Virus record (IMG/VR): IMGVR_UViG_3300045988_159607
From: a virus
Length of the DNA stretch: 64,000 nucleotides
Reading direction: 5' to 3' (one strand)
Shown: positions 1 to 64,000 of the stretch, piece by piece
Position numbering within the stretch: position 1 is the first letter of the stretch
Layout of the letters: the number at the start of each line of letters is the position of its first letter
Made by a program: the position numbers and the translations under genes
Notes under the pieces: generated by a model
Seen by the model: the letters and a program-made list of their open reading frames with translations, nothing else
What the model was told of the DNA's origin: nothing
The model's database searches: none

Positions 1-21
1 CAGGTAAGGAGAGTTGGACAA

Positions 22-1347
22 ATGCAAGGTATGCCAAGTCAAATCCAACTAAAGGACAGTACGGGACTGGAGGTGATTCAGACTAAAAATATAACCACTA
101 CCGTAACGTTCACCAACGTTCCTTATGGACAGTACATTTTATATGTTTCAGAAGGGGATTTTTCAAAAGAGACTTCACAAAGTGTTACAGTGAACAGTGA
201 AGGAATGCAGGTGCAAGTAAATCTTACTCCGCTGTATATGGTGCAAGTAAAAGTAAATCCTTTAGGTGGCACTGTGAAATTTACAGATTCGGAAGGACAG
301 GCATATACAGGTTCGGCAGATCCAGTAACATACACGGCACGGTTTGACAAAATTCCTGCGGGAAATTATCAGATTAAGATTACATCTTCCGGTTTCAGTG
401 ATTTTTCAACGACAGGGAGTATAAGTGGGGTTTATCAAACAAGTGTGAATTTGGAATACACCTTATCCAAACCGAACAAGTTGGTGCAGATAACAAGTAA
501 CCAATCCTCTTACCAATTAGATACATCATACAAATACGTTTCTCTTTTGATAGTTGGGAGGGGAGGCGGAAAATTTGAGTATTGGTCATCCTGGAATGAA
601 TTTGTATTGATGGGTGGAACAACTGGACAAATTGTGTATATTCCTAATATATTGATGTCGGATATTTCAAATGGTCAAATAAATAAAATTACATTTAGTG
701 ATGTCCCAAATGCAGGAGCTTGGACGTATGGGACGGAGTATTCCATAAAATTAGGAATAACAACTTATGAATACAAAGCCTATAATGGGAAAGATGTTGC
801 TCAAAATGATGCCGATTATCCTATACCACAAGGAAATAAATTGGGCAATTATTCTGTATATAACGCAAAAAGTTCCGGTGGTTTTACTGCCCACATGAGA
901 GGCACATTTTATTGTAGTGGAAGCTACGGAAGTCAAAACGCAAAAGAAGAAACTTATTCTTCTACAGGACCAAGAATGCAACCGGATGGAGCGCCGGGCG
1001 GAGATGGCAGATATGGATATAAAAGTTCCTATGAAAATACTGTTTTGAGAGAAGTGACTGAACCTATTCAATCTTCAGTTGTTATTCCTGTCCAATCTAT
1101 TTTTGGAGGCACAAGTAAAGGTGAAGTGGGATATCTGAACACTCTATCTGGAAAAAGAACTGGTGCGTCTTCATATGGAGGTGCGGGCTATGGAGGCTCT
1201 TATTTTACTTCTCCAGACGGAGGTAAAACAAGAATTGCTGGGTATGGCTCTGGACAAGAATGTTCTCCGGCAGATGATGATGCGGGAAATATTACGAAAC
1301 CAGGAGAGGGTATATTTTGTATATACTACCACAACGAACCTATTTGA
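22..1347 (+). CDS. tail fibre / receptor-binding-like structural protein (possibly 5' truncated at window edge)
   Basis: 441-aa ORF. Repeated beta-sandwich-like modules (VTFTNVPYGQYILYVSEGDFS, ARFDKIPAGNYQIKITSSGFS) resemble those in the 1649-aa ORF. Gly-rich C-terminus (GAPGGDGRYGY, SSYGGAGYGGSY). The frame is open back to position 1. Confidence 0.5.
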   Translation: MQGMPSQIQLKDSTGLEVIQTKNITTTVTFTNVPYGQYILYVSEGDFSKETSQSVTVNSEGMQVQVNLTPLYMVQVKVNPLGGTVKFTDSEGQAYTGSADPVTYTARFDKIPAGNYQIKITSSGFSDFSTTGSISGVYQTSVNLEYTLSKPNKLVQITSNQSSYQLDTSYKYVSLLIVGRGGGKFEYWSSWNEFVLMGGTTGQIVYIPNILMSDISNGQINKITFSDVPNAGAWTYGTEYSIKLGITTYEYKAYNGKDVAQNDADYPIPQGNKLGNYSVYNAKSSGGFTAHMRGTFYCSGSYGSQNAKEETYSSTGPRMQPDGAPGGDGRYGYKSSYENTVLREVTEPIQSSVVIPVQSIFGGTSKGEVGYLNTLSGKRTGASSYGGAGYGGSYFTSPDGGKTRIAGYGSGQECSPADDDAGNITKPGEGIFCIYYHNEPI

Positions 1348-1354
1348 TAAACTA

Positions 1355-1386
1355 AAAGGAGAGTTTAATTGCTCTCCTTTTTTTGC
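1355..1386 (+). terminator. rho-independent terminator-like hairpin
   Basis: AAAGGAGAG-tttaattg-CTCTCCTTT followed by a T-run, directly after the stop at 1347. Confidence 0.6.
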
Positions 1387-1489
1387 TTTGATTATAAAAG
1401 AGGTACAAACTTACCGTGTTTGTTCGGAAAAGATTATCTTTGTGACAAGTAATTACTTAGATAAATCAAATTTAAAAATTTTCATTGCA

Positions 1490-1816
1490 ATGGATATAAT
1501 CAAAAGAACAGTAACAGCTAATTCCAATAAGCTGATAACTACTAATGGTGAAGCTGCACCTTCTTTAATCAGTAGTGCATGGAACTTATCTGATATTAAC
1601 GAAGATATTGTTCTGACCGATCAAAACGGACAAGAAGTTCCGTTTATAATCGTCCCTCTTTCAGAAGGAACAATTAAAGTAATCTTGACAGGTGGAATGG
1701 AATACACCATTTCAGAAGCGGAAGTGAGCGCAAATATAGGAACGCCACTCATGTACATGGTTCAGAAGATTCTGAAAGACGGAACAACGGCAACTTCTTT
1801 AAGTATAGGTATCTAA
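1490..1816 (+). CDS. hypothetical structural-module protein
   Basis: The track ORF 1163..1816 overlaps the upstream gene and terminator. The internal ATG at 1490 (MDIIKRTV...) follows a TATCTTTG box at 1435-1442. Confidence 0.45.
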   Translation: MDIIKRTVTANSNKLITTNGEAAPSLISSAWNLSDINEDIVLTDQNGQEVPFIIVPLSEGTIKVILTGGMEYTISEAEVSANIGTPLMYMVQKILKDGTTATSLSIGI

Positions 1817-1832
1817 AGGAAAGGAACCAGCA

Positions 1833-3500
1833 ATGAATTTAATAGGAAATATTAATGCAATTCCTTTTAGGAGATTTAGGGGAGGGGGTGGAGTAACTCC
1901 TTTTCCATCTATTCCTGGTATGATTGCAAGGTATTCAGCATTAGGTCTCACCAATGAGCAGATGGCTGCCAATCCTGTATGGGTAGATAAGACAGGTAAT
2001 GGGCATGATTTGCAAATGAAGAACTTCCTTTGGGGTGGAATGTCTGGAGTAGGTGGATATAATCAAAATTTTAATCAATGGGGTTATGGTAATTTGTCTC
2101 CAGCCACACAAACTCATACTTCTTATAAAATAGAGTTGAGCGTACCATCTACACTTAAAACAGCAAATATTTATTCAAATGCTAATTCTATAGGAAAAGA
2201 AGGAGATGTCTATGATTTTACTTTAAATATAGTAGGCTTAAAGGATGGTGCATTGCTGCGTATAACCAAAGGTGTTGTTTCTGGTGTTATCGAGAGGATA
2301 GAAAAAGATGGTATTTATAAGATATATCAGCCTATTGAAGCAGGTTGGGATCAACCTCGAATTTATATTTTCATAAGTAATCCAAATTTGGTTGACCTTA
2401 ATATTACCATCGAACAACTTCCCCTCTACCCCGGTGCACTCGTCTTTGACGGAGTAGACGATTCTGGTGTCTGTAATAACTTCCCTATTCTGACTAAGGA
2501 AAAGGGATATACGGTTGTGGCGTTGAGACAGTGGGATCAAGATTTCTTGAATACAACTTTGACAGGAGGACTGTTGTCAACTAGGAATTATTCCACGGGA
2601 GAAGGTGTAGCATTTGAAAAAATAGAATCCTCAAATAAGGGTTATTGGAATTTAGGTGCTGGAGGTGTCATAGATTTTGCAAAATCACCATTTACATGGC
2701 AAACATCAAAACAATATAATAATGTTGGTATTTTAAAAGGTGACAAAAATCATGGAAAACCATTAAGTGTAGGATGTGGATTGTCTGGAGGCCAACAGTG
2801 TGGTAGATTTGCTATCTGGGAACTTGTATTTCTCGACCACGATGCCACCGAAGAAGAACTGACCAAGATCAAAGACTACTTCGTCAAAACCTATCCCTGG
2901 CTCTTTCCCGACCAAGCATGGACAGTCACCGGCAAGACCAACGAGGACGAAGATCGTGCTACTATTGCCAACATTACGGGCAATGGTAATGATCTTATAC
3001 TGTCTAATTTTGGGTTTATCGAAGGAAGTGGCTACAATGAAGAAGGTGAATATGCTGGCTATCTGGTTACTGATGGGGTGGATGATAAGATAACTTCGTC
3101 TATATTTAAAATGGGTAATGATTGGACTGTAATAGGAGATTGGGAGCTTATAAATACAGGGAAAAATGACAATGCTGGTATTGTAAAATTTGATAGTATA
3201 GTCATTTATAATTATAATTCAATGCTCATTAATATAAAAAATGGTAGAAATATTTTGATTCCCGATCAAAATACCGTTAATGCAATTTGTTCTGATGGCA
3301 GGATTTATTCAAAAGACTGGAAAGAATCTATTTATAATGAAGAAACGGAATCTACCAGTAAAAATTTCTTAACTATAGGATATTCAGGTAACACATATAC
3401 TAAAATTGCTTTCAAAAACTTAGCGATTTATCCTACAGTCCTTTCCAAGGAAGATTGTATAAAAGCATATAACTATTTACAAACTTTAAAGGCAAAATAA
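1833..3500 (+). CDS. LamG/concanavalin-A-like lectin-fold tail protein (two domains)
   Basis: 555 aa. Duplicated motifs typical of LamG-type phage fibre domains: ALVFDGVDDSG and YLVTDGVDDKITS. The C-terminal ...LAIYPTVLSKEDCIKAYNYL is also typical of these domains. Confidence 0.5.
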   Translation: MNLIGNINAIPFRRFRGGGGVTPFPSIPGMIARYSALGLTNEQMAANPVWVDKTGNGHDLQMKNFLWGGMSGVGGYNQNFNQWGYGNLSPATQTHTSYKIELSVPSTLKTANIYSNANSIGKEGDVYDFTLNIVGLKDGALLRITKGVVSGVIERIEKDGIYKIYQPIEAGWDQPRIYIFISNPNLVDLNITIEQLPLYPGALVFDGVDDSGVCNNFPILTKEKGYTVVALRQWDQDFLNTTLTGGLLSTRNYSTGEGVAFEKIESSNKGYWNLGAGGVIDFAKSPFTWQTSKQYNNVGILKGDKNHGKPLSVGCGLSGGQQCGRFAIWELVFLDHDATEEELTKIKDYFVKTYPWLFPDQAWTVTGKTNEDEDRATIANITGNGNDLILSNFGFIEGSGYNEEGEYAGYLVTDGVDDKITSSIFKMGNDWTVIGDWELINTGKNDNAGIVKFDSIVIYNYNSMLINIKNGRNILIPDQNTVNAICSDGRIYSKDWKESIYNEETESTSKNFLTIGYSGNTYTKIAFKNLAIYPTVLSKEDCIKAYNYLQTLKAK

Positions 3501-3501
3501 T

Positions 3502-4155
3502 ATGAAATACGCAATAGTAGATTTATTGTGGGCAAAATCACATGGTATTGAAATACTGCCCGAAATGAGAACAAGTATAGATCAGAGTAAAGTTATTCTA
3601 CATGAAGAAATGTTAGTACCTTTCGAAGATGAATCATTTCCAAGATATTCATTTAGTGATCCAACTTTTATTGAATTGTTAAATAGTGAAGAATGGACTA
3701 TTGCAGAAGAAGAACCTGTAATTAATAGAGACTTTAGTCGTATCTTAGCTTTGAATATCCTTGGTGAAGAGATTGCTAAAGAAATCAATACATATGATCT
3801 TACTCCCGGTGAAGCATTACAAGTTAAAGATCATTATCCAGAATGGGTTGCAGGTATCACTGTTAAAGTAGGAGAAAGATATTTATCTGATAATGTTCTT
3901 TGGGAATGTATAAAAGAACATACTACTCAAGATAATTGGAAACCTTCTATGGCTACTGCAAGTTTGTGGAAAGTAGTGGATGAAGAACATGCAGGTACTA
4001 TAGATGATCCTATTATTTACATTCCACCTATGGAAATATTCAAAGACAAATACTATATCCAAAATGGTGTAAAATATAAATGTACAAGAAATAGCGAACA
4101 ACCTCTTACACATGATTTATCAGCCCTTGTTGGATTGTATGTTGAGAAAGTTTAA
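3502..4155 (+). CDS. protein with CBM5/12-like carbohydrate-binding motif
   Basis: VKVGERYLSDNVLWECIKEHTTQDNWKPSMATASLWKVV fits the G..V.Y.G..Y.C...H.S...W.P.....LW pattern of chitin-binding type 3 / CBM5_12 domains. Confidence 0.5.
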   Translation: MKYAIVDLLWAKSHGIEILPEMRTSIDQSKVILHEEMLVPFEDESFPRYSFSDPTFIELLNSEEWTIAEEEPVINRDFSRILALNILGEEIAKEINTYDLTPGEALQVKDHYPEWVAGITVKVGERYLSDNVLWECIKEHTTQDNWKPSMATASLWKVVDEEHAGTIDDPIIYIPPMEIFKDKYYIQNGVKYKCTRNSEQPLTHDLSALVGLYVEKV

Positions 4156-4172
4156 TTATCAATAAGTTAAGG

Positions 4173-7100
4173 ATGTCACAGGAAATTTACAATAAAACCG
4201 TGTTCAAACGGTTCTTTGAAGAAAATGATCCTGCTGTAATGGAATGGGCGGAGAATGTACTTGAAAAGGTATCTTCTCCCGGTATTCTTCCTACTTTTAT
4301 AAAGAAGGACGGAGAGGATTTTAAGGCGTATTGGGAAACAGTCTGTCATATCTTTGCGCTTGTTGTCTTGTATGCAAAGCAATATAACGAGATTGATACG
4401 AACAAGATTCTGTTTGAACTTTTTATTGAAAACAGAGGACTTGTGACAGACGAAGTGAACACACTTGAACAGATGAAATATCTGTTCAACAATTATGTGA
4501 AGGAATATAGAAAAAGAGGAACACTTGATATTGTAAACAAGGAAGGCACGATACTTGGGGAGCTTCTCCGTCTTATTAGATACAAGACGGAGGATGAGTT
4601 TATATTTGCCCTTTTGATGTCTCGTGATACTGGATGGACAATGGGACATAGCTCTCCTACATGGAACAGGACAGACACGGTTCTGAATGTTACAAAAGGG
4701 TATGAAACAACGGAAAGTGTAAAAGATTTGAATGCCTATCCACTTGTGAACCCTACAGGTGTTGTTATTGTGGATGATATAGACAACGATGGTAACCCTA
4801 TACAGGCAATGACTTTCGTTGGAAATGCTTTGGTGGGTATTTCTTCTGAAATTGACAAAACGAAGCTCCTTCCTATTTCCGAGAATCTTACTTATCAGAT
4901 TTCTTTCAAAGCAAAGGTTTCTTCGACAAGTAACCAAAATTTGAAATTCGGTGTGGAAGTGTTTGACGAAGCTATCCAACCTATGGTATGTAAAGAATTT
5001 TACGGAAGTGTGGAGAGCAATAATTTTGTTTCAGACAGCAAAGGAATCCTGGAGCTTCCTGTAGCCGGAGTGTATTATGAATGTCGTGCAATTCTTTCAA
5101 GAAAGAACAGGGCGTATGAAAAGCAGTTGGAGCTTAACTTCCCGAAAGGGAGGGGTCTCCAAATGAAGGGTGGAATGAAATTCTTGTCATTAAACCTTAC
5201 ACAAGACAGGTCAGTAGCATCACTTACGTCCGTATTTATTTATGATATAAAGATAAAACCGCTTTTTCTTCCGTTCTATCAAGGGAATTTAGGTGAAAAG
5301 GATGTAATAGCAGCTTATTATCTTAATAATTCCCTTGCAAGTGAGAACGGGGTAAAGAACTTTACGGAAGATTATCTTGTTGCCTATAAAAACATAATGG
5401 GCAGTGAAGATATCCGTCCTTTGAAAGAAAAGAATGTTATTTTCAAAGTATTGTCCGATAGAGGTTCTTATATAGAGGGTGCTTCTATTTCCATTTTAAA
5501 TAAGGTCCTTGTAACAAACAGAAACGGGGAAGCATCTATTGTGCTTTATCCGGGTGATTATTCTATTGATGTGGAGAAGTCTTTGTTCATGAATATAGAA
5601 GATAGATTGTTTCAGGTATTGGAAGACGATGAAGAAACGCAGGTGGAATATATTCAAATGCAAGGAGATGTGTATGAAAGGAAAGTCACGTTCGTTGTAA
5701 GGGGCGAAAATGAAAGACCTATACAAAATGCCCTTGTTACTTTTAATGGTGAATTTAAATATACGGATTCTTCCGGTAACGCTATATTCATGGCTTTTCC
5801 AGGACTGTATCCCTACACTGTAAGCAAGACAGATTATTACACTGTAAGCAAGAATATCAATGTACAGGATGACCAATCCGAACCCGTAACACTTGTGCTG
5901 ATACCGAGATATACGGTTACATTTACGGTGACAAATTCATCAACAGGAGCGGTGGAAGGAGCGAATGTAACGCTTACTGCAAAAGGGAAACTGGCGGCAG
6001 AAGATTCCATTGCTTATTCAGAAAGTAGAATAACAGGTACAGGTGGGAGAGCCGTTTTCACAAATATACTTGGGGGTGATTACACTTATCTTGTTGAAAG
6101 GCAAAATTGGATTCCCGTAAATGGAGATATAACTGTTGACAGCAATAAGGATATACAGGTGAATTTCAATCCTATGCCTACTTTTAACATGACGTTTACT
6201 GTAAATGACTACAACACTTTTACAGGGGAGAAAAAGCCTTTAAATGGGGCTACTGTGAAATTTGCCGGTTTGACAAAGCAGACTTCTAACAATGGACAGG
6301 CTGTTTTTGAAGGAGTGTTGGGTGGAAAATATTCTTATGATGTATTTTACGACAATAATCACCAACGGGTATATGTGGAAAACTATGAGTTTTACAATAA
6401 TTCAAACCTTACGATAGACTTGAAACAACTTACCCACAAGACTACTATAAAAGTTTTTGGTGCTGGAGGAATGGTTGTTGAAGGTGCTAAAGTAAATGTG
6501 AACGGTAAAGATTTTACACAAAAAGATTCTTCCGGTATTGTATTGGAACTTCCTAATGGAGTATATACCGCTATTGCTTCTTATGAGGAATACGAGGACA
6601 GGGAACAGCAGTTTACTGTGAACGGAGCCGCACAGGTGGTGAGCATTTATATGGATCAAACCTTGTATGACCTTACATTTGTTGTAACAGAGGATAACGG
6701 TATCATTTCCAATGGCACAAGAATAACACTTAATCAAGGGGGAGCGGGAGAACAGACAGGTCTGACGAATAACGGGCAAATCAAATTCTCCGTTCCGAGA
6801 ATGCGTTATGATTGGGTGGCTTCGAAGCAATATTTCAGTGATCAGACGGGCGTTGTGCAACCAAATGACCTTCCAAAAACAGTGAATGTTGCGATGCCAA
6901 GAAAAGAAACGAGAGTGCAGTTCTATGTTTATAATTCCGATACAGGACTTCCAGTTTCAGGAGCTTCTGTAAAACCCGAAGGACTTAGCACGCAGAATAC
7001 AGGGTCGGACGGTACAACGACCTTTACGATGCAGATGGGAAAGACTTACAAATATGAGGTTTCCGTTTATGACTATCAGCCTACGGAAGGCTCTGTCACA

Positions 7101-9122
7101 GTCAATCAGGAAACAATGCCACAACAAAGGGTGGGTGTTTCCAATAAGACTTACAGCGCCCATATTACAGTGAAATCCCGAAATGGATATAACATTAATC
7201 GGGCTTACGTGACTTATGGAGGAAAGAGCGGGTACACCAACTCACAAGGACAGCTTACACTTACTGGAATACAATCAGGGTCGTACAATGCCACTTGTAC
7301 GGCAGACAATTATCAATCCCAAACGAAAAACAATATTGCAATATCGGGAGCTGACACGTATATAGATTTCACTCTTGACTATGAGCTTACGACAACTTAT
7401 ATTTATCTTAGAAAGGAAAATGTATTGCAACCTTATGCTTCCGTGAATATAAGAACTACTGCGCCTGACGGTTCATCTTATTACAGTGGTACAGATCAGA
7501 CAAATGGAAGTGGTAGGATAACGGTTTCTTCTCCTTCTGGAGGTTATGTGTATGCTTCCGCTACGGATTCGGAATGTGTAGGGACAGGAGAAGAAGCAGC
7601 GGACGCAGGAGGAAGTAGCATTTACCTTTATCTTTGGAAAGCACTCATTGTTTCTTATAGTGGGTCACCACAGACACCTTCTGTGTCAAGTGGTGTTTAT
7701 GAGATAATAGGAAGCGAAGTAAGAGTGCAGGGAGGAAGCAGGAACACAAGCAACCCTTCTACTGTGTATGCCAATTTCAGAAATCACACAAGAGCTACAG
7801 CCATTAAACAGTGGCCCGTGTCATTTTCCATACAAGGAAGTACCGGAACTTATAATATAGACGCAGCCGGAGGTAATCATTCTGCCTTTAGAGGATGCAC
7901 AAGTCTTTCATCGATTGCAACAAACACAATTCCTTCTATTTCAGGGGGTGTTATCTGTTGGTTTAGAGATTGCACAAGTCTTAGGTCTATTCCTTCCGGG
8001 TTGTTTACTAAAATGACAGGCAATTCTGCTGCCGGCGCATTTTGGGGTAGTGGCGTGACAAGCCTTCCGAGTGGACAACTTGTTCCTACTTCATGCATTT
8101 ATCATTCTTCTATGTTCAGAAGTTGCAAAAATTTGACTTCATGTGTTGGTAATGGTACTTTTGGAAAGGGAGGTGGTACAGAAGATTTCCATGCTGTATT
8201 TTATGAATGCACAGCTTTGAAAAATACAGGAGGTCAATCAGCTACAACTTCTCCATTTAGCAATTCAACGAATGCACAGTATATGCAATATACATTTCAA
8301 GGCTGCACAGCCATAACCGAACTTCCAGTATTATGGTTCAGATATTGTACAAACATTGTTTCTTTTGTTGGTTGCTTTGTTGGTTGCACAAGTCTTGTTG
8401 ACGGTTGGTCTACTGCTATGTTCTCTTACTCTTCGAAGGCAACAAACATGCAGTCATTGTTTGAGAATTGTACTTATTTGTCTATTCCTTATGGGCAGGG
8501 ACTTCCGTCAAGTGTAACGAATGCTTCAAGAATGTTTGCTAATTGCAAGAACTTGTCTGACATATCTTCTTTTGATATGAAGAATGGAAAGTTGCAGAAT
8601 GCAGAAAGTATGTTTGAGAACACGGGCGTGAAACAAATTCCCGCTAAGTTCTTCAATGACCTTACAACACTCACTAACCTTAGGAGATGCTTTGCAGGAT
8701 GCACGTCACTCACTTCTTTTGGCAGAACAGGAAACTATGTAGGGCAACCGGGAACATCTGCACGTCCTGTGAATGTGGATATAGGAAATCAGTTTAACAA
8801 CACCAATTTTGAAAATATTGACAATAGTTTGAATTGTACCGAAATGTTTTCAGGCTGTTCAAATCTTTCTTTAGGAACAGAACAGACTTATGCAGTTTCT
8901 TATACATCTTTTTATGATCGTTCTGTTGCAGGGGTAGGGAAAGTTAATATGGACAGAATGTTTTATGGTTGTTCTAAACTTGGAACCGTCCCTGTTATTC
9001 AAATCCTTACAGGATCATCTAATTATGTAAAGATAACGGAGTCTGGAAACAATAACGTAACAAGTCATAGCCAGACTTTTACAGGCACAAATTGCGAGGG
9101 TGTCCCAAGTGGATGGAAATAG
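4173..9122 (+). CDS. giant tail fibre/adhesin: about 10 prealbumin-like (CarboxypepD_reg-like) repeats plus C-terminal BspA-type leucine-rich repeats
   Basis: 1649 aa. Repeats of roughly 85 aa carry ...V.V...G....TDSSGNA.F..PG.Y.Y.VSK..Y. The C-terminal third has about 12 copies of F.gCtsL.sI (FRGCTSLSSI, FRDCTSLRSIP, FYECTALKN, FQGCTAITELP, FANCKNLSDI, FAGCTSLTSF, FSGCSNLS, FYGCSKLGTVP). Confidence 0.7.
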   Translation: MSQEIYNKTVFKRFFEENDPAVMEWAENVLEKVSSPGILPTFIKKDGEDFKAYWETVCHIFALVVLYAKQYNEIDTNKILFELFIENRGLVTDEVNTLEQMKYLFNNYVKEYRKRGTLDIVNKEGTILGELLRLIRYKTEDEFIFALLMSRDTGWTMGHSSPTWNRTDTVLNVTKGYETTESVKDLNAYPLVNPTGVVIVDDIDNDGNPIQAMTFVGNALVGISSEIDKTKLLPISENLTYQISFKAKVSSTSNQNLKFGVEVFDEAIQPMVCKEFYGSVESNNFVSDSKGILELPVAGVYYECRAILSRKNRAYEKQLELNFPKGRGLQMKGGMKFLSLNLTQDRSVASLTSVFIYDIKIKPLFLPFYQGNLGEKDVIAAYYLNNSLASENGVKNFTEDYLVAYKNIMGSEDIRPLKEKNVIFKVLSDRGSYIEGASISILNKVLVTNRNGEASIVLYPGDYSIDVEKSLFMNIEDRLFQVLEDDEETQVEYIQMQGDVYERKVTFVVRGENERPIQNALVTFNGEFKYTDSSGNAIFMAFPGLYPYTVSKTDYYTVSKNINVQDDQSEPVTLVLIPRYTVTFTVTNSSTGAVEGANVTLTAKGKLAAEDSIAYSESRITGTGGRAVFTNILGGDYTYLVERQNWIPVNGDITVDSNKDIQVNFNPMPTFNMTFTVNDYNTFTGEKKPLNGATVKFAGLTKQTSNNGQAVFEGVLGGKYSYDVFYDNNHQRVYVENYEFYNNSNLTIDLKQLTHKTTIKVFGAGGMVVEGAKVNVNGKDFTQKDSSGIVLELPNGVYTAIASYEEYEDREQQFTVNGAAQVVSIYMDQTLYDLTFVVTEDNGIISNGTRITLNQGGAGEQTGLTNNGQIKFSVPRMRYDWVASKQYFSDQTGVVQPNDLPKTVNVAMPRKETRVQFYVYNSDTGLPVSGASVKPEGLSTQNTGSDGTTTFTMQMGKTYKYEVSVYDYQPTEGSVTVNQETMPQQRVGVSNKTYSAHITVKSRNGYNINRAYVTYGGKSGYTNSQGQLTLTGIQSGSYNATCTADNYQSQTKNNIAISGADTYIDFTLDYELTTTYIYLRKENVLQPYASVNIRTTAPDGSSYYSGTDQTNGSGRITVSSPSGGYVYASATDSECVGTGEEAADAGGSSIYLYLWKALIVSYSGSPQTPSVSSGVYEIIGSEVRVQGGSRNTSNPSTVYANFRNHTRATAIKQWPVSFSIQGSTGTYNIDAAGGNHSAFRGCTSLSSIATNTIPSISGGVICWFRDCTSLRSIPSGLFTKMTGNSAAGAFWGSGVTSLPSGQLVPTSCIYHSSMFRSCKNLTSCVGNGTFGKGGGTEDFHAVFYECTALKNTGGQSATTSPFSNSTNAQYMQYTFQGCTAITELPVLWFRYCTNIVSFVGCFVGCTSLVDGWSTAMFSYSSKATNMQSLFENCTYLSIPYGQGLPSSVTNASRMFANCKNLSDISSFDMKNGKLQNAESMFENTGVKQIPAKFFNDLTTLTNLRRCFAGCTSLTSFGRTGNYVGQPGTSARPVNVDIGNQFNNTNFENIDNSLNCTEMFSGCSNLSLGTEQTYAVSYTSFYDRSVAGVGKVNMDRMFYGCSKLGTVPVIQILTGSSNYVKITESGNNNVTSHSQTFTGTNCEGVPSGWK

Positions 9123-9150
9123 TAAGTCAAAAATAATTAAAATATTGAGT

Positions 9151-9996
9151 ATGAGCAAGTTAAATGTTAGTAGAAATGTTTTTTTAGAGAAAGAAGAACT
9201 TTCAAATATGATTTCTTTCTTTGCTACAGCACCGCTTATGAAGGCGGTGCTACAGGCATCTTATTCTTTTGGGATGATTACGAATGACCCATCTAAGATC
9301 AATCCTAATACAGTTAACAAACCAGTAGAAGATGAAAATCTTGTAGAACCTTTTAAAGTGGAAACAGGAACAAACTCTGGCACTATTAAGGTACTTCCTG
9401 GGATGGCTCTTACCAGTGCCGGGAACTTTATAGATATCAATGTAGAAGATAATATTCTTGTACCGAACGACAGCAATTTCTATTGGGTGAAGATTGCTTA
9501 CAAAACAAGAAATTACGAAAAGGGATATGTAAGCGTAAACTCACAAGGTATCGTTTCTGGTTCTGTGGATTTTACAGGTAAGGTAAGAGGTCAATCTTCA
9601 TCAACCCCCGTCTCTATCCGGTTTGAAAAACAAGACGGTTCTGTTCCTTTGAATAATGGCGTTTATCAGATTGTGAATATAATAGACAATCAGAATTTAC
9701 TTCTTACGTCCGCTACTACATTCACTCCTGAATCCAATTTAAGAGCTATTGTGCTTGGGACACTTCCTTTGGGAGGTGTATTGACTTCCGAGCAGCGAAA
9801 CGGTTTATACACTTATGATGATTATGTCATTTCTTTAGTACCGGAAGTTAGCATAAGCACTCCGCCGGAAAAAGAACCGGACGAGTATTATATCGCTCGT
9901 GTACAAAATTCTGGCGGCACGGTATCTGTTTACAATGAAGTGAAAAGCGAATATTGGTCGCTTGGGAATATATTCATGTCAACTTCTAAAAGTTAA
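9151..9996 (+). CDS. hypothetical structural protein
   Basis: Track ORF 9100..9996. The ATG at 9151 (MSKLNVSR...) avoids overlap with the upstream gene. No motif recognised. Confidence 0.5.
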   Translation: MSKLNVSRNVFLEKEELSNMISFFATAPLMKAVLQASYSFGMITNDPSKINPNTVNKPVEDENLVEPFKVETGTNSGTIKVLPGMALTSAGNFIDINVEDNILVPNDSNFYWVKIAYKTRNYEKGYVSVNSQGIVSGSVDFTGKVRGQSSSTPVSIRFEKQDGSVPLNNGVYQIVNIIDNQNLLLTSATTFTPESNLRAIVLGTLPLGGVLTSEQRNGLYTYDDYVISLVPEVSISTPPEKEPDEYYIARVQNSGGTVSVYNEVKSEYWSLGNIFMSTSKS

Positions 9997-10001
9997 GGCT
10001 T

Positions 10002-10568
10002 ATGTTACGGTTTTATTATACGGTCAGTTCGGGATATAACAGTCCGCAGACAAAAGTTTCAGATTCGTTGGGAGGGTACAAATCTTCTACACCTGTGCCT
10101 AATGATGTTTTTGGCAATTTATTTGATGAAATAAGCCTTAATTTGGCTTCAAATCCTCGTAGCCAATATGTTGCTCTTGTTTTGAAAAATGAGGGCACAG
10201 AAACGCTTAAAAACGTTGAATTATGGTTTTCTTCTGTAACGGATAACCCCTACGGAACAATCACAGTAGGAGCTATAGGGATGGGAAAGGATGAAGAAGA
10301 AAATCCGGTTACTTCGCGCACATCTTCCATAAACGAAAAGCCTTATTGGATTCAGTTCCATGAAGCAAAAGAGGAAGAACCGGTATCGCTTGGCGATATG
10401 GAAGCAGGAAAAGAAATCTGTTTGTGGTTTTGTCGGTCGCTTGATAAGGAAATTATAAAAAGTGACTATGATCTTGTGGCAGAGAGAGATATGAACACGC
10501 AGAACCGCTATAAAAAGGTGGAAAAGCAGACAGAGGAAATTTTTAACATTAATTTGCTTTGGGAATAA
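10002..10568 (+). CDS. hypothetical structural protein
   Basis: 188-aa ORF, 5 nt after the upstream stop. It is the last gene before a terminator. Confidence 0.5.
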   Translation: MLRFYYTVSSGYNSPQTKVSDSLGGYKSSTPVPNDVFGNLFDEISLNLASNPRSQYVALVLKNEGTETLKNVELWFSSVTDNPYGTITVGAIGMGKDEEENPVTSRTSSINEKPYWIQFHEAKEEEPVSLGDMEAGKEICLWFCRSLDKEIIKSDYDLVAERDMNTQNRYKKVEKQTEEIFNINLLWE

Positions 10569-10595
10569 ATACAATAATTGTATTTTTGTCGGTGT

Positions 10596-10624
10596 AAGGG
10601 GAGAGAAATTTCCCCTTCTTTTAA
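10596..10624 (+). terminator. rho-independent terminator-like hairpin
   Basis: AAGGGGA-gagaaatt-TCCCCTT followed by CTTTTAA. Confidence 0.6.
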
Positions 10625-10643
10625 CTTCAAAAATATTAAGTTT

Positions 10644-10669
10644 TTGTATGCAATAATTGCAATTTCGAT
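10644..10669 (+). promoter_or_regulatory. promoter-like motif TTGTATGCAATAATTG
   Basis: The same 16-mer (one mismatch) recurs at 23301. Both copies sit in gaps that follow a gene-block end and precede a start codon. Confidence 0.4.
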
Positions 10670-11182
10670 ATGACAAGAAAAGAGGAATTTAAACTGATTT
10701 ACAGTTATTTACAAGGAAAACTGTCAAGTAACCCAGCTTACGAGTTCCGTCCAAAAAGAAAGGACAGGGAGAAACTGGATGAGTTTTTATCCAACGATAA
10801 AGTAGGGAATCTTTGGGAATATCTTACGTTTCAGTTCAACCGGCAGATGTTTGTTCTCAAACTATCCAATCTTCCTGTAGTTCCTCTTATGAATGTCATA
10901 GGGAAAACAGCCATAGATAGATGGAGAAAAAGAACAAAAAGGGACATATACTTCACCTCTAAATTTGTGATGGAAAATGAACTTTTTAATCCTATAGAAA
11001 GTGAAGAAGGTATTTCAGAAAGTTATCTGGACGAGCAAAGGAAACTCTATTTTGATTCTCCTGAAGGGTATATCCTATGCGATAGCTTCGATGGCTATTT
11101 GCTTGATGAAGAAAAATGCAAAGGTTGCAGATATATACGGTTATGTAAAGAAAAAGAGAATGAAAAGAAAGAAAGAACTTGA
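10670..11182 (+). CDS. hypothetical protein
   Basis: 170-aa ORF, first gene after the promoter-like gap. C-terminal CKGCRYIRLC. Confidence 0.5.
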   Translation: MTRKEEFKLIYSYLQGKLSSNPAYEFRPKRKDREKLDEFLSNDKVGNLWEYLTFQFNRQMFVLKLSNLPVVPLMNVIGKTAIDRWRKRTKRDIYFTSKFVMENELFNPIESEEGISESYLDEQRKLYFDSPEGYILCDSFDGYLLDEEKCKGCRYIRLCKEKENEKKERT

Positions 11183-11399
11183 AGTAAAGATTGTTCCTTG
11201 CTTCTATGACACAAAAAGAGCAGAGCTTTTGGTCGTAAGGTATGGATGGTTCGGAAACCTCAAATGCCTAAAGAGTTTCGGTTTTATTTATCTTTCGGAT
11301 AAGAGAAGTGAAGAAAAGATAGATTGGGTGATTGAATTAGTAGAGAGGTTTAACAAAATACAAGAAATGCGATATGAGAGAAAAAAGAACAATGTATGA
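11160..11399 (+). CDS. hypothetical protein
   Basis: Track ORF 11001..11399. The internal start MKRKKELEV... at 11160 gives only a short overlap with the upstream gene. Confidence 0.4.
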   Translation: MKRKKELEVKIVPCFYDTKRAELLVVRYGWFGNLKCLKSFGFIYLSDKRSEEKIDWVIELVERFNKIQEMRYERKKNNV

Positions 11400-11628
11400 T
11401 GCGCGTTATGCCCTTACAAACGGAACTATAAACAAGGTTATTGTGGAGGGTAGTGAATTTAAGAATAAGGATTTGGTAATTGTCAAAGGGGAATGCGTTT
11501 TTTCAAGAGTAGGCAGTGATGTTTTCTTTACCGAAGAAGAAGCAAGGAAAAGTGTTAATGAAAGGGTTAGAAAACGGATATTGTCATTGGAAAAACAGAT
11601 TGAAAGATTGAAAACTTTAAAATTCTGA
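11392..11628 (+). CDS. hypothetical protein
   Basis: Track ORF 11374..11628. The ATG at 11392 overlaps the upstream stop (ATGTATGA). Confidence 0.45.
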   Translation: MYDARYALTNGTINKVIVEGSEFKNKDLVIVKGECVFSRVGSDVFFTEEEARKSVNERVRKRILSLEKQIERLKTLKF

Positions 11629-11632
11629 CAAT

Positions 11633-11857
11633 ATGGGAAAGCGGAAGCATAAAGCAAGACAGAAATTTCTTGATTCTCTTACAGAGGAAGAGAAAATAAA
11701 AAGAGGTATGTGGGGATATTTGCCCACAAAAGACGGAAAGAAAGTCTTATGTAGAGGGGATATAGACACAATGCTTTTTATTCCTCTGATAACAAAAGAA
11801 GAACCTGTAGGCTTTTGGGCTTTTGTACAGGACGGAAAACTTTTGGGTAACTGGTGA
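11633..11857 (+). CDS. hypothetical protein
   Basis: 74-aa ORF, tightly packed. Confidence 0.45.
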   Translation: MGKRKHKARQKFLDSLTEEEKIKRGMWGYLPTKDGKKVLCRGDIDTMLFIPLITKEEPVGFWAFVQDGKLLGNW

Positions 11858-11858
11858 C

Positions 11859-12206
11859 ATGGGACTGCAAAAGAAAGAAAAATATGAAGCAAGACCTTGT
11901 GTCTGTTGTAAGCAGAGCCATTACATCTACAATAGGATGAAGTGGCTCTGTAAGGAATGTGACAAGAAAATAGGGAAAGAAAGGAGAGGTGATCTTAAAA
12001 CCCTATTCATGGAAATATGGGAAGAAAGAGAACATGTATGCGCGAAATGTGGAAAGCCTTTGGGAGATGAACCGAAAGCCATTTTCTTTTCACACATACG
12101 ATCACGCGGAGCGAGACCGGACTTGAAAATGGACAAAGATAACATTGAACTTCTTTGCTCCGCTTGTCATAGGTTACATGAATTTGGAGAAAGGGAAATT
12201 TTATGA
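11859..12206 (+). CDS. HNH endonuclease (free-standing)
   Basis: CCKQ...CKECDKK, CAKCGKPL, FSHIRSRGARPDL...DNIELLCSACHRLHE, giving the zinc knuckles plus H-N-H. Start taken at MGLQKKE (11859), 1 nt after the upstream stop. Confidence 0.7.
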   Translation: MGLQKKEKYEARPCVCCKQSHYIYNRMKWLCKECDKKIGKERRGDLKTLFMEIWEEREHVCAKCGKPLGDEPKAIFFSHIRSRGARPDLKMDKDNIELLCSACHRLHEFGEREIL

Positions 12207-12622
12207 GGAAAGTAATCGCCGTATCAATATTATCTTTGTTTCCGTTACTTGTTTCTGATATTAGAGTTCCTGCTATCAGTGACAAGAAAGAAGCGATGGA
12301 CAGGGTGGTTTGGGAAAGATTGGTTCATGCTATTTGCATGGTTGAATCAGGTTGTGACGATAGTGCAAGAAATCCTAAAAGTTCAGCTTCCGGCAGGTTT
12401 CAAATGTTGAAATTTTATGTGGATGAAGTGAACCGTATTAAAGGAAAGAGAATTTACTCCTATAATGATAGGTTTGATCCTTTAAAGGCAAGAGAGATGT
12501 TTGAAATTTACCAACAATATTACAACCCGAATAAGGATATTGATAGGGCGATTATTCTTCATAGAGGAAAGAAGTCTAAGAACTATATCAAGAACGTGAA
12601 ACAAGAAATGAGCAACTTATAA
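12203..12622 (+). CDS. lytic transglycosylase (SLT-domain) with N-terminal signal/anchor
   Basis: AICMVESGCDDSARNPKSSASGRFQM matches the SLT catalytic E-S...S..GA.G..Q motif. Hydrophobic N-terminus MRKVIAVSILSLFPLLV. Confidence 0.65.
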   Translation: MRKVIAVSILSLFPLLVSDIRVPAISDKKEAMDRVVWERLVHAICMVESGCDDSARNPKSSASGRFQMLKFYVDEVNRIKGKRIYSYNDRFDPLKAREMFEIYQQYYNPNKDIDRAIILHRGKKSKNYIKNVKQEMSNL

Positions 12623-12634
12623 ATTTTTGATACT

Positions 12635-12811
12635 ATGAAAGTTTGTTGGACAGAAGAAGGGAATTACTTCGAAGGGGAAGTGATTGACTGTTACCCTGTG
12701 GAAGATGGAACGATGTTAGTGGTAGAAGCAGAAAATGACAGAAACCGGTCCGTTCTTAAAGAATGGAATACATTAATTGAAATAGGGGAGGATGGGAATG
12801 AGATTAAATGA
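12635..12811 (+). CDS. small hypothetical protein (58 aa, below the ORF-track cutoff)
   Basis: Translated by hand as MKVCWTEEGNYFEGEVIDCYPVEDGTMLVVEAENDRNRSVLKEWNTLIEIGEDGNEIK*. It fills an otherwise empty 170-nt gap. Confidence 0.4.
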   Translation: MKVCWTEEGNYFEGEVIDCYPVEDGTMLVVEAENDRNRSVLKEWNTLIEIGEDGNEIK

Positions 12812-13202
12812 AAACATGGAATTGCTTCTTACTTCTATTTCCGAATTGCTTGGGGATATGAAAATGAACGTTTTCAAAGAGAAACTGGAGAAGGTGATTG
12901 CTCTTCCAAGTGACACAAGTGTAGCGGATTTTATAGAAGAATATACGAAATGGAGCGAAAAGAACTATTTCAAGAAAGAGAGATTGTTTGTCTTTTCAAA
13001 CGGGAAACTGGCACTTACAAGGATATACATAGTCTCTGCTGAAATGAAATATACGGATGAGGGGATACCGGAAATAATCATAAATGAAATGCCGGATGCT
13101 GTCAATTTGAAGGACAACCCCTATAAAAACATCCATATACGGTATGAAAACGAGGATGATTGTTCTCGTGATTTTGATAGACTGAAATTAGTTTTAAACT
13201 GA
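12792..13202 (+). CDS. hypothetical protein
   Basis: 136-aa ORF. Confidence 0.5.
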   Translation: MGMRLNENMELLLTSISELLGDMKMNVFKEKLEKVIALPSDTSVADFIEEYTKWSEKNYFKKERLFVFSNGKLALTRIYIVSAEMKYTDEGIPEIIINEMPDAVNLKDNPYKNIHIRYENEDDCSRDFDRLKLVLN

Positions 13203-13208
13203 TAGAGC

Positions 13209-13451
13209 GTGGAAATATTAACAAAAAATTTGAATCTTACAGGGATGACAGAGTATTTCAATCAACATTTCTCGAAAAGAAATGGCAAGAAATTCACTCT
13301 GTGGGATATTAGAGCTTATAGCACGACAGGGAATGTTCCTGCTTATATAGGTGGAGGAAATCTGTATATCGATCCATGTGTACCGGAAGGAGGAAATGTA
13401 AGACTTTGGCAGCTTGTAAGAGATACAAATAGACAAAAATTTAGAAGATGA
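13209..13451 (+). CDS. hypothetical protein
   Basis: 80-aa ORF with a GTG start. Its stop overlaps the next start. Confidence 0.4.
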   Translation: MEILTKNLNLTGMTEYFNQHFSKRNGKKFTLWDIRAYSTTGNVPAYIGGGNLYIDPCVPEGGNVRLWQLVRDTNRQKFRR

Positions 13452-13738
13452 AAACAAAAGTGTATGTTAGCTTGCCTATAACAGGGCATGATTTGGAAGA
13501 AACAAAGAAATACGCAAATCAAGTCAAGAAATGGCTCGAAGAAAAGGGATATGAAGTGATAACACCTTTTGACGCTTGTAGTGAACCGGATAAACCCTAT
13601 TCCTATTACATGGGAGAGAGCGTTAAGGCTCTTTTAGAGTGCGATGCCGTTTATTTTGTTTTTGATTGGGCAGCATCAAAAGGTTGCATGGCAGAGTTTG
13701 AGATAGCAAGAGTTTACGGGAAACAAATAATGATGTAG
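13448..13738 (+). CDS. DUF4406 / nucleoside 2-deoxyribosyltransferase-like protein
   Basis: MKTKVYVSLPITGH...CDAVYFVFDWAASKGCMAEFEIARVYGKQI matches the family pattern (Y.SgPitG ... cDa...l.gW..S.Ga..E...A). Confidence 0.55.
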   Translation: MKTKVYVSLPITGHDLEETKKYANQVKKWLEEKGYEVITPFDACSEPDKPYSYYMGESVKALLECDAVYFVFDWAASKGCMAEFEIARVYGKQIMM

Positions 13739-13740
13739 AG

Positions 13741-14436
13741 GTGAAAACAGATAATAGTAATTTTTACATTTATGCTTTGTATGATCCTGAAATAGGCTCA
13801 AAATGTTTGTTCTATATAGGACAAACAAGGGGATCGCTAAAGAAACGTTTAAATCATCATTGTTACCATATTATGTGTGCTGAACAAGGGAAAATGAGAA
13901 AGAGGAATAAAGATAAGCAAAATTGGTTTGTTAGTTTGTTAAAAAACGGGAATCGTCCTTCTATTATTTTAATAGATAGATGTTATAATCAACAAGATGC
14001 TGATGAAAAAGAAAGATTTTGGATTTCTTTTTGTAAATCAATGGGACAACCTCTTTTAAATAAATCTACTGGTGGATCGTGTGGAGGAACATTTTCTTTG
14101 AGCGAAGAAGCAAGAAAGAAACAATCTGAATATGCTTCTAACAGAACAGAAATACATAAAATTAGGAATAGGGAAGCGAATAGGGGTCGCAAATATTCTA
14201 TGGAACATAATCAAAAATGCAGAGAAAGTAGGCTGAATGGCAAGCCAGTTATTAGAACAAATTTAAAAATAGCGCAATATGATTTAAACGATAATTTGAT
14301 TGCTGTTTTTAATGGTACTATGGATGCTGTTCGCAAAACAGGCGTTTCGTATCAAGCTATACAAGGCTGTTTATGGGGAAGATTGAAAACAGGATATGGT
14401 TTTAAATGGAAGTTTACTAATGAAAAATTTAAATAG
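13741..14436 (+). CDS. GIY-YIG homing endonuclease (free-standing)
   Basis: FYIYALYDPEIGS..FYIGQTRGSLKKRLNHH (GIY...YIG...R). C-terminal NUMOD/IENR-like DNA-binding repeat (AVRKTGVSYQAIQGCLWGRLKTGYGFKWKF). Confidence 0.7.
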   Translation: MKTDNSNFYIYALYDPEIGSKCLFYIGQTRGSLKKRLNHHCYHIMCAEQGKMRKRNKDKQNWFVSLLKNGNRPSIILIDRCYNQQDADEKERFWISFCKSMGQPLLNKSTGGSCGGTFSLSEEARKKQSEYASNRTEIHKIRNREANRGRKYSMEHNQKCRESRLNGKPVIRTNLKIAQYDLNDNLIAVFNGTMDAVRKTGVSYQAIQGCLWGRLKTGYGFKWKFTNEKFK

Positions 14437-14438
14437 TT

Positions 14439-15092
14439 ATGAAAAGTGCGAGTAAATATATAATATGCTATGACTGCGAAACTTCTGGTTTACCTTCTGC
14501 TGAAAAGCCTGCTTTTGACACCATAGCATTAATAGAATTGGCTTTTGTTGTAATAGATATGGAAAAGTTGGAAGTTTGCGAAGAATTGTCTATGATATTT
14601 CCGCGTGACTACAAAGAAGGTCTTATCTATTCTTCGGAAGCGGAAGCGGTGCATGGGATAACGGAAACAATCCAAAAGGAAAAGGCTATACCTCTAAAGG
14701 ATATATTCAAGAAATGTCAGGCACTTTTTAAGAAGTACAAGAATCCCAGACAAATGTGTACATTATGTGGACACAACATAGTAGGGTTTGATAATGCCTT
14801 TTTGGAGAACTTCTTCAAGTTCATGGGGGATGATTTAAAGAAGTATGTAAAGTTTTCCATTGACACTATGCAAATGGCACACATGTCATATCCTGAATTG
14901 GAAAACTATCAGCTTCATACCGTTTGCGAAAAAGAAGGTATTGATTTGGTGAATGCGCATCGCGCAGGTGATGATACCTATGCTAATGCGCTTTTGATGA
15001 TCAATTTTGTAAAAAAGTTAAGGGGAGAAGGCGTGTCTGACAGTGGAACTTCATCTGCACGAAATCCTTTCCGAGAAAAATTTGCTTTGTAA
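14439..15092 (+). CDS. DnaQ-like 3'-5' exonuclease (DEDDh)
   Basis: Exo I IICYDCETSGL, Exo II GHNIVGFDNAFL, Exo III HRAGDDTYANA. Confidence 0.7.
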   Translation: MKSASKYIICYDCETSGLPSAEKPAFDTIALIELAFVVIDMEKLEVCEELSMIFPRDYKEGLIYSSEAEAVHGITETIQKEKAIPLKDIFKKCQALFKKYKNPRQMCTLCGHNIVGFDNAFLENFFKFMGDDLKKYVKFSIDTMQMAHMSYPELENYQLHTVCEKEGIDLVNAHRAGDDTYANALLMINFVKKLRGEGVSDSGTSSARNPFREKFAL

Positions 15093-15094
15093 AA

Positions 15095-17194
15095 ATGGCA
15101 GTCATATACAATTCAAAGGGCGGAATACTTACCGAACTACAATCAAAAAGGTTGTTTACAACGGTGGACGACATTATAGACCGGCTTCCTTCCACTACTG
15201 TGCGATTCTTGTTTTCTGGTGGAAGCAGAAAGGATTTGGACAAAATGCTGGACACTATAATCAACCAGACCGAGTATGCCATGAATTTTGGACGTTCGCT
15301 TGACACGGAAAAGCTGGGGTATGTGGACAATCTGTTTGCTTCAATGGATGAAAATCTAAGGATTCTGTCTTTTAATTATTTCAAGGCGACAGTCCTTTCC
15401 AATTTCAATATGGGATGGCGAAACTTGGAATGGGGGAATCTTACACAGTTATTTCCCTGGAGCAGCTATTTGTGTTCGCGAAGTAGTGGAAAGTGCGTTT
15501 CTCCTGATACTTTGATAGTTATGGCAGATGGTTTGCTAAAAAAAGTCCAGGATATAAGGGTAGGTGATAAGGTGATGGGACAAGATTTGAAATCTCGCAA
15601 TGTCTTGGAACTGCACCACGGAGAAACCTATATGTACGAAGTAAGACAGAAAGGTGGAGATAGCTATATAGTAAGCGAAGGACACATCCTTTGTCTTGCT
15701 GACGGCACTTATATTCCTGTTGAAATCGCCGAAATGAACCAAAGAAGAGCTGCCAAATATGAAGGTTATAAAGTTTCAAGGGATGGGAAATTCAAGAAAA
15801 CGGAAATTTTTATAACCTTGTTGGATGAAGGTGAGTATTATGGTTTTGCTTGTGACGGAGATCATAAGTTTTTGCTTGCTGACGGCACAGTAACGCACAA
15901 CAGTTTCGAGTGGTGTTACGCGTTCCCTTTATGGAGGTTATACTCCTATACACGTCCTATGTTGTATGGAGGGGATACGATAGACAACAAGAACCGGAAA
16001 GAAACCGCTATGATCACAAACACAATGACACTTGCAAAAGTGCATGTGAACAAGATTATAGAGGAAATATCCACCAATGATATATTGAAGGAAAAACTTG
16101 ATCCGAACGGCAAGGCTAAACTTGGAGAAACGGCAATAGAAGGTGAGAATGGTGCGATTCTTCATGTTCGTGGTAAAGATGGGTTTATTCGTGGTTTGCA
16201 CGTTGGAGCAGCAATCATAGATGATATGCCGGACGAAAGTTCTCTTTACAGCGATGAGCAAAGAGAAAAGCTAAAGGAAACATTTAGAGGGACTATTACT
16301 CCTATTGTTGAGCCTTACGGATATCTGATTGTGTCCGGTACGCCTTATTCTACTGCTCCTAACGAATTGTACAATGTCATTAAGGGGGATAAGCGTTTTT
16401 ATCTGTTCGAATATCCTATCATATTCCCAGACGGACGTCCTCTTGCTCCTGACAGGTATATGTTTGAAGATATAAAAAGGAAAAGAACAGAGCTTGGTTC
16501 TATTGTGTTTGCACGAGAATACCTTGTGATTCCTATTTCGGACAACTCAACTATTTTTCCGTATGAATATCTTAGAAGGGCAACTGCCAGCATGGATAAG
16601 GTTTCCTTTGCGGACAGCATAGAGTTTTATCCGTTCGAACTTAGAAGGGTGATTGTGGGATGCGACTTCGCTGTTTCTGGTAATATCGGTGCTGACTACA
16701 CTGTTTATTCCGTATGGGGTGTTGATTTCTCCGGTAATTACCACCTTGTGAATTATTTCAGGGCAAAAGGTATGTCTCACAATGAGCAGGTGGACAAGAT
16801 TGTTCTTTTCAATCGTTTGTTTAAGCCTGATAAGATCGTGTGCGAGGCTAACGGATTTCAAGGGATATTGTCAGCACTTGCAAGAGAAAGAGGACTTACC
16901 AATATCGAACAATTTACCACTACGGAAGGAAACAAAAAGGACTTGTACACCGGACTTCCGTCTTTGTCTGCCATGTTTGAAAGAGGACAGATCAGAACGC
17001 CTTACAAGGAAGGTGAAACAAGGGAAAAGGTGGAATTGATGTTCAGTGAGTTTTCTTCTATCACTTTTAGAAGCGATAAAGGAAAACTGGAAGCAAGTTC
17101 GGGACATGATGATTTATGCCTTTCAAGCTGGTTTGCAATAAACACCTTACGAGAAGAAGGCGAAAGTAGTGGTTTTAGTATCAATTTGGTTTAA
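15095..17194 (+). CDS. terL: terminase large subunit, interrupted by a mini-intein
   Basis: Walker A SRSSGK|...|S, Walker B GAAIIDD, and C-terminal RNase-H-like nuclease motifs (VGCDFAVSG, VCEANGFQG, GHDDLCLS). Confidence 0.8.
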   Translation: MAVIYNSKGGILTELQSKRLFTTVDDIIDRLPSTTVRFLFSGGSRKDLDKMLDTIINQTEYAMNFGRSLDTEKLGYVDNLFASMDENLRILSFNYFKATVLSNFNMGWRNLEWGNLTQLFPWSSYLCSRSSGKCVSPDTLIVMADGLLKKVQDIRVGDKVMGQDLKSRNVLELHHGETYMYEVRQKGGDSYIVSEGHILCLADGTYIPVEIAEMNQRRAAKYEGYKVSRDGKFKKTEIFITLLDEGEYYGFACDGDHKFLLADGTVTHNSFEWCYAFPLWRLYSYTRPMLYGGDTIDNKNRKETAMITNTMTLAKVHVNKIIEEISTNDILKEKLDPNGKAKLGETAIEGENGAILHVRGKDGFIRGLHVGAAIIDDMPDESSLYSDEQREKLKETFRGTITPIVEPYGYLIVSGTPYSTAPNELYNVIKGDKRFYLFEYPIIFPDGRPLAPDRYMFEDIKRKRTELGSIVFAREYLVIPISDNSTIFPYEYLRRATASMDKVSFADSIEFYPFELRRVIVGCDFAVSGNIGADYTVYSVWGVDFSGNYHLVNYFRAKGMSHNEQVDKIVLFNRLFKPDKIVCEANGFQGILSALARERGLTNIEQFTTTEGNKKDLYTGLPSLSAMFERGQIRTPYKEGETREKVELMFSEFSSITFRSDKGKLEASSGHDDLCLSSWFAINTLREEGESSGFSINLV
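15494..15901 (+). mobile_element. mini-intein (136 aa) in the TerL Walker A motif
   Basis: Starts CVSPDTLIVMADG (block A). Has SEGHILCLADG (block B) and ends EYYGFACDGDHKFLLADGTVTHN followed by +1 Ser. Removing it gives SRSSGKSFEW. Confidence 0.8.
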
Positions 17195-17205
17195 ATTTTG
17201 GTATC

Positions 17206-18639
17206 GTGAATAAACTGAATCCTGGCTTTATGTCCGAAATATTTAAATTGATGTTTTCGGATGAAGTCATAATGTGTATAGCTTCGGAGCATCTGAAATA
17301 TGAATTGATCCCTAAAGAATGGTCTGGATACAAATTCATACTAAGAGAAGCTGTTGATCAATATAGAGAAAAGGGGAAACTTCCTGCACTTGGTGCTATC
17401 TGTCAAAAATTTTCTGACAATGATTTTGTGTTGGATGCTGCAAAGGAAATAAAGAAAGCCAATCTGATAGACAGAGAAATAGCAATAGACCAACTTCAAT
17501 CGTTTGTGAAAGAGACGGAGTTCGAACTTCTTTCCAAAAGGGTACATGACCTTTACGAAGAAGGAAAGAAGGAAGAAGCTATCCGTGTGAACGCGGAAGA
17601 ATCACAAAGAATTGTGGAGATGTCCTTTCGCTCCAAATCAGGGGGTTTTCAGTCTGTTTTCGGAGGTTTCCAACAACGCATGCTTGAAAGACGCATGGAA
17701 GCTGCTACGATAACGGAAAAGCCAGTAAAAATTCCTTTCGGGATTGACAGGCTGGACGATGTATCTTTCGGTGGTATGGAAATAGGTGATACAACGCTTT
17801 GGATTGCTCGCAGCGGCACGGGAAAAACGACCGTGTTAAAATGGCACGGCTATTCTGCTGCCCTTAGAGGTGTTCCGGTTCTTCATATTCAGTTGGAAGG
17901 TGGTGTAAAAGCCTGTATGCAGATATATGATCAGCTTTGGTCAAACCAGTCCTATTCCAATATCAAGTCAGGCAACATTGATCCCAACGATAAGAAAAAG
18001 ATCGAAAAGGCGATTGAAGAAATTAAAGAAGCCGGTTCAGATATAGAGGTGTATGGTTTTAAGAAGTTCGGACAGGCTTCTATGAGCGATGTAAGGCAGC
18101 TATGCTACGACTATTTCAATACACACGGGCGTTTCCCGGGATTGGTCATTTTGGACTCATTGGACTTGGTAAAGACCGGCATTTCCAAAAAGATAGACAG
18201 TGATCCCGATCATAAGAAAGAAAAGCTACAGACTTGTGCGCAGCTTCTAAAGAACCTTGCCGACGAGATTGAAGCTCCTATTATCACAGCAACACAAACA
18301 AGTGATGTGCCTTTTGAAGTATGGAACAATCCTGACAAAGTAATAGACCGTTCCTATACGGAAGGAGACAAGACACTTGTAAAACCTTTTTCCTTTGTGT
18401 TCACGCTAAATATGACAATAGAGGAAAAGTCCAACGGCACAGCACGTATTTATGTGGACAAATTGCGTGACTACAAAGAAAGTCAAGAAGTGATAACGAT
18501 TGCCACCAATTATGACAAGCGCAGGTTCTATCACAGGGGACGGACAATGGAGATGTACAACCAAATATCTGAAAGGAAGGAAGCGAAAAAGACGGCAAGG
18601 AAGAAAAAGTCTGATGAGCAAAAAATGGAAAGCATTTAA
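17206..18639 (+). CDS. DnaB-like replicative helicase
   Basis: GIDRLDDVSFGGMEIGDTTLWIARSGTGKTT (Walker A) and GLVILDSLD (Walker B), in a RecA-like C-terminal domain. GTG start in the track. Confidence 0.65.
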   Translation: MNKLNPGFMSEIFKLMFSDEVIMCIASEHLKYELIPKEWSGYKFILREAVDQYREKGKLPALGAICQKFSDNDFVLDAAKEIKKANLIDREIAIDQLQSFVKETEFELLSKRVHDLYEEGKKEEAIRVNAEESQRIVEMSFRSKSGGFQSVFGGFQQRMLERRMEAATITEKPVKIPFGIDRLDDVSFGGMEIGDTTLWIARSGTGKTTVLKWHGYSAALRGVPVLHIQLEGGVKACMQIYDQLWSNQSYSNIKSGNIDPNDKKKIEKAIEEIKEAGSDIEVYGFKKFGQASMSDVRQLCYDYFNTHGRFPGLVILDSLDLVKTGISKKIDSDPDHKKEKLQTCAQLLKNLADEIEAPIITATQTSDVPFEVWNNPDKVIDRSYTEGDKTLVKPFSFVFTLNMTIEEKSNGTARIYVDKLRDYKESQEVITIATNYDKRRFYHRGRTMEMYNQISERKEAKKTARKKKSDEQKMESI

Positions 18640-18664
18640 AAAGGTAATCTAAAATTTTAGTGAT

Positions 18665-19672
18665 GTGATACGGATTGACGAAGAAGAAGTAAAGGCTGCG
18701 TTCGGACTTAGAATATTCGGTTCGCAAGGGTGGCTTTCAAATAAAGGGATGCCTTGTCCCTATTGTGGAAAGGAAAAGAAATGGGGTGTCAAGATAGACG
18801 TGCACGGGGGAGTTTTCCATTGCTGGAAATGTCAGACAAAAGCATCTTTCAAGGATTTTCTTGAAAAGGTAGGAAGAAAAGACCTTATACGGATGGAATA
18901 TCAAAACTCTATAAGCACGAAACTTACTCCTTTGAAAGAAGAGAAAGAGGAAAACGAGGAAGAAGAGCTTCCTACCCCCAAGCTTCCTTTTCGTCTTAAA
19001 AGAATAGTATCAGACAGTTATCTTGACGAAAGGGGGTTTAAGAAATACCATTACGATCTTTTTGAGCCTTCTGAAACAAATTCCGTTCTTGAAAAGAACT
19101 TGCGAAATTATATCATTTTCAAAATGAAGATGGATGGTAAGCTGGTAGGATGGCTCGGAAGGAGCAGGTATTCTAAAGAATGGCATAAAAAGGATTTGGA
19201 AAGGGCAAAGGAAACAGGAAGTAAGCCTCACTTAAGATACGAAAACAGCATAGGAACGAACTTCACGAAGATACTGGGAGGCTTTGATGAGCTTTCTTCT
19301 TCGGTCAAAGATGTTATCATAGTGGAGGGGTTGTTTGACAAGGTAGGAATAGACAATCTTTTGCAGCTTTGGGATTGCAACAGTTTGAAATGTGTTTTTA
19401 CGTTCGGAAACAGTATAAGCAGAGAACAGATCTCCTATTTGGAAAGGAAAGGTATCAAGAATGTGATCCTTATGTATGATGATGCAACTGTGGAAGAATC
19501 GAAAAGCGCAGGACTTATGCTGGGAAAGAAATTTAATACAAAGATAGCCTATCTTTATAAACCAGGGATTGACCCTGGGGATATGGATATGGATTATTTG
19601 GACGATGTGCTAAGCAATCTCTATGATCCTATTAATTTTTATGTGTCCAAAATCAAAAAGTTGTGGTTGTAA
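18665..19672 (+). CDS. DnaG-type primase (Zn-ribbon + TOPRIM)
   Basis: CPYCGKEKK...FHCWKCQ zinc ribbon. TOPRIM-like VIIVEGLFDKV ... VILMYDDA. Confidence 0.65.
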   Translation: MIRIDEEEVKAAFGLRIFGSQGWLSNKGMPCPYCGKEKKWGVKIDVHGGVFHCWKCQTKASFKDFLEKVGRKDLIRMEYQNSISTKLTPLKEEKEENEEEELPTPKLPFRLKRIVSDSYLDERGFKKYHYDLFEPSETNSVLEKNLRNYIIFKMKMDGKLVGWLGRSRYSKEWHKKDLERAKETGSKPHLRYENSIGTNFTKILGGFDELSSSVKDVIIVEGLFDKVGIDNLLQLWDCNSLKCVFTFGNSISREQISYLERKGIKNVILMYDDATVEESKSAGLMLGKKFNTKIAYLYKPGIDPGDMDMDYLDDVLSNLYDPINFYVSKIKKLWL

Positions 19673-19766
19673 GAATTAACTTTGTCGAAAATCATATATA
19701 ATAAATAAAATAGTTAAATATGATTAATAGTATATTGTATTTGAAATAATATAATATATTTGCGAC

Positions 19767-20372
19767 ATGAAAACGAATAAAGTATTAAAAATATTACAAA
19801 TTACAAGACCTACTTTGACTAAATATGTCAAAGTAGGTAAAATCAGAGTAATCACAAAACCGAATGGTTTTTATGATTACAATGAAGATGATGTATATTC
19901 ACTCGCCGGTTATTCAACAAGAAGGTTAACGGTTTCATACTCAAGAGTTTCTACAAACAAGCAAAAGAAAGACCTTGAAAACCAAGAAAAATCAATCGTA
20001 TCTTATTGCAATAACAATGGGATAAGAGTTGATAAATCATACAAAGATATTGCAAGTGGAATGAACTTCGATAGGAAGCAGTTCCTTGAAATGTTTAACG
20101 ATATCATAGATAGAAAAATACAGACTGTTTATATAACATATAAGGATAGGTTGTCAAGAATTTCTTTTGATCTGTTTGAAAAACTTTTCAGGGAGTTTGG
20201 GTGTGAGATTATTGTAATAAACAATACGGAAGATAGAGAAACAAATGAATCAGAGATATTTGGAGAAATTATTTCCATGCTTCATTGTTTTGCTATGAAA
20301 ATGTACTCGAAAAGAAGAAAAAATAAACTTGAAATCGTAAGTAAGGATTTAGAAAATGAGATTAGTCTATAA
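19767..20372 (+). CDS. tnpA: IS607-type serine recombinase transposase (MerR-like HTH + resolvase domain)
   Basis: N-terminal HTH ILQITRPTLTKYVKVGKI. Catalytic VSYSRVSTNKQKKDLENQ. A TATATTTG box lies 4 nt upstream of the ATG. Confidence 0.8.
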   Translation: MKTNKVLKILQITRPTLTKYVKVGKIRVITKPNGFYDYNEDDVYSLAGYSTRRLTVSYSRVSTNKQKKDLENQEKSIVSYCNNNGIRVDKSYKDIASGMNFDRKQFLEMFNDIIDRKIQTVYITYKDRLSRISFDLFEKLFREFGCEIIVINNTEDRETNESEIFGEIISMLHCFAMKMYSKRRKNKLEIVSKDLENEISL

Positions 20373-21588
20373 GTTCAACATAGGGAAGAATGAAGATATA
20401 TCGAAGTTGTGCAAGGTTAGTAACAACCTGTATAACCAAGCTTTGTATGTCTTTCGGGAAACATTGAAAAATGAATCCAAATGGCTTTCCTATTTTGAAC
20501 TTGACAAAATCTTGAAGGATACAAGAAACTTGGATGGAGAAATAAATTACAGATTACTGAAGGCTCAATGTTCTCAACAGGTACTTAAACTACTTGATAA
20601 GAATATAAAAAGCTATTACAAATCTGTTCAGGATTATAAGAAATATCCAAATAAGTATAAAGAAAAACCGGGGCTTCCAAGTTATAGGAAAAGAGGTTCC
20701 GAGTTTAATATGTATTATACAAATCAAAATTGTAGAATAAGGATTGGTAAAATAATTCTTTCAAAGGAACTTTCGATAAGCATTCCTCAATATGAGAAGT
20801 ATTCTGATTTGCTTGAAAATTTCAAACAAGTAAGAATATTACCTAATCACATAGGGTATAGAATTGAAGTTATTTATGAAGTGGAAGATATTGAAATCCC
20901 TAAAAGTAAGGAAGAGAAAATAGCTTCTATTGATTTAGGTATTGACAATCTGGCGACTATTGTCAGTGAGGATTTTACTATTATTTTTAGTGGTAAATTT
21001 GTTAAATCACACAATAAGCTATTTAACAAGACATTAGCTGAATTGAATAGTATAAAAGATTCGCAAAAAATAAAAGGGGCAACGAAACGAATAAAGAAAT
21101 TATATTATGACAGGGATAATTACATAGAGGATGTATTTCATAAGATCAGTAGAAAGATAGTTGATTTGCTTATCGATTCTAAGATAACAAAATTAGTTGT
21201 AGGCTATAATAAGGGATGGAAAACTGGAGTAAATATAGGTAAAAGGAACAACCAGAAGTTTACACAAATCCCTTTTGCGAGATTGGTTAGTTACTTAGAA
21301 TACAAATGTGAATTAGCTGGTATTGAAATAGTTATTCATGAAGAATCATATACTTCAAAATGTGACTCTCTTGCATTTGAGAAGATAGGAAGACATGATA
21401 GCTATTTAGGAAGAAGGAAGAAACGAGGGTTGTTTCAATCTTCGGTAGGAAAGCTCATTAATGCTGATGTAAATGGTGCATTGAACATTATGAGAAAAGT
21501 AGTTGGTGATTCCTGTGAATCAATTCGTAGGATAATCGATAGAGGGTTATTGTTTAATCCGGTAAGGATTACGAATGTATTTTGTTAA
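20356..21588 (+). CDS. tnpB: TnpB (OrfB) RuvC-like RNA-guided nuclease
   Basis: RuvC-I ASIDLGIDNLAT, RuvC-II HEESYTSKCD, RuvC-III NADVNGALNI. Confidence 0.8.
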   Translation: MRLVYKFNIGKNEDISKLCKVSNNLYNQALYVFRETLKNESKWLSYFELDKILKDTRNLDGEINYRLLKAQCSQQVLKLLDKNIKSYYKSVQDYKKYPNKYKEKPGLPSYRKRGSEFNMYYTNQNCRIRIGKIILSKELSISIPQYEKYSDLLENFKQVRILPNHIGYRIEVIYEVEDIEIPKSKEEKIASIDLGIDNLATIVSEDFTIIFSGKFVKSHNKLFNKTLAELNSIKDSQKIKGATKRIKKLYYDRDNYIEDVFHKISRKIVDLLIDSKITKLVVGYNKGWKTGVNIGKRNNQKFTQIPFARLVSYLEYKCELAGIEIVIHEESYTSKCDSLAFEKIGRHDSYLGRRKKRGLFQSSVGKLINADVNGALNIMRKVVGDSCESIRRIIDRGLLFNPVRITNVFC

Positions 21589-21661
21589 TAAGGTACATTC
21601 CGAAACTTATAAAGAAATGTAATAGGTTTTTATTGAATTTAATATTTTTCATAACATCATC

Positions 21662-22150
21662 ATGGAAAAAAGCAGAGAATTGTCAATAGACGAATATTTG
21701 AAGGCGCTCCAGTTGGAATACCTTACAAATAAGGTGAGAAGTCTTATCTTTGACCGTCCAGAGTTTGTCAAGATGGCTTCTGACATAGCAGAGTTCAAAA
21801 AGGAAAGAATAGAGCTTCTTTCCAAACGTCACTTCAAATCTTCTATTTTTATGTCAACGGAAGAGTTTTTGAACTTTTATGAGAACGAGTTCTTGAATCC
21901 TTTCGGACTTCCCAATTTCCAGTATAGTAATGATGAGAAAAAGCGTGCTTCACAGTGGTATTGGGATGTTGTTCATTTGCTTGGTAAAGGACAGGTAGTT
22001 ATCTATAAAGACAGCGAATATCCTATATTAGGTAATAATATGAAAGATCGGATGGTTTGCATTCAAGTAAACAAGAAAAGAAAAAATGTAAGTTATTCAG
22101 AAATCAAAATACAGAAACTTGTAATGTGTTTTGATGGTAAATTATTATAA
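21662..22150 (+). CDS. hypothetical protein
   Basis: 162-aa ORF. Confidence 0.5.
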   Translation: MEKSRELSIDEYLKALQLEYLTNKVRSLIFDRPEFVKMASDIAEFKKERIELLSKRHFKSSIFMSTEEFLNFYENEFLNPFGLPNFQYSNDEKKRASQWYWDVVHLLGKGQVVIYKDSEYPILGNNMKDRMVCIQVNKKRKNVSYSEIKIQKLVMCFDGKLL

Positions 22151-22171
22151 ATCAATAAATTATTTCGAACT

Positions 22172-22714
22172 ATGAATTTTAAAGAGTATGAAGCTCACGC
22201 AGCTTCAACAGCTTGCTACGCAAAAGAGGTAGCTATTCCGTATGTGATAATGGGACTTACCAATGAGCTGGCAGAAGTTTACGAGAAAGTAGATTGCGCA
22301 GCCGAAGCAAAGGAAATTGTAAAGGAAATAGGGGATGTTCTTTGGTATGTTGCCATGACAAGACAGGAACTTGAATTGCCGGAATTGGAGTTTCCAGAGA
22401 TTATCAAAAAGCTGACTGACGAAGATGTTTATCATTTGTCACCTTCCTACTTGTTGCAACAGACAGGTATTATCAACGGGCATGTAAAGAAATTTTTCCG
22501 GGATGATGATTATAAGGCAGGGTTTACAGAAAAAAGAAAAGAACCATGCCATAAGGCTTTGAAAGAAATCTTACAAGGGTTGCAGAACCTTGCTGTCTAT
22601 ATTGAAGGAAACAAGGGAGACTGCTCTTTAGTGTCGATTGCAAAGGGAAATGTGGAAAAGTTGTCTAAAAGAAAAGCCGAGAACAAAATACATGGGGACG
22701 GTGATAACCGGTAA
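22172..22714 (+). CDS. MazG-like nucleotide pyrophosphohydrolase
   Basis: LTNELAEVYEK ... EIGDVLWYVAM (the EExxE...D motifs of all-alpha NTP-PPases). Confidence 0.6.
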   Translation: MNFKEYEAHAASTACYAKEVAIPYVIMGLTNELAEVYEKVDCAAEAKEIVKEIGDVLWYVAMTRQELELPELEFPEIIKKLTDEDVYHLSPSYLLQQTGIINGHVKKFFRDDDYKAGFTEKRKEPCHKALKEILQGLQNLAVYIEGNKGDCSLVSIAKGNVEKLSKRKAENKIHGDGDNR

Positions 22715-22719
22715 CGATT

Positions 22720-23268
22720 ATGGTACGTGCTGTTACTTTTTTAGGAGCTTCTTGCGTTGGAAAGACATCTGTTTTTGATCTTATCGAAAAGGACAGATCA
22801 TTTGCCAGATTCGCCAAAATAGGCAGCATATCAAGACAACTTGTAAAGGAAGGGGAAATAGACCCTTCCTTTAATTCTGTCCCCAGTCAAAGGGCGATAT
22901 TTGACAAGTATCTTGAAGTGCTGCACGGTGAAAACTATATTTCCGATAGAAGCGTTATTGATGTTCATACTTTCACAAGGACATTGCCCTATTCGATTTC
23001 GTTAGATAATGAATTAAGACGGCAGTCGGATTTGATAAGTCTTAATGAATACTATCTTCCCGTTATCTTTTATTTTCCTATCTATTGGAATGTTGAAAGC
23101 GATGGAGAAAGATTGGACGATGAAAACAGGAGAAGAAAATGGGACAGTGAGATAAGGAGATTCTTAATAGACAAGAGATTACCTTACGAAGTAATGCCAA
23201 ACGACACTCCTTTTAATAGGGTAAGGTTCATAAAGGGTGTACTTTCTACAAGAATGAATTTACGTTAA
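22720..23268 (+). CDS. P-loop NTPase / kinase-like protein
   Basis: Walker A FLGASCVGKTS at the N-terminus. Small size is typical of nucleoside/nucleotide kinases. Confidence 0.45.
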   Translation: MVRAVTFLGASCVGKTSVFDLIEKDRSFARFAKIGSISRQLVKEGEIDPSFNSVPSQRAIFDKYLEVLHGENYISDRSVIDVHTFTRTLPYSISLDNELRRQSDLISLNEYYLPVIFYFPIYWNVESDGERLDDENRRRKWDSEIRRFLIDKRLPYEVMPNDTPFNRVRFIKGVLSTRMNLR

Positions 23269-23300
23269 ATTCATTGTTAAAATCGGCAAAACTTCAATTA

Positions 23301-23324
23301 TTGTATGCAATAGTTGTATATTTG
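23301..23324 (+). promoter_or_regulatory. promoter-like motif TTGTATGCAATAGTTG + TATATTTG (-7 box)
   Basis: Matches the Bacteroides-type -7 consensus TAnnTTTG. The 16-mer is shared with 10644. Confidence 0.45.
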
Positions 23325-23349
23325 CCGATAGAAAACGAAAAGAAGAAAT

Positions 23350-26300
23350 ATGGAAAATCTGTTTAACGAGTTGGAAGAATATCTTTCTTCCAATACAATA
23401 CAATACACTTCTGACAGGGAAAACTATACCGTGTCATTTGATGGAAAGACATACGAGCTTTTTTCTCCAAATGATGATGGGTATTTCTTTGATGAAGATT
23501 TTCGATGGGACAATGAAGCTACCGAATATGATGGATATGTCTTTCGTTTTGGTGGCGTATGGTACACCATAGAGAAAGGACAGGAACGTGATCCTAAGCT
23601 GAATCGTGTAAAATGGAGAGGGCAAAGCGAAGTGGCAGGGCTTTCTTCCAATTTTTTGGGCGTGCATGGTTCATTTGAGCTTCTAAACGGAACAAGCCTA
23701 TATTCTGATTGGGTGAAGAAAGCCAAATTCTTAGGGATCGAACGTCTTGGGATAGTGGAAAAGGGGACACTTGCAGGAGCATTGAAATTTCAGAATGCTT
23801 GCAAATCTGTAGGAATTATCCCTGTGTTTGGGTTGGAAGTCCCTGTAAAAGATGAAAAAAAAGACATTTCGTTCACTTACAAAATCTATGCTAAAAACGA
23901 AAAGGGGTGGCAGCATCTTCTTGCCATCAACAAAATAATCAATTGTGATTCTTCCGGGAAATTCATAACTCCCAAGGATATGTCGGAGCATGTGACAGAT
24001 GTGTTTATCATATTTGACCCGAAAACAATTGATTATACTGATGTTCCTATTCTTTTAAGAAACAAGCATAACGTGTTTTGGCAAGCTGATACAGTGGAAT
24101 ATGCAAAGTTCAACAGAGATACAGAATATCTTACAAACTTTGAAGCCTTTTACAAGTCGAAAATGAAACCTGTAGCACTTTGCGATGCTTTCTATATTGA
24201 ACCGGAATACTATATTCTAAGGGAAACTGTAAACAAGATAGGAAAGAAGGTTAATCATAAATCCTACAACCAGTATTTTAAGGACGAAGTGACTTACATG
24301 GAAGAACTTCTTTCTTTGTTTGGAGATCAGTCTGTAGGGGAAGCCTTTTATTTAAAGGCACGGGAAAATATGGATATGATTGCGGAAAGCTGCAATTTTG
24401 AAATTCCTACTGACAGTAGACATCTTCCTCGTTACGAAATGACAAAAGAGGAAAAAGAAAAGTATGAATCCAACGAAGACATGTTTGATTCCCTTATCTA
24501 TGAAGGTCTGGAGAATAAACCGGAGCTTTTGGAAGACTATTCGGAAGATGTGTTGGTAGAACGGATTGAAAGGGAATCCGATACGATCAAATTTGGAGAT
24601 GTAGTGGATTATTTTTTGATCTTACGTGATATCGTCAATTGGTGCAAGGGGAACGATATTCTATTAGGTGGAGGAAGAGGTTCGTCAGCAGGATGTTTAA
24701 TTTCTTACCTTTTTGGTATTGTAAATACAAATGCCTTAAAGTTTAACTTACTTTTTGAAAGATTTTTGAACAAAGGACGTGCCAAAGTATCTCTTCCCGA
24801 TGTGGACACGGATGTTCCAGGAGAGAAAAGACCATTGGTAAAACGATACATGGAAAATCGTTTTGGAGAAACACAAGTTTGTTCTGTGGGTACATATACT
24901 ACCTTGCAGATAAAACAAGCTATAAACGACGTAGGAAAGATTTATGGAGCTTCCATTCCTACTCTTAGAAGAATCTCCAAAATGATAGAAGATGTGAAGA
25001 CGGAGGAAGATTTTCTAAGACTTGCTCATAGAAAAGAAGAAATAGCGCAATTCATGAATAAATATCCTGAAATGATGAATGTTGTTTTCCTTCTTCTTGG
25101 ACAACAAAAGGCAGCTTCTATTCATGCTTGTGCTATGATGATTTTTCCAAAGGAAAAGACAATGTACGAGTGGTGTCCTGTAAGAAAGGTGGACAATCTT
25201 GTTGTTAGCGAATGGGAAGGCGGAGAAATGGATGAGGCAGGTTTTCTGAAAGAAGATATCTTAGGAATCGAGCAGCTTGATAAATTTACCGATATTCTTA
25301 CCTTGATAGAAAAGAATACTGGAAAGAAGATCAATCTCTATACAGACATAGAATATGATGATTCAGAAGTGTACCGCTATTTTGCAAACGGCTGGCTTAG
25401 CGATATATTCCAATTCTCTGCAAAGGGACTTTCTTCTTACACACAGAAAATGAAACCTAAAAATATGGATGATGTGATTGCTGCACTTTCCTTGTTCCGT
25501 CCCGGACCAATGGAAAACGGCTTTCACATGGATTATATTGCATTGAAAAATGGAGAAAAAGAACCTGAATATCCTATTGGTGCAGAAGAAATATTGAAAG
25601 ATACATACGGGCTTCTTACTACACAGGAACAAATCATGAATATTTGCAATCAACTTGCTGATTTTGACTTAGTTACTTGTGATAAAGTACGCAAGGCATT
25701 GGGTAAGAAAAAGTTAGATGTTCTTCTCCCGTTAAAGGCAAAGTTCATAGAAGGGTACGTAAGCAAATTCGGAAGCAAAGGTGTAACCAAAGAGAGCGCA
25801 GAACATCTTTGGGATCAGATGGAAGAATTTGCTAAGTATTCGTTCAATCGCTGTATTTCAGGTAGTTGCAAGTTTTTAAGGAACGCTTGCTCTAAAAGTA
25901 AAAGACAACCAACCATTGAAGAGATGTATTTGATCCGAAACGATATTGAATTTGCGAAAGCAAATAATTGGTTGCCACTTAGAAGTAAATATATGAGATT
26001 GGGGTACGGGGAATGTCTTACTATGTGTGAAGATGGTAGAATTAGAACACGTAAGATTAAAGATATTCGATTTGCTGGCGTAAGGCAAACTTATAAAATT
26101 ACTTTAGAAGAAGGTCGGTATATTTCTGTTACAGATAATCACAAGTTTCCTACTCAAAGGGGAAAGGTAATGTGCAAAGATTTAGTAGTAGGAGAAGATA
26201 GTTTATTTGTCCAACTACCGTATGAGAAAACAGACAGCCAGCGATATAATTTTACAAATCTTAGAGGTAAAGACTGGTCTAAAGATCATAGAGAGTTTTT

Positions 26301-27633
26301 AAATTCTCAAAAAGGTCACATGGGTTTCGTAAAAACAAACGGAGAATCCTCTAAATTTAAAGATTTTAGGTCTGAAAATGGAGGGTGGGGGATTTGTAAA
26401 ATATGCAAGAAAGAAAGTCGATTAGAGATACATCATGTTGATGGGAATAGACGCAATAATGAAAATGAAAACCTTATTTCTATCTGCGCTTCTTGTCATA
26501 AGAAAATTCATTATCGAGAATTTAATAGGACAAGACGAGGGGAGAAAGGCTATCCTTCTAAACTAATGAGAATTGTTAGTATTGAGCCTGATAAGATAGA
26601 AAATGTATATGATGTTGAAGTGGACGATCCAAACCATAATTTTTGTACGGAACAAGGTGTTATTACTTGTAATAGTCACGCTGCTGCTTACGCTATTAAC
26701 GCTTACAATTCTTTGTGGCTGAAAGTACATTATCCATTGGAGTTTTGGTCGGTTGCCTTATCTCGTGCAAGTAAAGATGATTTTCCTCGTTACATTAATG
26801 AGATGAATCAAACGGAAGGGATCGAAATCAAGCCTGTCAATATCAACAAATCTGATGTTGGCATCGTAGGTGACAAAAAGAGCAACAGTGTTTATTGGGC
26901 GCTCAATGCCACCCAACAAGTCGGAGAAAAGGCACAGGAACAGATTATCAAAGAGAGAAATGAGAATGGAGATTATTTTTCTTTGGAAGAGTTTGTAGAC
27001 CGTCATTCCTTTAAGGGTTCTTCCGTTAATAAGTCCACTGTTGAAAACCTTATTTATTCAGGTGCTTTTGACGAGATGGACGAAACAAGAGAGTTTTCCA
27101 ATATCTTCTCTGCAAGGGAATATATGCTTGGGAAATATCGAGAAAAGAACCGTATCAAGATAGATAGGGAAAAGGACGAATACAGCGTTGCTTTCAGCAA
27201 AAACAAGATAGGTAAGGATTGGTGGTGGCTTTTGCAACAGAAAAACAAGTCCGGTTTCGCTTTCTTTGATTACAAGAAATTGACAGAGGAATACCTTCGG
27301 CAGAAAGCAAAGACTGCGGAATATTACGATGTGGACGATTTGCAAAACTATGACGGTTCTACTTATAAAATGGCAATGGTGGGAGGATATGTGTTGGAAG
27401 TGGAAGAAAAGGAGTCAAAAACAGGGGCATTTGCCAGCCTTCTACTTGAAAACAACTACAAATTTCTTCGTGTGGTGATATTCCCTGCCGACTATATGGA
27501 TAAAGAAGAATATATCCAAAGTTGCAAGAAGAACATCTTACTGCTTACAGGAAAGGTTTCTTTTGATAGATTTAAAGAGGAATATGTGATACAAGCAAAT
27601 GGAAACAGTCAATTTATAAAATTGGGAGTGTGA
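23350..27633 (+). CDS. dnaE: DNA polymerase III alpha (DnaE-type) replicase, interrupted by an HNH intein
   Basis: PHP-like N-terminus, GGGRGSSAGCLISYLFGI, PDVDTD, FRPGPM, and YSFNR|...|SHAAAYA. Confidence 0.8.
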   Translation: MENLFNELEEYLSSNTIQYTSDRENYTVSFDGKTYELFSPNDDGYFFDEDFRWDNEATEYDGYVFRFGGVWYTIEKGQERDPKLNRVKWRGQSEVAGLSSNFLGVHGSFELLNGTSLYSDWVKKAKFLGIERLGIVEKGTLAGALKFQNACKSVGIIPVFGLEVPVKDEKKDISFTYKIYAKNEKGWQHLLAINKIINCDSSGKFITPKDMSEHVTDVFIIFDPKTIDYTDVPILLRNKHNVFWQADTVEYAKFNRDTEYLTNFEAFYKSKMKPVALCDAFYIEPEYYILRETVNKIGKKVNHKSYNQYFKDEVTYMEELLSLFGDQSVGEAFYLKARENMDMIAESCNFEIPTDSRHLPRYEMTKEEKEKYESNEDMFDSLIYEGLENKPELLEDYSEDVLVERIERESDTIKFGDVVDYFLILRDIVNWCKGNDILLGGGRGSSAGCLISYLFGIVNTNALKFNLLFERFLNKGRAKVSLPDVDTDVPGEKRPLVKRYMENRFGETQVCSVGTYTTLQIKQAINDVGKIYGASIPTLRRISKMIEDVKTEEDFLRLAHRKEEIAQFMNKYPEMMNVVFLLLGQQKAASIHACAMMIFPKEKTMYEWCPVRKVDNLVVSEWEGGEMDEAGFLKEDILGIEQLDKFTDILTLIEKNTGKKINLYTDIEYDDSEVYRYFANGWLSDIFQFSAKGLSSYTQKMKPKNMDDVIAALSLFRPGPMENGFHMDYIALKNGEKEPEYPIGAEEILKDTYGLLTTQEQIMNICNQLADFDLVTCDKVRKALGKKKLDVLLPLKAKFIEGYVSKFGSKGVTKESAEHLWDQMEEFAKYSFNRCISGSCKFLRNACSKSKRQPTIEEMYLIRNDIEFAKANNWLPLRSKYMRLGYGECLTMCEDGRIRTRKIKDIRFAGVRQTYKITLEEGRYISVTDNHKFPTQRGKVMCKDLVVGEDSLFVQLPYEKTDSQRYNFTNLRGKDWSKDHREFLNSQKGHMGFVKTNGESSKFKDFRSENGGWGICKICKKESRLEIHHVDGNRRNNENENLISICASCHKKIHYREFNRTRRGEKGYPSKLMRIVSIEPDKIENVYDVEVDDPNHNFCTEQGVITCNSHAAAYAINAYNSLWLKVHYPLEFWSVALSRASKDDFPRYINEMNQTEGIEIKPVNINKSDVGIVGDKKSNSVYWALNATQQVGEKAQEQIIKERNENGDYFSLEEFVDRHSFKGSSVNKSTVENLIYSGAFDEMDETREFSNIFSAREYMLGKYREKNRIKIDREKDEYSVAFSKNKIGKDWWWLLQQKNKSGFAFFDYKKLTEEYLRQKAKTAEYYDVDDLQNYDGSTYKMAMVGGYVLEVEEKESKTGAFASLLLENNYKFLRVVIFPADYMDKEEYIQSCKKNILLLTGKVSFDRFKEEYVIQANGNSQFIKLGV
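25852..26673 (+). mobile_element. intein (274 aa) with HNH homing-endonuclease domain in the DnaE FN(K/R)SHAAAY motif
   Basis: Starts CISGSC. Block B VTDNHKFPT. HNH CKICKK..EIHHVDGNRRNNENENLISICASCHKKIH. Ends VYDVEVDDPNHNFCTEQGVITCN followed by +1 Ser. Confidence 0.8.
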
Positions 27634-27794
27634 TGGAAAAAGGAGAGAAAGAAAAGATTTTATGGGATTGTATTGAAAATCGTGCCGGTGAAAGGGCAAA
27701 AGATTTTTCATTTCCGATAGATATTTTTAATGGCATTTTAGATGCAATGGAGCAGTATGCTAATTTAAAGATGAAAGAAAATGAAATTGGTTAG
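27633..27794 (+). CDS. small hypothetical protein (53 aa, below track cutoff)
   Basis: Hand translation MEKGEKEKILWDCIENRAGERAKDFSFPIDIFNGILDAMEQYANLKMKENEIG*. The start overlaps the dnaE stop (TGATG). Confidence 0.4.
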   Translation: MEKGEKEKILWDCIENRAGERAKDFSFPIDIFNGILDAMEQYANLKMKENEIG

Positions 27795-28311
27795 GAATAT
27801 TGGTGACAAGGCTATAGTCTTGATTTCAAACGACCTTAAAAATGAACTGGATATGGATGCTGTAACTTCTATAGACCATTCCAATCTATACGGGGAGATA
27901 GCTACAAGTTCAGTCTTGTTGAACAAAGTAGGACTTCTTCGTGCGCAGGCTGAATCCGAATATGAAGCCGCCAAGTTGGAATTTTCTGTACATAAAGCAC
28001 AGCTTTCTACAGAGATAAGACGGGAATCCATTGTGAACGCCGGAAAGGTCAAAGTGGAAGATATAGGACTTGTGAAACTTACAGAAAGTTCTTTAGAAGA
28101 TATTCTTACCATCAATCCAGAGCTTAATGCAATGCAAAAGACACTTGTCAAGAAGAAAAAGTATTTGGCGGAAATAGATAGTCTCTATTGGGCGTTACAG
28201 TCGAAAGACCGAAAATTAAACAATTTAGTTCCAAAAGTTACACCGGAAGAGTTTTTGGATAATTTAGTGGAAGGAGAAATAAATACATTCATAATTAAAA
28301 AAGAAAAGTAA
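27781..28311 (+). CDS. hypothetical protein (coiled-coil-like)
   Basis: 176-aa ORF. Confidence 0.5.
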   Translation: MKLVRNIGDKAIVLISNDLKNELDMDAVTSIDHSNLYGEIATSSVLLNKVGLLRAQAESEYEAAKLEFSVHKAQLSTEIRRESIVNAGKVKVEDIGLVKLTESSLEDILTINPELNAMQKTLVKKKKYLAEIDSLYWALQSKDRKLNNLVPKVTPEEFLDNLVEGEINTFIIKKEK

Positions 28312-28314
28312 GGT

Positions 28315-28590
28315 ATGAGAATTAAATTAACAGAAAATTATTTTATCGAACAAAGTACGAATGCACCACATTTATGGGATTTGTACCGTAAAAGAACGGC
28401 AAAAGAAACTGGAAAGCAATATGAAACAGCAGAGGCTTATGGATTAGATTTAAAGCAAGTGGTGGGGAAAGTGCCCTATTTTGAAATTCTTTCAAAAGAA
28501 GGGGAGGCTGTTACATTCGAAGAATTTGTAAAAGAATTTGAGAGTAAGCAAAAAGAGATCGTTTTAGAGTTTCTAAAGCAAGCAAAATAA
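28315..28590 (+). CDS. hypothetical protein
   Basis: 91-aa ORF. Confidence 0.5.
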   Translation: MRIKLTENYFIEQSTNAPHLWDLYRKRTAKETGKQYETAEAYGLDLKQVVGKVPYFEILSKEGEAVTFEEFVKEFESKQKEIVLEFLKQAK

Positions 28591-28617
28591 GTATCAACAT
28601 TTTAAAACATTAGAGTT

Positions 28618-30063
28618 ATGAAATTTGACAGATCGAAGTTCAAAAAACAGTCAGTAGAAGATTTGGATTCAGAAGTAAAGCAAGCAGAAAAGACAATGCG
28701 AAAGGGTGGTAAATCTTATACCGGATTTGCTACCGTCCAAAAAGGAAAGAATACATTCCGTGTAGCTCCTTCAATGGGTAAAGCCTATGTCGCTTGCAAA
28801 ATGTCAAAGCTCCGCGTGGAAGTTCCTACTTATGACGAGAACGGTAACGTAACAGGAAAGGAAGTAAAAGACAAGAACATTTTTTGTGCGGACGTACATG
28901 GACGCAACCTTCTTAAAGGAAAAGACCCTATCGTCCTTTATTGCGACTATGTGAGAAAGAAAGCATCCGAAGAATATCAAGATGATACGGAAAGACGCAA
29001 GTACCTCAATCCTATCATGGGTTACAAGAAAGGCAACAAGTTTGTATGGGGTATCAATCCTACGCTGGCTTATGTTTGCTATGTGTATCAAGGGAACAAA
29101 GATTTTGCCCGTTTGCAGCTTTATGGAACATGGATGAACCGTATAAAGGAAATTTCTGTAGAACAATCTGATGATGATACGGTTTCGTTCGACATTTTCT
29201 CACAGATGGAAGGTGCTTATCCCCTTGTAATCACGATGGGGGAAGATGATAAAGGCAAAAAGACTTATTCTTTATCTGCCGGCATACCGAAGAAAGGTCA
29301 GTCATGGGATGAGTTTTTTGAAGAAACTGCTATCCCGGACGAAGACATGGAATATTTCTTGAATGAAGTTCCTTCACTTGAAGAAATTTACAAAGATTCT
29401 TACAGAGCAAAGGATTTTGAAATGGCTTTGGATGGATTGAAACGCTTCGATGAAGAAAATAATTATGATATCTTTTCCGACGATGAGTTCTTGAATGAAA
29501 TTGAAGAAATGGCAGCAATGCTTCCAGAAGATGAGAGCAAGGAAACTACATCTGATGAAAACGAAGATAACGAAGAAGCTGACAAAAAGAAAACTGTAGC
29601 AAAGAAACCGGCAAAGGAAGAAGACGAGCAAGAAAAACCTGCGCCTAAGAAACAGGTTGTAAAAGCTCCTGCTGCCGAAAAAGCTGCAAAAGTCGCTTCT
29701 CAACCTCCGCTTTCCAAAATGAAAGCCTTTTTGTCGCAATATATTGATGAAGAATATCCTAGCATGGAGATTCCATCCGATCTTACAATTACAGAACTTC
29801 GTGAATGGTACGATCTGGCACAAAAGGGAGAAGCGTTGCCTTTCCCGGAAGGTGAAGAAGATGATGCAGAACAGGAATATGAAACTGAATCTGACGATGA
29901 TCGGGCAAAAGACGAACCGGAAAAGGAAGATAGGGAAGATGAACATCCCGCAGGGGAGGAAGAGGAATCTCCTATTGATGAAGAACAGACGGACAATGAC
30001 GAAAAGTTATTGGAAGCAAAAAAACGCTTACAAGCTCTAAAAGCCCGAATGAAGAAGAAATAA
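28618..30063 (+). CDS. putative ssDNA-binding protein (gp32-like architecture) with long acidic C-terminal tail
   Basis: 481 aa. N-terminal globular part (FRVAPS..., DPIVLYCDYV...) followed by an extremely acidic, low-complexity tail. Located in the replication module. The call rests on architecture only. Confidence 0.4.
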   Translation: MKFDRSKFKKQSVEDLDSEVKQAEKTMRKGGKSYTGFATVQKGKNTFRVAPSMGKAYVACKMSKLRVEVPTYDENGNVTGKEVKDKNIFCADVHGRNLLKGKDPIVLYCDYVRKKASEEYQDDTERRKYLNPIMGYKKGNKFVWGINPTLAYVCYVYQGNKDFARLQLYGTWMNRIKEISVEQSDDDTVSFDIFSQMEGAYPLVITMGEDDKGKKTYSLSAGIPKKGQSWDEFFEETAIPDEDMEYFLNEVPSLEEIYKDSYRAKDFEMALDGLKRFDEENNYDIFSDDEFLNEIEEMAAMLPEDESKETTSDENEDNEEADKKKTVAKKPAKEEDEQEKPAPKKQVVKAPAAEKAAKVASQPPLSKMKAFLSQYIDEEYPSMEIPSDLTITELREWYDLAQKGEALPFPEGEEDDAEQEYETESDDDRAKDEPEKEDREDEHPAGEEEESPIDEEQTDNDEKLLEAKKRLQALKARMKKK

Positions 30064-30095
30064 TTTTTCTTTTCGTTTTTCTAATATATCAATCC

Positions 30096-30131
30096 GAAAG
30101 GGAATGGAGAACTTTGTGTTCTCCCCCTTTC
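30096..30131 (+). terminator. strong hairpin (terminator/attenuator-like)
   Basis: GAAAGGG-aat-GGAGAAC-tttgt-GTTCTCC-CCCTTTC. No clear T-run follows. Confidence 0.4.
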
Positions 30132-30146
30132 CTAACAATTTCGATC

Positions 30147-31196
30147 ATGAACAGCAAATATTTAGCTATAATTTCAACGGACCATCATCTTACTGCCGAT
30201 AATGCTACTATTATAAAAGATATTCTTTTGGAAGAACTTGACTTGGCAGAAAAGAAAAAGATACAAACCCATATATGGTTGGGTGATGTTTTTGATAATA
30301 GGGTGTCACAAAGAGAAGTATGTCTTTCCACATTGAATGATGTCCTGGAAGAATACGACAAACGCGGACACCATGTGATCTGTATTCCCGGCAACCATGA
30401 CAAAACATCCTACACAAGCAAGAAATCGTTTCTTACTCCTTTTAAATATCATCCGTCTTTTACTTTGGTAGAAGAATTGGACGGAATGCAAGTAGAAGGT
30501 GTGTATTGTTTTTTTCTTCCGTTTTTTACAGATGATATTCTTTTGGATGAACTGGAAGAAATAGGGGATAAAAGAAAGAAGAATATCCTCTTTGGACATT
30601 TTGCGGTCACAGGAAGCAAGAACATGGACGGATCGGAAGTGTCCAACCTTTTAAAACCTTCCATGTTCCAGATGTTCAAAAAAGTGTACTTGGGACACTA
30701 TCACAACTACCAACGGGTAGGAGAGAATATCTATCATTTAGGAAGTGTCCAACAAAACAACTTCGGGGAAGATGAAAAGAAGGGTTTCTGGCTTTTGGAT
30801 TCGGATTTGAATGTAGACCTTGTTTCTTCTACAAAAGGACCTGTATTTAAGAAACTGGAAATTGATTTGGGGGAAACTCCCCACAAACAGGCGGTGTCAC
30901 TTATCAAGAAATTCAAAAAGGAGAACCCTACTGCCCGTGTAAGGGTGGAAGTCTGGGGAGAACAATCTTCACTCGATGCCTTTGATAAGGATGCCTTTAC
31001 AAAAGAAGGCATAGATATTAAGAAAAAGTTCAAGGAAGTGGAAGAAAAACATTCTATGTTGACAGAAGTAAAAACACTTGACAAAAAGGACATAGAAGAA
31101 AGATTTTCCGCTTTTTGTAAGGAAAACGAATATGACGAAAAAGAAGGAAAAGAAATTTTAGACAAGTTGATGTATGGCGAAGAAAAAGGAAACTAA
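30147..31196 (+). CDS. sbcD: SbcD/Mre11-like nuclease
   Basis: Calcineurin-like phosphoesterase motifs: ISTDHH, LGDVFD, IPGNHD, GHFAV, LGHYHN. Start taken at MNSKYLAI. Confidence 0.7.
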   Translation: MNSKYLAIISTDHHLTADNATIIKDILLEELDLAEKKKIQTHIWLGDVFDNRVSQREVCLSTLNDVLEEYDKRGHHVICIPGNHDKTSYTSKKSFLTPFKYHPSFTLVEELDGMQVEGVYCFFLPFFTDDILLDELEEIGDKRKKNILFGHFAVTGSKNMDGSEVSNLLKPSMFQMFKKVYLGHYHNYQRVGENIYHLGSVQQNNFGEDEKKGFWLLDSDLNVDLVSSTKGPVFKKLEIDLGETPHKQAVSLIKKFKKENPTARVRVEVWGEQSSLDAFDKDAFTKEGIDIKKKFKEVEEKHSMLTEVKTLDKKDIEERFSAFCKENEYDEKEGKEILDKLMYGEEKGN

Positions 31197-32262
31197 GAAA
31201 GTGGAAGAAGCAGTAACTGGGGAAGTGCAGCAACCTAAAGAAGAAAAGAAACCGAACCGTCTTGGTGATCTTATAAGCCGGATTGAAAGTAGGTTTGGAA
31301 AGGAAGCCATAGCGGGAAAGAAGCAAGATATAGAGTTCGTACATTCTGGTTCTTTTCTGTTAGACGAGATACTTGGTGGAGGATGGGCGAAAGGACGCAT
31401 AGTGGAGGCTTACGGAGGCTTTTCTTCCGGTAAGACAAGCATAGCTTTCCATCTTGCTACCGAAATCCAAAAACAAGGAATGGCGGTAGGGTATCTTGAT
31501 ACAGAAAATGCAGTTGATTCGAAATACATGGGAGCTATCGGTGTAGACCTTTCTCCTGACAAATTCATTCTTTCTCAACCTTCCACAGCAGAGGAAACAC
31601 TGGAAATAGCAAAGGAAATGTGCAATGAACCTTCTATCGGATTGGTGGTGATTGATTCCATTGCAGGACTTGTCCCGACCGCTCTTTTGAACGGGGAAGC
31701 CGGAGATGCTCACATAGGACTTACAGCAAGGCTTTTAAGCTCACAGGTAAATATCTTGAAAAACATCTGCAAGCAAACAGGGTGCATTCTATTCTGCATC
31801 AATCAGATTAGATCAAACATAGGCGGATATGGCAATGCCACTACTACTCCAGGAGGATTTGCAATACCTTTTTATGCAAGTCAGAGAGTTGAGCTTGCCC
31901 GTGTAGGTTCTGATAAGGAAGGTGAAGTGTCCGTTGCAAACAAAGTGAAGATCACATGCAGGAAAAACAAAGTTGCTCCACCTATGAAAACTTGTAATAT
32001 TGTTATCCGTTTTGGTGTAGGTATTGACAAGGTGATGGAAATGCTTAACATGGGATTGGACTTGGGTGTGCTCACAAAGAAAGGAACGTACATCTATTAT
32101 GGGGAAGAAAAGATAGGATTCGGATTCCCTGCTGCAAGAAAAAAGCTGATCAAAGAAATGGAACTTTTTGACAAGATCAAAAAAGATGTTCTTTCAGAGT
32201 TCAGAAAGAAAGAAGTAACATTTGAAAACAAGGGGGTGGAAGATGAAACCGGTCAAGATTGA
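31174..32262 (+). CDS. recA: RecA recombinase
   Basis: SGSFLLDEILGGGWAKGRIVEAYGGFSSGKTS (Walker A), LVVIDSIAGL (Walker B), FCINQIR. Confidence 0.85.
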   Translation: MAKKKETKKVEEAVTGEVQQPKEEKKPNRLGDLISRIESRFGKEAIAGKKQDIEFVHSGSFLLDEILGGGWAKGRIVEAYGGFSSGKTSIAFHLATEIQKQGMAVGYLDTENAVDSKYMGAIGVDLSPDKFILSQPSTAEETLEIAKEMCNEPSIGLVVIDSIAGLVPTALLNGEAGDAHIGLTARLLSSQVNILKNICKQTGCILFCINQIRSNIGGYGNATTTPGGFAIPFYASQRVELARVGSDKEGEVSVANKVKITCRKNKVAPPMKTCNIVIRFGVGIDKVMEMLNMGLDLGVLTKKGTYIYYGEEKIGFGFPAARKKLIKEMELFDKIKKDVLSEFRKKEVTFENKGVEDETGQD

Positions 32263-34654
32263 AGCAACAAATTTTGTGTCATTCGAGCATTTTGAATACA
32301 CATTCCAAGATGGGGTAACTGCACTTGTGGGATTGAATAAAACAGACGACAATCAAGGTAGTAACGGTAGTGGTAAAGCGTTGACGATGGATTCCGATAT
32401 TCTTACCCCTAATGGGTTTGTAAAAATGAGGAATATCAAAGTAGGAGACATTATCCTTCATCCTTCCGGTGCTTATCAAGTAGTAAGGGCAATTCCGTTC
32501 CATGATACAGATATTGCATACAAGATTACTTTTTCTGACGGTACGGAAGTAAAATGCAATAAAGAGCATTTATGGAAAGTGAGAACAAACCAAAGCGAAG
32601 AATGGTCTGTAATTTCGCTTGGCAAGATCATGGAAAGAAGCAAAGATGAAGAAGTGTTTTTTGAAGTTCCCGGTTGCTTTGGCAGACCGTCTAAAAAAAT
32701 GGTTTCTTTTACCTGTATGGGTGCGGAAGAGCAACAATGTATTACCGTTTCGGGAGAGGACGGAATGTTTATCACGAACAACTACACGCCTACTCACAAT
32801 TCTTCCATGCAACAGGCAGTTTATTTTGCCATAACAGGTAACAACTACCGGAGCAGTATTGACAAGAAACTGATTAGAAACGGTGAGAAGGAAGCAAAAG
32901 TATTACTTGATATAGAATGTCCCATAAGGAAAGAAACTCTCCATATTGAGCGCATTTTGCCCTTAAAAGGAAGTAGCCGCCTTAATGTGTCGTTGAATGG
33001 AGAACAGGTCAGTCTTGCTACTGTAAAAGACGGCAACAATTATATCCTTTCATGGATGGGTATCTCACCGGAAGATTTGAAAAGCTATTTTCTTATCTGT
33101 AAAGAATATTACAAGTCGTTCTTTAAAAGTTCCAATACGGACAAATTGGCTCTCATAAGTCGTTTTATCAATTATGACTTCTTGGACGGTAGCAAGGATA
33201 TTATACAAAAGGAACTGGACGAAATTTCATCTAAAAAGTCAGCTATCCAAAGCAAAAGAGATCGTGCGGAAGGGAGTGTAGAAGCATTGCGGCAAATGAT
33301 AGAGGATGCCGTTAATTTCGACTTCGAAGCGGATCGAAAGGAAAGGATCGAAAGGGTGGAAAGTAAAATCAAGTCTTTAAAAGAAGATATTGATTCTGCT
33401 AAATACAATATTGACTACAACAAGAAAAATATTGACAAAGGAAAGAAAACACTTGAAGTCTTGGAAGAAGAACTTCGAGAAGCCGAAGAAAAGAAAAAGA
33501 AACTTCCTTCTACTAAGGAAATAGAAGATGTGATTGAATCCGTCAAAAAAGAACTTGGAAAAGCCAAAGAAGATCAGAATGAGATTTTGGAAACAAAAGA
33601 AGAGCTTTTGAAAATCCATGACGAACTGAAAGTGTCTCTTCGGAAAGTTCTTGTAAACCTTTCTGGGACGATTACATGCCCGAAATGCAAGCACAAATTC
33701 CTCACATTACAGGATACCACACTTGAAAAGGAAGAAAAGAAAAAGGAGAAAATAGGGAAACAGGAAAAGGAAGTTGTCGGAGAGATAACATCTTTGGATG
33801 AATCCCTAAAGGAATACGAAGACCTTATTTCTTCTTTCATTCAAGTGAAAAACGAACAGGAGGATGAACTTGACAAAATCCGGGAAGCAGGAAAAGAAAT
33901 TTCATCTGCTGTCTATAAGATCACAAGCGAAATAGAATCTCAAAAGTCCAATATTTCCATTCTTGAAAAGAGAAATGAAGGACTTTTGGAGAGCATAGCT
34001 TCCTATAAAGAGGATGTAAAACGTTTGGAAAAGCAGATAAAGGAAATCGAGAAGGAAGTACCTTCTTCTATTGATACATCCTCACAGGAAAAGCAGATAA
34101 AGGAAATGACGGCCACTATTGCAGGATATGACAAGGAAATGTCGGAATTGGAAAACGAAATGTTCCGTAAGAAGGAATGGATAGGAAGATTCAAATCATT
34201 CAAGATGTATCTTGCGATAGAACAGTTAAAGAATATCCAGCTTCGGGCAAACAATATTCTGAAAGCAGAAAACAGCGATCTTAGAATTGTCATAGAAGGA
34301 TTTAAGACGAAAGCAGACGGAGACATAAAAGAAGAGATAACGCCTTATGTTGTTAGGGACGAGGCGGAAAACTTCTGGTATTACAGTGGCGGAGAGCGTG
34401 CAAGGGTGGAAATCGCTTTGATTATAGCCATACAAGGAATGATAAACGAGACGAACAAATGGGGAGGATTGCAATTCCTATCCATTGATGAAATCACAGA
34501 AGGACTATCGAAAGAAAGCCTATATGACGTGATAGAAGCATTGGAGTTCATTCAGTTTCCTATACTTGTTACAACTCATATTTCGAATGAAAACGCTTCA
34601 TGCAAAACACTTAAAATAATTAAGGAGAATGGTATAAGCCGTATAGAGAAATGA
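32243..34654 (+). CDS. sbcC: SbcC/Rad50-like ATPase, interrupted by a mini-intein
   Basis: N-terminal MKPVKIEATNFVSF...GSNGSGK|...|SS. Long coiled coil with a CPKCKHKF zinc hook. Signature YSGGERARV. Walker B LSIDEITEGL. Start taken at the ATG at 32243. Confidence 0.75.
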   Translation: MKPVKIEATNFVSFEHFEYTFQDGVTALVGLNKTDDNQGSNGSGKALTMDSDILTPNGFVKMRNIKVGDIILHPSGAYQVVRAIPFHDTDIAYKITFSDGTEVKCNKEHLWKVRTNQSEEWSVISLGKIMERSKDEEVFFEVPGCFGRPSKKMVSFTCMGAEEQQCITVSGEDGMFITNNYTPTHNSSMQQAVYFAITGNNYRSSIDKKLIRNGEKEAKVLLDIECPIRKETLHIERILPLKGSSRLNVSLNGEQVSLATVKDGNNYILSWMGISPEDLKSYFLICKEYYKSFFKSSNTDKLALISRFINYDFLDGSKDIIQKELDEISSKKSAIQSKRDRAEGSVEALRQMIEDAVNFDFEADRKERIERVESKIKSLKEDIDSAKYNIDYNKKNIDKGKKTLEVLEEELREAEEKKKKLPSTKEIEDVIESVKKELGKAKEDQNEILETKEELLKIHDELKVSLRKVLVNLSGTITCPKCKHKFLTLQDTTLEKEEKKKEKIGKQEKEVVGEITSLDESLKEYEDLISSFIQVKNEQEDELDKIREAGKEISSAVYKITSEIESQKSNISILEKRNEGLLESIASYKEDVKRLEKQIKEIEKEVPSSIDTSSQEKQIKEMTATIAGYDKEMSELENEMFRKKEWIGRFKSFKMYLAIEQLKNIQLRANNILKAENSDLRIVIEGFKTKADGDIKEEITPYVVRDEAENFWYYSGGERARVEIALIIAIQGMINETNKWGGLQFLSIDEITEGLSKESLYDVIEALEFIQFPILVTTHISNENASCKTLKIIKENGISRIEK
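32378..32800 (+). mobile_element. mini-intein (141 aa), class 3-like (Ala1; Trp B:12, Cys F:4, Thr G:5), in the SbcC P-loop
   Basis: Starts ALTMDSDILTPNGF. Block B GTEVKCNKEHLW. Block F QQCITV. Ends NYTPTHN followed by +1 Ser. Removing it restores GSNGSGKSS. Confidence 0.7.
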
Positions 34655-35163
34655 GCAAAGAAACAGAATTGAAATTTTACATAGGGATAGATAACGGTGT
34701 GACCGGTTCTATAGGCATAGTAGGGAAAGAACTGACCTATTATGAGTTCATGGAAACGCCTGTCACATTCGGGCAGGATTACACAAAAGCAAAGAAGAAT
34801 GTGTCAAGGGTGAACGTGACAGCACTTGCCGAAATAATTTCTTCGTTGAAAGAATACGGACTATGCGTGGCCGTCTTGGAACGTCCTATGAAAAATCCGG
34901 CAAGGTTTGACGCCACATGTTCTGCCATGCGGGCTTTGGAAGCAGAACTTACCGTATTGGAACTTTATGATGTTCCTTATATGTTCATAGATTCCAAAGA
35001 GTGGCAAAAAGAAATGCTACCTAAAGGGATTGCAGGAACTAAAGAATTGAAAAAGGCGTCTCTTGATATAGGCAAAAGGTTGTTTCCTGATGTTAAGGAT
35101 AAACACCCCGATAGAGATGGAATTTTGATAGCGGAATACGCAAGAAGGAAATGTATTCTCTAA
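34651..35163 (+). CDS. RuvC-like Holliday-junction resolvase (putative)
   Basis: YIGIDNGVTGSIGIV (first acidic motif), VLERPM, HPDRDGILIAEYA. Lies next to recA and sbcCD. Confidence 0.45.
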   Translation: MSKETELKFYIGIDNGVTGSIGIVGKELTYYEFMETPVTFGQDYTKAKKNVSRVNVTALAEIISSLKEYGLCVAVLERPMKNPARFDATCSAMRALEAELTVLELYDVPYMFIDSKEWQKEMLPKGIAGTKELKKASLDIGKRLFPDVKDKHPDRDGILIAEYARRKCIL

Positions 35164-35190
35164 ACAATTGGCAGAAGGAAAGTGAGAAAA

Positions 35191-35235
35191 TGTAAGAATA
35201 TATTTTGACATGTAAGAATAAACTATTACATTTGC
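35191..35235 (+). promoter_or_regulatory. tandem TGTAAGAATA operator-like sites overlapping a TACATTTG -7 box
   Basis: TGTAAGAATA at 35191 and 35211, then TATTACATTTG with the box at 35227-35234. The same composite occurs at 54509 and 55853 on the other strand. Confidence 0.55.
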
Positions 35236-35270
35236 CACATCAAAAAGTAACAAACAAAAACTATAAGACA

Positions 35271-35468
35271 ATGGCTAATCAGAAGTATTTTAACATTTTT
35301 GTACTTTCTTTCCTTGATAGGATTGAAGGGATTGAACACGATTTGAGCTACTTGAAAAAGAGTGCAAAAGACATTAATAGCATTGAATCAGTGGAAGAAG
35401 CACTTCATATTTTGAAAGATAAAATAAAACAATTGCAATATGATAATAATTTTTTGCGAGAACGATAA
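35271..35468 (+). CDS. hypothetical protein
   Basis: The track ORF 35205..35468 runs through the promoter. The ATG at 35271 (MANQKYF...) is downstream of it. Confidence 0.45.
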   Translation: MANQKYFNIFVLSFLDRIEGIEHDLSYLKKSAKDINSIESVEEALHILKDKIKQLQYDNNFLRER

Positions 35469-35772
35469 TTGCTCCCGAAAAGGAGTAAGGTCACCAATTG
35501 CGAATCCTAAGTATGTGTTTCGTGACGGGAAACTTATTCCTATGAACATTCCAGTTTGTCCTGAATGCGGAAAACAAATGTTTTATGAGGAAGAAAAGAG
35601 CACAGAAATGCCTAATCTTTCAATAGGCGAGTTTAAAATGATGCCTGATTCTGACAAGAAAAAGGTGTTGAAGGAAAGGTCTAAGGCACTTTCTAAAAAG
35701 GACAACAGCGAAGACAAGATACGTCACTACAAGGAAAAAGCAATCAGAAACATGTTGAACGTAAAGATATAA
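35440..35772 (+). CDS. zinc-ribbon protein
   Basis: C..NDNC ... CPECGK. Confidence 0.45.
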   Translation: MIIIFCENDNCSRKGVRSPIANPKYVFRDGKLIPMNIPVCPECGKQMFYEEEKSTEMPNLSIGEFKMMPDSDKKKVLKERSKALSKKDNSEDKIRHYKEKAIRNMLNVKI

Positions 35773-35778
35773 GGAAAG

Positions 35779-36099
35779 ATGGAAAATCTATTGTATAAAA
35801 ACGTAAAGTACATTCATAGGGTAATGAAAAGGAATACTCTTGTGATAATCAATACAAAGGGAGAAATAGAAAGATGTTTATCTCTTACAAATTTTAAAGG
35901 GAAATCAAGAGACTTTTTTATGAATGAAGCAGAAGGATATGATGTTACCAGTACAGTAAACAAAACAAATCTTTCCTCCTATTCGGAAGCTACCGTAGAA
36001 AAGTTTGTAGAAGAAAGCGATCATATATCTATAGCCTTCGGGCATGACAATTTTATTCTATTTAGAAATGTATTGAAACCTCATGAACGCAGCGAATGA
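35779..36099 (+). CDS. hypothetical protein
   Basis: 106-aa ORF. Confidence 0.45.
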   Translation: MENLLYKNVKYIHRVMKRNTLVIINTKGEIERCLSLTNFKGKSRDFFMNEAEGYDVTSTVNKTNLSSYSEATVEKFVEESDHISIAFGHDNFILFRNVLKPHERSE

Positions 36100-36295
36100 T
36101 TGTATGCTTGACAAAGCAGTGGGAAAGATGCTTGTTCTTCCTACCGGTGAAGAAGTTGAAGTGAGGTCTGTCAATGTTGGACGGGATTACCGAAGTATAG
36201 AGATAGGTATTCTGAAAAACGGGAAACAGAAGACTATTAGAATGGGGATTACAGGATTTTTAAAAACAGCAATTTTAAAAGAGAAAGAGAAATGA
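36083..36295 (+). CDS. hypothetical protein
   Basis: 70-aa ORF overlapping both neighbours by a few nt. Confidence 0.4.
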   Translation: MNAANDCMLDKAVGKMLVLPTGEEVEVRSVNVGRDYRSIEIGILKNGKQKTIRMGITGFLKTAILKEKEK

Positions 36296-36774
36296 AAAAG
36301 AACGTGTTATTGGTTGCTTGTCTTTCTGTCTGTCTTTCTATAGGGTTGGGAGGCTGCAAAACCCGTGTTTCCTCAAAAACGGATTATACCTTTACCCTAA
36401 AGGATTCTTTAGTTTGGGAAAGGGAGATGGCGGATAGCCTTGTAAAAGTTCCCTACTCTATCGTCAATATGGTAGTCAACCCTTCGAAAATGGAAGATGG
36501 GGAGAAGAAAGAAACAAGCAAAGGGCAAGCCAACCTTTCCATAGAAAAGAAAGGAGACACCATTTTCATAGAAGCATCTTGCGATAGCCTTGAACTGGTA
36601 GTAAAAAGCCTTAGAGAAAGGTTGTCAAAAGTATCGCATGAAAACGGAACATTGAAAGAACAAGTGAAAGCTGTTCCTAATAAGACGCTTTATCTTTTGG
36701 GAGGGATCGCGATAGGAGCTTTCACTATTCTTATAGCACTATTTATATTACTCAAAACAACTAAAAACATTTAA
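36292..36774 (+). CDS. lipoprotein with C-terminal TM helix
   Basis: Signal peptide plus lipobox LLVACLSVCLSIGLGGC. C-terminal LYLLGGIAIGAFTILIALFILL. Confidence 0.55.
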   Translation: MKKNVLLVACLSVCLSIGLGGCKTRVSSKTDYTFTLKDSLVWEREMADSLVKVPYSIVNMVVNPSKMEDGEKKETSKGQANLSIEKKGDTIFIEASCDSLELVVKSLRERLSKVSHENGTLKEQVKAVPNKTLYLLGGIAIGAFTILIALFILLKTTKNI

Positions 36775-36778
36775 GAAT

Positions 36779-37336
36779 ATGGCGAAATTAACAAAAGTAG
36801 ACAAAGATATAATAATAAAACATTTTGCTGGGAAGGCAGATACTTTATTGCAAGACCAATTAATCAAAATCGGAGAAGCCTTACAGAAAGCAATAGATAT
36901 GATGCTGCCCGACTTAATGAAAGATTTTCTCAATTGTTATCCTACAACAATAGCTCGTTTATGTGTTAGACAAATTGCTGCGGTTACATTTCTGGCTCCA
37001 GAAGAAGATTCTTTTATTTTTAGGTATCAATCTATTCCGCTAAAAGGAACGGGAATCCCATTCTTGTTTGAAAAGGATTATATCAAAATACTTAGAGCTA
37101 AATTCGAGCAAGAAATAGTGGTTTGGCGAGAAGAAGTGATTCGTCTTGTAAAATTGGTAGGTGAAACTAAAAACCGTACAGCATGCGCGTTAGAAAACAT
37201 CAATACAGAAAAACAGCTAAAAGATAATTTCCCAGAAGCATACAAAATATTAATGCAAGGAAAGGACAGCGTTACAACAGAGAATAAATGCGATACAATA
37301 GAGAATACAAGAGCTTTCTTATCAAGCATCAAATAA
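36779..37336 (+). CDS. hypothetical protein
   Basis: 185-aa ORF. Confidence 0.5.
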   Translation: MAKLTKVDKDIIIKHFAGKADTLLQDQLIKIGEALQKAIDMMLPDLMKDFLNCYPTTIARLCVRQIAAVTFLAPEEDSFIFRYQSIPLKGTGIPFLFEKDYIKILRAKFEQEIVVWREEVIRLVKLVGETKNRTACALENINTEKQLKDNFPEAYKILMQGKDSVTTENKCDTIENTRAFLSSIK

Positions 37337-37345
37337 AAGAGGAAT

Positions 37346-39274
37346 ATGATAAAGCATCAAAAAGAACTGGAAGAAAAATTTGTAGAAGCCAATCGGCTTT
37401 ACAGAGAAGGAAACCCTGTCATGACTGACAAGGAATATGACAGGATGAAGGAAGAATTGGAAAGACATTTTCCAGACAGCGATATTCTAAAAAAGGCTAT
37501 CGTTGAAGAAAGCGTAAAAGGGGATCGTATGGAGAAACTTCCTTTTCCTATGTTTTCTTTGGAAAAGGTCAAGACGGTGGACGAAATTGTAAGATGGATA
37601 AAGGACGTATGGGAATTGTCATCCAATGACCGTATTGTGATTACCCCTAAATATGATGGTATTTCTTTGCTGGTTGATGAAACAACAAATGATTGCTGGA
37701 CAAGGGGAGATGGCACGGAAGGACAGAATAGCCGGGACCATTACCGTTATGTAAATCATGGAAACCCTATGAACAAAAAGGGGTGTTTTACTTTTGGAGA
37801 AGCGATTGTCCCTATCGGCATGTTCTTGAAAAACGTAAAACCTCTTGGGTATAAGAGTGCAAGAAACGCTGTTGCCGGTGCATTCAATGCAGATGATTTC
37901 AACGCACAGGTTCTTGGCAATACTGCCTATATAAGATATGGCATTATGGATTCCGACAGGGATAAGTCTATGCAGCTTGCAGAGCTTTACAATGACTACG
38001 ATCCTTATGCTACGCAGTATTGGGTGACTTCTGCCGGCGTGTTCGATGATAATAAAACAGCCCTCACCTATCTAAACGATTTGTTTGAATCAATCAAGAA
38101 TTTTAAATGTGATGGACTTGTAATCGAAGTTGATAACAAAACAAAACGAGAAGAATTGGGACGGTTGCCTAATGGGAATCCGCGTTACGCTATTGCTTAT
38201 AAGAATCCTGATTGGCAAGAACGATACACGACAAAAGTTCAAAAAATCGAATGGAGCGTTTCAAAAGACGGTAAAGCGAAACCTGTAATCGTATTCGATC
38301 CGGTGAAATTTGACGGAGCGACTGTTTCACGATGCACCGGATATAACGCTAAATATATTACGGACAATCATATTTCACCAAATGCTTATATTGTCGTATC
38401 AAGAAGCGGAGATGTTATCCCTAAACATTTGGAAACGGTCAGTTACAGTGTGGAACTTTTTCGTGAAATGTGCGATGGTATGATGATTTGTCCTTCTTGC
38501 GGAAATCCGTTAAAATGGGACGAAACGCTTACAGATATTGTTTGCATCAATCCTGATTGCAAAGAAAAGAAAATAAAACAGATCGCTTATTTCTTTGCAA
38601 CGCTTGAAACGGAAGAAATGCAAGAAGCCACTATCAGAAAATTCTATGAAGGAGGACTTGATAGTGTAGAGAAGATTGTGAATGCAAGCGAAAAGGAATT
38701 GTCTCAAATTGGAGGAATAGGAGCGAAATTGTCCAAAAAGTTACGAGGTCAATTCGATAAATATGCGGACAATGGAGTTTCCTTTGCAAAAATCCTTACT
38801 GCCTATAATGTGTTCGGTGGTGTGATAGGAGAAAAGACTTGTCAGATGATTTTTGATTCTTTGTCGGACGAAGATGTAAAAGTCTTGTTTAATGACGGTA
38901 CATTACCCAACAAAACACTTCTTTCTATTGATGGAGTTGCTGAAACTACTGCCACTTCTTTTAATAATGGACTTGCAGTTTTCTTTAATATCATTGAAGA
39001 TTCACCGTTCCCTATCTCTTATGTAAAGAACAATGTTGTTCTTGCAGACAATCCCGAATCTGTATGTTTTACAGGATTCAGAAATAAAGAATGGGAAGAA
39101 AGATTATCCAAAGAAGGGCACAAGGTCGTTTCAGGAGTATCAAAGAACACGACCATCCTTGTAACAAAAGACAAAGAAAGTTCTTCTTCAAAAGTGAAGA
39201 AAGCAAAAGAGCTTTCCATTCCTATTTTGACACCGGAAGAGTTTGAAACAAAGATGAGATGGAAAGAGAAGTAG
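37346..39274 (+). CDS. ligA: NAD-dependent DNA ligase
   Basis: Adenylation KYDGISL, CDGLVIEV, Zn finger CPSCGNPL...CINPDC, HhH region, and a C-terminal BRCT (VCFTGFRNKEWE...TTILV). Confidence 0.85.
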   Translation: MIKHQKELEEKFVEANRLYREGNPVMTDKEYDRMKEELERHFPDSDILKKAIVEESVKGDRMEKLPFPMFSLEKVKTVDEIVRWIKDVWELSSNDRIVITPKYDGISLLVDETTNDCWTRGDGTEGQNSRDHYRYVNHGNPMNKKGCFTFGEAIVPIGMFLKNVKPLGYKSARNAVAGAFNADDFNAQVLGNTAYIRYGIMDSDRDKSMQLAELYNDYDPYATQYWVTSAGVFDDNKTALTYLNDLFESIKNFKCDGLVIEVDNKTKREELGRLPNGNPRYAIAYKNPDWQERYTTKVQKIEWSVSKDGKAKPVIVFDPVKFDGATVSRCTGYNAKYITDNHISPNAYIVVSRSGDVIPKHLETVSYSVELFREMCDGMMICPSCGNPLKWDETLTDIVCINPDCKEKKIKQIAYFFATLETEEMQEATIRKFYEGGLDSVEKIVNASEKELSQIGGIGAKLSKKLRGQFDKYADNGVSFAKILTAYNVFGGVIGEKTCQMIFDSLSDEDVKVLFNDGTLPNKTLLSIDGVAETTATSFNNGLAVFFNIIEDSPFPISYVKNNVVLADNPESVCFTGFRNKEWEERLSKEGHKVVSGVSKNTTILVTKDKESSSSKVKKAKELSIPILTPEEFETKMRWKEK

Positions 39275-39362
39275 AAGATTGGATTGGTGACTTTGAAGAT
39301 GAAGAAGTCTATGATCCTAACGATGATGATCAGTTTGAATAGATAACTTGACACATTGCTTT

Positions 39363-39614
39363 ATGAGTAAGATTTACAAGGAGATAGCCTTCAACTTCAC
39401 AAAAGCATTGAATAAATTGGAGCTAAGGACAAGTGCCAGAAGTTTCATCTCCATGCGTAAAGCGGAGAAGGTTATTTCCCTACTTTTTGAGGTCATATTC
39501 GACAAATTGGAAAGAGACGGAAAAGTAAACATAAGAGGATTTTGCATTATCAAGAAAATCAAATGTAGAGACGGAAAGTATTATTTTGAATTTATAGACA
39601 ACAGAAAGAAATGA
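39363..39614 (+). CDS. HU/IHF-like DNA-binding protein (putative)
   Basis: KAEKVISLLFEVIFDKLERDGKVNIRGFCIIKK fits the a..v...f..i...l..g..v.l.gFG.f pattern. Confidence 0.45.
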   Translation: MSKIYKEIAFNFTKALNKLELRTSARSFISMRKAEKVISLLFEVIFDKLERDGKVNIRGFCIIKKIKCRDGKYYFEFIDNRKK

Positions 39615-40105
39615 ATACAAACTTTGAAACAAAATTTGGAGGCGGTAAGGTGGCAACAGTAGAATGGTACACACCTCCTTATATTATTGAAGCATTGGGA
39701 AATGATTTTGATTTAGATCCTGCTGCTCCTAAAAGAGAATGGTACACTGCAAGAAAGTGTTTTACTAAAGAAGACGATGGATTAGCCCAAGATTGGAAAG
39801 GTTTTGTATTTTTAAATCCGCCCTATTCCAATCCTACGATTAAACTTTTCATGAAAAAGTTGTCTGAATATGGGAATGGTATAGCTCTTGTTTATGCAAG
39901 AGTAGGAAATTCAATGTTTCATGAATGTGTTTGGGATAAAGCTACTTCTATTTATTTTCTTAGGAAAAGAATAAGGTTTATTGATGAAACAGGAAAAGAA
40001 GGTGGATCTCCTGGCACAGATAGTTGCTTTGTGGCTTATGGAGAAAAGGGAGATGAAATTCTAAAGAATCTAAAGCTACCAGGCAAATACATAAAACTCA
40101 ACTGA
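39611..40105 (+). CDS. dam: phage-type DNA N6-adenine methyltransferase
   Basis: VEWYTPPYIIEALGNDFDLDPAA ... FLNPPYS (catalytic NPPY). Confidence 0.7.
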   Translation: MNTNFETKFGGGKVATVEWYTPPYIIEALGNDFDLDPAAPKREWYTARKCFTKEDDGLAQDWKGFVFLNPPYSNPTIKLFMKKLSEYGNGIALVYARVGNSMFHECVWDKATSIYFLRKRIRFIDETGKEGGSPGTDSCFVAYGEKGDEILKNLKLPGKYIKLN

Positions 40106-40107
40106 TT

Positions 40108-41796
40108 ATGTATTATTACAGAGAAAAGGACTATTGGTATTTTGGTGCTTTGGAAAAATCAGTTTACAAGAACCTTAAACTGATTTCCTCCTTTAAACGC
40201 AACGTTACCAATAAGGAAATATACATAAAATCCGATCCAGCAAAAGATTTCCTTTTAAAAGAGTTTGTTTCCGACAACGAAATAGAAGAAGCCAATCCTC
40301 TATCAATAGTTCGTCCCGGCTGCAAAGCCGAAATAAAGCCTTTTAAGGAACTTTTGTCCCGAAAGGATATAGAACTATTGATAGAGAATCTTCCTCTTTT
40401 AAAAAAGCCGAGAAGCTATCAAATGGACTATTTATATTACGCAGTCAATCACGGAAACCATATAAATGGTTCTTCGGTGGGGACAGGCAAAAGTCTATGT
40501 TCTGTTCTCTATGCTGAAATGCTTGATCTTTTTCCTTGTATGGTAGTCTGTCCGGCTTCTGTAAAATCCGGTTGGTTAAGAGAGTGGAAAGAAACGAACC
40601 CAAACAGACGGGTATCTATCATTTCCACATCTTCCCCACCGGAAGATTTTGAAGCAGACGTGATAGTGATAAACTATGACATACTTGGGAAAAGGGTCAC
40701 AAAAGAAAACGGAAAAACATCTCTTGAAATAAGATTGGATGGAATGAAAAAGAAATCATTCTCTCTTGTGATAGCAGATGAAATCCATTTTCTCAAAAAC
40801 AGAAAGTCCATCAGAAGCAAGTCTTTCAAAAAGCTGATACATAAAGTTCCTTCTGTAATAGGGCTTACAGGAACACTTATCATGAACCGTCCGGCAGAGC
40901 TTCTAAATATCCTGATGTTAATAGAAAGGATAAAGGAAATTGCACCGGACGACCAGTATCATCATTATTTTTTTGAAAGGTACTGCAATATGAAGGAAAC
41001 GAACTTTGGTATGGACATATCAGGAGCTTCCAATATCAAGGAACTGAATCGTCTCTTGAAAGAATGCTGTTATTTCCAGGTAAGTAAAAGGGATGCGCTG
41101 AAAGAACTTCCTCCTATTTCGGAAAATGTTGTGGAATGCGAGATTACAAATAAAAGAGCATATAAAAAGGCAAAGGATGATCTTTTGCAGTTCATTGAAG
41201 ATAAGTTTAAGGACGAAGAAAAGGTTGAAAAAGCTGCAAGGGCAGAGTTCCTTGTAAAACTCTCGACATTAAAGCAACTGTCCTTAGAAGGTAAAGAAAA
41301 GTTTATAAAAAAATGGGTGGAAGAGTGGCTGGAGGCAAACGAAGAAGAAAAACTTTTGGTATTTGCCTCACAATCCGCAATCCTTACAAAGATAGCCGAA
41401 GAGTTTAAGGAGGGACTTCTCATTACAGGAAGCACTACCACAAAGAAAAGGGATGAAATTTTACAGAAGTTCACCTTGGAAAAGAACAAAAGAGTTCTTT
41501 TCGCAAATATAGGCTGTCTCGGTACTGGTGTAGACGGACTTCAAAAGGTTTGTTCCAATATGGCTATCTTAGAACTTCCACCGCGTCCGAGCGACCTTGT
41601 GCAAGTTATAGGAAGATTGGAAAGAAGCGGGCAGGAAAATCCGGTTACGATTCAATACCTGCTATCACCGGAAACGATTGACCAGGACTTGTGGGAGATG
41701 TTGAAAGGAAAGAAAGATGTTACAGACATGTTAAACAAAGGATTCCAAGACGATACCAGTCTTATGATCCTTCAAAAGTATAAGAATGAGCGATAA
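40108..41796 (+). CDS. SNF2-family helicase
   Basis: GSSVGTGKS (I), ADEIHFLKN (II), LTGTLIMNRPAEL (III), and C-terminal helicase motifs (ANIGCLGTGVDGL, GRLERSGQ). Confidence 0.75.
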   Translation: MYYYREKDYWYFGALEKSVYKNLKLISSFKRNVTNKEIYIKSDPAKDFLLKEFVSDNEIEEANPLSIVRPGCKAEIKPFKELLSRKDIELLIENLPLLKKPRSYQMDYLYYAVNHGNHINGSSVGTGKSLCSVLYAEMLDLFPCMVVCPASVKSGWLREWKETNPNRRVSIISTSSPPEDFEADVIVINYDILGKRVTKENGKTSLEIRLDGMKKKSFSLVIADEIHFLKNRKSIRSKSFKKLIHKVPSVIGLTGTLIMNRPAELLNILMLIERIKEIAPDDQYHHYFFERYCNMKETNFGMDISGASNIKELNRLLKECCYFQVSKRDALKELPPISENVVECEITNKRAYKKAKDDLLQFIEDKFKDEEKVEKAARAEFLVKLSTLKQLSLEGKEKFIKKWVEEWLEANEEEKLLVFASQSAILTKIAEEFKEGLLITGSTTTKKRDEILQKFTLEKNKRVLFANIGCLGTGVDGLQKVCSNMAILELPPRPSDLVQVIGRLERSGQENPVTIQYLLSPETIDQDLWEMLKGKKDVTDMLNKGFQDDTSLMILQKYKNER

Positions 41797-42283
41797 ACGA
41801 AAGGGAACACGGATCATTGAGGTTTGGACGGATGGAAGTTGCAATGCTAACCATCCCAAAAAACTGGGAGGTTCTGCCGTTTACATCAAATGGAAAGACA
41901 AGGAATATCATATAACCAAAGGACGTTCCTATACTACGACAGGAAGAAGAGAAACGGAAGCGATTCTTCTTGCACTTCGAGCGATAAAAAAGAATCTGAA
42001 TGTAAAGGCAACCTTCTATATTGACAGCCAGTATGTTGCCAATCAGTTTCGACACAAGTTCATTGACTGGGCAAGGGAGAACCTTCATGTAGAAAACCAG
42101 GATTTATGGGATGCCATATTTTCGGAAATGATGCTGCATAGGAAACTTCGTGTTTCCGTAAAATGGATAAGAAGCCATCAGAAAGACTATAGTGACCCTA
42201 TTGTATGCGGCAATTTCATTGCAGACTATATGGCTAATTACAAAAATTTTAAAGAGTATGAAAAAGAAAATCATTTACAATAA
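41786..42283 (+). CDS. rnhA: RNase H (type 1)
   Basis: IEVWTDGSC, RRETEAILLAL, FYIDSQYV, WIRSHQ...GNFIADYMA (DEDD residues). Confidence 0.75.
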   Translation: MSDKRKGTRIIEVWTDGSCNANHPKKLGGSAVYIKWKDKEYHITKGRSYTTTGRRETEAILLALRAIKKNLNVKATFYIDSQYVANQFRHKFIDWARENLHVENQDLWDAIFSEMMLHRKLRVSVKWIRSHQKDYSDPIVCGNFIADYMANYKNFKEYEKENHLQ

Positions 42284-42596
42284 CTTGATCCCTTTTAAGG
42301 GATTTACAGCAATCACTCTGTTTCCTTTCATTTTTGCAAGGAAAGAATACGAGCCTTTAGGGATGAGAACAATCATACATGAAAACATTCATCTAAGACA
42401 GCAGAAAGAGATGCTTATAGTGTTCTTCTATTTGTGGTATGGGATAGAATGGCTTGTAAGATTAATTCAATACAAAGATTCCCATGAGGCTTACAGAAAC
42501 ATTTCTTTTGAGAGGGAAGCATATGACAATGAATATGATGATGAATATTTAGGCGTAAGGAAACCTTACGAATGGGTTCATTATTTGAGAGGATAA
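42258..42596 (+). CDS. putative HExxH metal-dependent hydrolase / membrane-associated protein
   Basis: IIHENIHLRQ (HExxH). Start taken at MKKKIIY to limit overlap. Confidence 0.35.
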   Translation: MKKKIIYNNLIPFKGFTAITLFPFIFARKEYEPLGMRTIIHENIHLRQQKEMLIVFFYLWYGIEWLVRLIQYKDSHEAYRNISFEREAYDNEYDDEYLGVRKPYEWVHYLRG

Positions 42597-42621
42597 CAGA
42601 AGCAAACGAAAAGAAGATGTT

Positions 42622-44097
42622 ATGAAATGGAGTAAATATCAGTTGGCTATTTTTGATGCTTACGAAAATACCAACAAAAACATAATAGTTGAGGCATCTG
42701 CCGGATCAGGTAAAACCCAAACACTCAAGGAGTTGTGCAATCGGACACCGGAAAACAAGTCATGTCTTTTTATGGCATTCAACAAGAGTATAGCGGAAGA
42801 ACTAAAAACAAAACTTCCTTATTATGTTGATTGCTATACTTTCCATGCACTTGGACTTCGTACAATGATGAAAAATTTCCGTTTTAAAGCAAAAGTGAAT
42901 GACAACAAATGCTTCAACCTTTGTACGAAGCTGTTCCAATATAAAAAGATGGAATTTAAAGAAAGGATGAAGTATTTCTTTGCGCTCCAGACATTATGGG
43001 AACAAGTGAGACTGTCTCTTTGCAAGATAAATGAAGAAAACATTGTTCCCATTACAATAGAATTTGATTTGGATTACGAAGAAGAAATGATTCCCGACCT
43101 TCTTGAAATTGAAAAGGCATGGAGAAGTGATTGTACAAGGATAAACAACAATCTTGCTTTTGAAATAGATTTTGTGGATATGCTTTGGATTCCTTACACA
43201 TTCTTAGAACCGGAAAGTTTTCCGAAATACAATGTTGTAATGGCCGATGAATGTCAGGATTTTTTCACACTTCAAAAGAATATTTTGCAAAATTTAATAA
43301 AACCAAGAGGAAGGTTTGTTGGCGTTGGGGATTCTAAACAACTGATTTACAACTTCTTAGGAAGCGACTTGAATGTATTCAATTCTCTAAAAAATAACCC
43401 TAACACGACTACACTTCCTCTTTCTGTCACATACAGATGCAGCAAAAGGATAGTCGAAGAAGCTAATAAGGTATTCCCTGGGACGGAATGTGCGGAAGGA
43501 GCAAAAGAAGGTGTTGTCAGAAAAGGTGAGCTAAGCGAAGCCGCCAACGGAGATTTTGTTTTGTGCCGGAATAACCTTCCTTTAGTGGTAGCTTTCCTGC
43601 AGCTCCTTAGAGAAGGAAAAAAATCATCTATAATGGGACGTGATTTTGGGGAAAATATTTACCGTCTGATGGAAAATCAAACCAGTCTTGATGATATGTA
43701 TCTTCTATTGGACGATAAAAAGCAAAAACTTATAGAAAAAGGCATTGCGTCTACCTCTGTAAAAAACCATCCGTCTTATGTTTCTTTGGAAGAAAAAGTA
43801 AAGATTGTGGAATTGCTATACGAATCGCATCAAGGAAATTTCTCTTCCTTAAAAGAAAGGATTAGGAACATTTTCTCTGGCGATAACAAAGGTATCATCC
43901 TATCCACTATTCATAAGAGCAAAGGATTGGAAGCTAACCGTGTTTTCTTTTTGAACCCGGAACTGCTTCCATCCAAATATGCAAAGACACCTAAAGCATT
44001 GTACGCGGAAGAGTGTCTTAAATTTGTGGCAATCACAAGAGCAAAAGAAGAATTGGTTTATTGTCATGTTAATGCAGATATTGACCTCCATAAGTAA
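42622..44097 (+). CDS. UvrD/Rep-type SF1 helicase
   Basis: ASAGSGKTQT (I), MADECQDF (II), TIHKSKGLEANRVF (VI). Confidence 0.75.
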   Translation: MKWSKYQLAIFDAYENTNKNIIVEASAGSGKTQTLKELCNRTPENKSCLFMAFNKSIAEELKTKLPYYVDCYTFHALGLRTMMKNFRFKAKVNDNKCFNLCTKLFQYKKMEFKERMKYFFALQTLWEQVRLSLCKINEENIVPITIEFDLDYEEEMIPDLLEIEKAWRSDCTRINNNLAFEIDFVDMLWIPYTFLEPESFPKYNVVMADECQDFFTLQKNILQNLIKPRGRFVGVGDSKQLIYNFLGSDLNVFNSLKNNPNTTTLPLSVTYRCSKRIVEEANKVFPGTECAEGAKEGVVRKGELSEAANGDFVLCRNNLPLVVAFLQLLREGKKSSIMGRDFGENIYRLMENQTSLDDMYLLLDDKKQKLIEKGIASTSVKNHPSYVSLEEKVKIVELLYESHQGNFSSLKERIRNIFSGDNKGIILSTIHKSKGLEANRVFFLNPELLPSKYAKTPKALYAEECLKFVAITRAKEELVYCHVNADIDLHK

Positions 44098-44167
44098 CAA
44101 AAACATGCAAGGTGAAATGACGTTGAAATATTACTTTTAACAAGTGTTTACACATTTCACCTTGCTA

Positions 44168-44191
44168 TGTAATAATATATTCTTACATTTG
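44168..44191 (+). promoter_or_regulatory. 20-bp near-palindrome TGTAATAATATATTCTTACA overlapping TACATTTG -7 box
   Basis: One mismatch from palindromy. Same family as 57656 and 35191. Lies in the gap after the helicase gene. Confidence 0.5.
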
Positions 44192-44224
44192 CAGCATTAA
44201 AAGCAACAATTAAATTTTTAGATT

Positions 44225-44365
44225 ATGGGAATATGTGGATGGATTTGCACAGTGATTATATTTATTGCATTGTGCGTTACAGCTCAATCAATGTTTGAAG
44301 ACTACCTTTCTTACAAGAGTGAAAAATTTGATAACGACGAAGAAGATGAAGAAAAAGAAGACTAA
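44225..44365 (+). CDS. small membrane protein (46 aa, below track cutoff)
   Basis: Hand translation MGICGWICTVIIFIALCVTAQSMFEDYLSYKSEKFDNDEEDEEKED*. It has one TM segment plus an acidic tail. Confidence 0.35.
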   Translation: MGICGWICTVIIFIALCVTAQSMFEDYLSYKSEKFDNDEEDEEKED

Positions 44366-44684
44366 ACTGTACATCATTGTACCTCATGAGAATGGGAAAG
44401 TAACCCTTTTTTCGGCTGACAAAATAGAAGAACTTGTTCCTTTCCTTCCTTCAATGGAAGCGATAAAGACAAATGTAGAACTTCAAGTGGCAAAATGGGA
44501 AAGAGATCGTTCCTACAAGCCGCAACCGCTTACACTTAGTGTTCCTTTGGATATTTTCCTAAAAGTGAAAGCTATTACAGGTGGAAAATGGAATGAAATA
44601 CCTATCAATCAAGGGTGCAATGGTATTCCTTCGGTAATTTTAATCCCCAGCAAGGAGAAAACAGAGGAAGATGAACATAGTTGA
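44346..44684 (+). CDS. hypothetical protein
   Basis: Track ORF 44265..44684. The likely start is MKKKKTKLYIIV at 44346. Confidence 0.45.
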   Translation: MKKKKTKLYIIVPHENGKVTLFSADKIEELVPFLPSMEAIKTNVELQVAKWERDRSYKPQPLTLSVPLDIFLKVKAITGGKWNEIPINQGCNGIPSVILIPSKEKTEEDEHS

Positions 44685-45135
44685 CGGGATTGTAGGAAAT
44701 ACTTTCATTGCTATAGACAGCGAAAAGCAAGCAATGAGATGTGATCAGATTCAAGAAGAAGGAAAGCTCGCATTGACTGTTTCTTTAAAGAATGGACACA
44801 GGTTTGGAAGAAGTCTTTCAGAAGCTGTAAAATATGATTACTCCCACGTAGTGGAATGTGTTTTAAACACAGGGGACAGCTTTAGAGCCACAAGCGGACT
44901 TCTTTTAATGGATATGTGGGGAGACTGGATCACAGTTCTAAGATCGGAAGGAATACCGCTATTTTCTTATGATTTTTCCGAAGATAGTAAGAAAGCAAAA
45001 GACTTCCTTTTTATAGAAAAAGTAAACTTCCTTCCCTACCGGAAATTATTTTTAATCTTAAAACAGATGACCCCTCCCAAAACTTCGTTATTCTTCCTAA
45101 AGGAAGCAAAGAGTGTGATTATACAAAAGGGATAG
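44671..45135 (+). CDS. hypothetical protein
   Basis: 154-aa ORF. Confidence 0.45.
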   Translation: MNIVDGIVGNTFIAIDSEKQAMRCDQIQEEGKLALTVSLKNGHRFGRSLSEAVKYDYSHVVECVLNTGDSFRATSGLLLMDMWGDWITVLRSEGIPLFSYDFSEDSKKAKDFLFIEKVNFLPYRKLFLILKQMTPPKTSLFFLKEAKSVIIQKG

Positions 45136-45165
45136 TGGTTCAATCATTATTTAAAGAGTAACATT

Positions 45166-45600
45166 ATGTACTTTGAATCAGTTGTAAATTATTGGACGGA
45201 TAACCCGGACGGTTTCAAACCTCCAAGAATACAGGTAAAGAGACATCTTCTTGTTAGAGGTTACACCTATACAGAAGCAGAAGCAGTGTCCATAGAATGG
45301 GGAACGAAAGTAGCAGAGGAAGAAATCAAAATATCACCCATTAAGGAGCTATCCATTTATACAGTGATAGAAGATGATTCTGCTGGCAAATTCTTTAAGG
45401 TTGATGTTCTTTACCCGGAAGAGACGCCTAAAGGGAAAATCAGAATGCAAAAGGTCTCTTTGATGGTTCAATCCGCGTCAGACGTGGAAGCGATTGAGAT
45501 TACAAAGAAGTATTTCGATTTTCTTTCCACAAGAGATGAATTAGTAATTAAAGCCGTTACATTAACGGAAATCGAAGAATACATTAAAATAGATGAGTAG
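45166..45600 (+). CDS. hypothetical protein
   Basis: 144-aa ORF. The next start follows its stop immediately. Confidence 0.5.
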   Translation: MYFESVVNYWTDNPDGFKPPRIQVKRHLLVRGYTYTEAEAVSIEWGTKVAEEEIKISPIKELSIYTVIEDDSAGKFFKVDVLYPEETPKGKIRMQKVSLMVQSASDVEAIEITKKYFDFLSTRDELVIKAVTLTEIEEYIKIDE

Positions 45601-46674
45601 ATGAATGTACTTAGTTTATTCGATGGAATGTCATGTGGACAAATAGCGTTAAAGGAATTGAACATTTTCATTGACACTTATTATGCTTCTGAAATAGATA
45701 GATTTGCCATTGCGCAAACACAACTCAATTTTCCCAATACAATTCAAATAGGTGACGTTAAGAAAGTCAATGTATTGGATTTGCAACCCATTGATTTATT
45801 AATAGGGGGGGTCTCCTTGTACCAATCTTTCGTTTGCAGGGACAAGAAAAGGTCTTTGTACAAAAGAAAGATTGAGATTGTATCACTTGAACAATATCTT
45901 GAACTAAAGGAACAAGGTTTTGAATTTGAAGGGCAATCCTATTTATTCTGGGAGTACATGAGAATACTTACGGAAATAAGAGAATACAACCCCAATGTAT
46001 TGTTCCTATTGGAGAATGTGGAAATGGGAAAGAAGTGGGAAACTGTGTTTAATAAAGCCATTGGGATACAAGGTATCCATATTAATTCATCTCTTGTATC
46101 TGCTCAAAGCAGAAAAAGGATTTATTGGACGAATATAGACGGCGGAAACATCCCGCAGCCTAAAGACAAAGGATTGTTTTTAAGAGACATATTGGAAGAT
46201 GAAGTAGACGAACATTTCTTTCTTTCTGAAAAGGCTCTTAAAGGGATCGAACTTCACAAGAAAAGAAACAAAGAAAAAGGGAATGGATTTGGCGCGGACA
46301 TAAGAAAACCTTCTGACAAATCCCAAACTATAAGTGTAGGTGGTAAGGGAATGTATGATTTGGTAAGTGTTCCTTCAAGAAAAGTAATCCAGTTGAACAA
46401 AACAAATGAATTTGGAAAACAACCAAGACAACAGAACAGGATATATGATCCACAAGGAACATCCCCTGCGGTTTTGACAAACATGAGTTGTGGGAGTCAT
46501 GCTATATTAGATAATTTCTGCATACGAAGACTTACTCCTATTGAATGCGCAAGATTGCAAACCATTCCTGAGTGGTACGAATGGCAATGTAGTAACACAC
46601 AACAGTACAAGATGTTGGGGAACGGCTGGACAGTAGAAGTCATAAAACATATATTCGGTTATATGATAGAATAA
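45601..46674 (+). CDS. dcm: DNA (cytosine-5) methyltransferase with catalytic motif IV out of frame
   Basis: Motif I LSLFDGMSCG, ENV (LLENV), QSRKRIYW, RRLTPIECARLQTIP, and GNGWTV are all in frame 0. The GGSPC..LSFAG motif is readable only in the +1 frame at 45805-45856. Confidence 0.8.
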   Translation: MNVLSLFDGMSCGQIALKELNIFIDTYYASEIDRFAIAQTQLNFPNTIQIGDVKKVNVLDLQPIDLLIGGVSLYQSFVCRDKKRSLYKRKIEIVSLEQYLELKEQGFEFEGQSYLFWEYMRILTEIREYNPNVLFLLENVEMGKKWETVFNKAIGIQGIHINSSLVSAQSRKRIYWTNIDGGNIPQPKDKGLFLRDILEDEVDEHFFLSEKALKGIELHKKRNKEKGNGFGADIRKPSDKSQTISVGGKGMYDLVSVPSRKVIQLNKTNEFGKQPRQQNRIYDPQGTSPAVLTNMSCGSHAILDNFCIRRLTPIECARLQTIPEWYEWQCSNTQQYKMLGNGWTVEVIKHIFGYMIE

Positions 46675-46725
46675 AAAAAACAGTTTTTGTATTTTCCATA
46701 GTAATTTAAGTTAGATGATTCTAAA

Positions 46726-46765
46726 GGGAAAGATGGTTTGGGAAAATAATCTTTCCCGATTTTTA
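46726..46765 (+). terminator. rho-independent terminator-like hairpin
   Basis: GGGAAAGAT-14 nt-ATCTTTCCC followed by GATTTTT. Confidence 0.6.
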
Positions 46766-46787
46766 ACTACATAGAAGCTATATCAAC

Positions 46788-47033
46788 ATGAGCAAAAGAA
46801 ATACAAAGTTTCGAAAGTTGGCGTTACTTATCAATTCAATAGATCGCCCTTTTGAGTTTTACGACCTTGCAAAGCATACTTTGTTCTTTGCCGGCACGCT
46901 TAGAAAAACAATTTCCTATCTTTGTAAGGCGGGATATATCGAAAGGATTGAAAGAGGACGTTATAAACGAGCCAAAACAATACCGGACGATATAAAGATA
47001 GCAGAGTTAGAGAAAATGGCTTATAAACGATAA
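46788..47033 (+). CDS. small winged-helix-like DNA-binding protein (putative)
   Basis: LRKTISYLCKAGYIERIERGRYKR resembles a wHTH recognition helix plus wing. Confidence 0.35.
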   Translation: MSKRNTKFRKLALLINSIDRPFEFYDLAKHTLFFAGTLRKTISYLCKAGYIERIERGRYKRAKTIPDDIKIAELEKMAYKR

Positions 47034-47037
47034 AAAT

Positions 47038-47316
47038 ATGAATTTAGCAATCATAATACTTTCAGTTGTGGCAGCGTTCCTATTGGTTGCTGTCGTTATC
47101 CTTTGGATCAGGGTCAGGAATTTAAAAGATTATTTGCTTTATATCGATTCCAGAATTGATTCAGTAAGGCTTAATTACCTATTAGGATTTAGAAACAATC
47201 TGATTACAGCGGAAAGATTTGAAGATGTGGAATATATCAATGAATTGATAAAGGACGAGTTTGGCATAGAAAACATTGAAAAACTTTCAATAGATAATTT
47301 GCTTGAAATACTATAA
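47038..47316 (+). CDS. single-pass membrane protein (holin/spanin candidate)
   Basis: N-terminal TM segment NLAIIILSVVAAFLLVAVVILWI. Adjacent to a putative cell-wall-active protein. Confidence 0.35.
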   Translation: MNLAIIILSVVAAFLLVAVVILWIRVRNLKDYLLYIDSRIDSVRLNYLLGFRNNLITAERFEDVEYINELIKDEFGIENIEKLSIDNLLEIL

Positions 47317-47321
47317 ATTAA

Positions 47322-47783
47322 TTGGTTATGGAAATAAAAGTAAAAAGAAATTGGAAAAAAGAAAAATACACTATTGGCTGTCTTTATATTGATGACGAAT
47401 TTATTTGCAATACAATAGAAGATACGGACAGAGGATTGTCCCAAGATATGTCAGAGGAAGAAATAAAATCAAAAAAAGTGTATGGGCAAACCGCCATCCC
47501 TGCGGGTAGATATAAAATTCTTATGAATGTTGTTTCTCCAAAATTCAGTAAAAAACAGTTTTATATGGATGTCTGTAAAGGTAAAGTTCCCAGGTTGGAA
47601 GGAGTAAAAGCGTTCTCTGGAATTTTATTGCATTGCGCCGCGACAGCCGACAATGTAGAAGGTTGTATAGGTGTAGGGTACAACACCATTAAAGGACAGC
47701 TTACCAATATTAAAGAAGCATTTGAAAAGGTGTACAAAAAACTTTCTTCTACTGGTGAAGAAATTTATATCACAATTGAATAA
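47322..47783 (+). CDS. DUF5675-like protein (putative cell-wall-active)
   Basis: YTIGCLYIDDEFICNTIED...TAIPAGRYKI...GILLHCAATADNVEGCIGVG fits the pattern I recall for that phage family. Recalled from memory only. Confidence 0.35.
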   Translation: MVMEIKVKRNWKKEKYTIGCLYIDDEFICNTIEDTDRGLSQDMSEEEIKSKKVYGQTAIPAGRYKILMNVVSPKFSKKQFYMDVCKGKVPRLEGVKAFSGILLHCAATADNVEGCIGVGYNTIKGQLTNIKEAFEKVYKKLSSTGEEIYITIE

Positions 47784-47971
47784 GATTTTCCTGTATAATG
47801 TGTAAAAGTATAAATTCGATTTGTCTAACCTATTAACCGGAAAGGAGGTGAGAAAGAAAGACTATCCTAATTAATCATATCAATAAAGTTCCTTTTAATA
47901 AAGGAGGAAGCCGAAAATCCTTAATAGAGTAGGCATCTAACATTCTCGTTGTTAGTAAATTACGTTATTAT

Positions 47972-48030
47972 GAAAGGGAGCTTTGAACTCAAACAATCAA
48001 GTCGGTTCTCTGCTCCCTTTCTCTTTGTTT
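47972..48030 (+). terminator. hairpin at the convergence of + and - gene blocks
   Basis: GAAAGGGAGC-30 nt-GCTCCCTTTC followed by TCTTTGTTT. Confidence 0.45.
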
Positions 48031-48175
48031 AAACAAAATATTCAAAAGTATGCATAACGAAAAGAAGAGTATTCCAATTTTTATCTTTCCTACAGAAAAA
48101 CCAAAAGAAACATTGCTTTTTCAAAAGGACACCACAAAAGTAATCACAATTCCCAAAGATTCAAAATAGGATGCT

Positions 48176-48700
48176 TTAATCATAAGCTCTGAAAACTGTT
48201 TTCCTGTTTGGAAGGATGGAAGGATCAAACCTTGCTTTCAGTCTAAACAGGATTTCTTTTTGCAATATTTCTTCCTGCATTTTCATTTTTATCCTTGTTC
48301 CTCTGTAATCGCACAATATCCATTCTTGACCTTCCCTCTTTAAAAGAGACAGACTTGCCCTTAGTCCTGTGTTCACAAGAAAAACCTTTACAGAGGGACT
48401 TATTTTTACCTTTCCTCCTTTTTCTATTCTTGCAAGATACCTTTTAAGTTCCGGTAGCAACTTCTTTCTTCCGTCATTATCCCTGTTCTGTCCTTCCAAA
48501 AGTTTTATTCCTCTTTCCAGCCATTGCAATTTCCTTCCTATTTCGTCCTCTTCCATTTCCCTTAGTTTGGACTTTATATTTCTATCTGTAATGGGTGTAA
48601 TGGGCAGTCCTCCCCAATAGAAACCGTTTTTGGGACAAAGCTCATTGAACCTTTTCAGGCGGTTTAGATACACGTTTATTTTCCTGTCCTTAATGGTCAT
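48176..48700 (-). CDS. hypothetical protein
   Basis: 174-aa ORF, last gene of the minus block. Confidence 0.5.
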   Translation of the reverse strand: MTIKDRKINVYLNRLKRFNELCPKNGFYWGGLPITPITDRNIKSKLREMEEDEIGRKLQWLERGIKLLEGQNRDNDGRKKLLPELKRYLARIEKGGKVKISPSVKVFLVNTGLRASLSLLKREGQEWILCDYRGTRIKMKMQEEILQKEILFRLKARFDPSILPNRKTVFRAYD

Positions 48701-48703
48701 TTC

Positions 48704-49846
48704 TTATTTGAGTTTAAGAGCTTTCAAGCGTTCTTTTACAGACAATTTCACTTCATCATCCAAATAGGTAGCCTCCTGTACTTCATAAGGTGACATTTCA
48801 TCCAAGAACTTTTGGTTCTGCTGTTCAAGTTCGTCCCAATTGGCAGCACGGATCAGGTCGCCTGGCAGCATGATCTTTTCCCTACCGAGGATCATCTTAT
48901 TGAAGCCGTTAAAGTCTTTATAATAGCTTGTAGCAAGCTGATGTACCAATACTGTAGGATCAAGACCGGATTTGGCAGCGACAAGACCGATTATAATCGA
49001 ATTGATGGGAAGTGTACGGAACACACGTGAAACGTTTTCCTGTCCATGTAATGTGGCCGTAATATCTATCTTTCCGTCCACAGTCAGCTTTAGTTCGTTT
49101 CCCTTTACTTCTTTCCTGGCTTGCTCAAGCATATTCCTTATTTCCCTTTCAAATATCAATGCCTTATCCTCTAAACCTTCTTCCAAGTATTTATGATACC
49201 TTCCCTGTAGGTCTATGATAATGGAGTTGATGATTTGCAGTCTCCCAGCTTCCGTTGCGACCTTGTATTGATTGGACGAAGCAAGAAACACTGCACGCTT
49301 ACTTTCTATTTCTGCTTTTTTTCTTGCAAAGATGGACAGAAGTTCCTTTTGTGTCAGATTGATCTTCTTTTCCTGTTTTAGGATTTTCTGGACATCTTCA
49401 ACGCCGTTCATTTCCCCAAATAGTTTCACAATATAGGAAAGGATATCGGGCGTGACGGACGAAAGCATTTCTTTCCTATAAATGTCATTGAAAACAGCTT
49501 TTTTTGCCCTTATATCCTCTATGAGAGGCATTATATGTATTTCCTTTTGCCGTTGTGCCTTTTCTGCTGCTGCTTTCGTCCCTCCATGCCGGATAACAAA
49601 ACCTTTTGCGGAATAACTTTTAAGATCGGCCGTAAACTCTTCCCCTTGACTACCTTCAAAAACAAAAAACCTTTCGGACGATTCCGACAATGCTCTTTCT
49701 GCCATTTCAAGAGCAACAAAAGCATCCTTTAACTCTTTAGAGGCTGTTTGTATTACCTCTGGCGCGTTCTCTATTATTTCGAGGAAATCTTTTTGTCCTA
49801 TTTGGGGAAATGACTTTAGTTCCTGATTAATTTTCTGTTTCTTCAT
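48704..49846 (-). CDS. hypothetical protein
   Basis: 380-aa ORF. No motif recognised. Confidence 0.55.
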   Translation of the reverse strand: MKKQKINQELKSFPQIGQKDFLEIIENAPEVIQTASKELKDAFVALEMAERALSESSERFFVFEGSQGEEFTADLKSYSAKGFVIRHGGTKAAAEKAQRQKEIHIMPLIEDIRAKKAVFNDIYRKEMLSSVTPDILSYIVKLFGEMNGVEDVQKILKQEKKINLTQKELLSIFARKKAEIESKRAVFLASSNQYKVATEAGRLQIINSIIIDLQGRYHKYLEEGLEDKALIFEREIRNMLEQARKEVKGNELKLTVDGKIDITATLHGQENVSRVFRTLPINSIIIGLVAAKSGLDPTVLVHQLATSYYKDFNGFNKMILGREKIMLPGDLIRAANWDELEQQNQKFLDEMSPYEVQEATYLDDEVKLSVKERLKALKLK

Positions 49847-49991
49847 TGTCTATATCCTCCAGATTTGATTTTGTAATTTCCGCACTATTGAACTGAAAAC
49901 ATTCCGATTTATCCAGATAGGGACATTCGTTTATAAATTTACAGCCTTCACATCTAATAGAAGGCTTATTAACAGACTTTTGTAACTTCAT
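49827..49991 (-). CDS. small Cys-rich protein (54 aa, below track cutoff)
   Basis: Hand translation MKLQKSVNKPSIRCEGCKFINECPYLDKSECFQFNSAEITKSNLEDIDNEETEN*. Overlaps the downstream start by 20 nt. A TAACTTTG box lies upstream at 50023-50030 (minus strand). Confidence 0.4.
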   Translation of the reverse strand: MKLQKSVNKPSIRCEGCKFINECPYLDKSECFQFNSAEITKSNLEDIDNEETEN

Positions 49992-50052
49992 ATTGATAAA
50001 TTTTTAATGTTTTGTTTCTTGGCAAAGTTACAACAAAAGAGATACAAAACAA

Positions 50053-50085
50053 GTCCCTGCCTATACATCACGTACCGGCAGGGAC
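50053..50085 (-). terminator. rho-independent terminator-like hairpin
   Basis: GTCCCTGCC-15 nt-GGCAGGGAC. On the minus strand it is followed by TTGTTTTGTATCTCTTTT. Confidence 0.55.
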
Positions 50086-50176
50086 AACAACTAAACTAAT
50101 TACTAAATAATAACATAAACTAACATTATGACAAACATAAAGTTTTTCTACTCTGTCAAGGTAAAGATAGTTATTC

Positions 50177-50515
50177 TTACCGAACTTCCGGGTAAAATGC
50201 CATTTGTTTTAATTGATACATTTTTAACCTTTCCCCGTTCTCCATTTTATACCCTACATATACCAATTTGTATATGAACTGATAAAAGTTACCCGGCAAG
50301 AACTTTTGCTTTTGAGGTTTTAATATGTTTTTGACAAAATAACCCTTATAGAAAAACCCTTGTATTCTTTCTGAATCACTAAGCAAAAGTGTTTTCACAA
50401 TATCTGTTTTTTTATCCAGATAGAAACAATACTCACATGTACTATACTTCCATGTAGTAAACTTTACTCCGTCTTTAGAAATATAGCGTAAAGTTTTACC
50501 TTTCCTTGTGTCCAT
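50177..50515 (-). CDS. hypothetical protein
   Basis: 112-aa ORF. Confidence 0.5.
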   Translation of the reverse strand: MDTRKGKTLRYISKDGVKFTTWKYSTCEYCFYLDKKTDIVKTLLLSDSERIQGFFYKGYFVKNILKPQKQKFLPGNFYQFIYKLVYVGYKMENGERLKMYQLKQMAFYPEVR

Positions 50516-50520
50516 GTATT

Positions 50521-52773
50521 TTACATTTCTTTTAAAACGCTTTGTAAAATACTTTCTCCGTCAAACTGGCATTCTATCTTTTTCCCATCATCACAAGAAA
50601 CAACGATTTTCCCTATTTCGTCATACAAGACAATGCTTTGTATATTCTTTGCCGTTCCTATATCTCCATTTACGACATACGTCATGGAATTTAAATCAAG
50701 AGAAACAAGTTCTAACATATCGTCTGTGTATTGCATGGTAGGTTTTGTTCCCTTTGCTTTACTTCTTTCCTTGTCATTTAAAGCGCTTTCTTCCCCACTT
50801 TGAGTAGGTGACACTGTTTTACTTTCTTCTTGCTTCAAAACCTTTAGATTAATCATTTCCCTAACTTCGATCTTTTGTCCGTCAACAATACAAACAAGTC
50901 CTAAGCCTGGATCATTTAAGATAAGACCGGTATAAATAGGCGCATCAGCATTGCAAGAAAGATTAAATTCTACGTAATCACCTTCTTTCGGTGTTTCTTT
51001 ATATATTGCGTCCAAGTGATTTTTATAAGTTTTTGACAATGAAGGCTCGATTAAACTCAAGTACGCTTCGCAAATATTTCGGTATTCATGTCTATGTTTT
51101 CCATCGAGAGTAAATATAACAACGCCGTCCTGCTTGATACCAACTTTGTAATACTTGCTCATCTTCCTAATGCAAAATTTATAAAGTTCATCTTCGATCT
51201 TATTTATATTTGCGTTTACAGTTTCCTCTATACTGTTGCCAATTATTTTTACGTCAATATCTTTGCCGACAACGGTACGTATAGTCATTCTATTATTCTC
51301 TGTTTCTAAAAGCACATTGTAATATAGTTCGTTTTTACAAACAGGTTCAAAGCATTCGCCGCAAACGACCCTAAAATTTTTAGTATCCAAATTGTTTTTG
51401 CTTTGGTTATCACAATTGTCCAAAATCGCACTGGTACTGATTGTTTTTATCTTGGTTAGTTTATCTGGTTTACTCTTAACAACACTGTATTTATCAAAAA
51501 ATTTATTGGTATCATATGTGCCCACACAAAAGCATATATCGACTATTTTTGTTCCAAAAGACAATTTTGTTTCGTTAAAATATAAATTACCGTTCCAATC
51601 GTCTAAACATTTTAAAACATCATTAAATCTATAAAAATAATTGCCTGAAAACTCACTACTTTCTTTTAGTTCAAAAGAAAATTCAGAAAATTTGTAATCA
51701 TTATCTATATTGTACGCTTCGTTGCATGTAACAACTTTTATTTCCTTCAATCCTTTGATAACTTGAATCAAAAAATAAGACAAAGCAAGTCTATTGCATG
51801 CTTTTTGTTGTGTTTTAATACAATCTACAAATGATTTCGTATCTTTCAGACAAACGCCCATTTCTTTGTATAGTTTCGGAAAAACGAACTTGTAGTCTAA
51901 AAACTTTTCTTGCTTTTCAAAAGAATAAGACACTATTTTATCTGTAGCTGTATTTTTTACTACAACTTTATACATTTCCTCGCTTTCGGTAACTGTGAAA
52001 TTACAATTTCCCGCACCGATATTTTTAAGCACGTCAAACGGTATTAATATATCTTTAGTTTCGCCCAAAACATTTTTTAGCATTAACTTTTTTGCTTTCA
52101 ATACAAAGCAATTCGTTACGTATATTGTACTATCTGTTAGCGACAAATGTACTGTATTTTCTGTATATCTACCTGCAATGTCCCTTTTCTCTGTTTTTAC
52201 AGATATCAAAGATTTAATATCTTCTTTACTTAACTCTATTTCAAAAGAAGTCGCTTTTTGCCCTTCTTTTACTTTTACTTCTTTGGTAAATTCTAATTTA
52301 TCTTTTGCTCCAGATAGTTTTTTAAACCTTTCCAGATATTCAAACACTTTAATAATGTCAAAGCTACACTTAAAATTTTCTTTTTCAATAGAAACAATGT
52401 TATCCGTTACACGGCAAAGGTAAGATATTGTATATTTTTCAAATGAATTTACTTTAGTGTAATACGGTGATTTTTCCAAAGTTTTTTTATACCTATCTGA
52501 AAAATAAGGGTTAACGCCTGTTAATTTACCTTCTTTTGTTGCTTCTATATTCTTTTCAATAAAAGCATAGATATCTTTTATTGTGTACGTTCCTGGATCA
52601 GCGTTTTTAAAAAGTTCTTGAAAATAGACTTTTGCAATAGCAAACAGTTCTACAAAAATATCCATAAATAAGGTATCTACGTTATTATTAGTCGCTTTCA
52701 TAATCTTGTAATGTTTTAAATTGTTGATAATTAGTTGTTTGTTGTGTGGTTTGTCCAAAATAGGAATGGACAA
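50521..52773 (-). CDS. large hypothetical protein (750 aa)
   Basis: Longest minus-strand ORF. No catalytic motif recognised. Confidence 0.6.
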   Translation of the reverse strand: MSIPILDKPHNKQLIINNLKHYKIMKATNNNVDTLFMDIFVELFAIAKVYFQELFKNADPGTYTIKDIYAFIEKNIEATKEGKLTGVNPYFSDRYKKTLEKSPYYTKVNSFEKYTISYLCRVTDNIVSIEKENFKCSFDIIKVFEYLERFKKLSGAKDKLEFTKEVKVKEGQKATSFEIELSKEDIKSLISVKTEKRDIAGRYTENTVHLSLTDSTIYVTNCFVLKAKKLMLKNVLGETKDILIPFDVLKNIGAGNCNFTVTESEEMYKVVVKNTATDKIVSYSFEKQEKFLDYKFVFPKLYKEMGVCLKDTKSFVDCIKTQQKACNRLALSYFLIQVIKGLKEIKVVTCNEAYNIDNDYKFSEFSFELKESSEFSGNYFYRFNDVLKCLDDWNGNLYFNETKLSFGTKIVDICFCVGTYDTNKFFDKYSVVKSKPDKLTKIKTISTSAILDNCDNQSKNNLDTKNFRVVCGECFEPVCKNELYYNVLLETENNRMTIRTVVGKDIDVKIIGNSIEETVNANINKIEDELYKFCIRKMSKYYKVGIKQDGVVIFTLDGKHRHEYRNICEAYLSLIEPSLSKTYKNHLDAIYKETPKEGDYVEFNLSCNADAPIYTGLILNDPGLGLVCIVDGQKIEVREMINLKVLKQEESKTVSPTQSGEESALNDKERSKAKGTKPTMQYTDDMLELVSLDLNSMTYVVNGDIGTAKNIQSIVLYDEIGKIVVSCDDGKKIECQFDGESILQSVLKEM

Positions 52774-52786
52774 GGTATTTATAACT

Positions 52787-53110
52787 TTATTGTTCCTTCA
52801 TTATATTATTTTTTGTTCTGTAATCACCCGCGTAATCGTGCCAAATTCTATAATCATTTTTATATTGAGTTGATTTACGCTTTATTTTACGGCAAGTTGT
52901 ATCATCGCCACCGCGTTCAATATAGTCTAACTTTTTCTTTAAAACCGCACCAATTAACGGGTAAACGTCTAAATAATTATCCTCTAATTTATCAAACTCA
53001 ATCACTTCATTGCCAATAGCTCTAATTAACGCTTCGTCTAAACACTTTATAATATCGTCTTTTACGTAATTATATCTTTTTATAAAATTATCTTTCTTTT
53101 CCATAACCAT
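52787..53110 (-). CDS. hypothetical protein
   Basis: 107-aa ORF. Confidence 0.5.
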   Translation of the reverse strand: MVMEKKDNFIKRYNYVKDDIIKCLDEALIRAIGNEVIEFDKLEDNYLDVYPLIGAVLKKKLDYIERGGDDTTCRKIKRKSTQYKNDYRIWHDYAGDYRTKNNIMKEQ

Positions 53111-53163
53111 AATATTTTATTTGTTTGTAAAACTTTATTATCTTAATATACAAAACGTTTTGT

Positions 53164-54120
53164 TTAACGCCCTTTATCTTCATTTACTATATCGATATCT
53201 TCAGGCAATACATTTGTACAAATAAATTCGTTGATCAAATCAGAGGGAATCTTTTTATAACAATCCGAATAATTAAAACAAAGTTTGTTGCTATGATCAT
53301 AAAATATTACATTGCTCCAGCTTATACCAAAAGAAACAACCGCTTTCTTTATTTCGTACTCTTTTTGTGCCTTCGCTATTGCTTTATCTCTTTCATCTTC
53401 GATCTCTTTTAGTTCCTTTTGTTTTTGACCTTCTTTTCTTGCTTTGTCCCTTAATTCCTTTTGCGCATTAGAAGCATATCCTAATTGATATAAATTTTCC
53501 AATACTTCACAATCTTCTTTTGAGAGCTGTTTATATACACAATCTTTTCCTTCTATTTTTAGTTTACATTTCCTCCTTTTCTCTATTTCTTGAATAGCTT
53601 CACCGGCTAAATTTCCCCAATTTTCGGCAACACCCAAACGAAAAACCAAATAATAAAATAAATCTTTATTATCTGAAGCGTTACGCAATATCTTAATTGC
53701 TTTCATATCAGAAATATTATACATTTCTGATATTTCCTTGTCTGTTTTGCCTTCATTAATATGGCAACGAATATCATCTATACACGTGGGTTGCCCTAAA
53801 TGGTTGCAAAGATGTAGCTTTTCAAACATAGAAAGTTCAGGTTTGAAATGGCTGATAATGTCACCTATTGCGCCGGAAATGTAATCATAATAACGCCCGT
53901 TGTTCTTTTTTATCTTAATGCTTCCGGTAAACGAAAATGTTAAATGTCCATTTTCACACCCGTCATCTAATTTTATTAGATAATCAAATTCATATCTGCC
54001 AGGATATAAAATTTGATTGCCTATTTTGATATCTTCTCCAAGAAATTTATAAAACAATCCGGAAAAACCGATACAATTTACTAATGATTTGATCTCATTG
54101 CTATTAGTTGTAGTTGTCAT
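53164..54120 (-). CDS. hypothetical protein
   Basis: 318-aa ORF. The central region is charged and coiled-coil-like. Confidence 0.55.
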   Translation of the reverse strand: MTTTTNSNEIKSLVNCIGFSGLFYKFLGEDIKIGNQILYPGRYEFDYLIKLDDGCENGHLTFSFTGSIKIKKNNGRYYDYISGAIGDIISHFKPELSMFEKLHLCNHLGQPTCIDDIRCHINEGKTDKEISEMYNISDMKAIKILRNASDNKDLFYYLVFRLGVAENWGNLAGEAIQEIEKRRKCKLKIEGKDCVYKQLSKEDCEVLENLYQLGYASNAQKELRDKARKEGQKQKELKEIEDERDKAIAKAQKEYEIKKAVVSFGISWSNVIFYDHSNKLCFNYSDCYKKIPSDLINEFICTNVLPEDIDIVNEDKGR

Positions 54121-54186
54121 AATGTTTAATGCGTTTTGTCAAGGTTTGCGCACCTTGTTTAAAAATTAGTTTAGTTAGTTGTTTTA

Positions 54187-54459
54187 TTAATAAGTCAAAA
54201 TTTGCACTTTATAACCGTCATTCCCGGAAAACTGATATATTTCATTTGCTTCTTCTATATATCCGCTCTCCGTTATATCCGGGCACCCTTCTGCTTTCCC
54301 GTCAAAAGAATAAATATTAAGTTCCTCGATAAATTCGGTACAATCTCCCTGCAATAGCGTTAAACCGCTACCACCATTCCCCAAAGTTGCCATAACAACG
54401 GAGTTTCCGTTGTTCAATTCTGTAGCAACAAATTCAATCACTTGTTCTTTCGTTTTCAT
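54187..54459 (-). CDS. hypothetical protein
   Basis: The track ORF extends to 54534 through a repeated promoter. The real start is probably MKTKEQVIEF at 54459. Confidence 0.5.
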   Translation of the reverse strand: MKTKEQVIEFVATELNNGNSVVMATLGNGGSGLTLLQGDCTEFIEELNIYSFDGKAEGCPDITESGYIEEANEIYQFSGNDGYKVQILTY

Positions 54460-54473
54460 ATCCTTAATTATTT

Positions 54474-54559
54474 TAGTTGTTATTATTAGTTCTTTTCTTT
54501 GATACAAATGTAATACTTTATTCTTACATAACAAGAGATTTTGAGTTAAGAAAGGTTAA
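54474..54559 (-). repeat. 86-bp promoter/5'-leader repeat, copy 1
   Basis: Identical to 55818..55903. Contains the TGTAAGAATAAAGTATTACATTTG composite (minus sense). Confidence 0.85.
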
Positions 54560-54724
54560 GTTACTTTTTGGTAGCCCTTCTATACCAATATAAAGCACTC
54601 CCAAGAAAATAGGAAAGGAAAGAATAACATGTATAACGTTGTCGGCTTCTAAAGTCAAAAACATAAGAGCTAAAACAAAAGCCGCCGTAATCATCCGAAT
54701 AATAGAAAAAATTATTGCTTTCAT
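54524..54724 (-). CDS. small two-TM membrane protein
   Basis: 66 aa: IIRMITAAFVLALMFLTL ... VILSFPIFLGVLYIGI. Confidence 0.4.
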   Translation of the reverse strand: MKAIIFSIIRMITAAFVLALMFLTLEADNVIHVILSFPIFLGVLYIGIEGLPKSNLTFLNSKSLVM

Positions 54725-54762
54725 ATATTTGTTACTGTTTATCTGTTTTAATTATTGTATCG

Positions 54763-54969
54763 TTAACACTTATTTTTTACCGTCTTTTTAAAGGAAATAC
54801 CGCGCTTTGTTGCTTCGTAGGGTGTAAATGTAGTTATTTTCCCTTCTTTGTCGTGTCCTGTTATCCTTCTACAATTTGCGCCGTTGTTTCCCTTTACAAA
54901 CTCTTTTGCTTTCTGGAGGGAGGCGAACTTTTCGCCTCCGACACTCCAATAATATACACGCCTTTCCAT
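54763..54969 (-). CDS. hypothetical protein
   Basis: 68-aa ORF, 3 nt after the upstream stop. Confidence 0.4.
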   Translation of the reverse strand: MERRVYYWSVGGEKFASLQKAKEFVKGNNGANCRRITGHDKEGKITTFTPYEATKRGISFKKTVKNKC

Positions 54970-54972
54970 GAT

Positions 54973-55803
54973 TTAAAAATTATATTTTTCTTGCAGATAG
55001 TTTGCAAGGTCGTACAAATCAATTCCAGAACTGTAAAATACCCTTTCAAATTTTTGTAAAGCTCTTTTGCATGCGTTGTAACCTTCTTTCGTTCCTTCGA
55101 ACTCTGCCTGAAAATCTTCAAAGGAATAGCAATCTATTGCTATCTGGCAATCCGAAAGAAACGAATAAAACATTTCGAAAATATCCATTTCCGTTTTATT
55201 CGTTTGTCCGGTTTCGAAATTGCGCAAGCTGTCAAAAAAGTCAAACTTACCACTACTTTTACCGTACTTAAATTTTACAATGTAGTGGTTGTGCGATTCC
55301 GGGTATTTGTCATTCCACTTGCAAACCTTCGTATTCGATAGGGTGCAAGCAAGTTCTATTTTCTTGTCGTTGTAATCCAATACCGCTTTTTTACTATCAC
55401 CGTTGTATATCGTACAAGACTGATCCTCAAATTTTTCGCTTTCCGTTTTTTCGGTCAAACGGTAAATGTTACAATAACCAAGACCAACCACAATTAGGTA
55501 TTTTGTTTCGTACATTTGGAATAAATAACATTTGCTATCCTCAAACCAAATTTCATATGAAATACCGTTATTATCAAAATGTGCCTTTGCATCAATCTGG
55601 TATTCTTTTTCAAAAACACTTTCAGGAAAGGAAAGAGAGGTATCGATACCCTTTCCAAGTTCCGCGTAATCACATTTACATTCTTTGGTAGCTTTTTGCA
55701 AATTTGTACGCTTACCTGTTACAAAACCATTTAAACGATAAATTGCCTTAACGTTGCTTACTAAGTTCTTTACCTGGTTTACTGTTAATTTCTTTACTTC
55801 CAT
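54973..55803 (-). CDS. hypothetical protein
   Basis: The track ORF extends to 55878 through the repeated promoter. The real start is probably MEVKKLTVNQ at 55803. Confidence 0.55.
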   Translation of the reverse strand: MEVKKLTVNQVKNLVSNVKAIYRLNGFVTGKRTNLQKATKECKCDYAELGKGIDTSLSFPESVFEKEYQIDAKAHFDNNGISYEIWFEDSKCYLFQMYETKYLIVVGLGYCNIYRLTEKTESEKFEDQSCTIYNGDSKKAVLDYNDKKIELACTLSNTKVCKWNDKYPESHNHYIVKFKYGKSSGKFDFFDSLRNFETGQTNKTEMDIFEMFYSFLSDCQIAIDCYSFEDFQAEFEGTKEGYNACKRALQKFERVFYSSGIDLYDLANYLQEKYNF

Positions 55804-55817
55804 GATTGTAATTAGTT

Positions 55818-55903
55818 TAGTTGTTATTATTAGTTCTTTTCTTTGATACAAATGTAATACTTTATTCTTACATAACAAGAGATTTTGAGTTAAGAAAGGT
55901 TAA
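55818..55903 (-). repeat. 86-bp promoter/5'-leader repeat, copy 2
   Basis: Identical to 54474..54559. Confidence 0.85.
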
Positions 55904-56605
55904 TATAGTAGGGAAATGTGCATTTTTATAATGATAGTTTGTTACTTAATGTATCGAAATGTGCGAAATGATAGCGCGTTATCGCGCGAATGCAGCACTT
56001 TTCGAAAGAAAAAGTAGTATTACCCTACCAATTAAAAAGACCCCTATAAGAATAGCGAAAAAGTCATTGATACACAAACAATTGAATATCAACAAATTAG
56101 CTAAAAAGTAGGGAAATCTATGCAAGAAAATAGGGAAAAGAATATGCCATAGAATAGGAATAACCATTATTTAGATTTAGTCTAAATAAGAGAAAAGCAA
56201 ACCGGGAACAACTTGTAAATAGGTATAAAGGGCTACAAATGTGTATGTATAGGTAGGGTATGGTTTATAAATGCACATAGAAGGAAAAGGAATGGTAGAT
56301 TTGTATGTTATATGTGTTTTGTGTATATGTATGTACAGAGGTGTGTATATGTGTCCTCGCTACCTCGCACTCTCCTATACTCAAACCTTTCCCCAAACTC
56401 CCCTACTTCTCATCTATTCCCTTTGTTCATGAGGTTTTTGGAGTGTTTTTCAAATTGGTTTTCGTGATATTGTTGACTGCCTTCTTTGTATCTGCACTCT
56501 CTTCTATGGTGGTGTATAATGATTGTTTTTAAAATGGCATCTATTCGCTGCAACGCTCATATACGATGCCATTTTAGGAGCTATAAAACCATTTATAAGC
56601 CTATT

Positions 56606-56639
56606 TTCCTATATATAGTATATATACTATATATAGGAA
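56606..56639. repeat. perfect 34-bp palindrome TTCCTATATATAGTATA|TATACTATATATAGGAA
   Basis: Checked base by base; all 17 pairs are complementary. Confidence 0.95.
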
Positions 56640-56918
56640 CTTTCAATGTATCGTAACTATCTCATACGCTTGTGTGGTGATATGTACCCTGGAGTAGTGC
56701 GTTCCTATGATTTAAATAACTTCTATTTCCTCAAAAACTAATGAAGTCAAATAAGACGATTTAAGGCACTTTCTTTTTGTGGGTGGTAGTGGAGTACCAT
56801 TTTGGCAAGAAAGTGCCAAGAAAACGATAATAGATAGGTTAGGCGGGGTATTTTGTTTATGTAGGGTATCTTTAGGGACTGTTTGAGGACTCTCCATATA
56901 AAGCCTGCGTCTCTAATA

Positions 56919-57050
56919 CCTCACAGGACAAAACTCTTAAATAGACTTCTATAAGGGCGTTTTAAGACAAAATATACATTTATCTCATTGATTTTCTGCT
57001 ATTTACATATACAAAATCTCTAAATAGACCCCTTATAGACGAAAAACATT
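56919..57050. repeat. paralogous unit U1 (stem TCTATAAGGG / CCCTTATAGA enclosing a conserved 72-nt core)
   Basis: Aligns with U2, which lies 168 bp downstream. Stem arms at 56948-56957 and 57030-57039. Confidence 0.7.
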
Positions 57051-57086
57051 CCAAAAATCATCTACATCTGAATCATGTGCCCGACA

Positions 57087-57220
57087 CCTCACAAGAAATG
57101 AACTTAAAATACTATCCATATAGGGTTTCTCAAATTAAAGTACATATTTATCCTATTGATTTTCAACTATTTACATATATACGAAATTTTTAAAATCAGC
57201 TATATGGGGAATTTTCATAT
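57087..57220. repeat. paralogous unit U2 (stem CCATATAG / CTATATGG enclosing a conserved 76-nt core)
   Basis: Stem arms at 57116-57123 and 57200-57207. Shares the core TACAT(A)TTTATC..ATTGATTTTC..CTATTTACATATA with U1. Confidence 0.7.
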
Positions 57221-57655
57221 CAAACACTCCTGGGATTGTGGTAGGATAAAGGTTCTGTTCCTATATATCAGTTCTTTCTTGTCTTTTTGCTTTCTATGAG
57301 GGGGAGGGGTCTTTTGTTTTCCTACATATAGTTTTTCTTTGTTGATTTTTGAGAGTGGGTATATGTGGAAATCTGGTTTTTCTCTCCTATAGGGAAAATT
57401 TTGTGGGGTTGTCCATATCTATTCTTTTTCGGAAGGGGAGTCGGCTAAAGCCGCCTTTTTAACCCCTTCCGAGAGGGAATCGCTGCGCTCAATACATCAA
57501 AACCACCCATTTTTACAATTTGTAAAGTAAATTGCCAAAACAATGACAGTTTGAAAAACCCTCCTATTGGGGCTGGAAACCATTAAATTTTGATAGCAAA
57601 ATCCTATTTTTAATTTACAAAATGATACACTAAAATTACCAAAATCAGTCCAAAA

Positions 57656-57675
57656 TGTAAGAATATATTCTTACA
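57656..57675. promoter_or_regulatory. perfect 20-bp palindrome TGTAAGAATATATTCTTACA (operator-like)
   Basis: Consensus form of the motif found at 35191, 35211, 44168, 54509, 55853 and 57805. Confidence 0.6.
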
Positions 57676-58047
57676 AATCACAGGATTCTTCCTACTTCCG
57701 AGTAGTATCTATAGACACATTTGTAGCGATAGAATAGGTGTTGTTTCTTCTGATGAGAGCAAATCCTCCTATTTTAACAGGTGGCAACACTTTTGTTGTC
57801 TATTTGTAAAGGTATATTCTTACATTTTTAAAAAGGTAATTAACATTTGGGTAAAATGATACTAATTTTGAGGTAGGAAGACTTATTGTATATTTTTTAA
57901 ATGAGCATTAAAAATCGGTTTTTGGTAGTTTTTGAAGATAATATATTAAATATCAACAATTTATAAATTTTCATTCTTTGAGTGCGCCCTATATGCGAAA
58001 AAGTTTTACTTATTGTATTTTTTTGAATGAAAAATAGGCTTTGTTTG

Positions 58048-58112
58048 CCATAGTATAGTATTACATTTTCATGAAAAATGATTTTAACATTTCAAGTAAT
58101 ACTATACTATGG
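58048..58112 (-). terminator. 17-bp perfect-stem hairpin, 8 nt after the antirepressor-remnant stop
   Basis: CCATAGTATAGTATTAC-31 nt-GTAATACTATACTATGG. On the minus strand it is followed by a partly T-rich stretch. Confidence 0.5.
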
Positions 58113-58120
58113 GAAGATCG

Positions 58121-58375
58121 CTACATCTTGGAATAGTACTCCAGAAACTTGTTCAAGATATGCAGTTGTCCTGCCGGAGTTACCATAGGTGTCGATACGG
58201 TTATCGTACTTCCGTTTGGTTTCGTTATAACTCTTTTCTTGATCTCAAACAATCCTGATTCTATATAGCGTTGCATAGGCTGATTGTAATATTCTCCTTT
58301 TGTTCCCAGATAACCTTTCTTTCTTAACCACTTGAAGGTGATTATATACCACTTTACACCAAAATCGTAAAGTAA
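58121..58375 (-). pseudogene. C-terminal remnant of a phage antirepressor (KilAC/ANT-like domain) with no start codon
   Basis: Hand translation LLYDFGVKWYIITFKWLRKKGYLGTKGEYYNQPMQRYIESGLFEIKKRVITKPNGSTITVSTPMVTPAGQLHILNKFLEYYSKM*. It fits the pattern WL...G.l....N.P.Q.yi..GlFe.k......nG......t..vT..G. The frame is closed by a TAG inside the tnpB 3' end and has no upstream Met. Confidence 0.55.
58334..58361. repeat. inverted repeat, left arm, flanking solo tnpB
   Basis: GAAGGTGATTATATACCACTTTACACCA. 27 of 28 positions are complementary to 59659..59686. Confidence 0.85.
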
Positions 58376-58382
58376 TACATAT

Positions 58383-59606
58383 TTATACGGAAATCCGTAC
58401 CGGGTTCCACCAAAACCCTCTACTTTCTGGTAACATCGTTACATCAAAGGATTCTTTTTCTGATTTACGGATGATGTTAAAAGCTCCGTTTATATCAGCG
58501 TTGATTATCTTACCGGAAGAAGTTTTAAACAATCCTCGTTTGATTCTTCTTCCTTTATAGGATTCATGTTTACAAATCTTCTCATTATCCAAGAAACTAC
58601 ATTTAGAAGTATAAGATTCTTCAACAATCTTAACATTAATTCCTTCTAATGTTGCTTTATACGATATCATAGAGATAAACACATTGAAAGGAATAGACAC
58701 AAAGTTTTGATTATTACGTTTTCCGATATTGATCTCTTGTTTCCAGCATTTGTTATGACCGATTATGATCGTATTAATACCATTGGAAACTACATGATTA
58801 ATCAATATCCTACTTGCCTTATGAAGATAATCTTTGATCTTGTTGTTCCTTTTATTGGTTAATGACCTGATTTGTTTTGAAATCTGTTTATTGCCTTTTA
58901 ATTTAGATTTTAAGTATGATAATCTTTTATTATAATACTGGTTGATAGACTTCAAAGGTCTACCATTGATGATAAAACAAGAACCGTTGTTTGAAACACA
59001 GGAAGCTAAATTATCTAATCCTATATCAATACCAAGATAAGATTCATTATCTGACATAAGATCTTTTTCCTTCTTGTTGTAAATTATTTCAAGAACAATA
59101 TACCCATTCTTAGGAATGAATCTAAGTTGTTGAATATTTTGTTTATTGGTTCTTGTTGTAAAGGAAAACTGTTTTGGCAACTTAACAATGCCTTGCTTTA
59201 TCCATTTTTGAGAAAAAGCTGCGGTCGTAAAAACAGCAGTAAACAAACCGTCTTTGTTTAGATACCCAGGTATTCTAACAAATTCGGAATACTCACCTCT
59301 ATTCTTTTTATTAAGGAGATTAAAGAACGATTTAAAGTTTCTATCTACCATCATCAACACTTGTTGAGCAACTGGTGTTGGTAAAGCACGATAGTCAACA
59401 TCATTTTCTGTTTTCAACACTCTTTCGAGAGAATAATAGTTGAGGTATTTATACTTTACAGTATTATCATCTTTGTATTGAAAGTAGTGTTGTCTAACAA
59501 CATACAACCCTTTATTGTATAAGTTTTTGCACTTATGCAATAGGTCTTGAAGCTCATTGTAATATATTGAACTTTGTTTGATCGTATGTTGTTCGACTAA
59601 TCTCAT
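58383..59606 (-). CDS. tnpB: solo TnpB (OrfB) RuvC-like RNA-guided nuclease
   Basis: RuvC-I LGIDIGLDNLAS, RuvC-II VEESYTSKCS, RuvC-III NADINGAFNI. Start taken at MRLVEQ (compare MRLVYK in the other copy). A TATATTTG box lies 4 nt upstream. Confidence 0.8.
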   Translation of the reverse strand: MRLVEQHTIKQSSIYYNELQDLLHKCKNLYNKGLYVVRQHYFQYKDDNTVKYKYLNYYSLERVLKTENDVDYRALPTPVAQQVLMMVDRNFKSFFNLLNKKNRGEYSEFVRIPGYLNKDGLFTAVFTTAAFSQKWIKQGIVKLPKQFSFTTRTNKQNIQQLRFIPKNGYIVLEIIYNKKEKDLMSDNESYLGIDIGLDNLASCVSNNGSCFIINGRPLKSINQYYNKRLSYLKSKLKGNKQISKQIRSLTNKRNNKIKDYLHKASRILINHVVSNGINTIIIGHNKCWKQEINIGKRNNQNFVSIPFNVFISMISYKATLEGINVKIVEESYTSKCSFLDNEKICKHESYKGRRIKRGLFKTSSGKIINADINGAFNIIRKSEKESFDVTMLPESRGFWWNPVRISV

Positions 59607-59658
59607 GGCACAAATATAGAAATTATTATTTATAAATAAAAACAATTCGGTATATTTG

Positions 59659-59686
59659 TGGTGTAAAGTTGTATATAATCACCTTC
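59659..59686. repeat. inverted repeat, right arm, flanking solo tnpB
   Basis: TGGTGTAAAGTTGTATATAATCACCTTC. Confidence 0.85.
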
Positions 59687-59993
59687 GTTCATAACTTTAA
59701 ATATTTGATTTCGAGCAAAAGAAAACGGCTTTGCCCTTCCCGTTGCAATCAAATAAAGTAGAATAATCTTACTGTATTGGAAGATACAAAGCCGTTGAAA
59801 TATAGTTTAAGCATTGGTTATCAGAACAATACTCATTACTACAGTAAAACTACTCATTTTTATTTGATTGCATTACAAATATAGCAACAAATCTTTAATC
59901 ATAAAATGGATTATCTTACCGTATTATAATTTCATTTTTGTTGGAATTTAAGCATAAACATGGATTATATTACTTTTACTGACACACTCATAT

Positions 59994-60738
59994 TCATACT
60001 CCTTTAAATACAAATAGTTTCTCTGTTGGTTTGTATGTATTCTTTATAGACATGGCATTTGTAATTTGTTTCTCCCATATACATTCAAAGTCTTCGGGAG
60101 CACTATATTCGCTTACAAATACTTTAGCTTTTCTTGAAACTTTCCTTACCCACATCCAAAAACTATCATGATCAAAGTTTTTACTTGTTGAATATTGCTT
60201 TGTTCCCTTGTATGGCGGATCACAATAAACTATAGAATTTTCAGGTACATCAATATTTCTAAAATCCAAGCATGTAAATTTCACTCCTTGTATTTTAGGG
60301 ATGGTTTTGATTGTATTATTGATGTTTTCTTTAATATAGTCCCTTCCTTTTACATCGTGCCCTGAATAACCTCCGTCAAAAAATCTTCCATTAAAAGAAC
60401 CCATAAACCCGACCCATCCTATTAGAGCTGAATGTCTCATATCACAAATACCCCTTTCCTTTTTCTATTTTGTGATAATCTTCTCTTATTTCTTTATAGA
60501 AATTTCTTGTTATTTTAAATGGCAGGCTGTCAGTTCCATTCTTTTGAAGTTCTATAAACATATTAATCAAATATCTGTTTTTGTCGTTCGCTATCCTTTT
60601 ATACGATGCAGGTATTTCTTCTACGATAGAACAACTCCCGCAAAAGGCATCTATAAACGTTTCGTTGCCTTTTGATCCTTTTAGCAGGATGGGGATTATT
60701 TCGTTCCTTATCCTGCTTTTATTCCCCATATATTTCAT
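59994..60738 (-). pseudogene. Dam-like (D12-class) N6-adenine DNA methyltransferase split into two ORFs by a 1-nt frame change
   Basis: N-terminal half MKYMGNKSRI...FIDAFCGSCSIV (motif I) ends at a TGA at 60442-60444. The C-terminal half (GFMGSFNGRFF..., CDPPYKGT) starts 1 nt out of frame at 60440. Confidence 0.75.
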
Positions 60739-61478
60739 TTTTCTGGATTTTCAGCAGTTTCTAAAAGATATTCATTGCCCTCAAAAGGAATGCAACAGTT
60801 CCATATTATTCCATTGGAACATTCATACCTATAAGACAATCCATCAGAATAGTCCACAATTTCCCTTGCAAACAAACTGATATTCCATTTTTTATTTCCT
60901 TCTTTTCTTACCAACACTTTGTCAAACGGCTTAAACCCATATTTCGGCTTTTCTTCAATCCCGAAGAAGCGTTTCAAATATTCTTTTGCTTTTGGCTCCT
61001 TGCTTGCCTTTAATGCGTCAACCAACTTTTGTCTTTCGGACTCAGTGGCAAGAGTAAAGCGTTCTATGTTATTCTTGTTGGCTGCATCTATATCGCCATC
61101 TCCTATATAAAGGATTCCTTGAAAATTAATATACGCATACAAAGATGTAGAGTATCTCCCATATCCGCTTAGAATAAAGGCAAAATTTCCTTCTTCGTTG
61201 CTTAACACATCTCCATCTTTAAATGTAATATATTCTGGAACTTCAAGAAGGAGGCGATTTTCGCTGCTAAGTGCTTTTCCTGTAGCACAAAACCAATCCG
61301 CTGATACAGTAATCGAATGAATTACAACCAATAACGGATAATTTGACAAATTATCTTCATATACGATTTCTGCCCTATCTCGTCCTTTCTCTGTCACAAT
61401 CCGACCTGATATTTTCCCTTCTCTTATTCTCTTCGCCGTTTCTAAATCAAACGGTATTGTTACCATTTTATGCTCCAT
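60735..61478 (-). CDS. hypothetical protein
   Basis: 247-aa ORF. Its stop overlaps the next start. Confidence 0.55.
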   Translation of the reverse strand: MEHKMVTIPFDLETAKRIREGKISGRIVTEKGRDRAEIVYEDNLSNYPLLVVIHSITVSADWFCATGKALSSENRLLLEVPEYITFKDGDVLSNEEGNFAFILSGYGRYSTSLYAYINFQGILYIGDGDIDAANKNNIERFTLATESERQKLVDALKASKEPKAKEYLKRFFGIEEKPKYGFKPFDKVLVRKEGNKKWNISLFAREIVDYSDGLSYRYECSNGIIWNCCIPFEGNEYLLETAENPEK

Positions 61479-61529
61479 AATCTTATCTATTTATTTTTCT
61501 TTTCGCTTTCCATATTGTTTCTGCTGTTT

Positions 61530-61796
61530 TTAAGGTAATAGATCATCTAAATAAGCCCATGATTCCATTTCATAAAATCTGTATAAAATACATCCTGGAC
61601 GGCTGGATACAAAAATTTTGTTCTCTTCCAACATACCCATAACAGGAAGGCGTTTCGTCATCCCCACCTTTTTAGGGATAAATATGACAAGACGATAGCA
61701 TTCTGGAATTACTGTTATGGGGTGCCACACGCTGCCTATGCGCCATTCTGCACCAGCTTTAAAAAGAGGAACAGCAAATTCTATATCTTGTTTCAT
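61530..61796 (-). CDS. hypothetical protein
   Basis: 88-aa ORF. Confidence 0.45.
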   Translation of the reverse strand: MKQDIEFAVPLFKAGAEWRIGSVWHPITVIPECYRLVIFIPKKVGMTKRLPVMGMLEENKIFVSSRPGCILYRFYEMESWAYLDDLLP

Positions 61797-61837
61797 GTCT
61801 TATTATTTAATTAATTTAAATATTTTTAGTTTTGAAA

Positions 61838-62083
61838 TTATTTAATATGCTTATCGGCTGGATTGATTATCAATCCATCGTCACATGAAGGGAATGATAT
61901 GTTAGATTCTCCATTATCAAGATTAGTCAGTTTAACCGTTCCAGCATATTCATCATCCACAAAAAACAATTGACCCGAAGAAACCACAAACCTGCATTGA
62001 TATGCATTCATCATTGCTCCAAGTTGTCTAATCTTAGTTTTAATCTCTAAAAGTTGAGCGTTGTTGATTATATTCTTATTCAT
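61838..62083 (-). CDS. hypothetical protein
   Basis: 81-aa ORF. Confidence 0.45.
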   Translation of the reverse strand: MNKNIINNAQLLEIKTKIRQLGAMMNAYQCRFVVSSGQLFFVDDEYAGTVKLTNLDNGESNISFPSCDDGLIINPADKHIK

Positions 62084-62215
62084 ATTTTATTAAAGTTTAT
62101 CTATTATTTTGTCATCCATTTCCTACCATTCCTTAGAGGGGTTAGGGACAATATTTCCGTTTTTGTCATATGAAAACATGCAATTCGTTTCCAGTTGATA
62201 CTTAATAACAGGCAC

Positions 62216-62482
62216 TTATTCTACTATTTTATAACTCAAACATCTCTTCAGAACTTTCCTGATTTGACTCACCAGATCAGAAAATGATGTGCTATTGAAA
62301 TATCCTTCGTTACCTAATCTGTTTGTAGGTAATTTGATCCCATAAGAACGAATCTTATCCACATCTTCTTTTGATAAAGTAGTGGTAAGCACTCCTTTTT
62401 GGGTGATATTCACTTTAACAGTTACAGATAAACTGTTATTAGCATTCTTTTCCGTTATATTCAGTGTCGTTAATGCTGTCAT
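62216..62482 (-). CDS. hypothetical protein
   Basis: 88-aa ORF. Confidence 0.45.
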   Translation of the reverse strand: MTALTTLNITEKNANNSLSVTVKVNITQKGVLTTTLSKEDVDKIRSYGIKLPTNRLGNEGYFNSTSFSDLVSQIRKVLKRCLSYKIVE

Positions 62483-62500
62483 GATCGGATATTTTTAATG

Positions 62501-63013
62501 TCAATTCGAAAAATCAATTACCGCCCGAACCCTGTAACTGCTGTACTTGTAGTTGTTGCTCGTGCTGCCATTGGAGAAGTTCACGTACCACGCGTAGCCC
62601 TGGCTGTTCTCAGTACTGGACCAATACCACGCCGAGGAGAGGGGAGATGCCGAAACATAAGCGAATGCTTTGTTTAGTTCGTCCATATAATGGGCCATTA
62701 AATTTAATTGACCAAGAGATGGTATATACTCGCCATCTTCCAGCAGATTTCTCAATTTTGGATTTCTGGCTACAAGGCGTTCCGTATTGCCGCGTCCGTC
62801 AATGTCAAACAGCGCATCACATTCACGTTCGTAATATGTCCCACTTCCGGATTCTTCACGGCTATCATCGTCAAGCAATTGTACGCTATCATGCTCCGTC
62901 AGTGAGATTGCAAATGACATGTATCCGTGCTTCAACCCGATGTATCGTACACAATTTTTGGAGTTATCGCCGGTAAACGGCTCTGCGTGTCCGTTTCCGT
63001 AGATTAGATACAA
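62501..63013 (-). CDS. DUF1566 (Lcl C-terminal-like) domain protein
   Basis: SAWYWSSTENSQGYAWYVNFSNGSTSNNYKYSSYRVRAV matches the yWSSt....aw.v.f..G.......yvR.V signature. Confidence 0.55.
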   Translation of the reverse strand: MYLIYGNGHAEPFTGDNSKNCVRYIGLKHGYMSFAISLTEHDSVQLLDDDSREESGSGTYYERECDALFDIDGRGNTERLVARNPKLRNLLEDGEYIPSLGQLNLMAHYMDELNKAFAYVSASPLSSAWYWSSTENSQGYAWYVNFSNGSTSNNYKYSSYRVRAVIDFSN

Positions 63014-63342
63014 ACCATTTTTCTTGATGGTACTCTATTTTCACATACGCATCTTTCATTTTTGGAACTTACAATTATGCTCAATTCATTCAACACATGA
63101 TCTTTTATAACCTCCTTACATATTCTTCTTACAAAATCATAATCTCTTTGTTTAAGCTCATCGTTTACCATACATCTGATCCAATGTTCTATCTGATTGT
63201 TTCCTCCGTATGTATTAAGCATACACTGTTTTACAAGTTTTTCCAATAATGGTTCTATGCTTTTGATTATGTCTTCTTTGGTAAGGTGAAGTTCATTTAG
63301 TATGTAGTTCCTTACCGCCTTGTATTCTTTACTTGCGCTCAT
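63004..63342 (-). CDS. hypothetical protein
   Basis: 112-aa ORF. Confidence 0.45.
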   Translation of the reverse strand: MSASKEYKAVRNYILNELHLTKEDIIKSIEPLLEKLVKQCMLNTYGGNNQIEHWIRCMVNDELKQRDYDFVRRICKEVIKDHVLNELSIIVSSKNERCVCENRVPSRKMVCI

Positions 63343-63373
63343 AATGTTTTATTATTTTTGAATGGTATATCGT

Positions 63374-63874
63374 TCACACTTTCTCTTCATATTGTTTATG
63401 GTGAACCTTCTCTCTGTCAGTGTAGTAATCTCTTTCAATCAAGTCCATAAGTTCAGACATGCTTTCAGAATTATCGTCAGATGATTTTCCTTTGAAGAAA
63501 TATCTCATATAGTCTGACAATTGATTGGCGGCATTACGAAAATTCCTTTCCTTTTCCTTCCATTCATCAGTAGGAACAAACCCTCTTTCCTTGAAATGAA
63601 CCATGTACAGATCAAGATAATAAACAGATAAGTCCGCCATATTAAGTGATAAGTTAAGTGTTTTCGCAGCCCAGGAAACAAGAGATTTTTCCATGTTCTG
63701 TTCCTGGTAATAGAACTTGTCCTTTGATTTTATATAGTCCATTTCTTCCTGGAGCTTCAATCTTTTCTGGTTCAAATATGTGATTTTAGCCCAATTCCGC
63801 ATGCTTCTCGCTTTACTAATTTCTCTTTGAATTTCTCTTAATTCAATGGAGATTTGTTGTTTTGTCTTTTCCAT
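63374..63874 (-). CDS. hypothetical protein
   Basis: 166-aa ORF. Confidence 0.5.
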   Translation of the reverse strand: MEKTKQQISIELREIQREISKARSMRNWAKITYLNQKRLKLQEEMDYIKSKDKFYYQEQNMEKSLVSWAAKTLNLSLNMADLSVYYLDLYMVHFKERGFVPTDEWKEKERNFRNAANQLSDYMRYFFKGKSSDDNSESMSELMDLIERDYYTDREKVHHKQYEEKV

Positions 63875-63877
63875 AAT

Positions 63878-63997
63878 TTATTCTACATCAAAAAGTTGAT
63901 CCAATACCAATAATTCTGCATTCATATCTTCATCTTTCGGGAAACGAACTTTTATGTTTCCGAACTTAGATGTCTTAAATAAGATGTAGGGATTCAT
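63878..63997 (-). CDS. small or 5'-truncated hypothetical ORF at window edge
   Basis: Hand translation MNPYILFKTSKFGNIKVRFPKDEDMNAELLVLDQLFDVE*. The frame is open to the window end. Its stop lies 3 nt before the next start. Confidence 0.3.
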   Translation of the reverse strand: MNPYILFKTSKFGNIKVRFPKDEDMNAELLVLDQLFDVE

Positions 63998-64000
63998 ATC

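Follow-up and report, generated by a model that had tools for sequence, protein, structure and literature searches.

The 64,000-nucleotide gut-phage DNA analysed here (the window) encodes an SbcC/Rad50/T4 gp46-like ATPase whose P-loop is interrupted, in frame, by a segment of 141 residues. We interpret this segment, with a probability of about 0.88, as a functional class 3 mini-intein that would be translated together with the ATPase and would remove itself post-translationally. Splicing is what we infer from the sequence of the insert, and the mechanism is assigned by homology. The first-pass annotation of the window had already called the segment a class 3-type mini-intein, and this call is backed by the register of the splicing blocks, the statistics of related domains and the predicted fold. 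The gene and the parts of it that meet at the insert are as follows.

32243-34654, + strand: SbcC/Rad50/T4 gp46-like ATPase precursor, 803 aa (662 aa without the insert)
32357-32377, + strand: end of the N-extein, GSNGSGK, the first part of Walker A, its Lys being residue -1
32378-32800, + strand: predicted mini-intein, 141 codons/141 aa, with a predicted Hint fold and without a homing endonuclease domain
32801-32806, + strand: start of the C-extein, Ser+1 (G:8) followed by a second Ser

Insertion site and host gene

The insert peptide (ALTMDSDILTPNGF…NNYTPTHN; translation of window positions 32378-32800, + strand) lies in frame within the open reading frame 32222..34654, with GSNGSGK on its N-terminal side and SSMQQAVYF on its C-terminal side, and its removal re-forms a GSNGSGKSS P-loop. 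The same motif is uninterrupted in intein-free homologues, reading DQGSNGSGKSSIQQ in P0155 and NGSGKSS in P0158 and P0159. Since these homologues read GSNGSGKSS the boundaries are exact, and the insert cannot slide in either direction, because the residues that would have to match for a shift do not (K and N at the left edge, A and S at the right). A shifted boundary that would place Ser, Cys or Thr at residue 1 was considered and rejected, the flanking residues permitting none. The earlier proposal that the P-loop is split, and that taking out 141 residues restores GSNGSGKSS, is therefore borne out by the translation and by the homologues. Intein membership is indicated by the in-frame position of the insert, by the restoration of a conserved host motif upon its precise removal and by the existence of intein-free homologues. 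The predicted N-terminal scissile bond is the Lys(-1)-Ala1 peptide bond, while Ser+1 doubles as the predicted second nucleophile and as the Ser/Thr of Walker A.

Translation of the host gene probably starts at ATG 32243 (MKPVKIE) and not at TTG 32222, the start listed for the open reading frame, given that homologues begin with MKPI…. The remaining motifs of the host and its neighbours are listed below.

33677-33688, + strand: CPKC midway along the coiled coil, a Rad50-type zinc-hook-like CxxC as read from the sequence
34382-34495, + strand: C-terminal ATPase lobe, with the ABC signature YSGGERA at 34382-34402 and the Walker B/D-loop FLSIDEI at 34475-34495
30114-31196, + strand: SbcD/Mre11-like nuclease subunit, the partner of the host protein (phrog_100 'SbcD-like subunit', 3.9e-46)
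31174-32262, + strand: UvsX/RecA-like recombinase (phrog_97, 2.9e-63; RecA_N and Rad51 Pfam domains in the L068 homologue)
34651-35163, + strand: Holliday junction resolvase (phrog_1770, 1.1e-9; so annotated in Bacteroides phage C3_41T2LP)

A match at 3.6e-51 links the conceptually spliced host protein to phrog_77, 'SbcC-like subunit of palindrome specific endonuclease', and confirms the SbcC/Rad50-like identity suggested by the first-pass annotation. The NCBIfam Rad50 model matches this protein at 7e-12, and the Pfam models AAA_23 (1.2e-5; 26.5 bits against 27) and SMC_N (6e-4, over residues 12-656) stay below their curated cut-offs. We take the CPKC motif to be a zinc hook on the strength of what is established for Rad50. 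Walker A, a coiled coil with CxxC, the ABC signature, Walker B and an SbcD/Mre11 neighbour are thus all found, as is characteristic of the SbcC/Rad50/gp46 type, and the ABC signature and the Walker B/D-loop would need the repaired P-loop in order to form an active site. The closest annotated SbcC homologues occur in Cellulophaga, Tenacibaculum, Bacteroides and Chryseobacterium phages, and the earlier guess that the window belongs to a Bacteroidota-type phage is plausible on sequence grounds.

Two other inteins, previously called class 1, are indeed present in the genome, in TerL and in the DNA polymerase III alpha subunit, both with Cys1. The former (15494-15901) is a mini-intein in the terminase P-loop with Leu B:12 and Gly F:4, unrelated to the SbcC insert; the latter (25852-26673) has a VYDVEV block F with Asp F:4.

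Splicing blocks and the class 3 signature

The residues on which the class assignment depends are located in four places.

32378-32380, + strand: Ala1, codon GCG, invariant in 48 distinct variants
32540-32575, + strand: block B, GTEVKCNKEHLW; His B:10 occupies 32567-32569, Trp B:12 32573-32575
32732-32749, + strand: block F, QQCITV; Cys F:4 occupies 32738-32740
32786-32800, + strand: block G, TPTHN; Thr G:5 occupies 32792-32794, His G:6 32795-32797, Asn G:7 32798-32800

In the numbering of the open reading frame these are H116 (B:10), W118 (B:12), C173 (F:4), T191 (G:5), H192 (G:6) and N193 (G:7), followed by S194 (+1), the PTHN/S junction lying at 32789-32803. His B:10, His G:6, Asn G:7 and a Ser, Thr or Cys at +1 are common to all intein classes. 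The features of class 3, in which residue 1 need not be a nucleophile, Trp B:12, Cys F:4 and Thr G:5 are found and +1 is Ser or Thr (in rare cases Cys), are also all present. Because Ala1 is non-nucleophilic, the N-S/N-O acyl shift of class 1 inteins is impossible, and Cys F:4 is predicted to initiate the reaction as nucleophile and to carry the branch of a block-F thioester intermediate.

Profile alignment to solved inteins places W, C and T at B:12, F:4 and G:5, so that the register read by the first-pass annotation for Ala1 and the triplet holds against 6bs8, 6rix and the engineered 6riz. Trp B:12 aligns to W67 (HQW) of 6bs8 and the engineered W65 of 6riz, Cys F:4 to RCVEV of 6bs8/6rix and the engineered C107 (D107C) of 6riz, and T-H-N to PTHN of 6bs8, the Msm DnaB class 3 intein. 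The only invariant columns among 23 aligned mini-inteins (A1) are two Gly together with H, W, C, T, H and N. Two positions of the insert deviate, namely F:13, often the block F His, which is Met/Gly (DGMF), and B:7, which is Asn and not Thr; both vary among the relatives as well. Scans with curated domain libraries returned no LAGLIDADG, HNH or GIY-YIG match in the insert, which, with 141 aa and blocks B and F not separated by an endonuclease domain, is of mini-intein size and organization. Its assignment to class 3 is supported by this signature and by the modelled fold described below.

Related inteins and predicted structure

An indexed homologue search with the insert recovered just two fragments of the same protein, and the curated models all scored it below their cut-offs (Hint_2 0.03, PT-HINT 0.014, TIGR01445 0.06). 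The informative relatives came from a query with the spliced head of the protein and from an exhaustive HMMER search of representatives. The latter found 7,485 relatives at E<=1e-3 and 896 at E<=1e-10, and PDB inteins were matched at 1e-12 with the single sequence and at 5e-22 with the family profile; the 7,485 relatives and the match to a solved intein at 1e-12 show that the insert is not a chance resemblance. The relatives occur in 112 annotated phage records covering many host phyla, and their host proteins include unrelated ATPases such as DnaB, PhoH, RecA and TerL.

Family statistics were drawn from the intein domains of the 150 best of the 7,485 relatives (n=218 for residue 1 and block B; n=199 for blocks F and G and residue +1). 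At residue 1, 143 of 218 domains have Ala and 30 have Pro (together 173/218); His B:10 is present in 217/218 and Trp B:12 in 214/218. Cys F:4 and Thr G:5 are each found in 199/199, and HN at G:6-G:7 in 194/199. Thr (115), Ser (70) or Cys (14) occupies position +1, giving 185/199 with Ser/Thr, a described feature of class 3 (PMC5222942). Where a non-nucleophilic residue 1 is combined with Trp B:12, '…GK' directly precedes the domain in 123 of 200 cases. A Pfam scan, which took in the 65 shorter of 99 matches, found a LAGLIDADG domain in 37/65 of the relatives scanned, and the share in a published class 3 survey is 82.5% (PMC7891396). Phage TerL and DnaB class 3 P-loop inteins mostly carry LAGLIDADG, whereas the insert does not.

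The AF2 model of the insert (pLDDT 92.6, pTM 0.86) is predicted to adopt the Hint fold. All 42 Foldseek PDB matches at E<=1e-3 are Hint domains of inteins, Hedgehog proteins or BILs, the best being 6riz, 6riy/6rix and 6bs8 with TM scores, normalised to the target, of 0.83-0.87. The DnaB-1 inteins of Mycobacterium smegmatis (Msm; DnaBi1) and M. chimaera (6bs8, 6rix, 6riy) are, like the insert, endonuclease-free and about 140 aa long, and share with it an Ala-Leu start, H-x-W, x-C-[VI]-x-V and a terminal P-T-H-N. All signature columns are aligned (TM normalised to target 0.85-0.87, profile E 1e-17 to 3e-16), yet identity is just ~20-22%, and their host is an actinobacterial replicative helicase whereas that of the insert is a phage SbcC.

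By sequence, the best match among solved structures is gp41-1 (6qaz), from a cyanophage-like metagenomic DnaB-type helicase, with 28-29% identity to the insert and a common THN C-terminus and Ser+1-type junction. Natural gp41-1 is presumably a naturally split class 1 intein, and the entry titles imply Cys1, Phe B:12 and Asp F:4 for the native form. The 6riz entry is a class 3-mimicking gp41-1 (C1A, F65W, D107C), in which F65W and D107C mark the W and C columns of the insert. In contrast to gp41-1, the insert is contiguous and its W-C-T triplet is native.

Proposed splicing pathway

The steps proposed here are those of the published class 3 pathway, the definition and mechanism of which have been described (PMC5222942, PMC5050341), with the executing residues read in the sequence. 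The precursor would be inactive, because 141 residues part the Lys of Walker A from its Ser. As Ala1 is unable to act as a nucleophile, Cys F:4 (aa 173) would attack the Lys(-1)-Ala1 bond instead, aided by His B:10, and form a block-F branched thioester, at a site that Trp B:12 would pack and in which Thr G:5 would position the His. The N-extein would then be transferred to the hydroxyl of Ser+1, yielding a block-G branched ester, and Asn G:7 would cyclise with the help of His G:6 to release the intein. A final O-to-N acyl shift would create the native Lys-Ser bond and restore GSNGSGKSS, whereupon the active SbcC could work with the adjacent SbcD-like nuclease.

An active intein could also splice in a class 2-like manner, with Ser+1 attacking the N-terminal junction directly and Cys F:4 in a structural or auxiliary role. 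The residue-1 nucleophile is missing in class 2 and class 3 alike, and taken on sequence alone a direct attack of this type by Ser+1 is compatible with the insert (PMC5222942). However, changing Cys F:4 to Ala abolished both splicing and cleavage in the three W-C-T inteins tested (Msm, Mle and Bvi), for which a thiol-labile branched intermediate was also trapped, and an absolute requirement for this residue is stated in the discussion of the same work (PMC5222942). Moreover, 199/199 relatives have Cys F:4, which does not vary within the window's lineage either, and Ser+1, as a nucleophile, is poorly suited to attacking a peptide bond directly. We therefore regard the class 2-like route as very unlikely and retain initiation by Cys F:4.

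Distribution, sister lineage and origin

The insertion site is occupied in all 65 of 65 related phage contigs. A degenerate DNA pattern for the empty junction found no such allele of the window's lineage among viral and metagenome contigs, the control pattern for the occupied site returning 65. Such uniform presence in 65/65 lineage members without an empty allele would also fit a non-mobile accessory domain, conserved in this SbcC family and kept in the mature protein. Yet homologues at 37-59% identity lack the insert and have a continuous GxxGxGKS P-loop, as do, among the annotated phage homologues listed, all but MT835601. The relatives of the segment are, besides, inteins in the unrelated ATPases named above, and a sister lineage is either empty or occupied at the exact site. 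The reading as an SbcC-family domain is rejected because of the continuous P-loop in homologues; it is effectively refuted by their empty sites, and we accord it almost no probability.

The sister lineage consists of gut phages whose SbcC head is 59% identical to that of the window. Its site is empty in L068, L069, L071, L072 and L076 and occupied in L073-L075 (partially in L070) by an Ala1/W-C-T intein of 361 aa that contains two LAGLIDADG motifs. This intein resides in the same host family at the identical site, GSNGSGK…SS, shares Ala1, EHLW, QCI, THN and Ser+1 with the mini-intein of the window and is 49% identical to it over the N-terminal 89 aa of the splicing region. It differs by ~220 extra residues between blocks B and F containing the two LAGLIDADG motifs, where the 141-aa version has no endonuclease, and by being polymorphic in its lineage whereas the window's version is fixed. 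The flanks of empty and occupied sister alleles are 98% identical, but the four codons immediately 5' of the insertion point differ by five synonymous changes; the window has the same sequence there, GGTAGTGGTAAA, as the occupied alleles. We read this synonymous cluster as a co-conversion-like trace.

Judging from this one sister lineage, the mini-intein of the window is probably an endonuclease-less descendant of a homologous LAGLIDADG class 3 intein. An endonuclease-bearing class 3 intein would have invaded the Walker A codons of the SbcC family by homing, after which, in the window's lineage, it would have been fixed and would have lost its LAGLIDADG domain. The remaining mini-intein would be kept splicing-competent by selection only because the host gene needs it.

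Purifying selection and the state of the insert

The insert is under purifying selection as strong as that acting on the host gene: between clades, dN/dS is 0.072 in the intein and 0.048-0.078 in the exteins. None of the catalytic residues varies among the 48 distinct sequence variants, and the six catalytic/signature residues and Ser+1 are unchanged even between two clades that are 20% divergent. These observations bear on whether the segment could instead be a splicing-dead or cleavage-only Hint remnant, which would leave SbcC inactivated, in two fragments or with a permanent insertion in its P-loop. Degenerate inteins do exist, such as Arthrobacter Arth_1007, termed an 'intein pseudogene' (PMC3196547); the insert, having no endonuclease, is past its mobile phase, and curated Hint models score it under threshold. 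Against decay stand not only the host-like dN/dS of the intein and the invariance of its six residues and Ser+1, but also the intact C-terminal ATPase motifs of the host and the location of the gene within a conserved block of SbcD, UvsX, SbcC and resolvase genes. An unspliced P-loop, furthermore, would hold apart the two residues, Lys and Ser, through which ATP and Mg are bound. A dead remnant is accordingly highly improbable in our judgement, and a functional mini-intein remains the preferred state.

It can further be speculated that the intein has been retained as a conditional post-translational switch, responding for example to redox conditions or metal ions, which would delay an SbcCD-type nuclease until a given stage of infection. 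Such a switch may act via the lineage-invariant, non-catalytic Cys60, Cys100 and Cys113 together with Cys F:4. Fixation in 65/65 contigs, purifying selection across the whole intein beyond its catalytic residues, and the second, unrelated Cys1 mini-intein in the terminase P-loop of the same genome all fit this notion. The disulfide (redox) partner of the catalytic Cys in Msm DnaBi1, Cys48, is not conserved, the aligned position in the insert being Ala. Overall, we deem a regulatory role unlikely.

Relation to known inteins and implications

The first-pass annotation had considered it unusual for a phage of Bacteroidota type to have a class 3 intein, the class being known mainly from mycobacteriophages and actinobacterial helicase-type proteins. 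This view is not supported because 1,701 class 3 inteins in nr had been catalogued by 2020 (PMC7891396), the position between Lys and Ser/Thr of the P-loop is a 'classic' insertion site (PMC5050341) and Ala1/W-C-T inteins are known from gut phages. Examples of the latter at the P-loop are found in the cultured Parabacteroides phage PF672P2, the terminase of the crAss-like cr111_1 and a DnaB-like helicase of the gut phage L079, all at the Walker A site between K and S/T, as in the insert; the gut-phage TerL and DnaB-like examples also come from the same ecological setting. These inteins and those of mycobacteriophage TerL1/DnaB have the class signature in common with the insert and differ in their host proteins. 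For SbcC or Rad50, the searchable literature, judged mostly from titles and abstracts, contained no relevant report of an intein. The novelty is limited to SbcC as the host protein, which appears unreported; otherwise the insert is an ordinary further member of a large known family at a classic site, and the current understanding of inteins is unchanged by it.

In annotation, a single intein-containing SbcC-like ATPase is the appropriate call for this gene, a point of practical relevance as domain models miss both halves, the precursor having no significant Pfam AAA_23 or SMC_N match and the intein falling under the Hint thresholds. With regard to engineering, a contiguous 141-aa class 3 intein with gp41-1 as its closest solved relative may be a useful scaffold, whose Ser+1 junction and internal nucleophile would tolerate a non-Cys N-terminal junction. 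SbcC/Rad50-type ATPases would join the P-loop proteins in which class 3 inteins reside. The related gut phages provide a natural series consisting of an empty site, an endonuclease-bearing intein and a fixed, endonuclease-less mini-intein, which, with a co-conversion-like trace adjoining the site, could be used for studying the cycle of intein invasion, fixation and decay.

The insert and its boundaries

The Walker A motif (P-loop) of an SbcC/Rad50-like ATPase encoded in the window is split by an insert of 141 codons (ALTMDSDILTPNGF…NNYTPTHN), which lies in frame with ORF 32222..34654, with GSNGSGK before it and SSMQQAVYF after it. Translation of the window fully confirmed the first-pass annotation in its reading of the insert, its flanks and its three motifs (a slash marks an intein-extein junction here and below).

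Features of the insert located in the translated window
32378-32800 (+), the 141-aa insert
32540-32575 (+), block B motif GTEVKCNKEHLW
32732-32749 (+), block F motif QQCITV
32789-32803 (+), PTHN/S motif at the insert end

When the ATPase head was conceptually spliced by removing the insert and used as a query, homologues at 37-59% identity were found to have an uninterrupted P-loop, reading …DQGSNGSGKSSIQQ… in protein representative P0155, …NGSGKSS… in P0158 and P0159, …GKSF… in P0157 and P0160, and …GKSG… in P0161 and P0163. A head homologue occurs in 162 annotated phage records, the nearest being Cellulophaga, Tenacibaculum, Bacteroides and Chryseobacterium phages, and in all phage matches listed the head forms one unbroken match, with the sole exception of MT835601. 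The comparison with intein-free SbcC homologues, suggested earlier as a check on the insertion limits, gave exact boundaries and homologues with a continuous P-loop. The limits are fixed and cannot be shifted, because Lys differs from Asn and Ala from Ser at the junctions.

Host gene and neighborhood

With the insert in place, the precursor yields only Rad50/SMC matches, which are driven by the coiled coil (NCBIfam Rad50, 7e-12). Deletion of the insert brings out phrog_77, 'SbcC-like subunit of palindrome specific endonuclease' (3.6e-51), along with Pfam AAA_23 (1.2e-5) and SMC_N (6e-4), each under its Pfam curated cut-off. The phrog_77 match, together with a CPKC motif in mid-coil, the ABC signature YSGGERA and the Walker B motif FLSIDE, bears out the SbcC/Rad50-like ATPase originally proposed as host. 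The most likely start codon is the ATG at 32243 (MKPVKIE), not the TTG at 32222, since the 803-aa cluster representative (P0001) and the homologues begin there. The TTG is the start of the mechanical ORF, a purine-rich GGGGGTGGAAG stretch precedes the ATG, and the start at 32243 lies within the last part of the recombinase gene, which ends at 32262. The neighboring genes encode an SbcD-like nuclease (phrog_100, 3.9e-46), a UvsX/RecA-like recombinase (phrog_97, 2.9e-63) and a Holliday junction resolvase (phrog_1770), and with the SbcC-like gene they make up a phage recombination and repair module.

Assignment to class 3 inteins

Curated models match the insert weakly (Hint_2, 0.03; PT-HINT, 0.014; TIGR01445, 0.06). 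When 1.84 billion representatives were searched exhaustively with HMMER, 7,485 relatives passed E<=1e-3, of which 896 also passed E<=1e-10. Among PDB sequences the insert matched the gp41-1 intein at 1e-12, 6bs8 (the class 3 intein of Msm DnaB) at 5e-6 and the MchDnaB-1 inteins at 1e-3. The AlphaFold2 model, built from an alignment of 23 related mini-inteins, was of high confidence (mean pLDDT 92.6, pTM 0.86). Its six best Foldseek entries in the PDB, including 6riz, 6riy, 6rix, 6bs8 and 6qaz, had target-normalised TM-scores of 0.83-0.87, and class 1 inteins, Hedgehog and BIL domains ranked lower. Of these entries, 6riz is gp41-1 C1A/F65W/D107C, 6riy and 6rix are MchDnaB-1, and 6bs8 is titled 'The class 3 DnaB intein from M. 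smegmatis'. Judged by its HMMER relatives, PDB sequence matches and predicted fold, the insert is a Hint/intein domain.

In class 3 inteins the residue-1 nucleophile is dispensable, the +1 residue is usually Ser or Thr, and the obligate first nucleophile is Cys F:4, acting via a block-F branched intermediate (PMC5222942; PMC5050341; PMC7891396). The first-pass annotation had placed the Trp, Cys and Thr of the insert at B:12, F:4 and G:5, and we tested this block register in three ways independent of that assignment. A profile of the family aligned with PDB sequences puts H-x-W on HQW of 6bs8, the Cys on RCVEV and THN on PTHN; in the profile alignment, the family Trp and Cys also share columns with the engineered W65 and C107 of 6riz, which according to the entry title stand in for Phe B:12 and Asp F:4. 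Apart from two Gly columns, invariance in the alignment of 23 sequences is confined to His B:10, Trp B:12, Cys F:4, Thr G:5, His G:6 and Asn G:7. The third test, residue counts over the wider family, gave the same register.

Residues at intein positions in all intein domains within the best 150 of the representative matches
Residue 1: Ala 143, Pro 30, Cys 10, Ser 8 (n=218)
B:10: His 217/218
B:12: Trp 214/218
F:4: Cys 199/199
G:5: Thr 199/199
G:6-G:7: His-Asn 194/199
+1: Thr 115, Ser 70, Cys 14

None of the three approaches placed Trp, Cys or Thr outside B:12, F:4 and G:5, and the class 3 assignment therefore stands, upheld by all sequence and structure tests available.

Maintenance in the lineage

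The same 810-aa ORF was found in 65 viral contigs, of which 64 come from IMG/VR, the longest measuring ~100-109 kb, and one, MT835601, from Mexican faecal samples. The 65 fall into two clades ~97% and ~80% identical to the window. Persistence of the kind seen here would be unexpected for a splicing-dead insertion in the Walker A loop: the insert is present in 65/65 contigs; Ala1, H-L-W, Q-Q-C-I, P-T-H-N and S-S do not vary across 48 distinct insert sequences; and between the clades dN/dS comes to 0.072 for the intein, against 0.048, 0.054 and 0.078 for three extein segments. Searched with a degenerate DNA pattern representing the empty junction (G-K-S-S-M-Q-Q-A-V-Y-F), the viral and metagenome collections gave 0 matches; a control pattern representing the occupied one matched 65 contigs. 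These comparisons indicate that selection maintains the insert, which is fixed in this lineage.

Sister lineage and origin

In a sister lineage of phage contigs, whose SbcC head is 59% identical to that of the window, the same site exists in two states. It is empty in L068, L069, L071, L072 and L076 (GSNGSGK/SSIQQ), and in L073-L075, and partially in L070, it is occupied by a 361-aa intein with Ala1, EHLW, QCIEV, VVTHN/SS and two LAGLIDADG motifs (LGCLLGDGT and LLRGILDTDGYV). The exteins of empty and occupied alleles are essentially identical, with 98% DNA identity over 1.5 kb on each side (L071 vs L074), and five synonymous differences between these two contigs cluster in the four codons (G-S-G-K) just 5' of the site. 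These codons read GGATCGGGAAAA in the empty allele and GGTAGTGGTAAA in the occupied allele, and the window carries exactly the occupied type at 32366-32377. We infer that the cluster may be either a co-conversion tract from homing or the result of selection for a cleavage-resistant site (a homing-site immunity signature).

Two of these contigs carry in-frame stops, which could be assembly errors, gene or endonuclease decay, or stop-codon recoding. In L068 the stop lies in the SbcC frame at ~1768-1770 (…NDIYS-stop-QGKL…; Leu in L070, L071 and others), and it breaks the SbcC gene call into two ORFs (200 and 458 aa). The L070 stop lies at ~320-360 in the endonuclease part of the intein, where the local reading also differs (…LNLFI-stop-VEKRKIFTRKK… vs …LNLFHLSRKKERSLQGKK…).

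The mini-intein shares 49% identity with the 361-aa sister intein over its N-terminal 89 residues. The sister intein in turn matches, at 46% identity along its entire length, an intein in the P-loop of a DnaB-like helicase of the human faecal phage contig L079 (MT835760.1; ORF 1877-4402); the L079 intein is of class 3, is 364 aa long and has a LAGLIDADG domain (GTGK/ALTLDS…IVTHN/TT). This pair is a candidate for an intein switching from the Walker A site of one host gene to that of an unrelated one. DnaB, PhoH, RecA, SF1/SF2 helicases, TerL and T2SSE ATPases host the full-length relatives closest to the mini-intein, and '…GK' directly precedes 123/200 class-3-type N-terminal domains. Nucleotide-binding sites have been proposed to let inteins move among unrelated host genes (bioRxiv 10.1101/2025.01.02.630785), and mini-inteins are viewed as descendants of endonuclease-bearing inteins (PMC5222942); the sister lineage and the relatives fit both views. 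From one sister lineage and an unrooted comparison, we infer that the mini-intein derived by endonuclease loss.

Other features of the window

The window contains further inteins and two other ORFs of note.

15494-15901 (+), 136-aa mini-intein in the terminase large subunit ORF 15095-17194
25852-26673 (+), 274-aa class 1 intein in the DNA pol III alpha ORF 23350-27633
58383-59645 (-), 420-aa ORF with OrfB_IS605 (5e-22) and Cas12f1-like TNB (8e-12) domains, a predicted TnpB-type transposon-associated nuclease
4173-9122 (+), 1,649-aa ORF with four CarboxypepD_reg-like repeats (2.4e-30) and DUF285, probably a large tail-fibre or adhesin-type protein

The terminase intein splits the P-loop at K/S (CSRSSGK/CVSPDT…GTVTHN/SFEW) and ends in THN as does the SbcC intein, to which it otherwise bears little similarity (22% identity; E 0.014). 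It is class 1-type because it has Cys1, Leu at B:12 and Gly at F:4 (by hand alignment), so that one genome holds two P-loop inteins of different classes. The pol III alpha intein (YSFNR/CISGS…VYDVEVDD…VITCN/SHAAAY) has Cys, not His, as its penultimate residue, and its endonuclease domain is HNH, not LAGLIDADG.

Relation to known inteins and proposed splicing

By 2020, 1,701 class 3 inteins were known in nr, and 82.5% of these carried LAGLIDADG (PMC7891396); phages have been proposed as their source, and the Walker A Lys/Ser or Lys/Thr position is the 'classic' P-loop insertion (PMC5050341). The expectation that a class 3 intein would be unusual in a Bacteroidota-type phage is not supported, because Ala1/W-C-T inteins with LAGLIDADG also occupy the P-loops of Parabacteroides phage PF672P2_00026 and of the crAss-like cr111_1 terminase; class 3 inteins are not rare in gut Bacteroidota phages. 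As for the host protein, open-access text linked no intein to the P-loop of SbcC or Rad50, 0/65 scanned intein relatives had an SMC_N or AAA_23 host, and the spliced SbcC, searched against the 150 best intein relatives, matched only the window's own SbcC family. SbcC/Rad50 appears to be an unreported host of class 3 inteins.

The analyses described here show the residues and how conserved they are, the fold, and the motif restored on removal of the insert; the reaction steps are taken from the published class 3 pathway. Numbered along the precursor ORF starting at 32222, Cys173 (F:4) would attack the Lys52-Ala53 bond with the assistance of His116 to give the block-F thioester; the acyl group would then move to Ser194, Asn193 would cyclise, and an O-to-N shift would yield GSNGSGK-SS. 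The unspliced precursor should be ATPase-dead, since 141 residues part the Walker A Lys from the Ser, and splicing would thus be required for SbcCD function.

Follow-up and report, generated by a model that had tools for sequence, protein, structure and literature searches.

Results

A C5 methyltransferase gene whose catalytic motif lies out of frame

How can a phage gene that is open from end to end, and that reads as a C5-cytosine DNA methyltransferase, lack the Pro-Cys nucleophile of that enzyme family? The gene in question lies in a 64 kb stretch of viral DNA, referred to here as the window. Its extent and the family motifs that it carries in frame 0 are listed below.

45601..46674, + strand: orphan C5-cytosine DNA methyltransferase gene (PF00145), 357 codons, open in frame 0
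45619..45639, + strand: motif I, FDGMSCG, AdoMet binding, intact, frame 0
46012..46020, + strand: motif VI, ENV, intact, frame 0
46105..46119, + strand: motif VIII, QSRKR, intact, frame 0
46525-46569, + strand: motif IX, RRLTPIECARLQTIP, intact, frame 0
46618-46635, + strand: motif X, GNGWTV, intact, frame 0

The original prediction of an uninterrupted 357-residue protein was confirmed, and the motifs expected of a C5 enzyme, I (FxGxG), VI, VIII (QxRxR), IX and X (GNG), are all present in frame 0. The difficulty lies at motif IV. At the aligned position the frame-0 product reads GGVSLYQSFVCRDKK, without Pro-Cys, and the motif is found one frame away, as listed here.

45805..45811, + strand: G7 homopolymer, the hypermutable tract, codons 69-70; in the wild type, G6 encodes the two Gly before Ser-Pro-Cys
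45806..45868, + strand: hidden motif IV, GGSPCTNLSFAGTRKGLCTKE, +1 frame; aligns with DNMT3A and with in-frame relatives
45811..45870, + strand: 20 out-of-register codons, VSLYQSFVCRDKKRSLYKRK, in place of the catalytic loop, frame 0

Over the tract region frame 0 reads GGVSLYQSFVCRDKKRSLYKRKIEIV, and residues 71-90 are out of register. GGSPC occurs only in the +1 frame (45806-45820), where the TGT codon of the catalytic Cys occupies 45818-45820; that frame runs past GGSPCTNLSFAGTRKGLCTKE to a stop 12 codons later. In the wild type the same context is GGG GGG TCT CCT TGT. The earlier claim that a Pro-Cys motif is hidden in the +1 frame was thus borne out, and it is further supported by profile scores. 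In a whole-protein Pfam search the frame-0 protein matched PF00145 in two separate stretches with 107.9 bits (cutoff 22), and a repaired methyltransferase, with one G removed and one base added before ATTGAG, matched in one continuous stretch with 131.4 bits. The counterpart of the repaired motif IV in the catalytic domain of DNMT3A is GGSPCNDLSIVNPARKGL.

The solved structures closest to the methyltransferase in the PDB are the catalytic domains of DNMT3A/3B (E = 6e-20), followed by M.HhaI, and the enzyme falls in a DNMT3-like bacterial and phage subgroup. By descent the gene is a C5 methyltransferase, but no activity is expected of its frame-0 product. An AlphaFold2 model of the frame-0 protein, built on a 17-sequence alignment, had a mean pLDDT of 52 and was uninformative.

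The genome is that of an uncultured tailed phage of ~105 kb, and its host is probably a member of the Bacteroidales. Its large terminase (15095-17194) shares only 35% identity with the terminases of the cultured B. thetaiotaomicron phages DAC16/SJC03, and the match to an unannotated faecal phage contig is at 84%. The phage is therefore not crAss-like, as its genome size and habitat might have suggested. A megablast comparison of the region with GenBank phages gave no match, and a literature search on methyltransferase frameshifts in crAss-like phages returned nothing specific. The methyltransferase sits in a replication and DNA-metabolism module, with a ligase, a phage Dam, an SNF2 helicase, an RNase H and a UvrD helicase as neighbors; no restriction gene adjoins it in this module.

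The G tract is the only run of at least six G or C in the 64 kb window, where a first-order Markov model predicts 9 ± 3. We counted 74 further Gly-Gly codon pairs in the long ORFs of the window, and none is written GGGGGG. The run lies inside the coding region, where a gain or loss of one base shifts the frame.

The tract changes length among nearly identical genes

We compared the gene at the DNA level with 41 close relatives, collected from IMG/VR, from ENA/Logan and from pattern scans of IMG/VR and JGI metagenomes that accepted any tract length. These relatives come from more than 20 human-gut metagenomes. Protein search and alignment showed that nearly all of the close relatives encode GGSPCTNLSF.G.RKGLCTKENIEI in a single frame. 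The exceptions are P0002, which runs in the other wrong frame across the motif IV stretch (GGLLAPIFHLQGQEKVFAQK) before returning to register, P0008/P0136, in which a short shifted patch (RKGFVQKN) follows an intact SPC, and P0010, which has one extra Gly. The original prediction could have failed if orthologues had shared the frame-0 sequence GGVSLYQSFVCRD; none does, and the reading stands. The window's 90% protein cluster is also rich in calls of 238 and 264 aa that start past the lesion, and these represent split genes.

The tract itself takes the following forms among the close relatives.

Genes at least 99.3% identical to the window gene, G6: L003, L104
Genes at least 99.3% identical to the window gene, G5: L083, L085, L087, L088, L090, L091
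Genes at least 99.3% identical to the window gene, G7: L084, L086
Genes at least 99.3% identical to the window gene, G7AGG: L089
Gene 95% identical, sister to the near-identical group, G8A: L033
Clade ~90% identical, G6: 7 loci
Clade ~90% identical, G7: L020, L102, L105
Clade ~90% identical, G5: L019
Clade ~90% identical, G5 minus T: L018
Clade ~90% identical, G9: L021
Clade ~90% identical, G6 minus T: L002

G6 gives the wild-type protein and G9 adds one Gly in frame, whereas G5 and G7 put the gene out of frame and truncate it. G8A in L033 is in frame at the tract, but the gene has a 4-nt deletion elsewhere. The 12 gene copies that are at least 99.3% identical differ at 12 substitution sites in 1074 nt and yet present four tract states; L083 (G5) and L084 (G7) show no substitution differences at all. 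The presence of G5 and G7 on identical haplotypes is compatible with switching, without proving it.

Instability depends on an uninterrupted run. In the collections made without selecting for truncated genes, namely IMG/VR and the pattern scan of JGI (between-sample data), 7/15 pure tracts had moved off G6, and of the close loci carrying GGAGGG, AGAGGG or GGTGGA 0/15 had changed here (Fisher p = 0.006). Likewise, ~55 more distant homologues have interrupted Gly codons and an intact GGSPC, with no tract shift in any of them. Indels outside the 60-nt stretch are rare among the close relatives (one 4-nt and one 11-nt deletion), and the tract alleles recur across different samples, cohorts and assemblers. 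Because the tract varies in near-identical genes while interrupted tracts stay fixed, it is a genuine mutational hotspot, in which bases are gained and lost at a much higher rate than substitutions accumulate in the remainder of the gene. Recombination could reduce the number of independent tract events. Two properties expected of a contingency locus, a repeat-length change that is much commoner than other mutations and its dependence on an uninterrupted repeat, were thus found between samples. The slipped-strand variation of the G tract that had been proposed is strongly supported at the same level, by the G5, G6, G7, G7AGG, G8A and G9 alleles. The nine loci of 238 aa were found by querying with the truncated product; they show that out-of-frame (OFF) alleles exist and give no frequency.

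The window allele as a frame-restored descendant of a G7 allele

The second lesion that separates the window gene from its relatives, and the stop codon next to it, are placed as follows.

45866..45871, + strand: compensating lesion at which frame 0 is restored, GAAAGA in the window, GAAAACA or GAAAATA in relatives (DNA alignments)
45873..45875, + strand: TGA that ends uncompensated G7 alleles after 91 codons; out of frame in the window, where the deletion lies 3 nt upstream

Relatives read GAAAACATT here and the window reads GAAAGATT, that is, one base has been lost (~45869-45870) and a C has become G. Two relatives document the state before this change. L084 and L086, both from other samples than the window, combine G7 with GAAAACATT and have an N-terminal ORF of 91 aa; they keep the wild-type GAAAACATTGAG, at whose TGA the reading frame closes. 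The window equivalent is GAAAGATTGAG, with one base fewer and the C-to-G change, 3 nt before that TGA. Outside the compensating lesion the window gene and L084 do not differ. As reference alleles, the uncompensated precursor is 99.8% identical to the window gene and the wild type 99.3%.

Checked against these two alleles, the claim held that a gained G and a lost base together convert a normal enzyme into a protein of full length in which the nucleophilic Cys is missing. The accompanying description of two compensating homopolymer frameshifts was right about the extra G, but the second event was not a clean slip, since a base was lost together with a substitution. In the sequence of events, G6 first went to G7, with loss of the frame and a protein cut off at the TGA after codon 91; a second-site A4 to A3 change plus C to G, just ahead of that TGA, then reopened the ORF in a Cys-less form. 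The outcome is an intragenic +1/-1 suppressor pair in which 20 residues, including the Pro-Cys nucleophile, are replaced. Crick, Barnett, Brenner and Watts-Tobin reportedly described +/- frameshift suppressor pairs of this type in T4 rIIB in 1961. There too a +1 change is offset by a -1 change close by, and the few codons in between are misread. In rIIB these codons fall in a tolerant region and function returns, whereas here the catalytic loop is replaced and the frame returns without function.

Overall, we assign a probability of about 0.72 to the explanation that a phage methyltransferase carries a hypermutable G6 tract and that the window holds a G7 descendant with a second, frame-restoring lesion. 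Its frame-0 product would be catalytically dead. Returning the window tract to G6 yields ...CTKERLRLYHLNNILN-stop, and we infer that a single slippage, whether at the level of DNA, RNA or the ribosome, could not regenerate an active enzyme from the window genome. Because no single slippage would do so, the window allele can be described as a locked-off state.

Sequencing error and recoding as alternatives

Two explanations would dispense with a real, inactive allele. The first is a sequencing or assembly artifact, in which the true sequence would be G6 with GAAAACATT or an uncompensated G7. The window is 100% identical, over ~20 kb each, to a 107.7 kb ENA/MEGAHIT contig and to a Logan contig of run SRR341609, a human gut metagenome. 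This is the sole run that documents the compensated allele, it is an early Illumina run, and the same contig carries a third private 1-nt indel 770 nt upstream, all of which leaves some room for error. The argument for a real compensated allele, drawn from this one run, is how implausible it would be for three consensus errors to match. Nevertheless, two different assemblers, MEGAHIT and Logan, match the window exactly, the compensating lesion is a deletion and a substitution together, and two independent indel errors that restore the frame exactly within 60 nt are very improbable for an Illumina consensus. G7 itself is moreover confirmed by five contigs that other assemblies produced (L020, L084, L086, L102 and L105). 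Homopolymer sequencing error, one of the possibilities first raised, is thus unlikely, given that independent assemblies agree, though on the compensating change they speak for SRR341609 only.

The second is recoding, in which the ribosome would change frame, or the transcript would slip, first at the G run and then once more at the A-rich run, to yield an active enzyme. Homopolymers can promote slippage and the +1-frame motif IV is perfectly preserved, but age accounts for the preservation, since no substitution separates the window from its G7 precursor. The wild-type relatives encode the methyltransferase in one frame, and the shifted arrangement is conserved in no other genome. A single shift meets a stop in the +1 frame 12 codons past the motif, and a G6 transcript of the window allele meets one as well; recoding would take two successive shifts. 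What would mark programmed frameshifting or slippage, a shift conserved in orthologues and a full product from a single shift, was therefore found in neither respect. Since an active enzyme from the window allele needs two reversions, this explanation fails, and we consider it extremely improbable.

Whether the Cys-less frame is selected

A real allele could still be more than an accident. The Cys-less protein might be selected, either for a non-catalytic role in binding DNA or AdoMet or because continued translation spares downstream genes from polarity. Three independent compensated alleles fall within the same ~60 nt, namely the window, L002/P0002 (GGLLAPIFHLQGQEKVFAQK) and L092/P0136 with its RKGFVQKN patch, and in all three the second indel precedes the first out-of-frame stop. 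The latter, however, is true by definition for any compensated allele that is open. Furthermore, the L092/P0136 patch keeps Ser-Pro-Cys and occurs as several distinct sequences, as ordinary selection would have it if acting on an active enzyme rather than a dead one. The two Cys-less alleles are known from one strain each, came from searches favoring full-length proteins, and have not formed a diversified lineage. The private changes of L002 comprise 6 non-synonymous and 1 synonymous. Premature termination is tolerated, since uncompensated OFF alleles are far commoner and many samples have them as their consensus. The compensated allele was not found in the IMG/VR and JGI pattern scans, which returned G7 only without compensation.

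The neighborhood of the gene bears on the same question. It had been argued against random error that the rest of the window is intact, and the ORFs of 4.9 kb and 4.3 kb are indeed open; the argument does not extend to a private, uncompensated 1-nt deletion at ~45030-45032, which changes the C-terminus of a conserved 163-aa protein encoded at 44671..45135. This private upstream frameshift suggests that the window lineage may be accumulating lesions in its DNA-metabolism module. Because the Cys-less alleles are single strains, uncompensated OFF alleles are commoner and an upstream gene is also frameshifted, the open frame is most likely a by-product. The window allele itself would most likely be a by-product, neutral or close to it, of a lineage that can dispense with methylation. 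Selection of the Cys-less protein is unlikely, and the suggestion of a deliberately inactivated, DNA-binding enzyme found no support, as no Cys-less lineage persists or diversifies.

Whether the tract is a maintained switch

Finally, we asked whether the hypermutable tract serves the phage. Between the two clades that carry a G tract, dN/dS is 0.07-0.10 at a dS of 0.36-0.42; even with the tract in it, the gene has long been kept functional. At the same time, out-of-frame alleles are the assembled consensus in ~1/3 of genomes in the unselected sets. Pairwise dN/dS between OFF alleles and their nearest in-frame (ON) relatives is 0.3-0.5, a raised value whose implied loss of constraint was not confirmed by the private substitutions (N:S of 14:17 in OFF alleles and 36:22 in ON alleles), which give no sign of relaxed constraint in OFF. 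At the population level, the tract is plausibly a contingency locus that yields methylating and non-methylating progeny. Such progeny could be useful against hosts with classical restriction and hosts with methylation-dependent (Type IV) restriction, respectively. Purifying selection, a common OFF consensus and the avoidance of G/C runs would together be the pattern expected of a contingency locus under fluctuating selection.

The competing account is that the tract is a mutational hotspot without an adaptive role, created when a chance synonymous GGA-to-GGG change produced G6. Frameshifted variants would then be short-lived dead ends, or would drift where the methyltransferase is dispensable, and the window allele would be a pseudogene that happens to be still open. 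GGGGGG is restricted to one clade and is one synonymous step from the GGAGGG of sister lineages. Other inactivating lesions occur in the gene family as well: besides the 4-nt and 11-nt deletions, L092 has a nonsense codon, P0006/7/9/10 have internal deletions and P0061 is frameshifted at an A/G run. The window strain also has its private frameshift in the gene two positions upstream of the methyltransferase. Against this account stand the strong purifying selection over a dS of ~0.4 in a gene that bears the tract, an OFF consensus in too many unselected genomes for a simple mutation-selection balance, and the avoidance of long G/C runs elsewhere in the window (1 observed, ~9 expected). As a full description of the locus, hotspot and pseudogene together, we hold it to be possible at appreciably less than even odds; on the narrower point of whether the tract is adaptive or accidental, the two readings are roughly equally likely. 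The most far-reaching proposal, that the G tract is a maintained bet-hedging switch of C5 methylation, by which the population could infect hosts of both restriction types, and that selection favors the Cys-less alleles of the window and L002 as locked-off forms, with a non-catalytic role for their full-length protein, appears quite unlikely.

Discussion

The locus is a natural case of a known class of repeat-driven on/off systems in a phage DNA-modification gene, and the window carries an unusual, frame-restored null allele of it. The nearest parallel is the A run in the agt gene of phage T2, a contingency locus that toggles DNA glucosylation and trades sensitivity to the Type IV nuclease TgvAB for sensitivity to McrA/BC; homopolymer repeats in T2/T4 genes have been reported as phage contingency loci, and agt switching was shown by experiment to be reversible and selectable (Gomez, Barrick & Waters 2025, bioRxiv 10.1101/2025.10.21.683753). 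Both cases involve a homopolymer in a phage DNA-modification gene with alleles one base longer or shorter; in T2 such one-base changes arise at high frequency and turn the modification off. In agt, a glucosyltransferase gene, the repeat is an A run. Here it is a G run in codons of the catalytic motif, the enzyme is a C5 methyltransferase, the gut phage is uncultured, and the tract is known from variation between metagenomes alone.

Poly-G tracts provide a second comparison. According to the same preprint, the methylase gene of Bordetella phage BPP-1 has a poly-G tract that was never studied further (bioRxiv 10.1101/2025.10.21.683753), and receptor-binding protein genes of Campylobacter Fletchervirus are reported to carry poly-G tracts as well (Sorensen et al. 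2021, Cell Rep 35:109214). These loci share with the present one coding-region poly-G repeats that give frameshift variants, and the BPP-1 gene is likewise a DNA methylase. The Fletchervirus tracts are reportedly 7-11 G long and lie in host-recognition genes, whereas the present tract is shorter (G6 in the wild type) and falls exactly on the Gly-Gly of motif IV. In bacterial phasevarions, Type III mod and Type I hsd genes carry simple sequence repeats (PMC5909438, PMC7383803), and a change in repeat length similarly moves a DNA methyltransferase in or out of frame. Those enzymes are cellular, mostly N6-adenine, and belong to restriction-modification systems with effects on host gene regulation, in contrast to the orphan C5 enzyme of this phage, whose role is likely the protection of phage DNA.

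Phage contingency loci have been proposed only recently, from laboratory coliphages, and the present tract would be a natural example spread over more than 20 human-gut metagenomes. The repeat falls on the catalytic motif of an enzyme that modifies DNA, and in genes of this kind switching between on and off would be expected to count against both restriction and anti-modification defenses. The locus also bears on annotation: the window gene would be labeled an intact methyltransferase when its product is almost certainly unable to methylate DNA, and many of its relatives would be annotated as two fragments.

A second frameshift upstream of the methyltransferase gene

A second frameshift, this one uncompensated, lies upstream of the G tract in the C5-cytosine methyltransferase gene of the window strain, at a distance of 770 nt. 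Within the ORF at 44671..45135, one base is missing at 45025-45036, where the window reads CTTCCTTCCCTACC and relatives read CTTCCTTTCCCTACC or CTTCCTTCCGCTACC; compared with close relatives, the loss is private to the window. The homologue is a conserved 163-aa protein with the C-terminus ...LPEIIFNLKTDDPSQNFVILPKGSKECDYTKGIVVQSLFKE in 14 close relatives, these being the ones with a full-length readable copy, and is 161 aa long in the more divergent L002, a relative with a Cys-less methyltransferase allele of its own. The window product is 154 aa, and its final 34 residues are unrelated to those of the relatives.

Variation within and after the methyltransferase gene

Instability also affects the target-recognition region of the methyltransferase. 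Close relatives have lost 21-49 residues in frame from the variable stretch that separates motif VIII from motif IX, and the relative protein P0061 has a frameshift in an A/G-rich run near KEKGNGFG.

About 46270-46500, window equivalent of the unstable region
P0006/P0007 (336 aa) and P0009/P0010 (308-309 aa), close relatives' proteins with deletions between motifs VIII and IX
MT806185.1 5405-6873, Bacteroides phage F4 (L108), homologue annotated as two CDS

Annotation of the homologue (55% identity) from cultured B. uniformis phages, Bacuni_F1 and F2 included, splits it into a 246-aa and a 66-aa CDS, with a gap of ~530 nt between them in the target-recognition region. This split is a different kind of disruption in the same gene family.

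An A8 run at 46666-46673 begins within the methyltransferase stop codon (GAATAAAAAAAACAG). As relatives have A6 or A7 here, this is another length-variable homopolymer, and an intergenic one.

Other genes in the window

39611-40105, DNA methyltransferase, phage Dam type (164 aa, PF05869)
20356-21588, 410-aa ORF matching PHROG 506, annotated transposase (E = 1e-46)

The Dam-type gene lies 5.5 kb upstream of the C5-cytosine methyltransferase gene, and the phage therefore encodes both adenine and cytosine methyltransferases. The 410-aa ORF may be a mobile-element gene within the phage genome. ORFs 22-1347 and 1163-1816, on the same strand in different frames, overlap by 185 nt, which may reflect a wrongly called GTG start or a further frameshift.

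What the first reader, a model, noticed from the sequence alone, without database searches (positions are those of the whole stretch)
55904..58047. 2.1-kb ORF-free, structure-dense island in an otherwise tightly packed genome
- Elsewhere in the window the intergenic gaps are mostly 0-150 nt. Here about 2.1 kb has no credible ORF.
- TAA, TAG and TGA all occur in every frame, so reassigning a single stop codon cannot rescue coding.

**Contents**
- A purine-rich segment with GGGAAA-type motifs (55.9-56.35 kb) that switches abruptly to a pyrimidine-rich segment (56355-56425).
- A TG/TA alternating tract (56301-56355).
- An isolated CGCG-rich patch (GATAGCGCGTTATCGCGCG, about 55969-55988) in an AT-rich context.
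- Three long hairpins, a 34-bp perfect palindrome, two paralogous structured units and two operator-like palindromes.

**Candidate roles**
- Replication origin.
- Packaging or terminal region.
- A cluster of non-coding RNAs.
Basis: partly seen in the sequence, partly recalled or inferred. Interest (0 to 1): 0.7.

Follow-up and report, generated by a model that had tools for sequence, protein, structure and literature searches.

The report
Conserved gene-free control island in gut phage
A 2.3-kb stretch with no genes in a common human-gut Bacteroides-type phage is kept by essentially all relatives as a patchwork of exact DNA motifs, hairpins and one perfect palindrome, so it is a working DNA control region, most likely the replication origin and early-control region, although its role cannot be proven from sequence alone.

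Summary
Window 55804-58120 (2.3 kb) has no ORF beyond chance length. It is the largest gap in a genome whose median gap is about 5 nt, and it is enriched about 5.6-fold in strong local hairpins.

It is not junk. 44 of 45 relatives found through the neighbouring Ant-like gene carry the island (2.0-3.2 kb). Its best-conserved strings are kept better than the flanking coding DNA.

It is not a known RNA, a tRNA cluster, or a large structured RNA. The three universally conserved blocks have almost no conserved secondary structure.

What is conserved:
- A 27-nt string made of three 11-nt phased repeats.
- Two invariant ACTTATTGTAT 11-mers bracketing an 18-28% GC segment.
- A divergent pair of orphan operator/promoter modules of the type found upstream of real genes.
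- A 34-bp palindrome present in at least 12 sequence variants, all perfect.
- Covarying hairpins, one of them shaped like a bidirectional terminator.

Between these lie hypervariable parts: a TG/TA microsatellite and 1-3 tandem units.

Best reading, at confidence 0.35: a cis-acting DNA region serving as replication origin and early control. Rivals are a transcription boundary with small unstructured RNAs, or a packaging/entry site. The adjacent TnpB element is a separate, recent insertion.

The parts
55842..55904 (-). Promoter/operator module P1 of the left-flank 276-aa gene. It has a -7 box TACATTTG (within 55849-55857), an operator palindrome TGTAATACTTTATTCTTACA (55853-55872) and an upstream element GTTAA-N5-GTTAA (55888-55904). 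It marks the left edge of the island.
   Evidence: the same module lies 60-75 nt upstream of ATGs at 35226(+), 44183(+), 54513(-) and 55857(-); it is part of a ~95-nt repeat (55809-55904 = 54465-54563). AGTTAAGAAAGGTTAAT is exact in at least 80% of 50 independently found relatives.
55970..55988 (.). CG-rich patch with a short GCGCG/CGCGC hairpin.
   Evidence: z -0.6, so not significant alone; a distant relative (L009) has a different, longer GC-rich hairpin with A/T-tract flanks at the same position.
55990..56290 (+). Purine-rich segment (about 58-65% purine) with GTAGGGAAAT-type repeats, a conserved TGATACACAA..GAATATCAACAAATTA string (56068-56099) and hairpin H8 (56167-56189).
   Evidence: H8 has z -5.2 and is kept, with loop changes, in relatives.
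56290..56355 (.). TG/TA microsatellite-like tract, hypervariable in length and sequence.
   Evidence: the alignment collapses here; contigs L007 and L010 end at or near it.
56355..56430 (+). Pyrimidine-rich segment (33% purine).
   Evidence: It does not pair with the purine-rich arm: folds of 55990-56440 give z +0.6 and -0.6.
56531..56575 (.). Hairpin H2. It is two-tiered, has an A-tract before and a T-tract after, and looks like a bidirectional intrinsic terminator.
   Evidence: 13 sequence variants across relatives all fold (-8 to -24 kcal/mol); 5 pairs show compensatory double changes; z -2.9.
56606..56639 (.). 34-bp perfect TA-rich palindrome P (TTCCTATATATAGTATA|TATACTATATATAGGAA).
   Evidence: at least 12 sequence variants (30-38 bp) over about 59 instances, all perfect, with symmetric double substitutions; one per genome and only in this phage group; z -5.75.
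56765..56817 (.). Hairpin H4 (GGCACTTTCTT...AAGAAAGTGCC with an inner stem).
   Evidence: z -4.1; the inner stem is kept with G-C to G-U changes, while the outer stem is weak in the distant subgroup.
56842..56895 (.). Core of block B: GGGTA (56846), then three 11-nt phased repeats AGGGTATCTTT / AGGGACTGTTTG / AGGACTCTCC. It contains the near-universal 27-mer at 56863-56889.
   Evidence: the 27-mer is exact in at least 80% of 50 relatives found through a protein, whereas flanking coding DNA shares only 15-17% of its 16-mers; unique in the window; no supporting RNA structure.
56905..57240 (.). Two tandem paralogous ~168-nt units. Each has CACAAGA..AAATAG..TATAGGG motifs plus an AT-rich TTATC..ATTGATTTTCA segment.
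   Evidence: 99/140 identical; 1-3 copies in relatives, and the B-to-C distance ranges from 396 to 759 nt; no conserved long-range stem over 38 copies.
57290..57510 (.). Block C, conserved in all relatives, with G-clusters on the + strand and hairpin H5 (57430-57471, CGGAAGGGG...CCCCTTCCG).
   Evidence: aligned in 27-30 of 30 relatives; the outer stem is invariant, the apical stem covaries (GC 17 / CG 24), and nothing else is structured; z -2.9.
57511..57615 (.). Indel-variable segment, replaced by a different ~216-nt sequence in close relatives.
57652..57678 (-). Orphan operator/promoter module P2. It holds the perfect 20-bp palindrome TGTAAGAATATATTCTTACA (57656-57675) and a -7-like TACATTTT facing left.
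   Evidence: The block (D0) is conserved in up to 29 of 30 relatives. No ORF lies downstream.
57679..57801 (.). 123-nt spacer between P2 and P3, with the small hairpin H7 (57783-57800).
   Evidence: inverted repeat I2; same orientation in 39 of 39 relatives, so there is no sign of inversion. H7 z -3.3.
57802..57828 (+). Orphan operator/promoter module P3 (TGTAAAGGTATATTCTTACA, -7-like TACATTTT) facing right.
57830..58040 (.). Block D: two invariant ACTTATTGTAT 11-mers (57881-57891 and 58008-58018) bracketing a segment of 18-28% GC. The block is duplicated in distant relatives.
   Evidence: zero conserved base pairs on either strand; among the least stable duplex segments of the window; a second copy in many relatives.
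58045..58115 (.). Hairpin H6 (about 18-20-bp stem, ~31-nt loop) directly after the stop of the Ant-like gene; probable terminator of that operon.
   Evidence: z -7.0. L009 has an unrelated 18-bp-stem hairpin at the same place; only sub-threshold miRNA-like Rfam scores.
58121..58336 (-). Not part of the island: the 3' remnant (last 71 codons) of an Ant/KilAC-BRO-N gene that is intact (287 aa) in relatives.
58337..59683 (-). Not part of the island: a TnpB (OrfB_IS605 + Cas12f1-like TNB) insertion element that replaced about 580 nt of the Ant-like gene.
   Evidence: it is absent at this site in L001, L002, L005 and L006, and homology resumes at 59684.

Best explanation
The island is a cis-acting DNA control region of an uncultivated human-gut phage, probably of the proposed family 'Flandersviridae' with a Bacteroidales host. 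It is not coding sequence and not a large structured RNA. I read it as the phage's replication origin combined with an early-transcription control region.

**Proposed working (all inferred)**
- A phage regulator binds the TGTAA-N10-TTACA operators. The island holds the best (perfect) copy of this operator.
- The divergent orphan modules P2 and P3 fire, or are held, next to conserved DNA. On the right this is an easily melted 18-28% GC segment bracketed by two invariant ACTTATTGTAT sites.
- The three 11-nt phased repeats of the 27-mer, the 1-3 tandem units and the perfect palindrome act as protein-binding or hairpin-forming elements of the initiation complex.
- A transcript or R-loop could supply the primer, processed by the phage RNase H and extended by its PolA. 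RecA and SbcCD would then support later recombination-dependent replication.
- Hairpins H6 and H2 act as terminators that insulate the region from the flanking minus-strand operons.

**Shown:** absence of coding; conservation; the motifs; hairpin covariation; palindrome symmetry; lack of conserved RNA structure in blocks B, C and D.
**Inferred:** protein binding, promoter activity, and the origin function itself.
For: - **Functional and non-coding.** 44 of 45 relatives found through the Ant-like protein have the island, 2.0-3.2 kb long. It has no ORF above chance length, and ORFs over conserved blocks are not kept.
- **DNA-level rather than RNA-structure constraint.** The 27-mer and the GACTTATTGTATATTTTT string are exact in at least 80% of 50 relatives, while neighbouring coding DNA shares only 15-17% of its 16-mers. 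Blocks B, C and D show 1, 1 and 0 covarying or conserved helices.
- **Origin-like anatomy.**
  - Three 11-nt phased repeats.
  - Invariant 11-mers 127 nt apart around an 18-28% GC segment.
  - The block is duplicated in some relatives, and the tandem units vary from 1 to 3 copies.
  - A perfect palindrome is kept symmetric through at least 12 variants.
- **Orphan promoter/operator modules.** They are of the type found upstream of four real genes, and here they have no ORF downstream.
- **No competing site.** This is the only large non-coding gap. The divergent strand-switch region of a relative has no comparable gap.
- **Compatible gene set.** DnaB, PolA, RNase H, RecA and SbcCD are present, and no recognisable initiator was found in the window.
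Against: - There is no direct evidence of replication initiation.
- No DnaA box lies within one mismatch of consensus in the island. GATC is depleted rather than clustered.
- No initiator gene is adjacent. The left-flank 276-aa protein has a confident model but no match to a known fold.
- GC skew is equally negative on both sides of the island, about -0.19 against -0.18, so there is no replication-type switch.
- The global duplex-stability minimum is elsewhere, at 19.7 kb.
- The P2 and P3 -7 boxes end in T instead of the G of the TAnnTTTG consensus. That consensus is taken from my own knowledge of Bacteroides promoters. The modules may therefore not be promoters.
- A canonical-looking bidirectional terminator (H2) in the middle implies that the region is transcribed, which also fits the RNA rival.
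Confidence: 0.35

Rival explanations
1. Transcription boundary plus small, largely unstructured regulatory RNAs. H6 ends the Ant operon. P2 and P3 (and possibly other promoters) make non-coding transcripts that stop at H2, H4 or H6. The invariant 27-mer or 11-mers would be single-stranded 'seed' sequences that pair with host or phage mRNAs. The operators tie the RNAs to the early regulatory circuit.
For: - Promoter/operator modules without ORFs.
- H2 has the shape of a bidirectional terminator and covaries. H6 sits at the gene end and is conserved in position but not in sequence.
- The extended H2 and H5 helices pair consistently only on the + strand, through G-U/A-U alternation.
- Long exact strings without structure are what sRNA seeds look like.
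Against: - No Rfam hit.
- The -7 boxes of P2 and P3 deviate at the conserved G.
- Tandem copy-number variation and block duplication are unusual for RNA genes.
- No complementary target was found in the window for the 27-mer at up to 3 mismatches.
- 2.3 kb is large for a boundary.
Confidence: 0.3
2. Packaging, genome-end or DNA-entry signal. This would be a pac/cos or terminal-repeat boundary, or a T5-like 'injection stop' region, built from repeats and palindromes that bind terminase or host membrane factors.
For: - It resembles the T5 untranslated Repeat Region 3, described as repeats, inverted repeats and palindromes conserved in order among relatives (bioRxiv 10.1101/866236).
- A once-per-genome universally conserved 27-mer made of phased repeats.
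- Several ~100-kb contigs end at the island's left edge.
Against: - Those contig ends coincide with the edge of the 95-nt promoter repeat and with the microsatellite, that is, with assembly break points.
- In other contigs the island is internal, at varied positions.
- TerL is 40 kb away.
- There are no DnaA boxes, which define the T5 region.
Confidence: 0.1
3. The palindrome is a site for a DNA-processing enzyme: a recombinase (lox/dif-like), a telomere resolvase, or a hairpin nuclease. The rest of the island would be accessory sites for plasmid-like maintenance.
For: - The perfect 34-bp palindrome keeps its symmetry through at least 12 variants.
- Benler et al. 2021 (PMC8008677) speculate on a P1-like extrachromosomal state for 'Flandersviridae'.
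- The phage encodes SbcCD and RecA.
Against: - No tyrosine recombinase or protelomerase domain was found in any scanned ORF of the window. The 750-aa and 380-aa proteins have no PDB sequence match.
- The only serine recombinase belongs to an IS607-type element at 19.8 kb.
- No partition genes were found.
- No integrated or plasmid copy turned up in bacterial genomes or plasmids.
- About 35-40 kb of the genome lies outside the window and was not screened with protein-family models.
Confidence: 0.08
4. Decayed gene cassettes, insertion debris, or unrecognised very small genes.
For: - Hypervariable segments and mosaic alleles.
- Orphan promoter modules could be remnants of lost cassettes.
Against: - Present in 44 of 45 relatives with the same block order.
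- Its most conserved strings are kept better than the neighbouring coding DNA.
- Hairpins covary.
- No conserved ORF, and conserved runs show no codon periodicity.
Confidence: 0.05

Closest known systems
Phage T5 untranslated Repeat Region 3 / injection stop signal (iss) region
   Same: A 1-2-kb untranslated stretch in a tightly packed virulent-phage genome. [quoted passage not shown]
   Different: The T5 region lies in the terminal repeat and is defined by eight paired DnaA or DnaA-like boxes. Here no DnaA box is present, no terminal repeat is known, and there is no sequence similarity.
Transcription-primed origins (T7 primary origin; T4 oriF/oriG; ColE1)
   Same: A promoter without a gene firing into an AT-rich, easily melted segment, in a phage that encodes PolA and RNase H. 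The comparison rests on my knowledge of those origins.
   Different: Promoter activity and R-loop formation are untested. The -7 boxes deviate from the consensus. The island is far larger and carries extra elements: the palindrome, the phased repeats and the tandem units.
Iteron/palindrome origins (lambda ori; HSV oriS; SV40 core origin)
   Same: Short phased repeats, an AT-rich segment and a palindrome together in one non-coding module. The comparison is from my own knowledge.
   Different: Those origins sit beside or inside the gene of a known initiator that binds the repeats. No initiator was found here.
Rho-independent bidirectional terminators
   Same: H2 is a GC-containing stem with an A-tract upstream and a T-tract downstream, and its stem covaries.
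   Different: H2 has a conserved two-tier shape and a semi-conserved loop (TGCAAC), which is more constraint than a plain terminator needs. This explains only about 45 nt of the island.

Membership tests
Any Rfam RNA family (including large phage-associated RNAs such as GOLLD, ROOL, HEARO) | Covariance-model match at or near the gathering score | tested here: not met
   (window 54500-59500, E<=1) gave only two miRNA-like sub-threshold hits on hairpin H6. One search (distant relative L009) gave one sub-threshold miRNA-like hit.
tRNA/tmRNA cluster | tRNA or tmRNA genes detectable by ARAGORN | tested here: not met
   0 genes in the whole window.
Large structured non-coding RNA (new family) | Conserved secondary structure with covariation across the conserved blocks | tested here: not met
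   Block B: -13.8 kcal/mol and 1 covarying pair. Block C: only hairpin H5. Block D: 0 pairs on either strand. Units: no long-range stem.
T5-type iss / Repeat Region 3 | Paired DnaA or DnaA-like boxes in inverted repeats | tested here: not met
   no TTATCCACA within 1 mismatch between 55804 and 58120.
T5-type iss / Repeat Region 3 | Location inside a long terminal repeat, next to pre-early genes | not testable with these tools
   Physical genome ends cannot be read from assemblies. Contig ends are explained by repeats.
T5-type iss / Repeat Region 3 | [quoted passage not shown] | tested here: met
Iteron-type replication origin | Array of direct repeats bound by an initiator encoded nearby | tested here: inconclusive
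   Three 11-nt phased repeats, two invariant 11-mers and 1-3 tandem units are present. No initiator gene was recognised (fold search).
Iteron-type replication origin | Adjacent AT-rich unwinding segment | tested here: met
   GC is 18% at 57879-57978 and 21% at 57579-57678. These are among the 12 least stable segments of 64 kb, though not the minimum.
Transcription-primed origin (T7/T4/ColE1 type) | Active promoter whose transcript forms a primer or R-loop at the unwinding segment | not testable with these tools
   Promoter-like modules P2 and P3 exist, but there are no expression data, and their -7 boxes end in T rather than G.
Protelomerase (hairpin-telomere) resolution site | Perfect palindrome | tested here: met
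   at least 12 variants, all perfect.
Protelomerase (hairpin-telomere) resolution site | Protelomerase or tyrosine-recombinase gene in the genome, usually adjacent | tested here: not met
   No such Pfam domain in about 57 scanned ORFs of the window. No PDB sequence match for the 750-aa and 380-aa proteins. The part of the genome outside the window was not screened with protein-family models.
Bacteroides-type invertible promoter (inverton) | Segment between the inverted repeats found in both orientations | tested here: not met
   the spacer has the same orientation in 39 of 39 relatives, with 0 inverted.
IS200/IS605-type TnpB element with its guide RNA | Sequence travels with tnpB | tested here: not met
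   The island is present in relatives that lack TnpB at this site. The element boundary is at 58336/58337.
Intrinsic (bidirectional) terminator, hairpin H2 only | Stable stem flanked by an A-tract and a T-tract, with stem pairing maintained | tested here: met

The most novel reading that the evidence does not exclude
The island is a new kind of initiator-less phage origin. The self-symmetrising 34-bp TA palindrome would extrude as a hairpin and be cut by the phage's own SbcCD. The break would be used by the phage RecA to start recombination-dependent replication. The operator-guarded orphan promoters and the phased repeats would time and position the event.
Probability: 0.06. Interest if true: 0.8.

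Novelty: new variant of a known kind. Interest (0 to 1): 0.5.

Why it matters
This phage group appears to match one of the most frequently assembled phage families of the human gut, the proposed 'Flandersviridae'. The paper that proposed the family (the only one read here) reports no origin, packaging site or regulatory circuit and does not mention this island.

The island is its only large non-coding region. It contains the most conserved nucleotide strings found at this locus. That makes it the obvious place to look for the cis-acting sites needed to engineer these phages, to build phage-dependent vectors for Bacteroides, or to explain their persistence.

The palindrome, which stays perfect through a dozen sequence variants, is a clean natural case of symmetry maintenance. 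If the region turns out to be an ordinary origin or regulatory region, it is a useful annotation rather than new biology.

Tried and rejected
- **Known RNA families and tRNAs:** none found.
- **One long hairpin from the purine-rich and pyrimidine-rich arms:** rejected, z +0.6 and -0.6.
- **Structured RNA in blocks B, C and D and in the units:** not supported.
- **DnaA boxes or a GATC cluster:** absent.
- **Invertible promoter between the 27-nt inverted repeats:** no inverted copy in 39 relatives.
- **Genome termini inferred from clustered contig ends:** explained by the 95-nt promoter repeat edge and the microsatellite.
- **Prophage, attP or plasmid origin homology:**
  - No hit for the 21-mer in 185,579 bacterial genomes.
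  - No plasmid hit.
  - The palindrome pattern hit only one unrelated Clostridia intergenic palindrome.
- **Palindrome in other phage families:** found only in this group.
- **Function of the left-flank gene as a possible initiator:** the AlphaFold model is confident (pLDDT 89), but there is no PDB fold match (best E 0.067, TM below 0.3). Its homologues occur only in this phage group and are unannotated.
- **Protelomerase or recombinase among the large unknown ORFs:** none.
- **Part of the TnpB element:** rejected.
- **Second large non-coding region at the divergent strand switch of a relative:** none.
- **Conserved small ORFs and stop-codon reassignment:** rejected.
Full report
**What the window is**

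The 64-kb window is part of an uncultivated human-gut phage.
- Plus-strand genes up to 47.8 kb include a large terminase, a DnaB-like helicase, a family-A-type DNA polymerase carrying an HNH insert, SbcD, RecA, SbcC, an NAD-dependent ligase, SNF2 and UvrD helicases, RNase H and methyltransferases.
- From 48.2 kb onward there is a block of small unknown genes on the minus strand.
- The terminase is 84% identical to an unannotated fecal contig and 35% identical to the Bacteroides phages DAC16-23. Its weak hits go to Salmonella, Klebsiella and Pectobacterium phages.
- Relatives are 85-108-kb contigs.
- Taken together with TAnnTTTG-type promoter boxes, this fits the proposed family 'Flandersviridae' (Benler et al. 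2021, PMC8008677). That paper does not mention this region. The assignment is probable, not proven.

**Checking the observation**

The left-flank gene starts at ATG 55803: its homologues are 276 aa long and cover it fully. The right flank is the stop codon at 58121. The ORF-free span is therefore 55804-58120, or 2317 nt.
- Its longest stop-free run is 82 codons, which equals the shuffle expectation of 79 +/- 15. Every other 2.24-kb slice of 1-47 kb has at least 146.
- No single stop-codon reassignment opens more than 160 codons.
- The 61-aa ORF lying over the best-conserved block is broken in 36 of 51 relatives.
- The median gap between crude gene calls is 5.5 nt, and 67 of 76 gaps are at or below 150 nt.
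- Strong local hairpins are enriched 5.6-fold: 11 of 109 windows against 56 of 3087.
- Individual hairpins have z-scores of -2.9 to -7.0. The exception is the CGCG patch at z -0.6.
- The only two perfect palindromes of 18 bp or more in the window are both in the island.
- The purine-rich to pyrimidine-rich switch (65% to 33% purine) and the TG/TA tract are real.

**What is not part of it**

The ORF at 58383-59645 is a TnpB.
- Relatives L001, L002, L005 and L006 align up to 58336 and resume at 59684. So 58337-59683 is an insertion element that replaced about 580 nt of a 287-aa Ant/KilAC-BRO-N gene.
- The window keeps only the last 71 codons of that gene, at 58121-58336.
- The island exists in relatives without the element.

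**Conservation**

Of 45 relatives found through the Ant-like protein, and so independently of island sequence, with at least 2.5 kb downstream, 44 carry the island. Its length runs from 2.0 to 3.2 kb, with a median of 2.7 kb. The region is a mosaic.
- Blocks present in all relatives: B (56740-56940), C (57290-57510), D0 (57614-57685) and D (57814-58040), plus the palindrome.
- Between them lie hypervariable stretches:
  - the TG/TA microsatellite, where two contigs break;
  - 1-3 copies of a ~168-nt unit;
  - an indel-variable segment at 57511-57615.
- A distant relative whose flanking protein is 68% identical has the same order of elements with largely different sequence.
- Three strings are exact in at least 80% of 50 Ant-anchored loci:
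  - AGGGTATCTTTAGGGACTGTTTGAGGA (56863-56889);
  - GACTTATTGTATATTTTT (57880-57897);
  - AGTTAAGAAAGGTTAAT (55888-55904).
- The flanking coding DNA shares only 15-17% of its 16-mers with those loci.

**RNA or DNA?**

- There is no Rfam or tRNA hit in the window or in a distant relative.
- Consensus folding of the universal blocks finds next to nothing. Block B gives -13.8 kcal/mol with one covarying pair. Block C has only one hairpin. Block D has zero pairs on either strand.
- The long-range stem seen in the two window units is not kept over 38 unit copies.
- Discrete hairpins, in contrast, are under selection.
  - H2 (56531-56575) exists in 13 sequence variants that all fold. It shows compensatory changes in both tiers and has A-tract/T-tract flanks, so it looks like a bidirectional terminator.
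  - The apical stem of H5 switches between GC and CG.
  - H6, immediately after the Ant stop codon, is replaced in a distant relative by an unrelated hairpin of similar size.
- The 34-bp palindrome occurs once per genome, only in this phage group. It has at least 12 sequence variants, all perfect, with symmetric double substitutions. That points to intra-strand pairing or strictly symmetric recognition.
- The constraint on the large conserved blocks is therefore on sequence. This is typical of protein-binding or base-pairing sites, not of RNA folds.

**Motif anatomy**

- The 27-mer is three 11-nt phased repeats (AGGGTATCTTT / AGGGACTGTTTG / AGGACTCTCC), with a fourth GGGTA 18 nt upstream.
- Block D holds two invariant ACTTATTGTAT sites 127 nt apart around an 18-28% GC segment. 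Many relatives carry a second copy of the block.
- A promoter/operator module (TTG..TGTAAGAATA-N-TATTCTTACATTTG) lies 60-75 nt upstream of the ATGs of four genes, at 35226, 44183, 54513 and 55857. It recurs inside the island as a divergent pair at 57652-57678 (-) and 57802-57828 (+) with no ORF downstream.
- The island copy at 57656-57675 is the only perfect 20-bp version of the operator.
- The -7 boxes of both island copies end in T instead of the consensus G. Promoter activity there is therefore uncertain.
- The 123-nt spacer between them is never inverted in 39 relatives.

**Interpretation**

- The evidence shows a conserved cis-acting region.
- I favour a replication origin combined with early control (0.35). 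The anatomy matches what origins look like, and this is the only large non-coding region: phased repeats, invariant sites around an easily melted segment, copy-number-variable units, a palindrome, and orphan promoters next to AT-rich DNA.
- The phage has DnaB, PolA, RNase H, RecA and SbcCD but no recognisable initiator in the window.
- The counter-evidence is serious:
  - no DnaA boxes;
  - no GATC cluster;
  - equal GC skew on both flanks;
  - a stability minimum elsewhere;
  - a neighbouring protein with no match to any known fold.
- The main rival (0.30) is a transcription boundary that also produces small, mostly unstructured RNAs whose conserved strings act as seeds. H2 and H6 look like terminators, and the extended H2 and H5 helices pair consistently only on the + strand.
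- Packaging, terminal or entry roles (0.10) have only a general resemblance to the T5 repeat region. Clustered contig ends are explained by repeats.
- A recombinase, telomere-resolvase or nuclease site (0.08) lacks an enzyme gene in the window.
- Junk or micro-ORFs (0.05) are contradicted by the conservation.

**Novelty**

The region has no sequence relative outside this phage group in phage records, plasmids or bacterial genomes. It is not mentioned in the paper that proposed the family. It belongs to a known kind, the large cis-acting non-coding region of a virulent phage, but with its own set of elements. I rate it a new variant of a known kind, of moderate interest.

Noticed in passing
window 58337-59683: A solo TnpB (420 aa, OrfB_IS605 + Cas12f1-like TNB) insertion element has truncated the Ant/KilAC-BRO-N gene. 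About 580 nt of the gene is missing relative to relatives that lack the element. A copy about 89% identical sits elsewhere in relatives L003 and L004.
   Followed up: partly
window 19767-21588: An IS607-type pair inside the replication module: a serine recombinase (Resolvase N-terminal domain, 201 aa, 19767-20372) directly followed by, and overlapping, a second TnpB (410 aa, 20356-21588). The least stable DNA segment of the whole window (about 19694) lies just upstream.
   Followed up: no
window 54465-54563 and 55809-55904: A ~95-nt near-identical repeat covers the promoter, operator, 5' leader and first codons of two successive minus-strand genes. Several relatives' ~100-kb contigs end exactly at its outer edge (TATAGTTAAGAAAGG...), which suggests it breaks assemblies and may mediate cassette shuffling.
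   Followed up: partly
window 11907, 35211, 44168, 51318, 54509, 55853, 57656, 57805; L133 1326, 7183, 8741, 10913, 48519: A genome-wide family of TGTAA-N8-12-TTACA palindromes, mostly overlapping TAnnTTTG-type -7 boxes upstream of genes. It looks like the operator set of an unidentified phage regulator.
   Followed up: partly
window 59994-60738 (minus strand): Two adjacent ORFs (98 aa and 148 aa, one nucleotide apart) match consecutive parts of one D12-class N6-adenine DNA methyltransferase profile. This is an apparently split or frameshifted methyltransferase gene.
   Followed up: no
whole window: The tetranucleotides CTAG (2 outside the island, none in it) and GGCC (8 outside the island, none in it) are almost absent from 64 kb, which is consistent with restriction-site avoidance.
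   Followed up: no
window 23350-27633: The 1427-aa DNA polymerase carries an internal HNH-endonuclease-like segment (about residues 1000-1080), which suggests an inserted homing endonuclease or intein-like element.
   Followed up: no
window 54973-55803 (minus strand): The 276-aa protein next to the island gives a confident AlphaFold model (pLDDT 89, pTM 0.74) with no significant match to any PDB fold. Its homologues occur only in this phage group, some as ~165-aa versions covering about 55% of the protein.
   Followed up: partly
L133 (MT835500.1) 47121-47152: A second long perfect palindrome (32 bp, GTACAAGAAATACGATATCGTATTTCTTGTAC) lies elsewhere in a relative's genome, outside the region covered by this window.
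   Followed up: no
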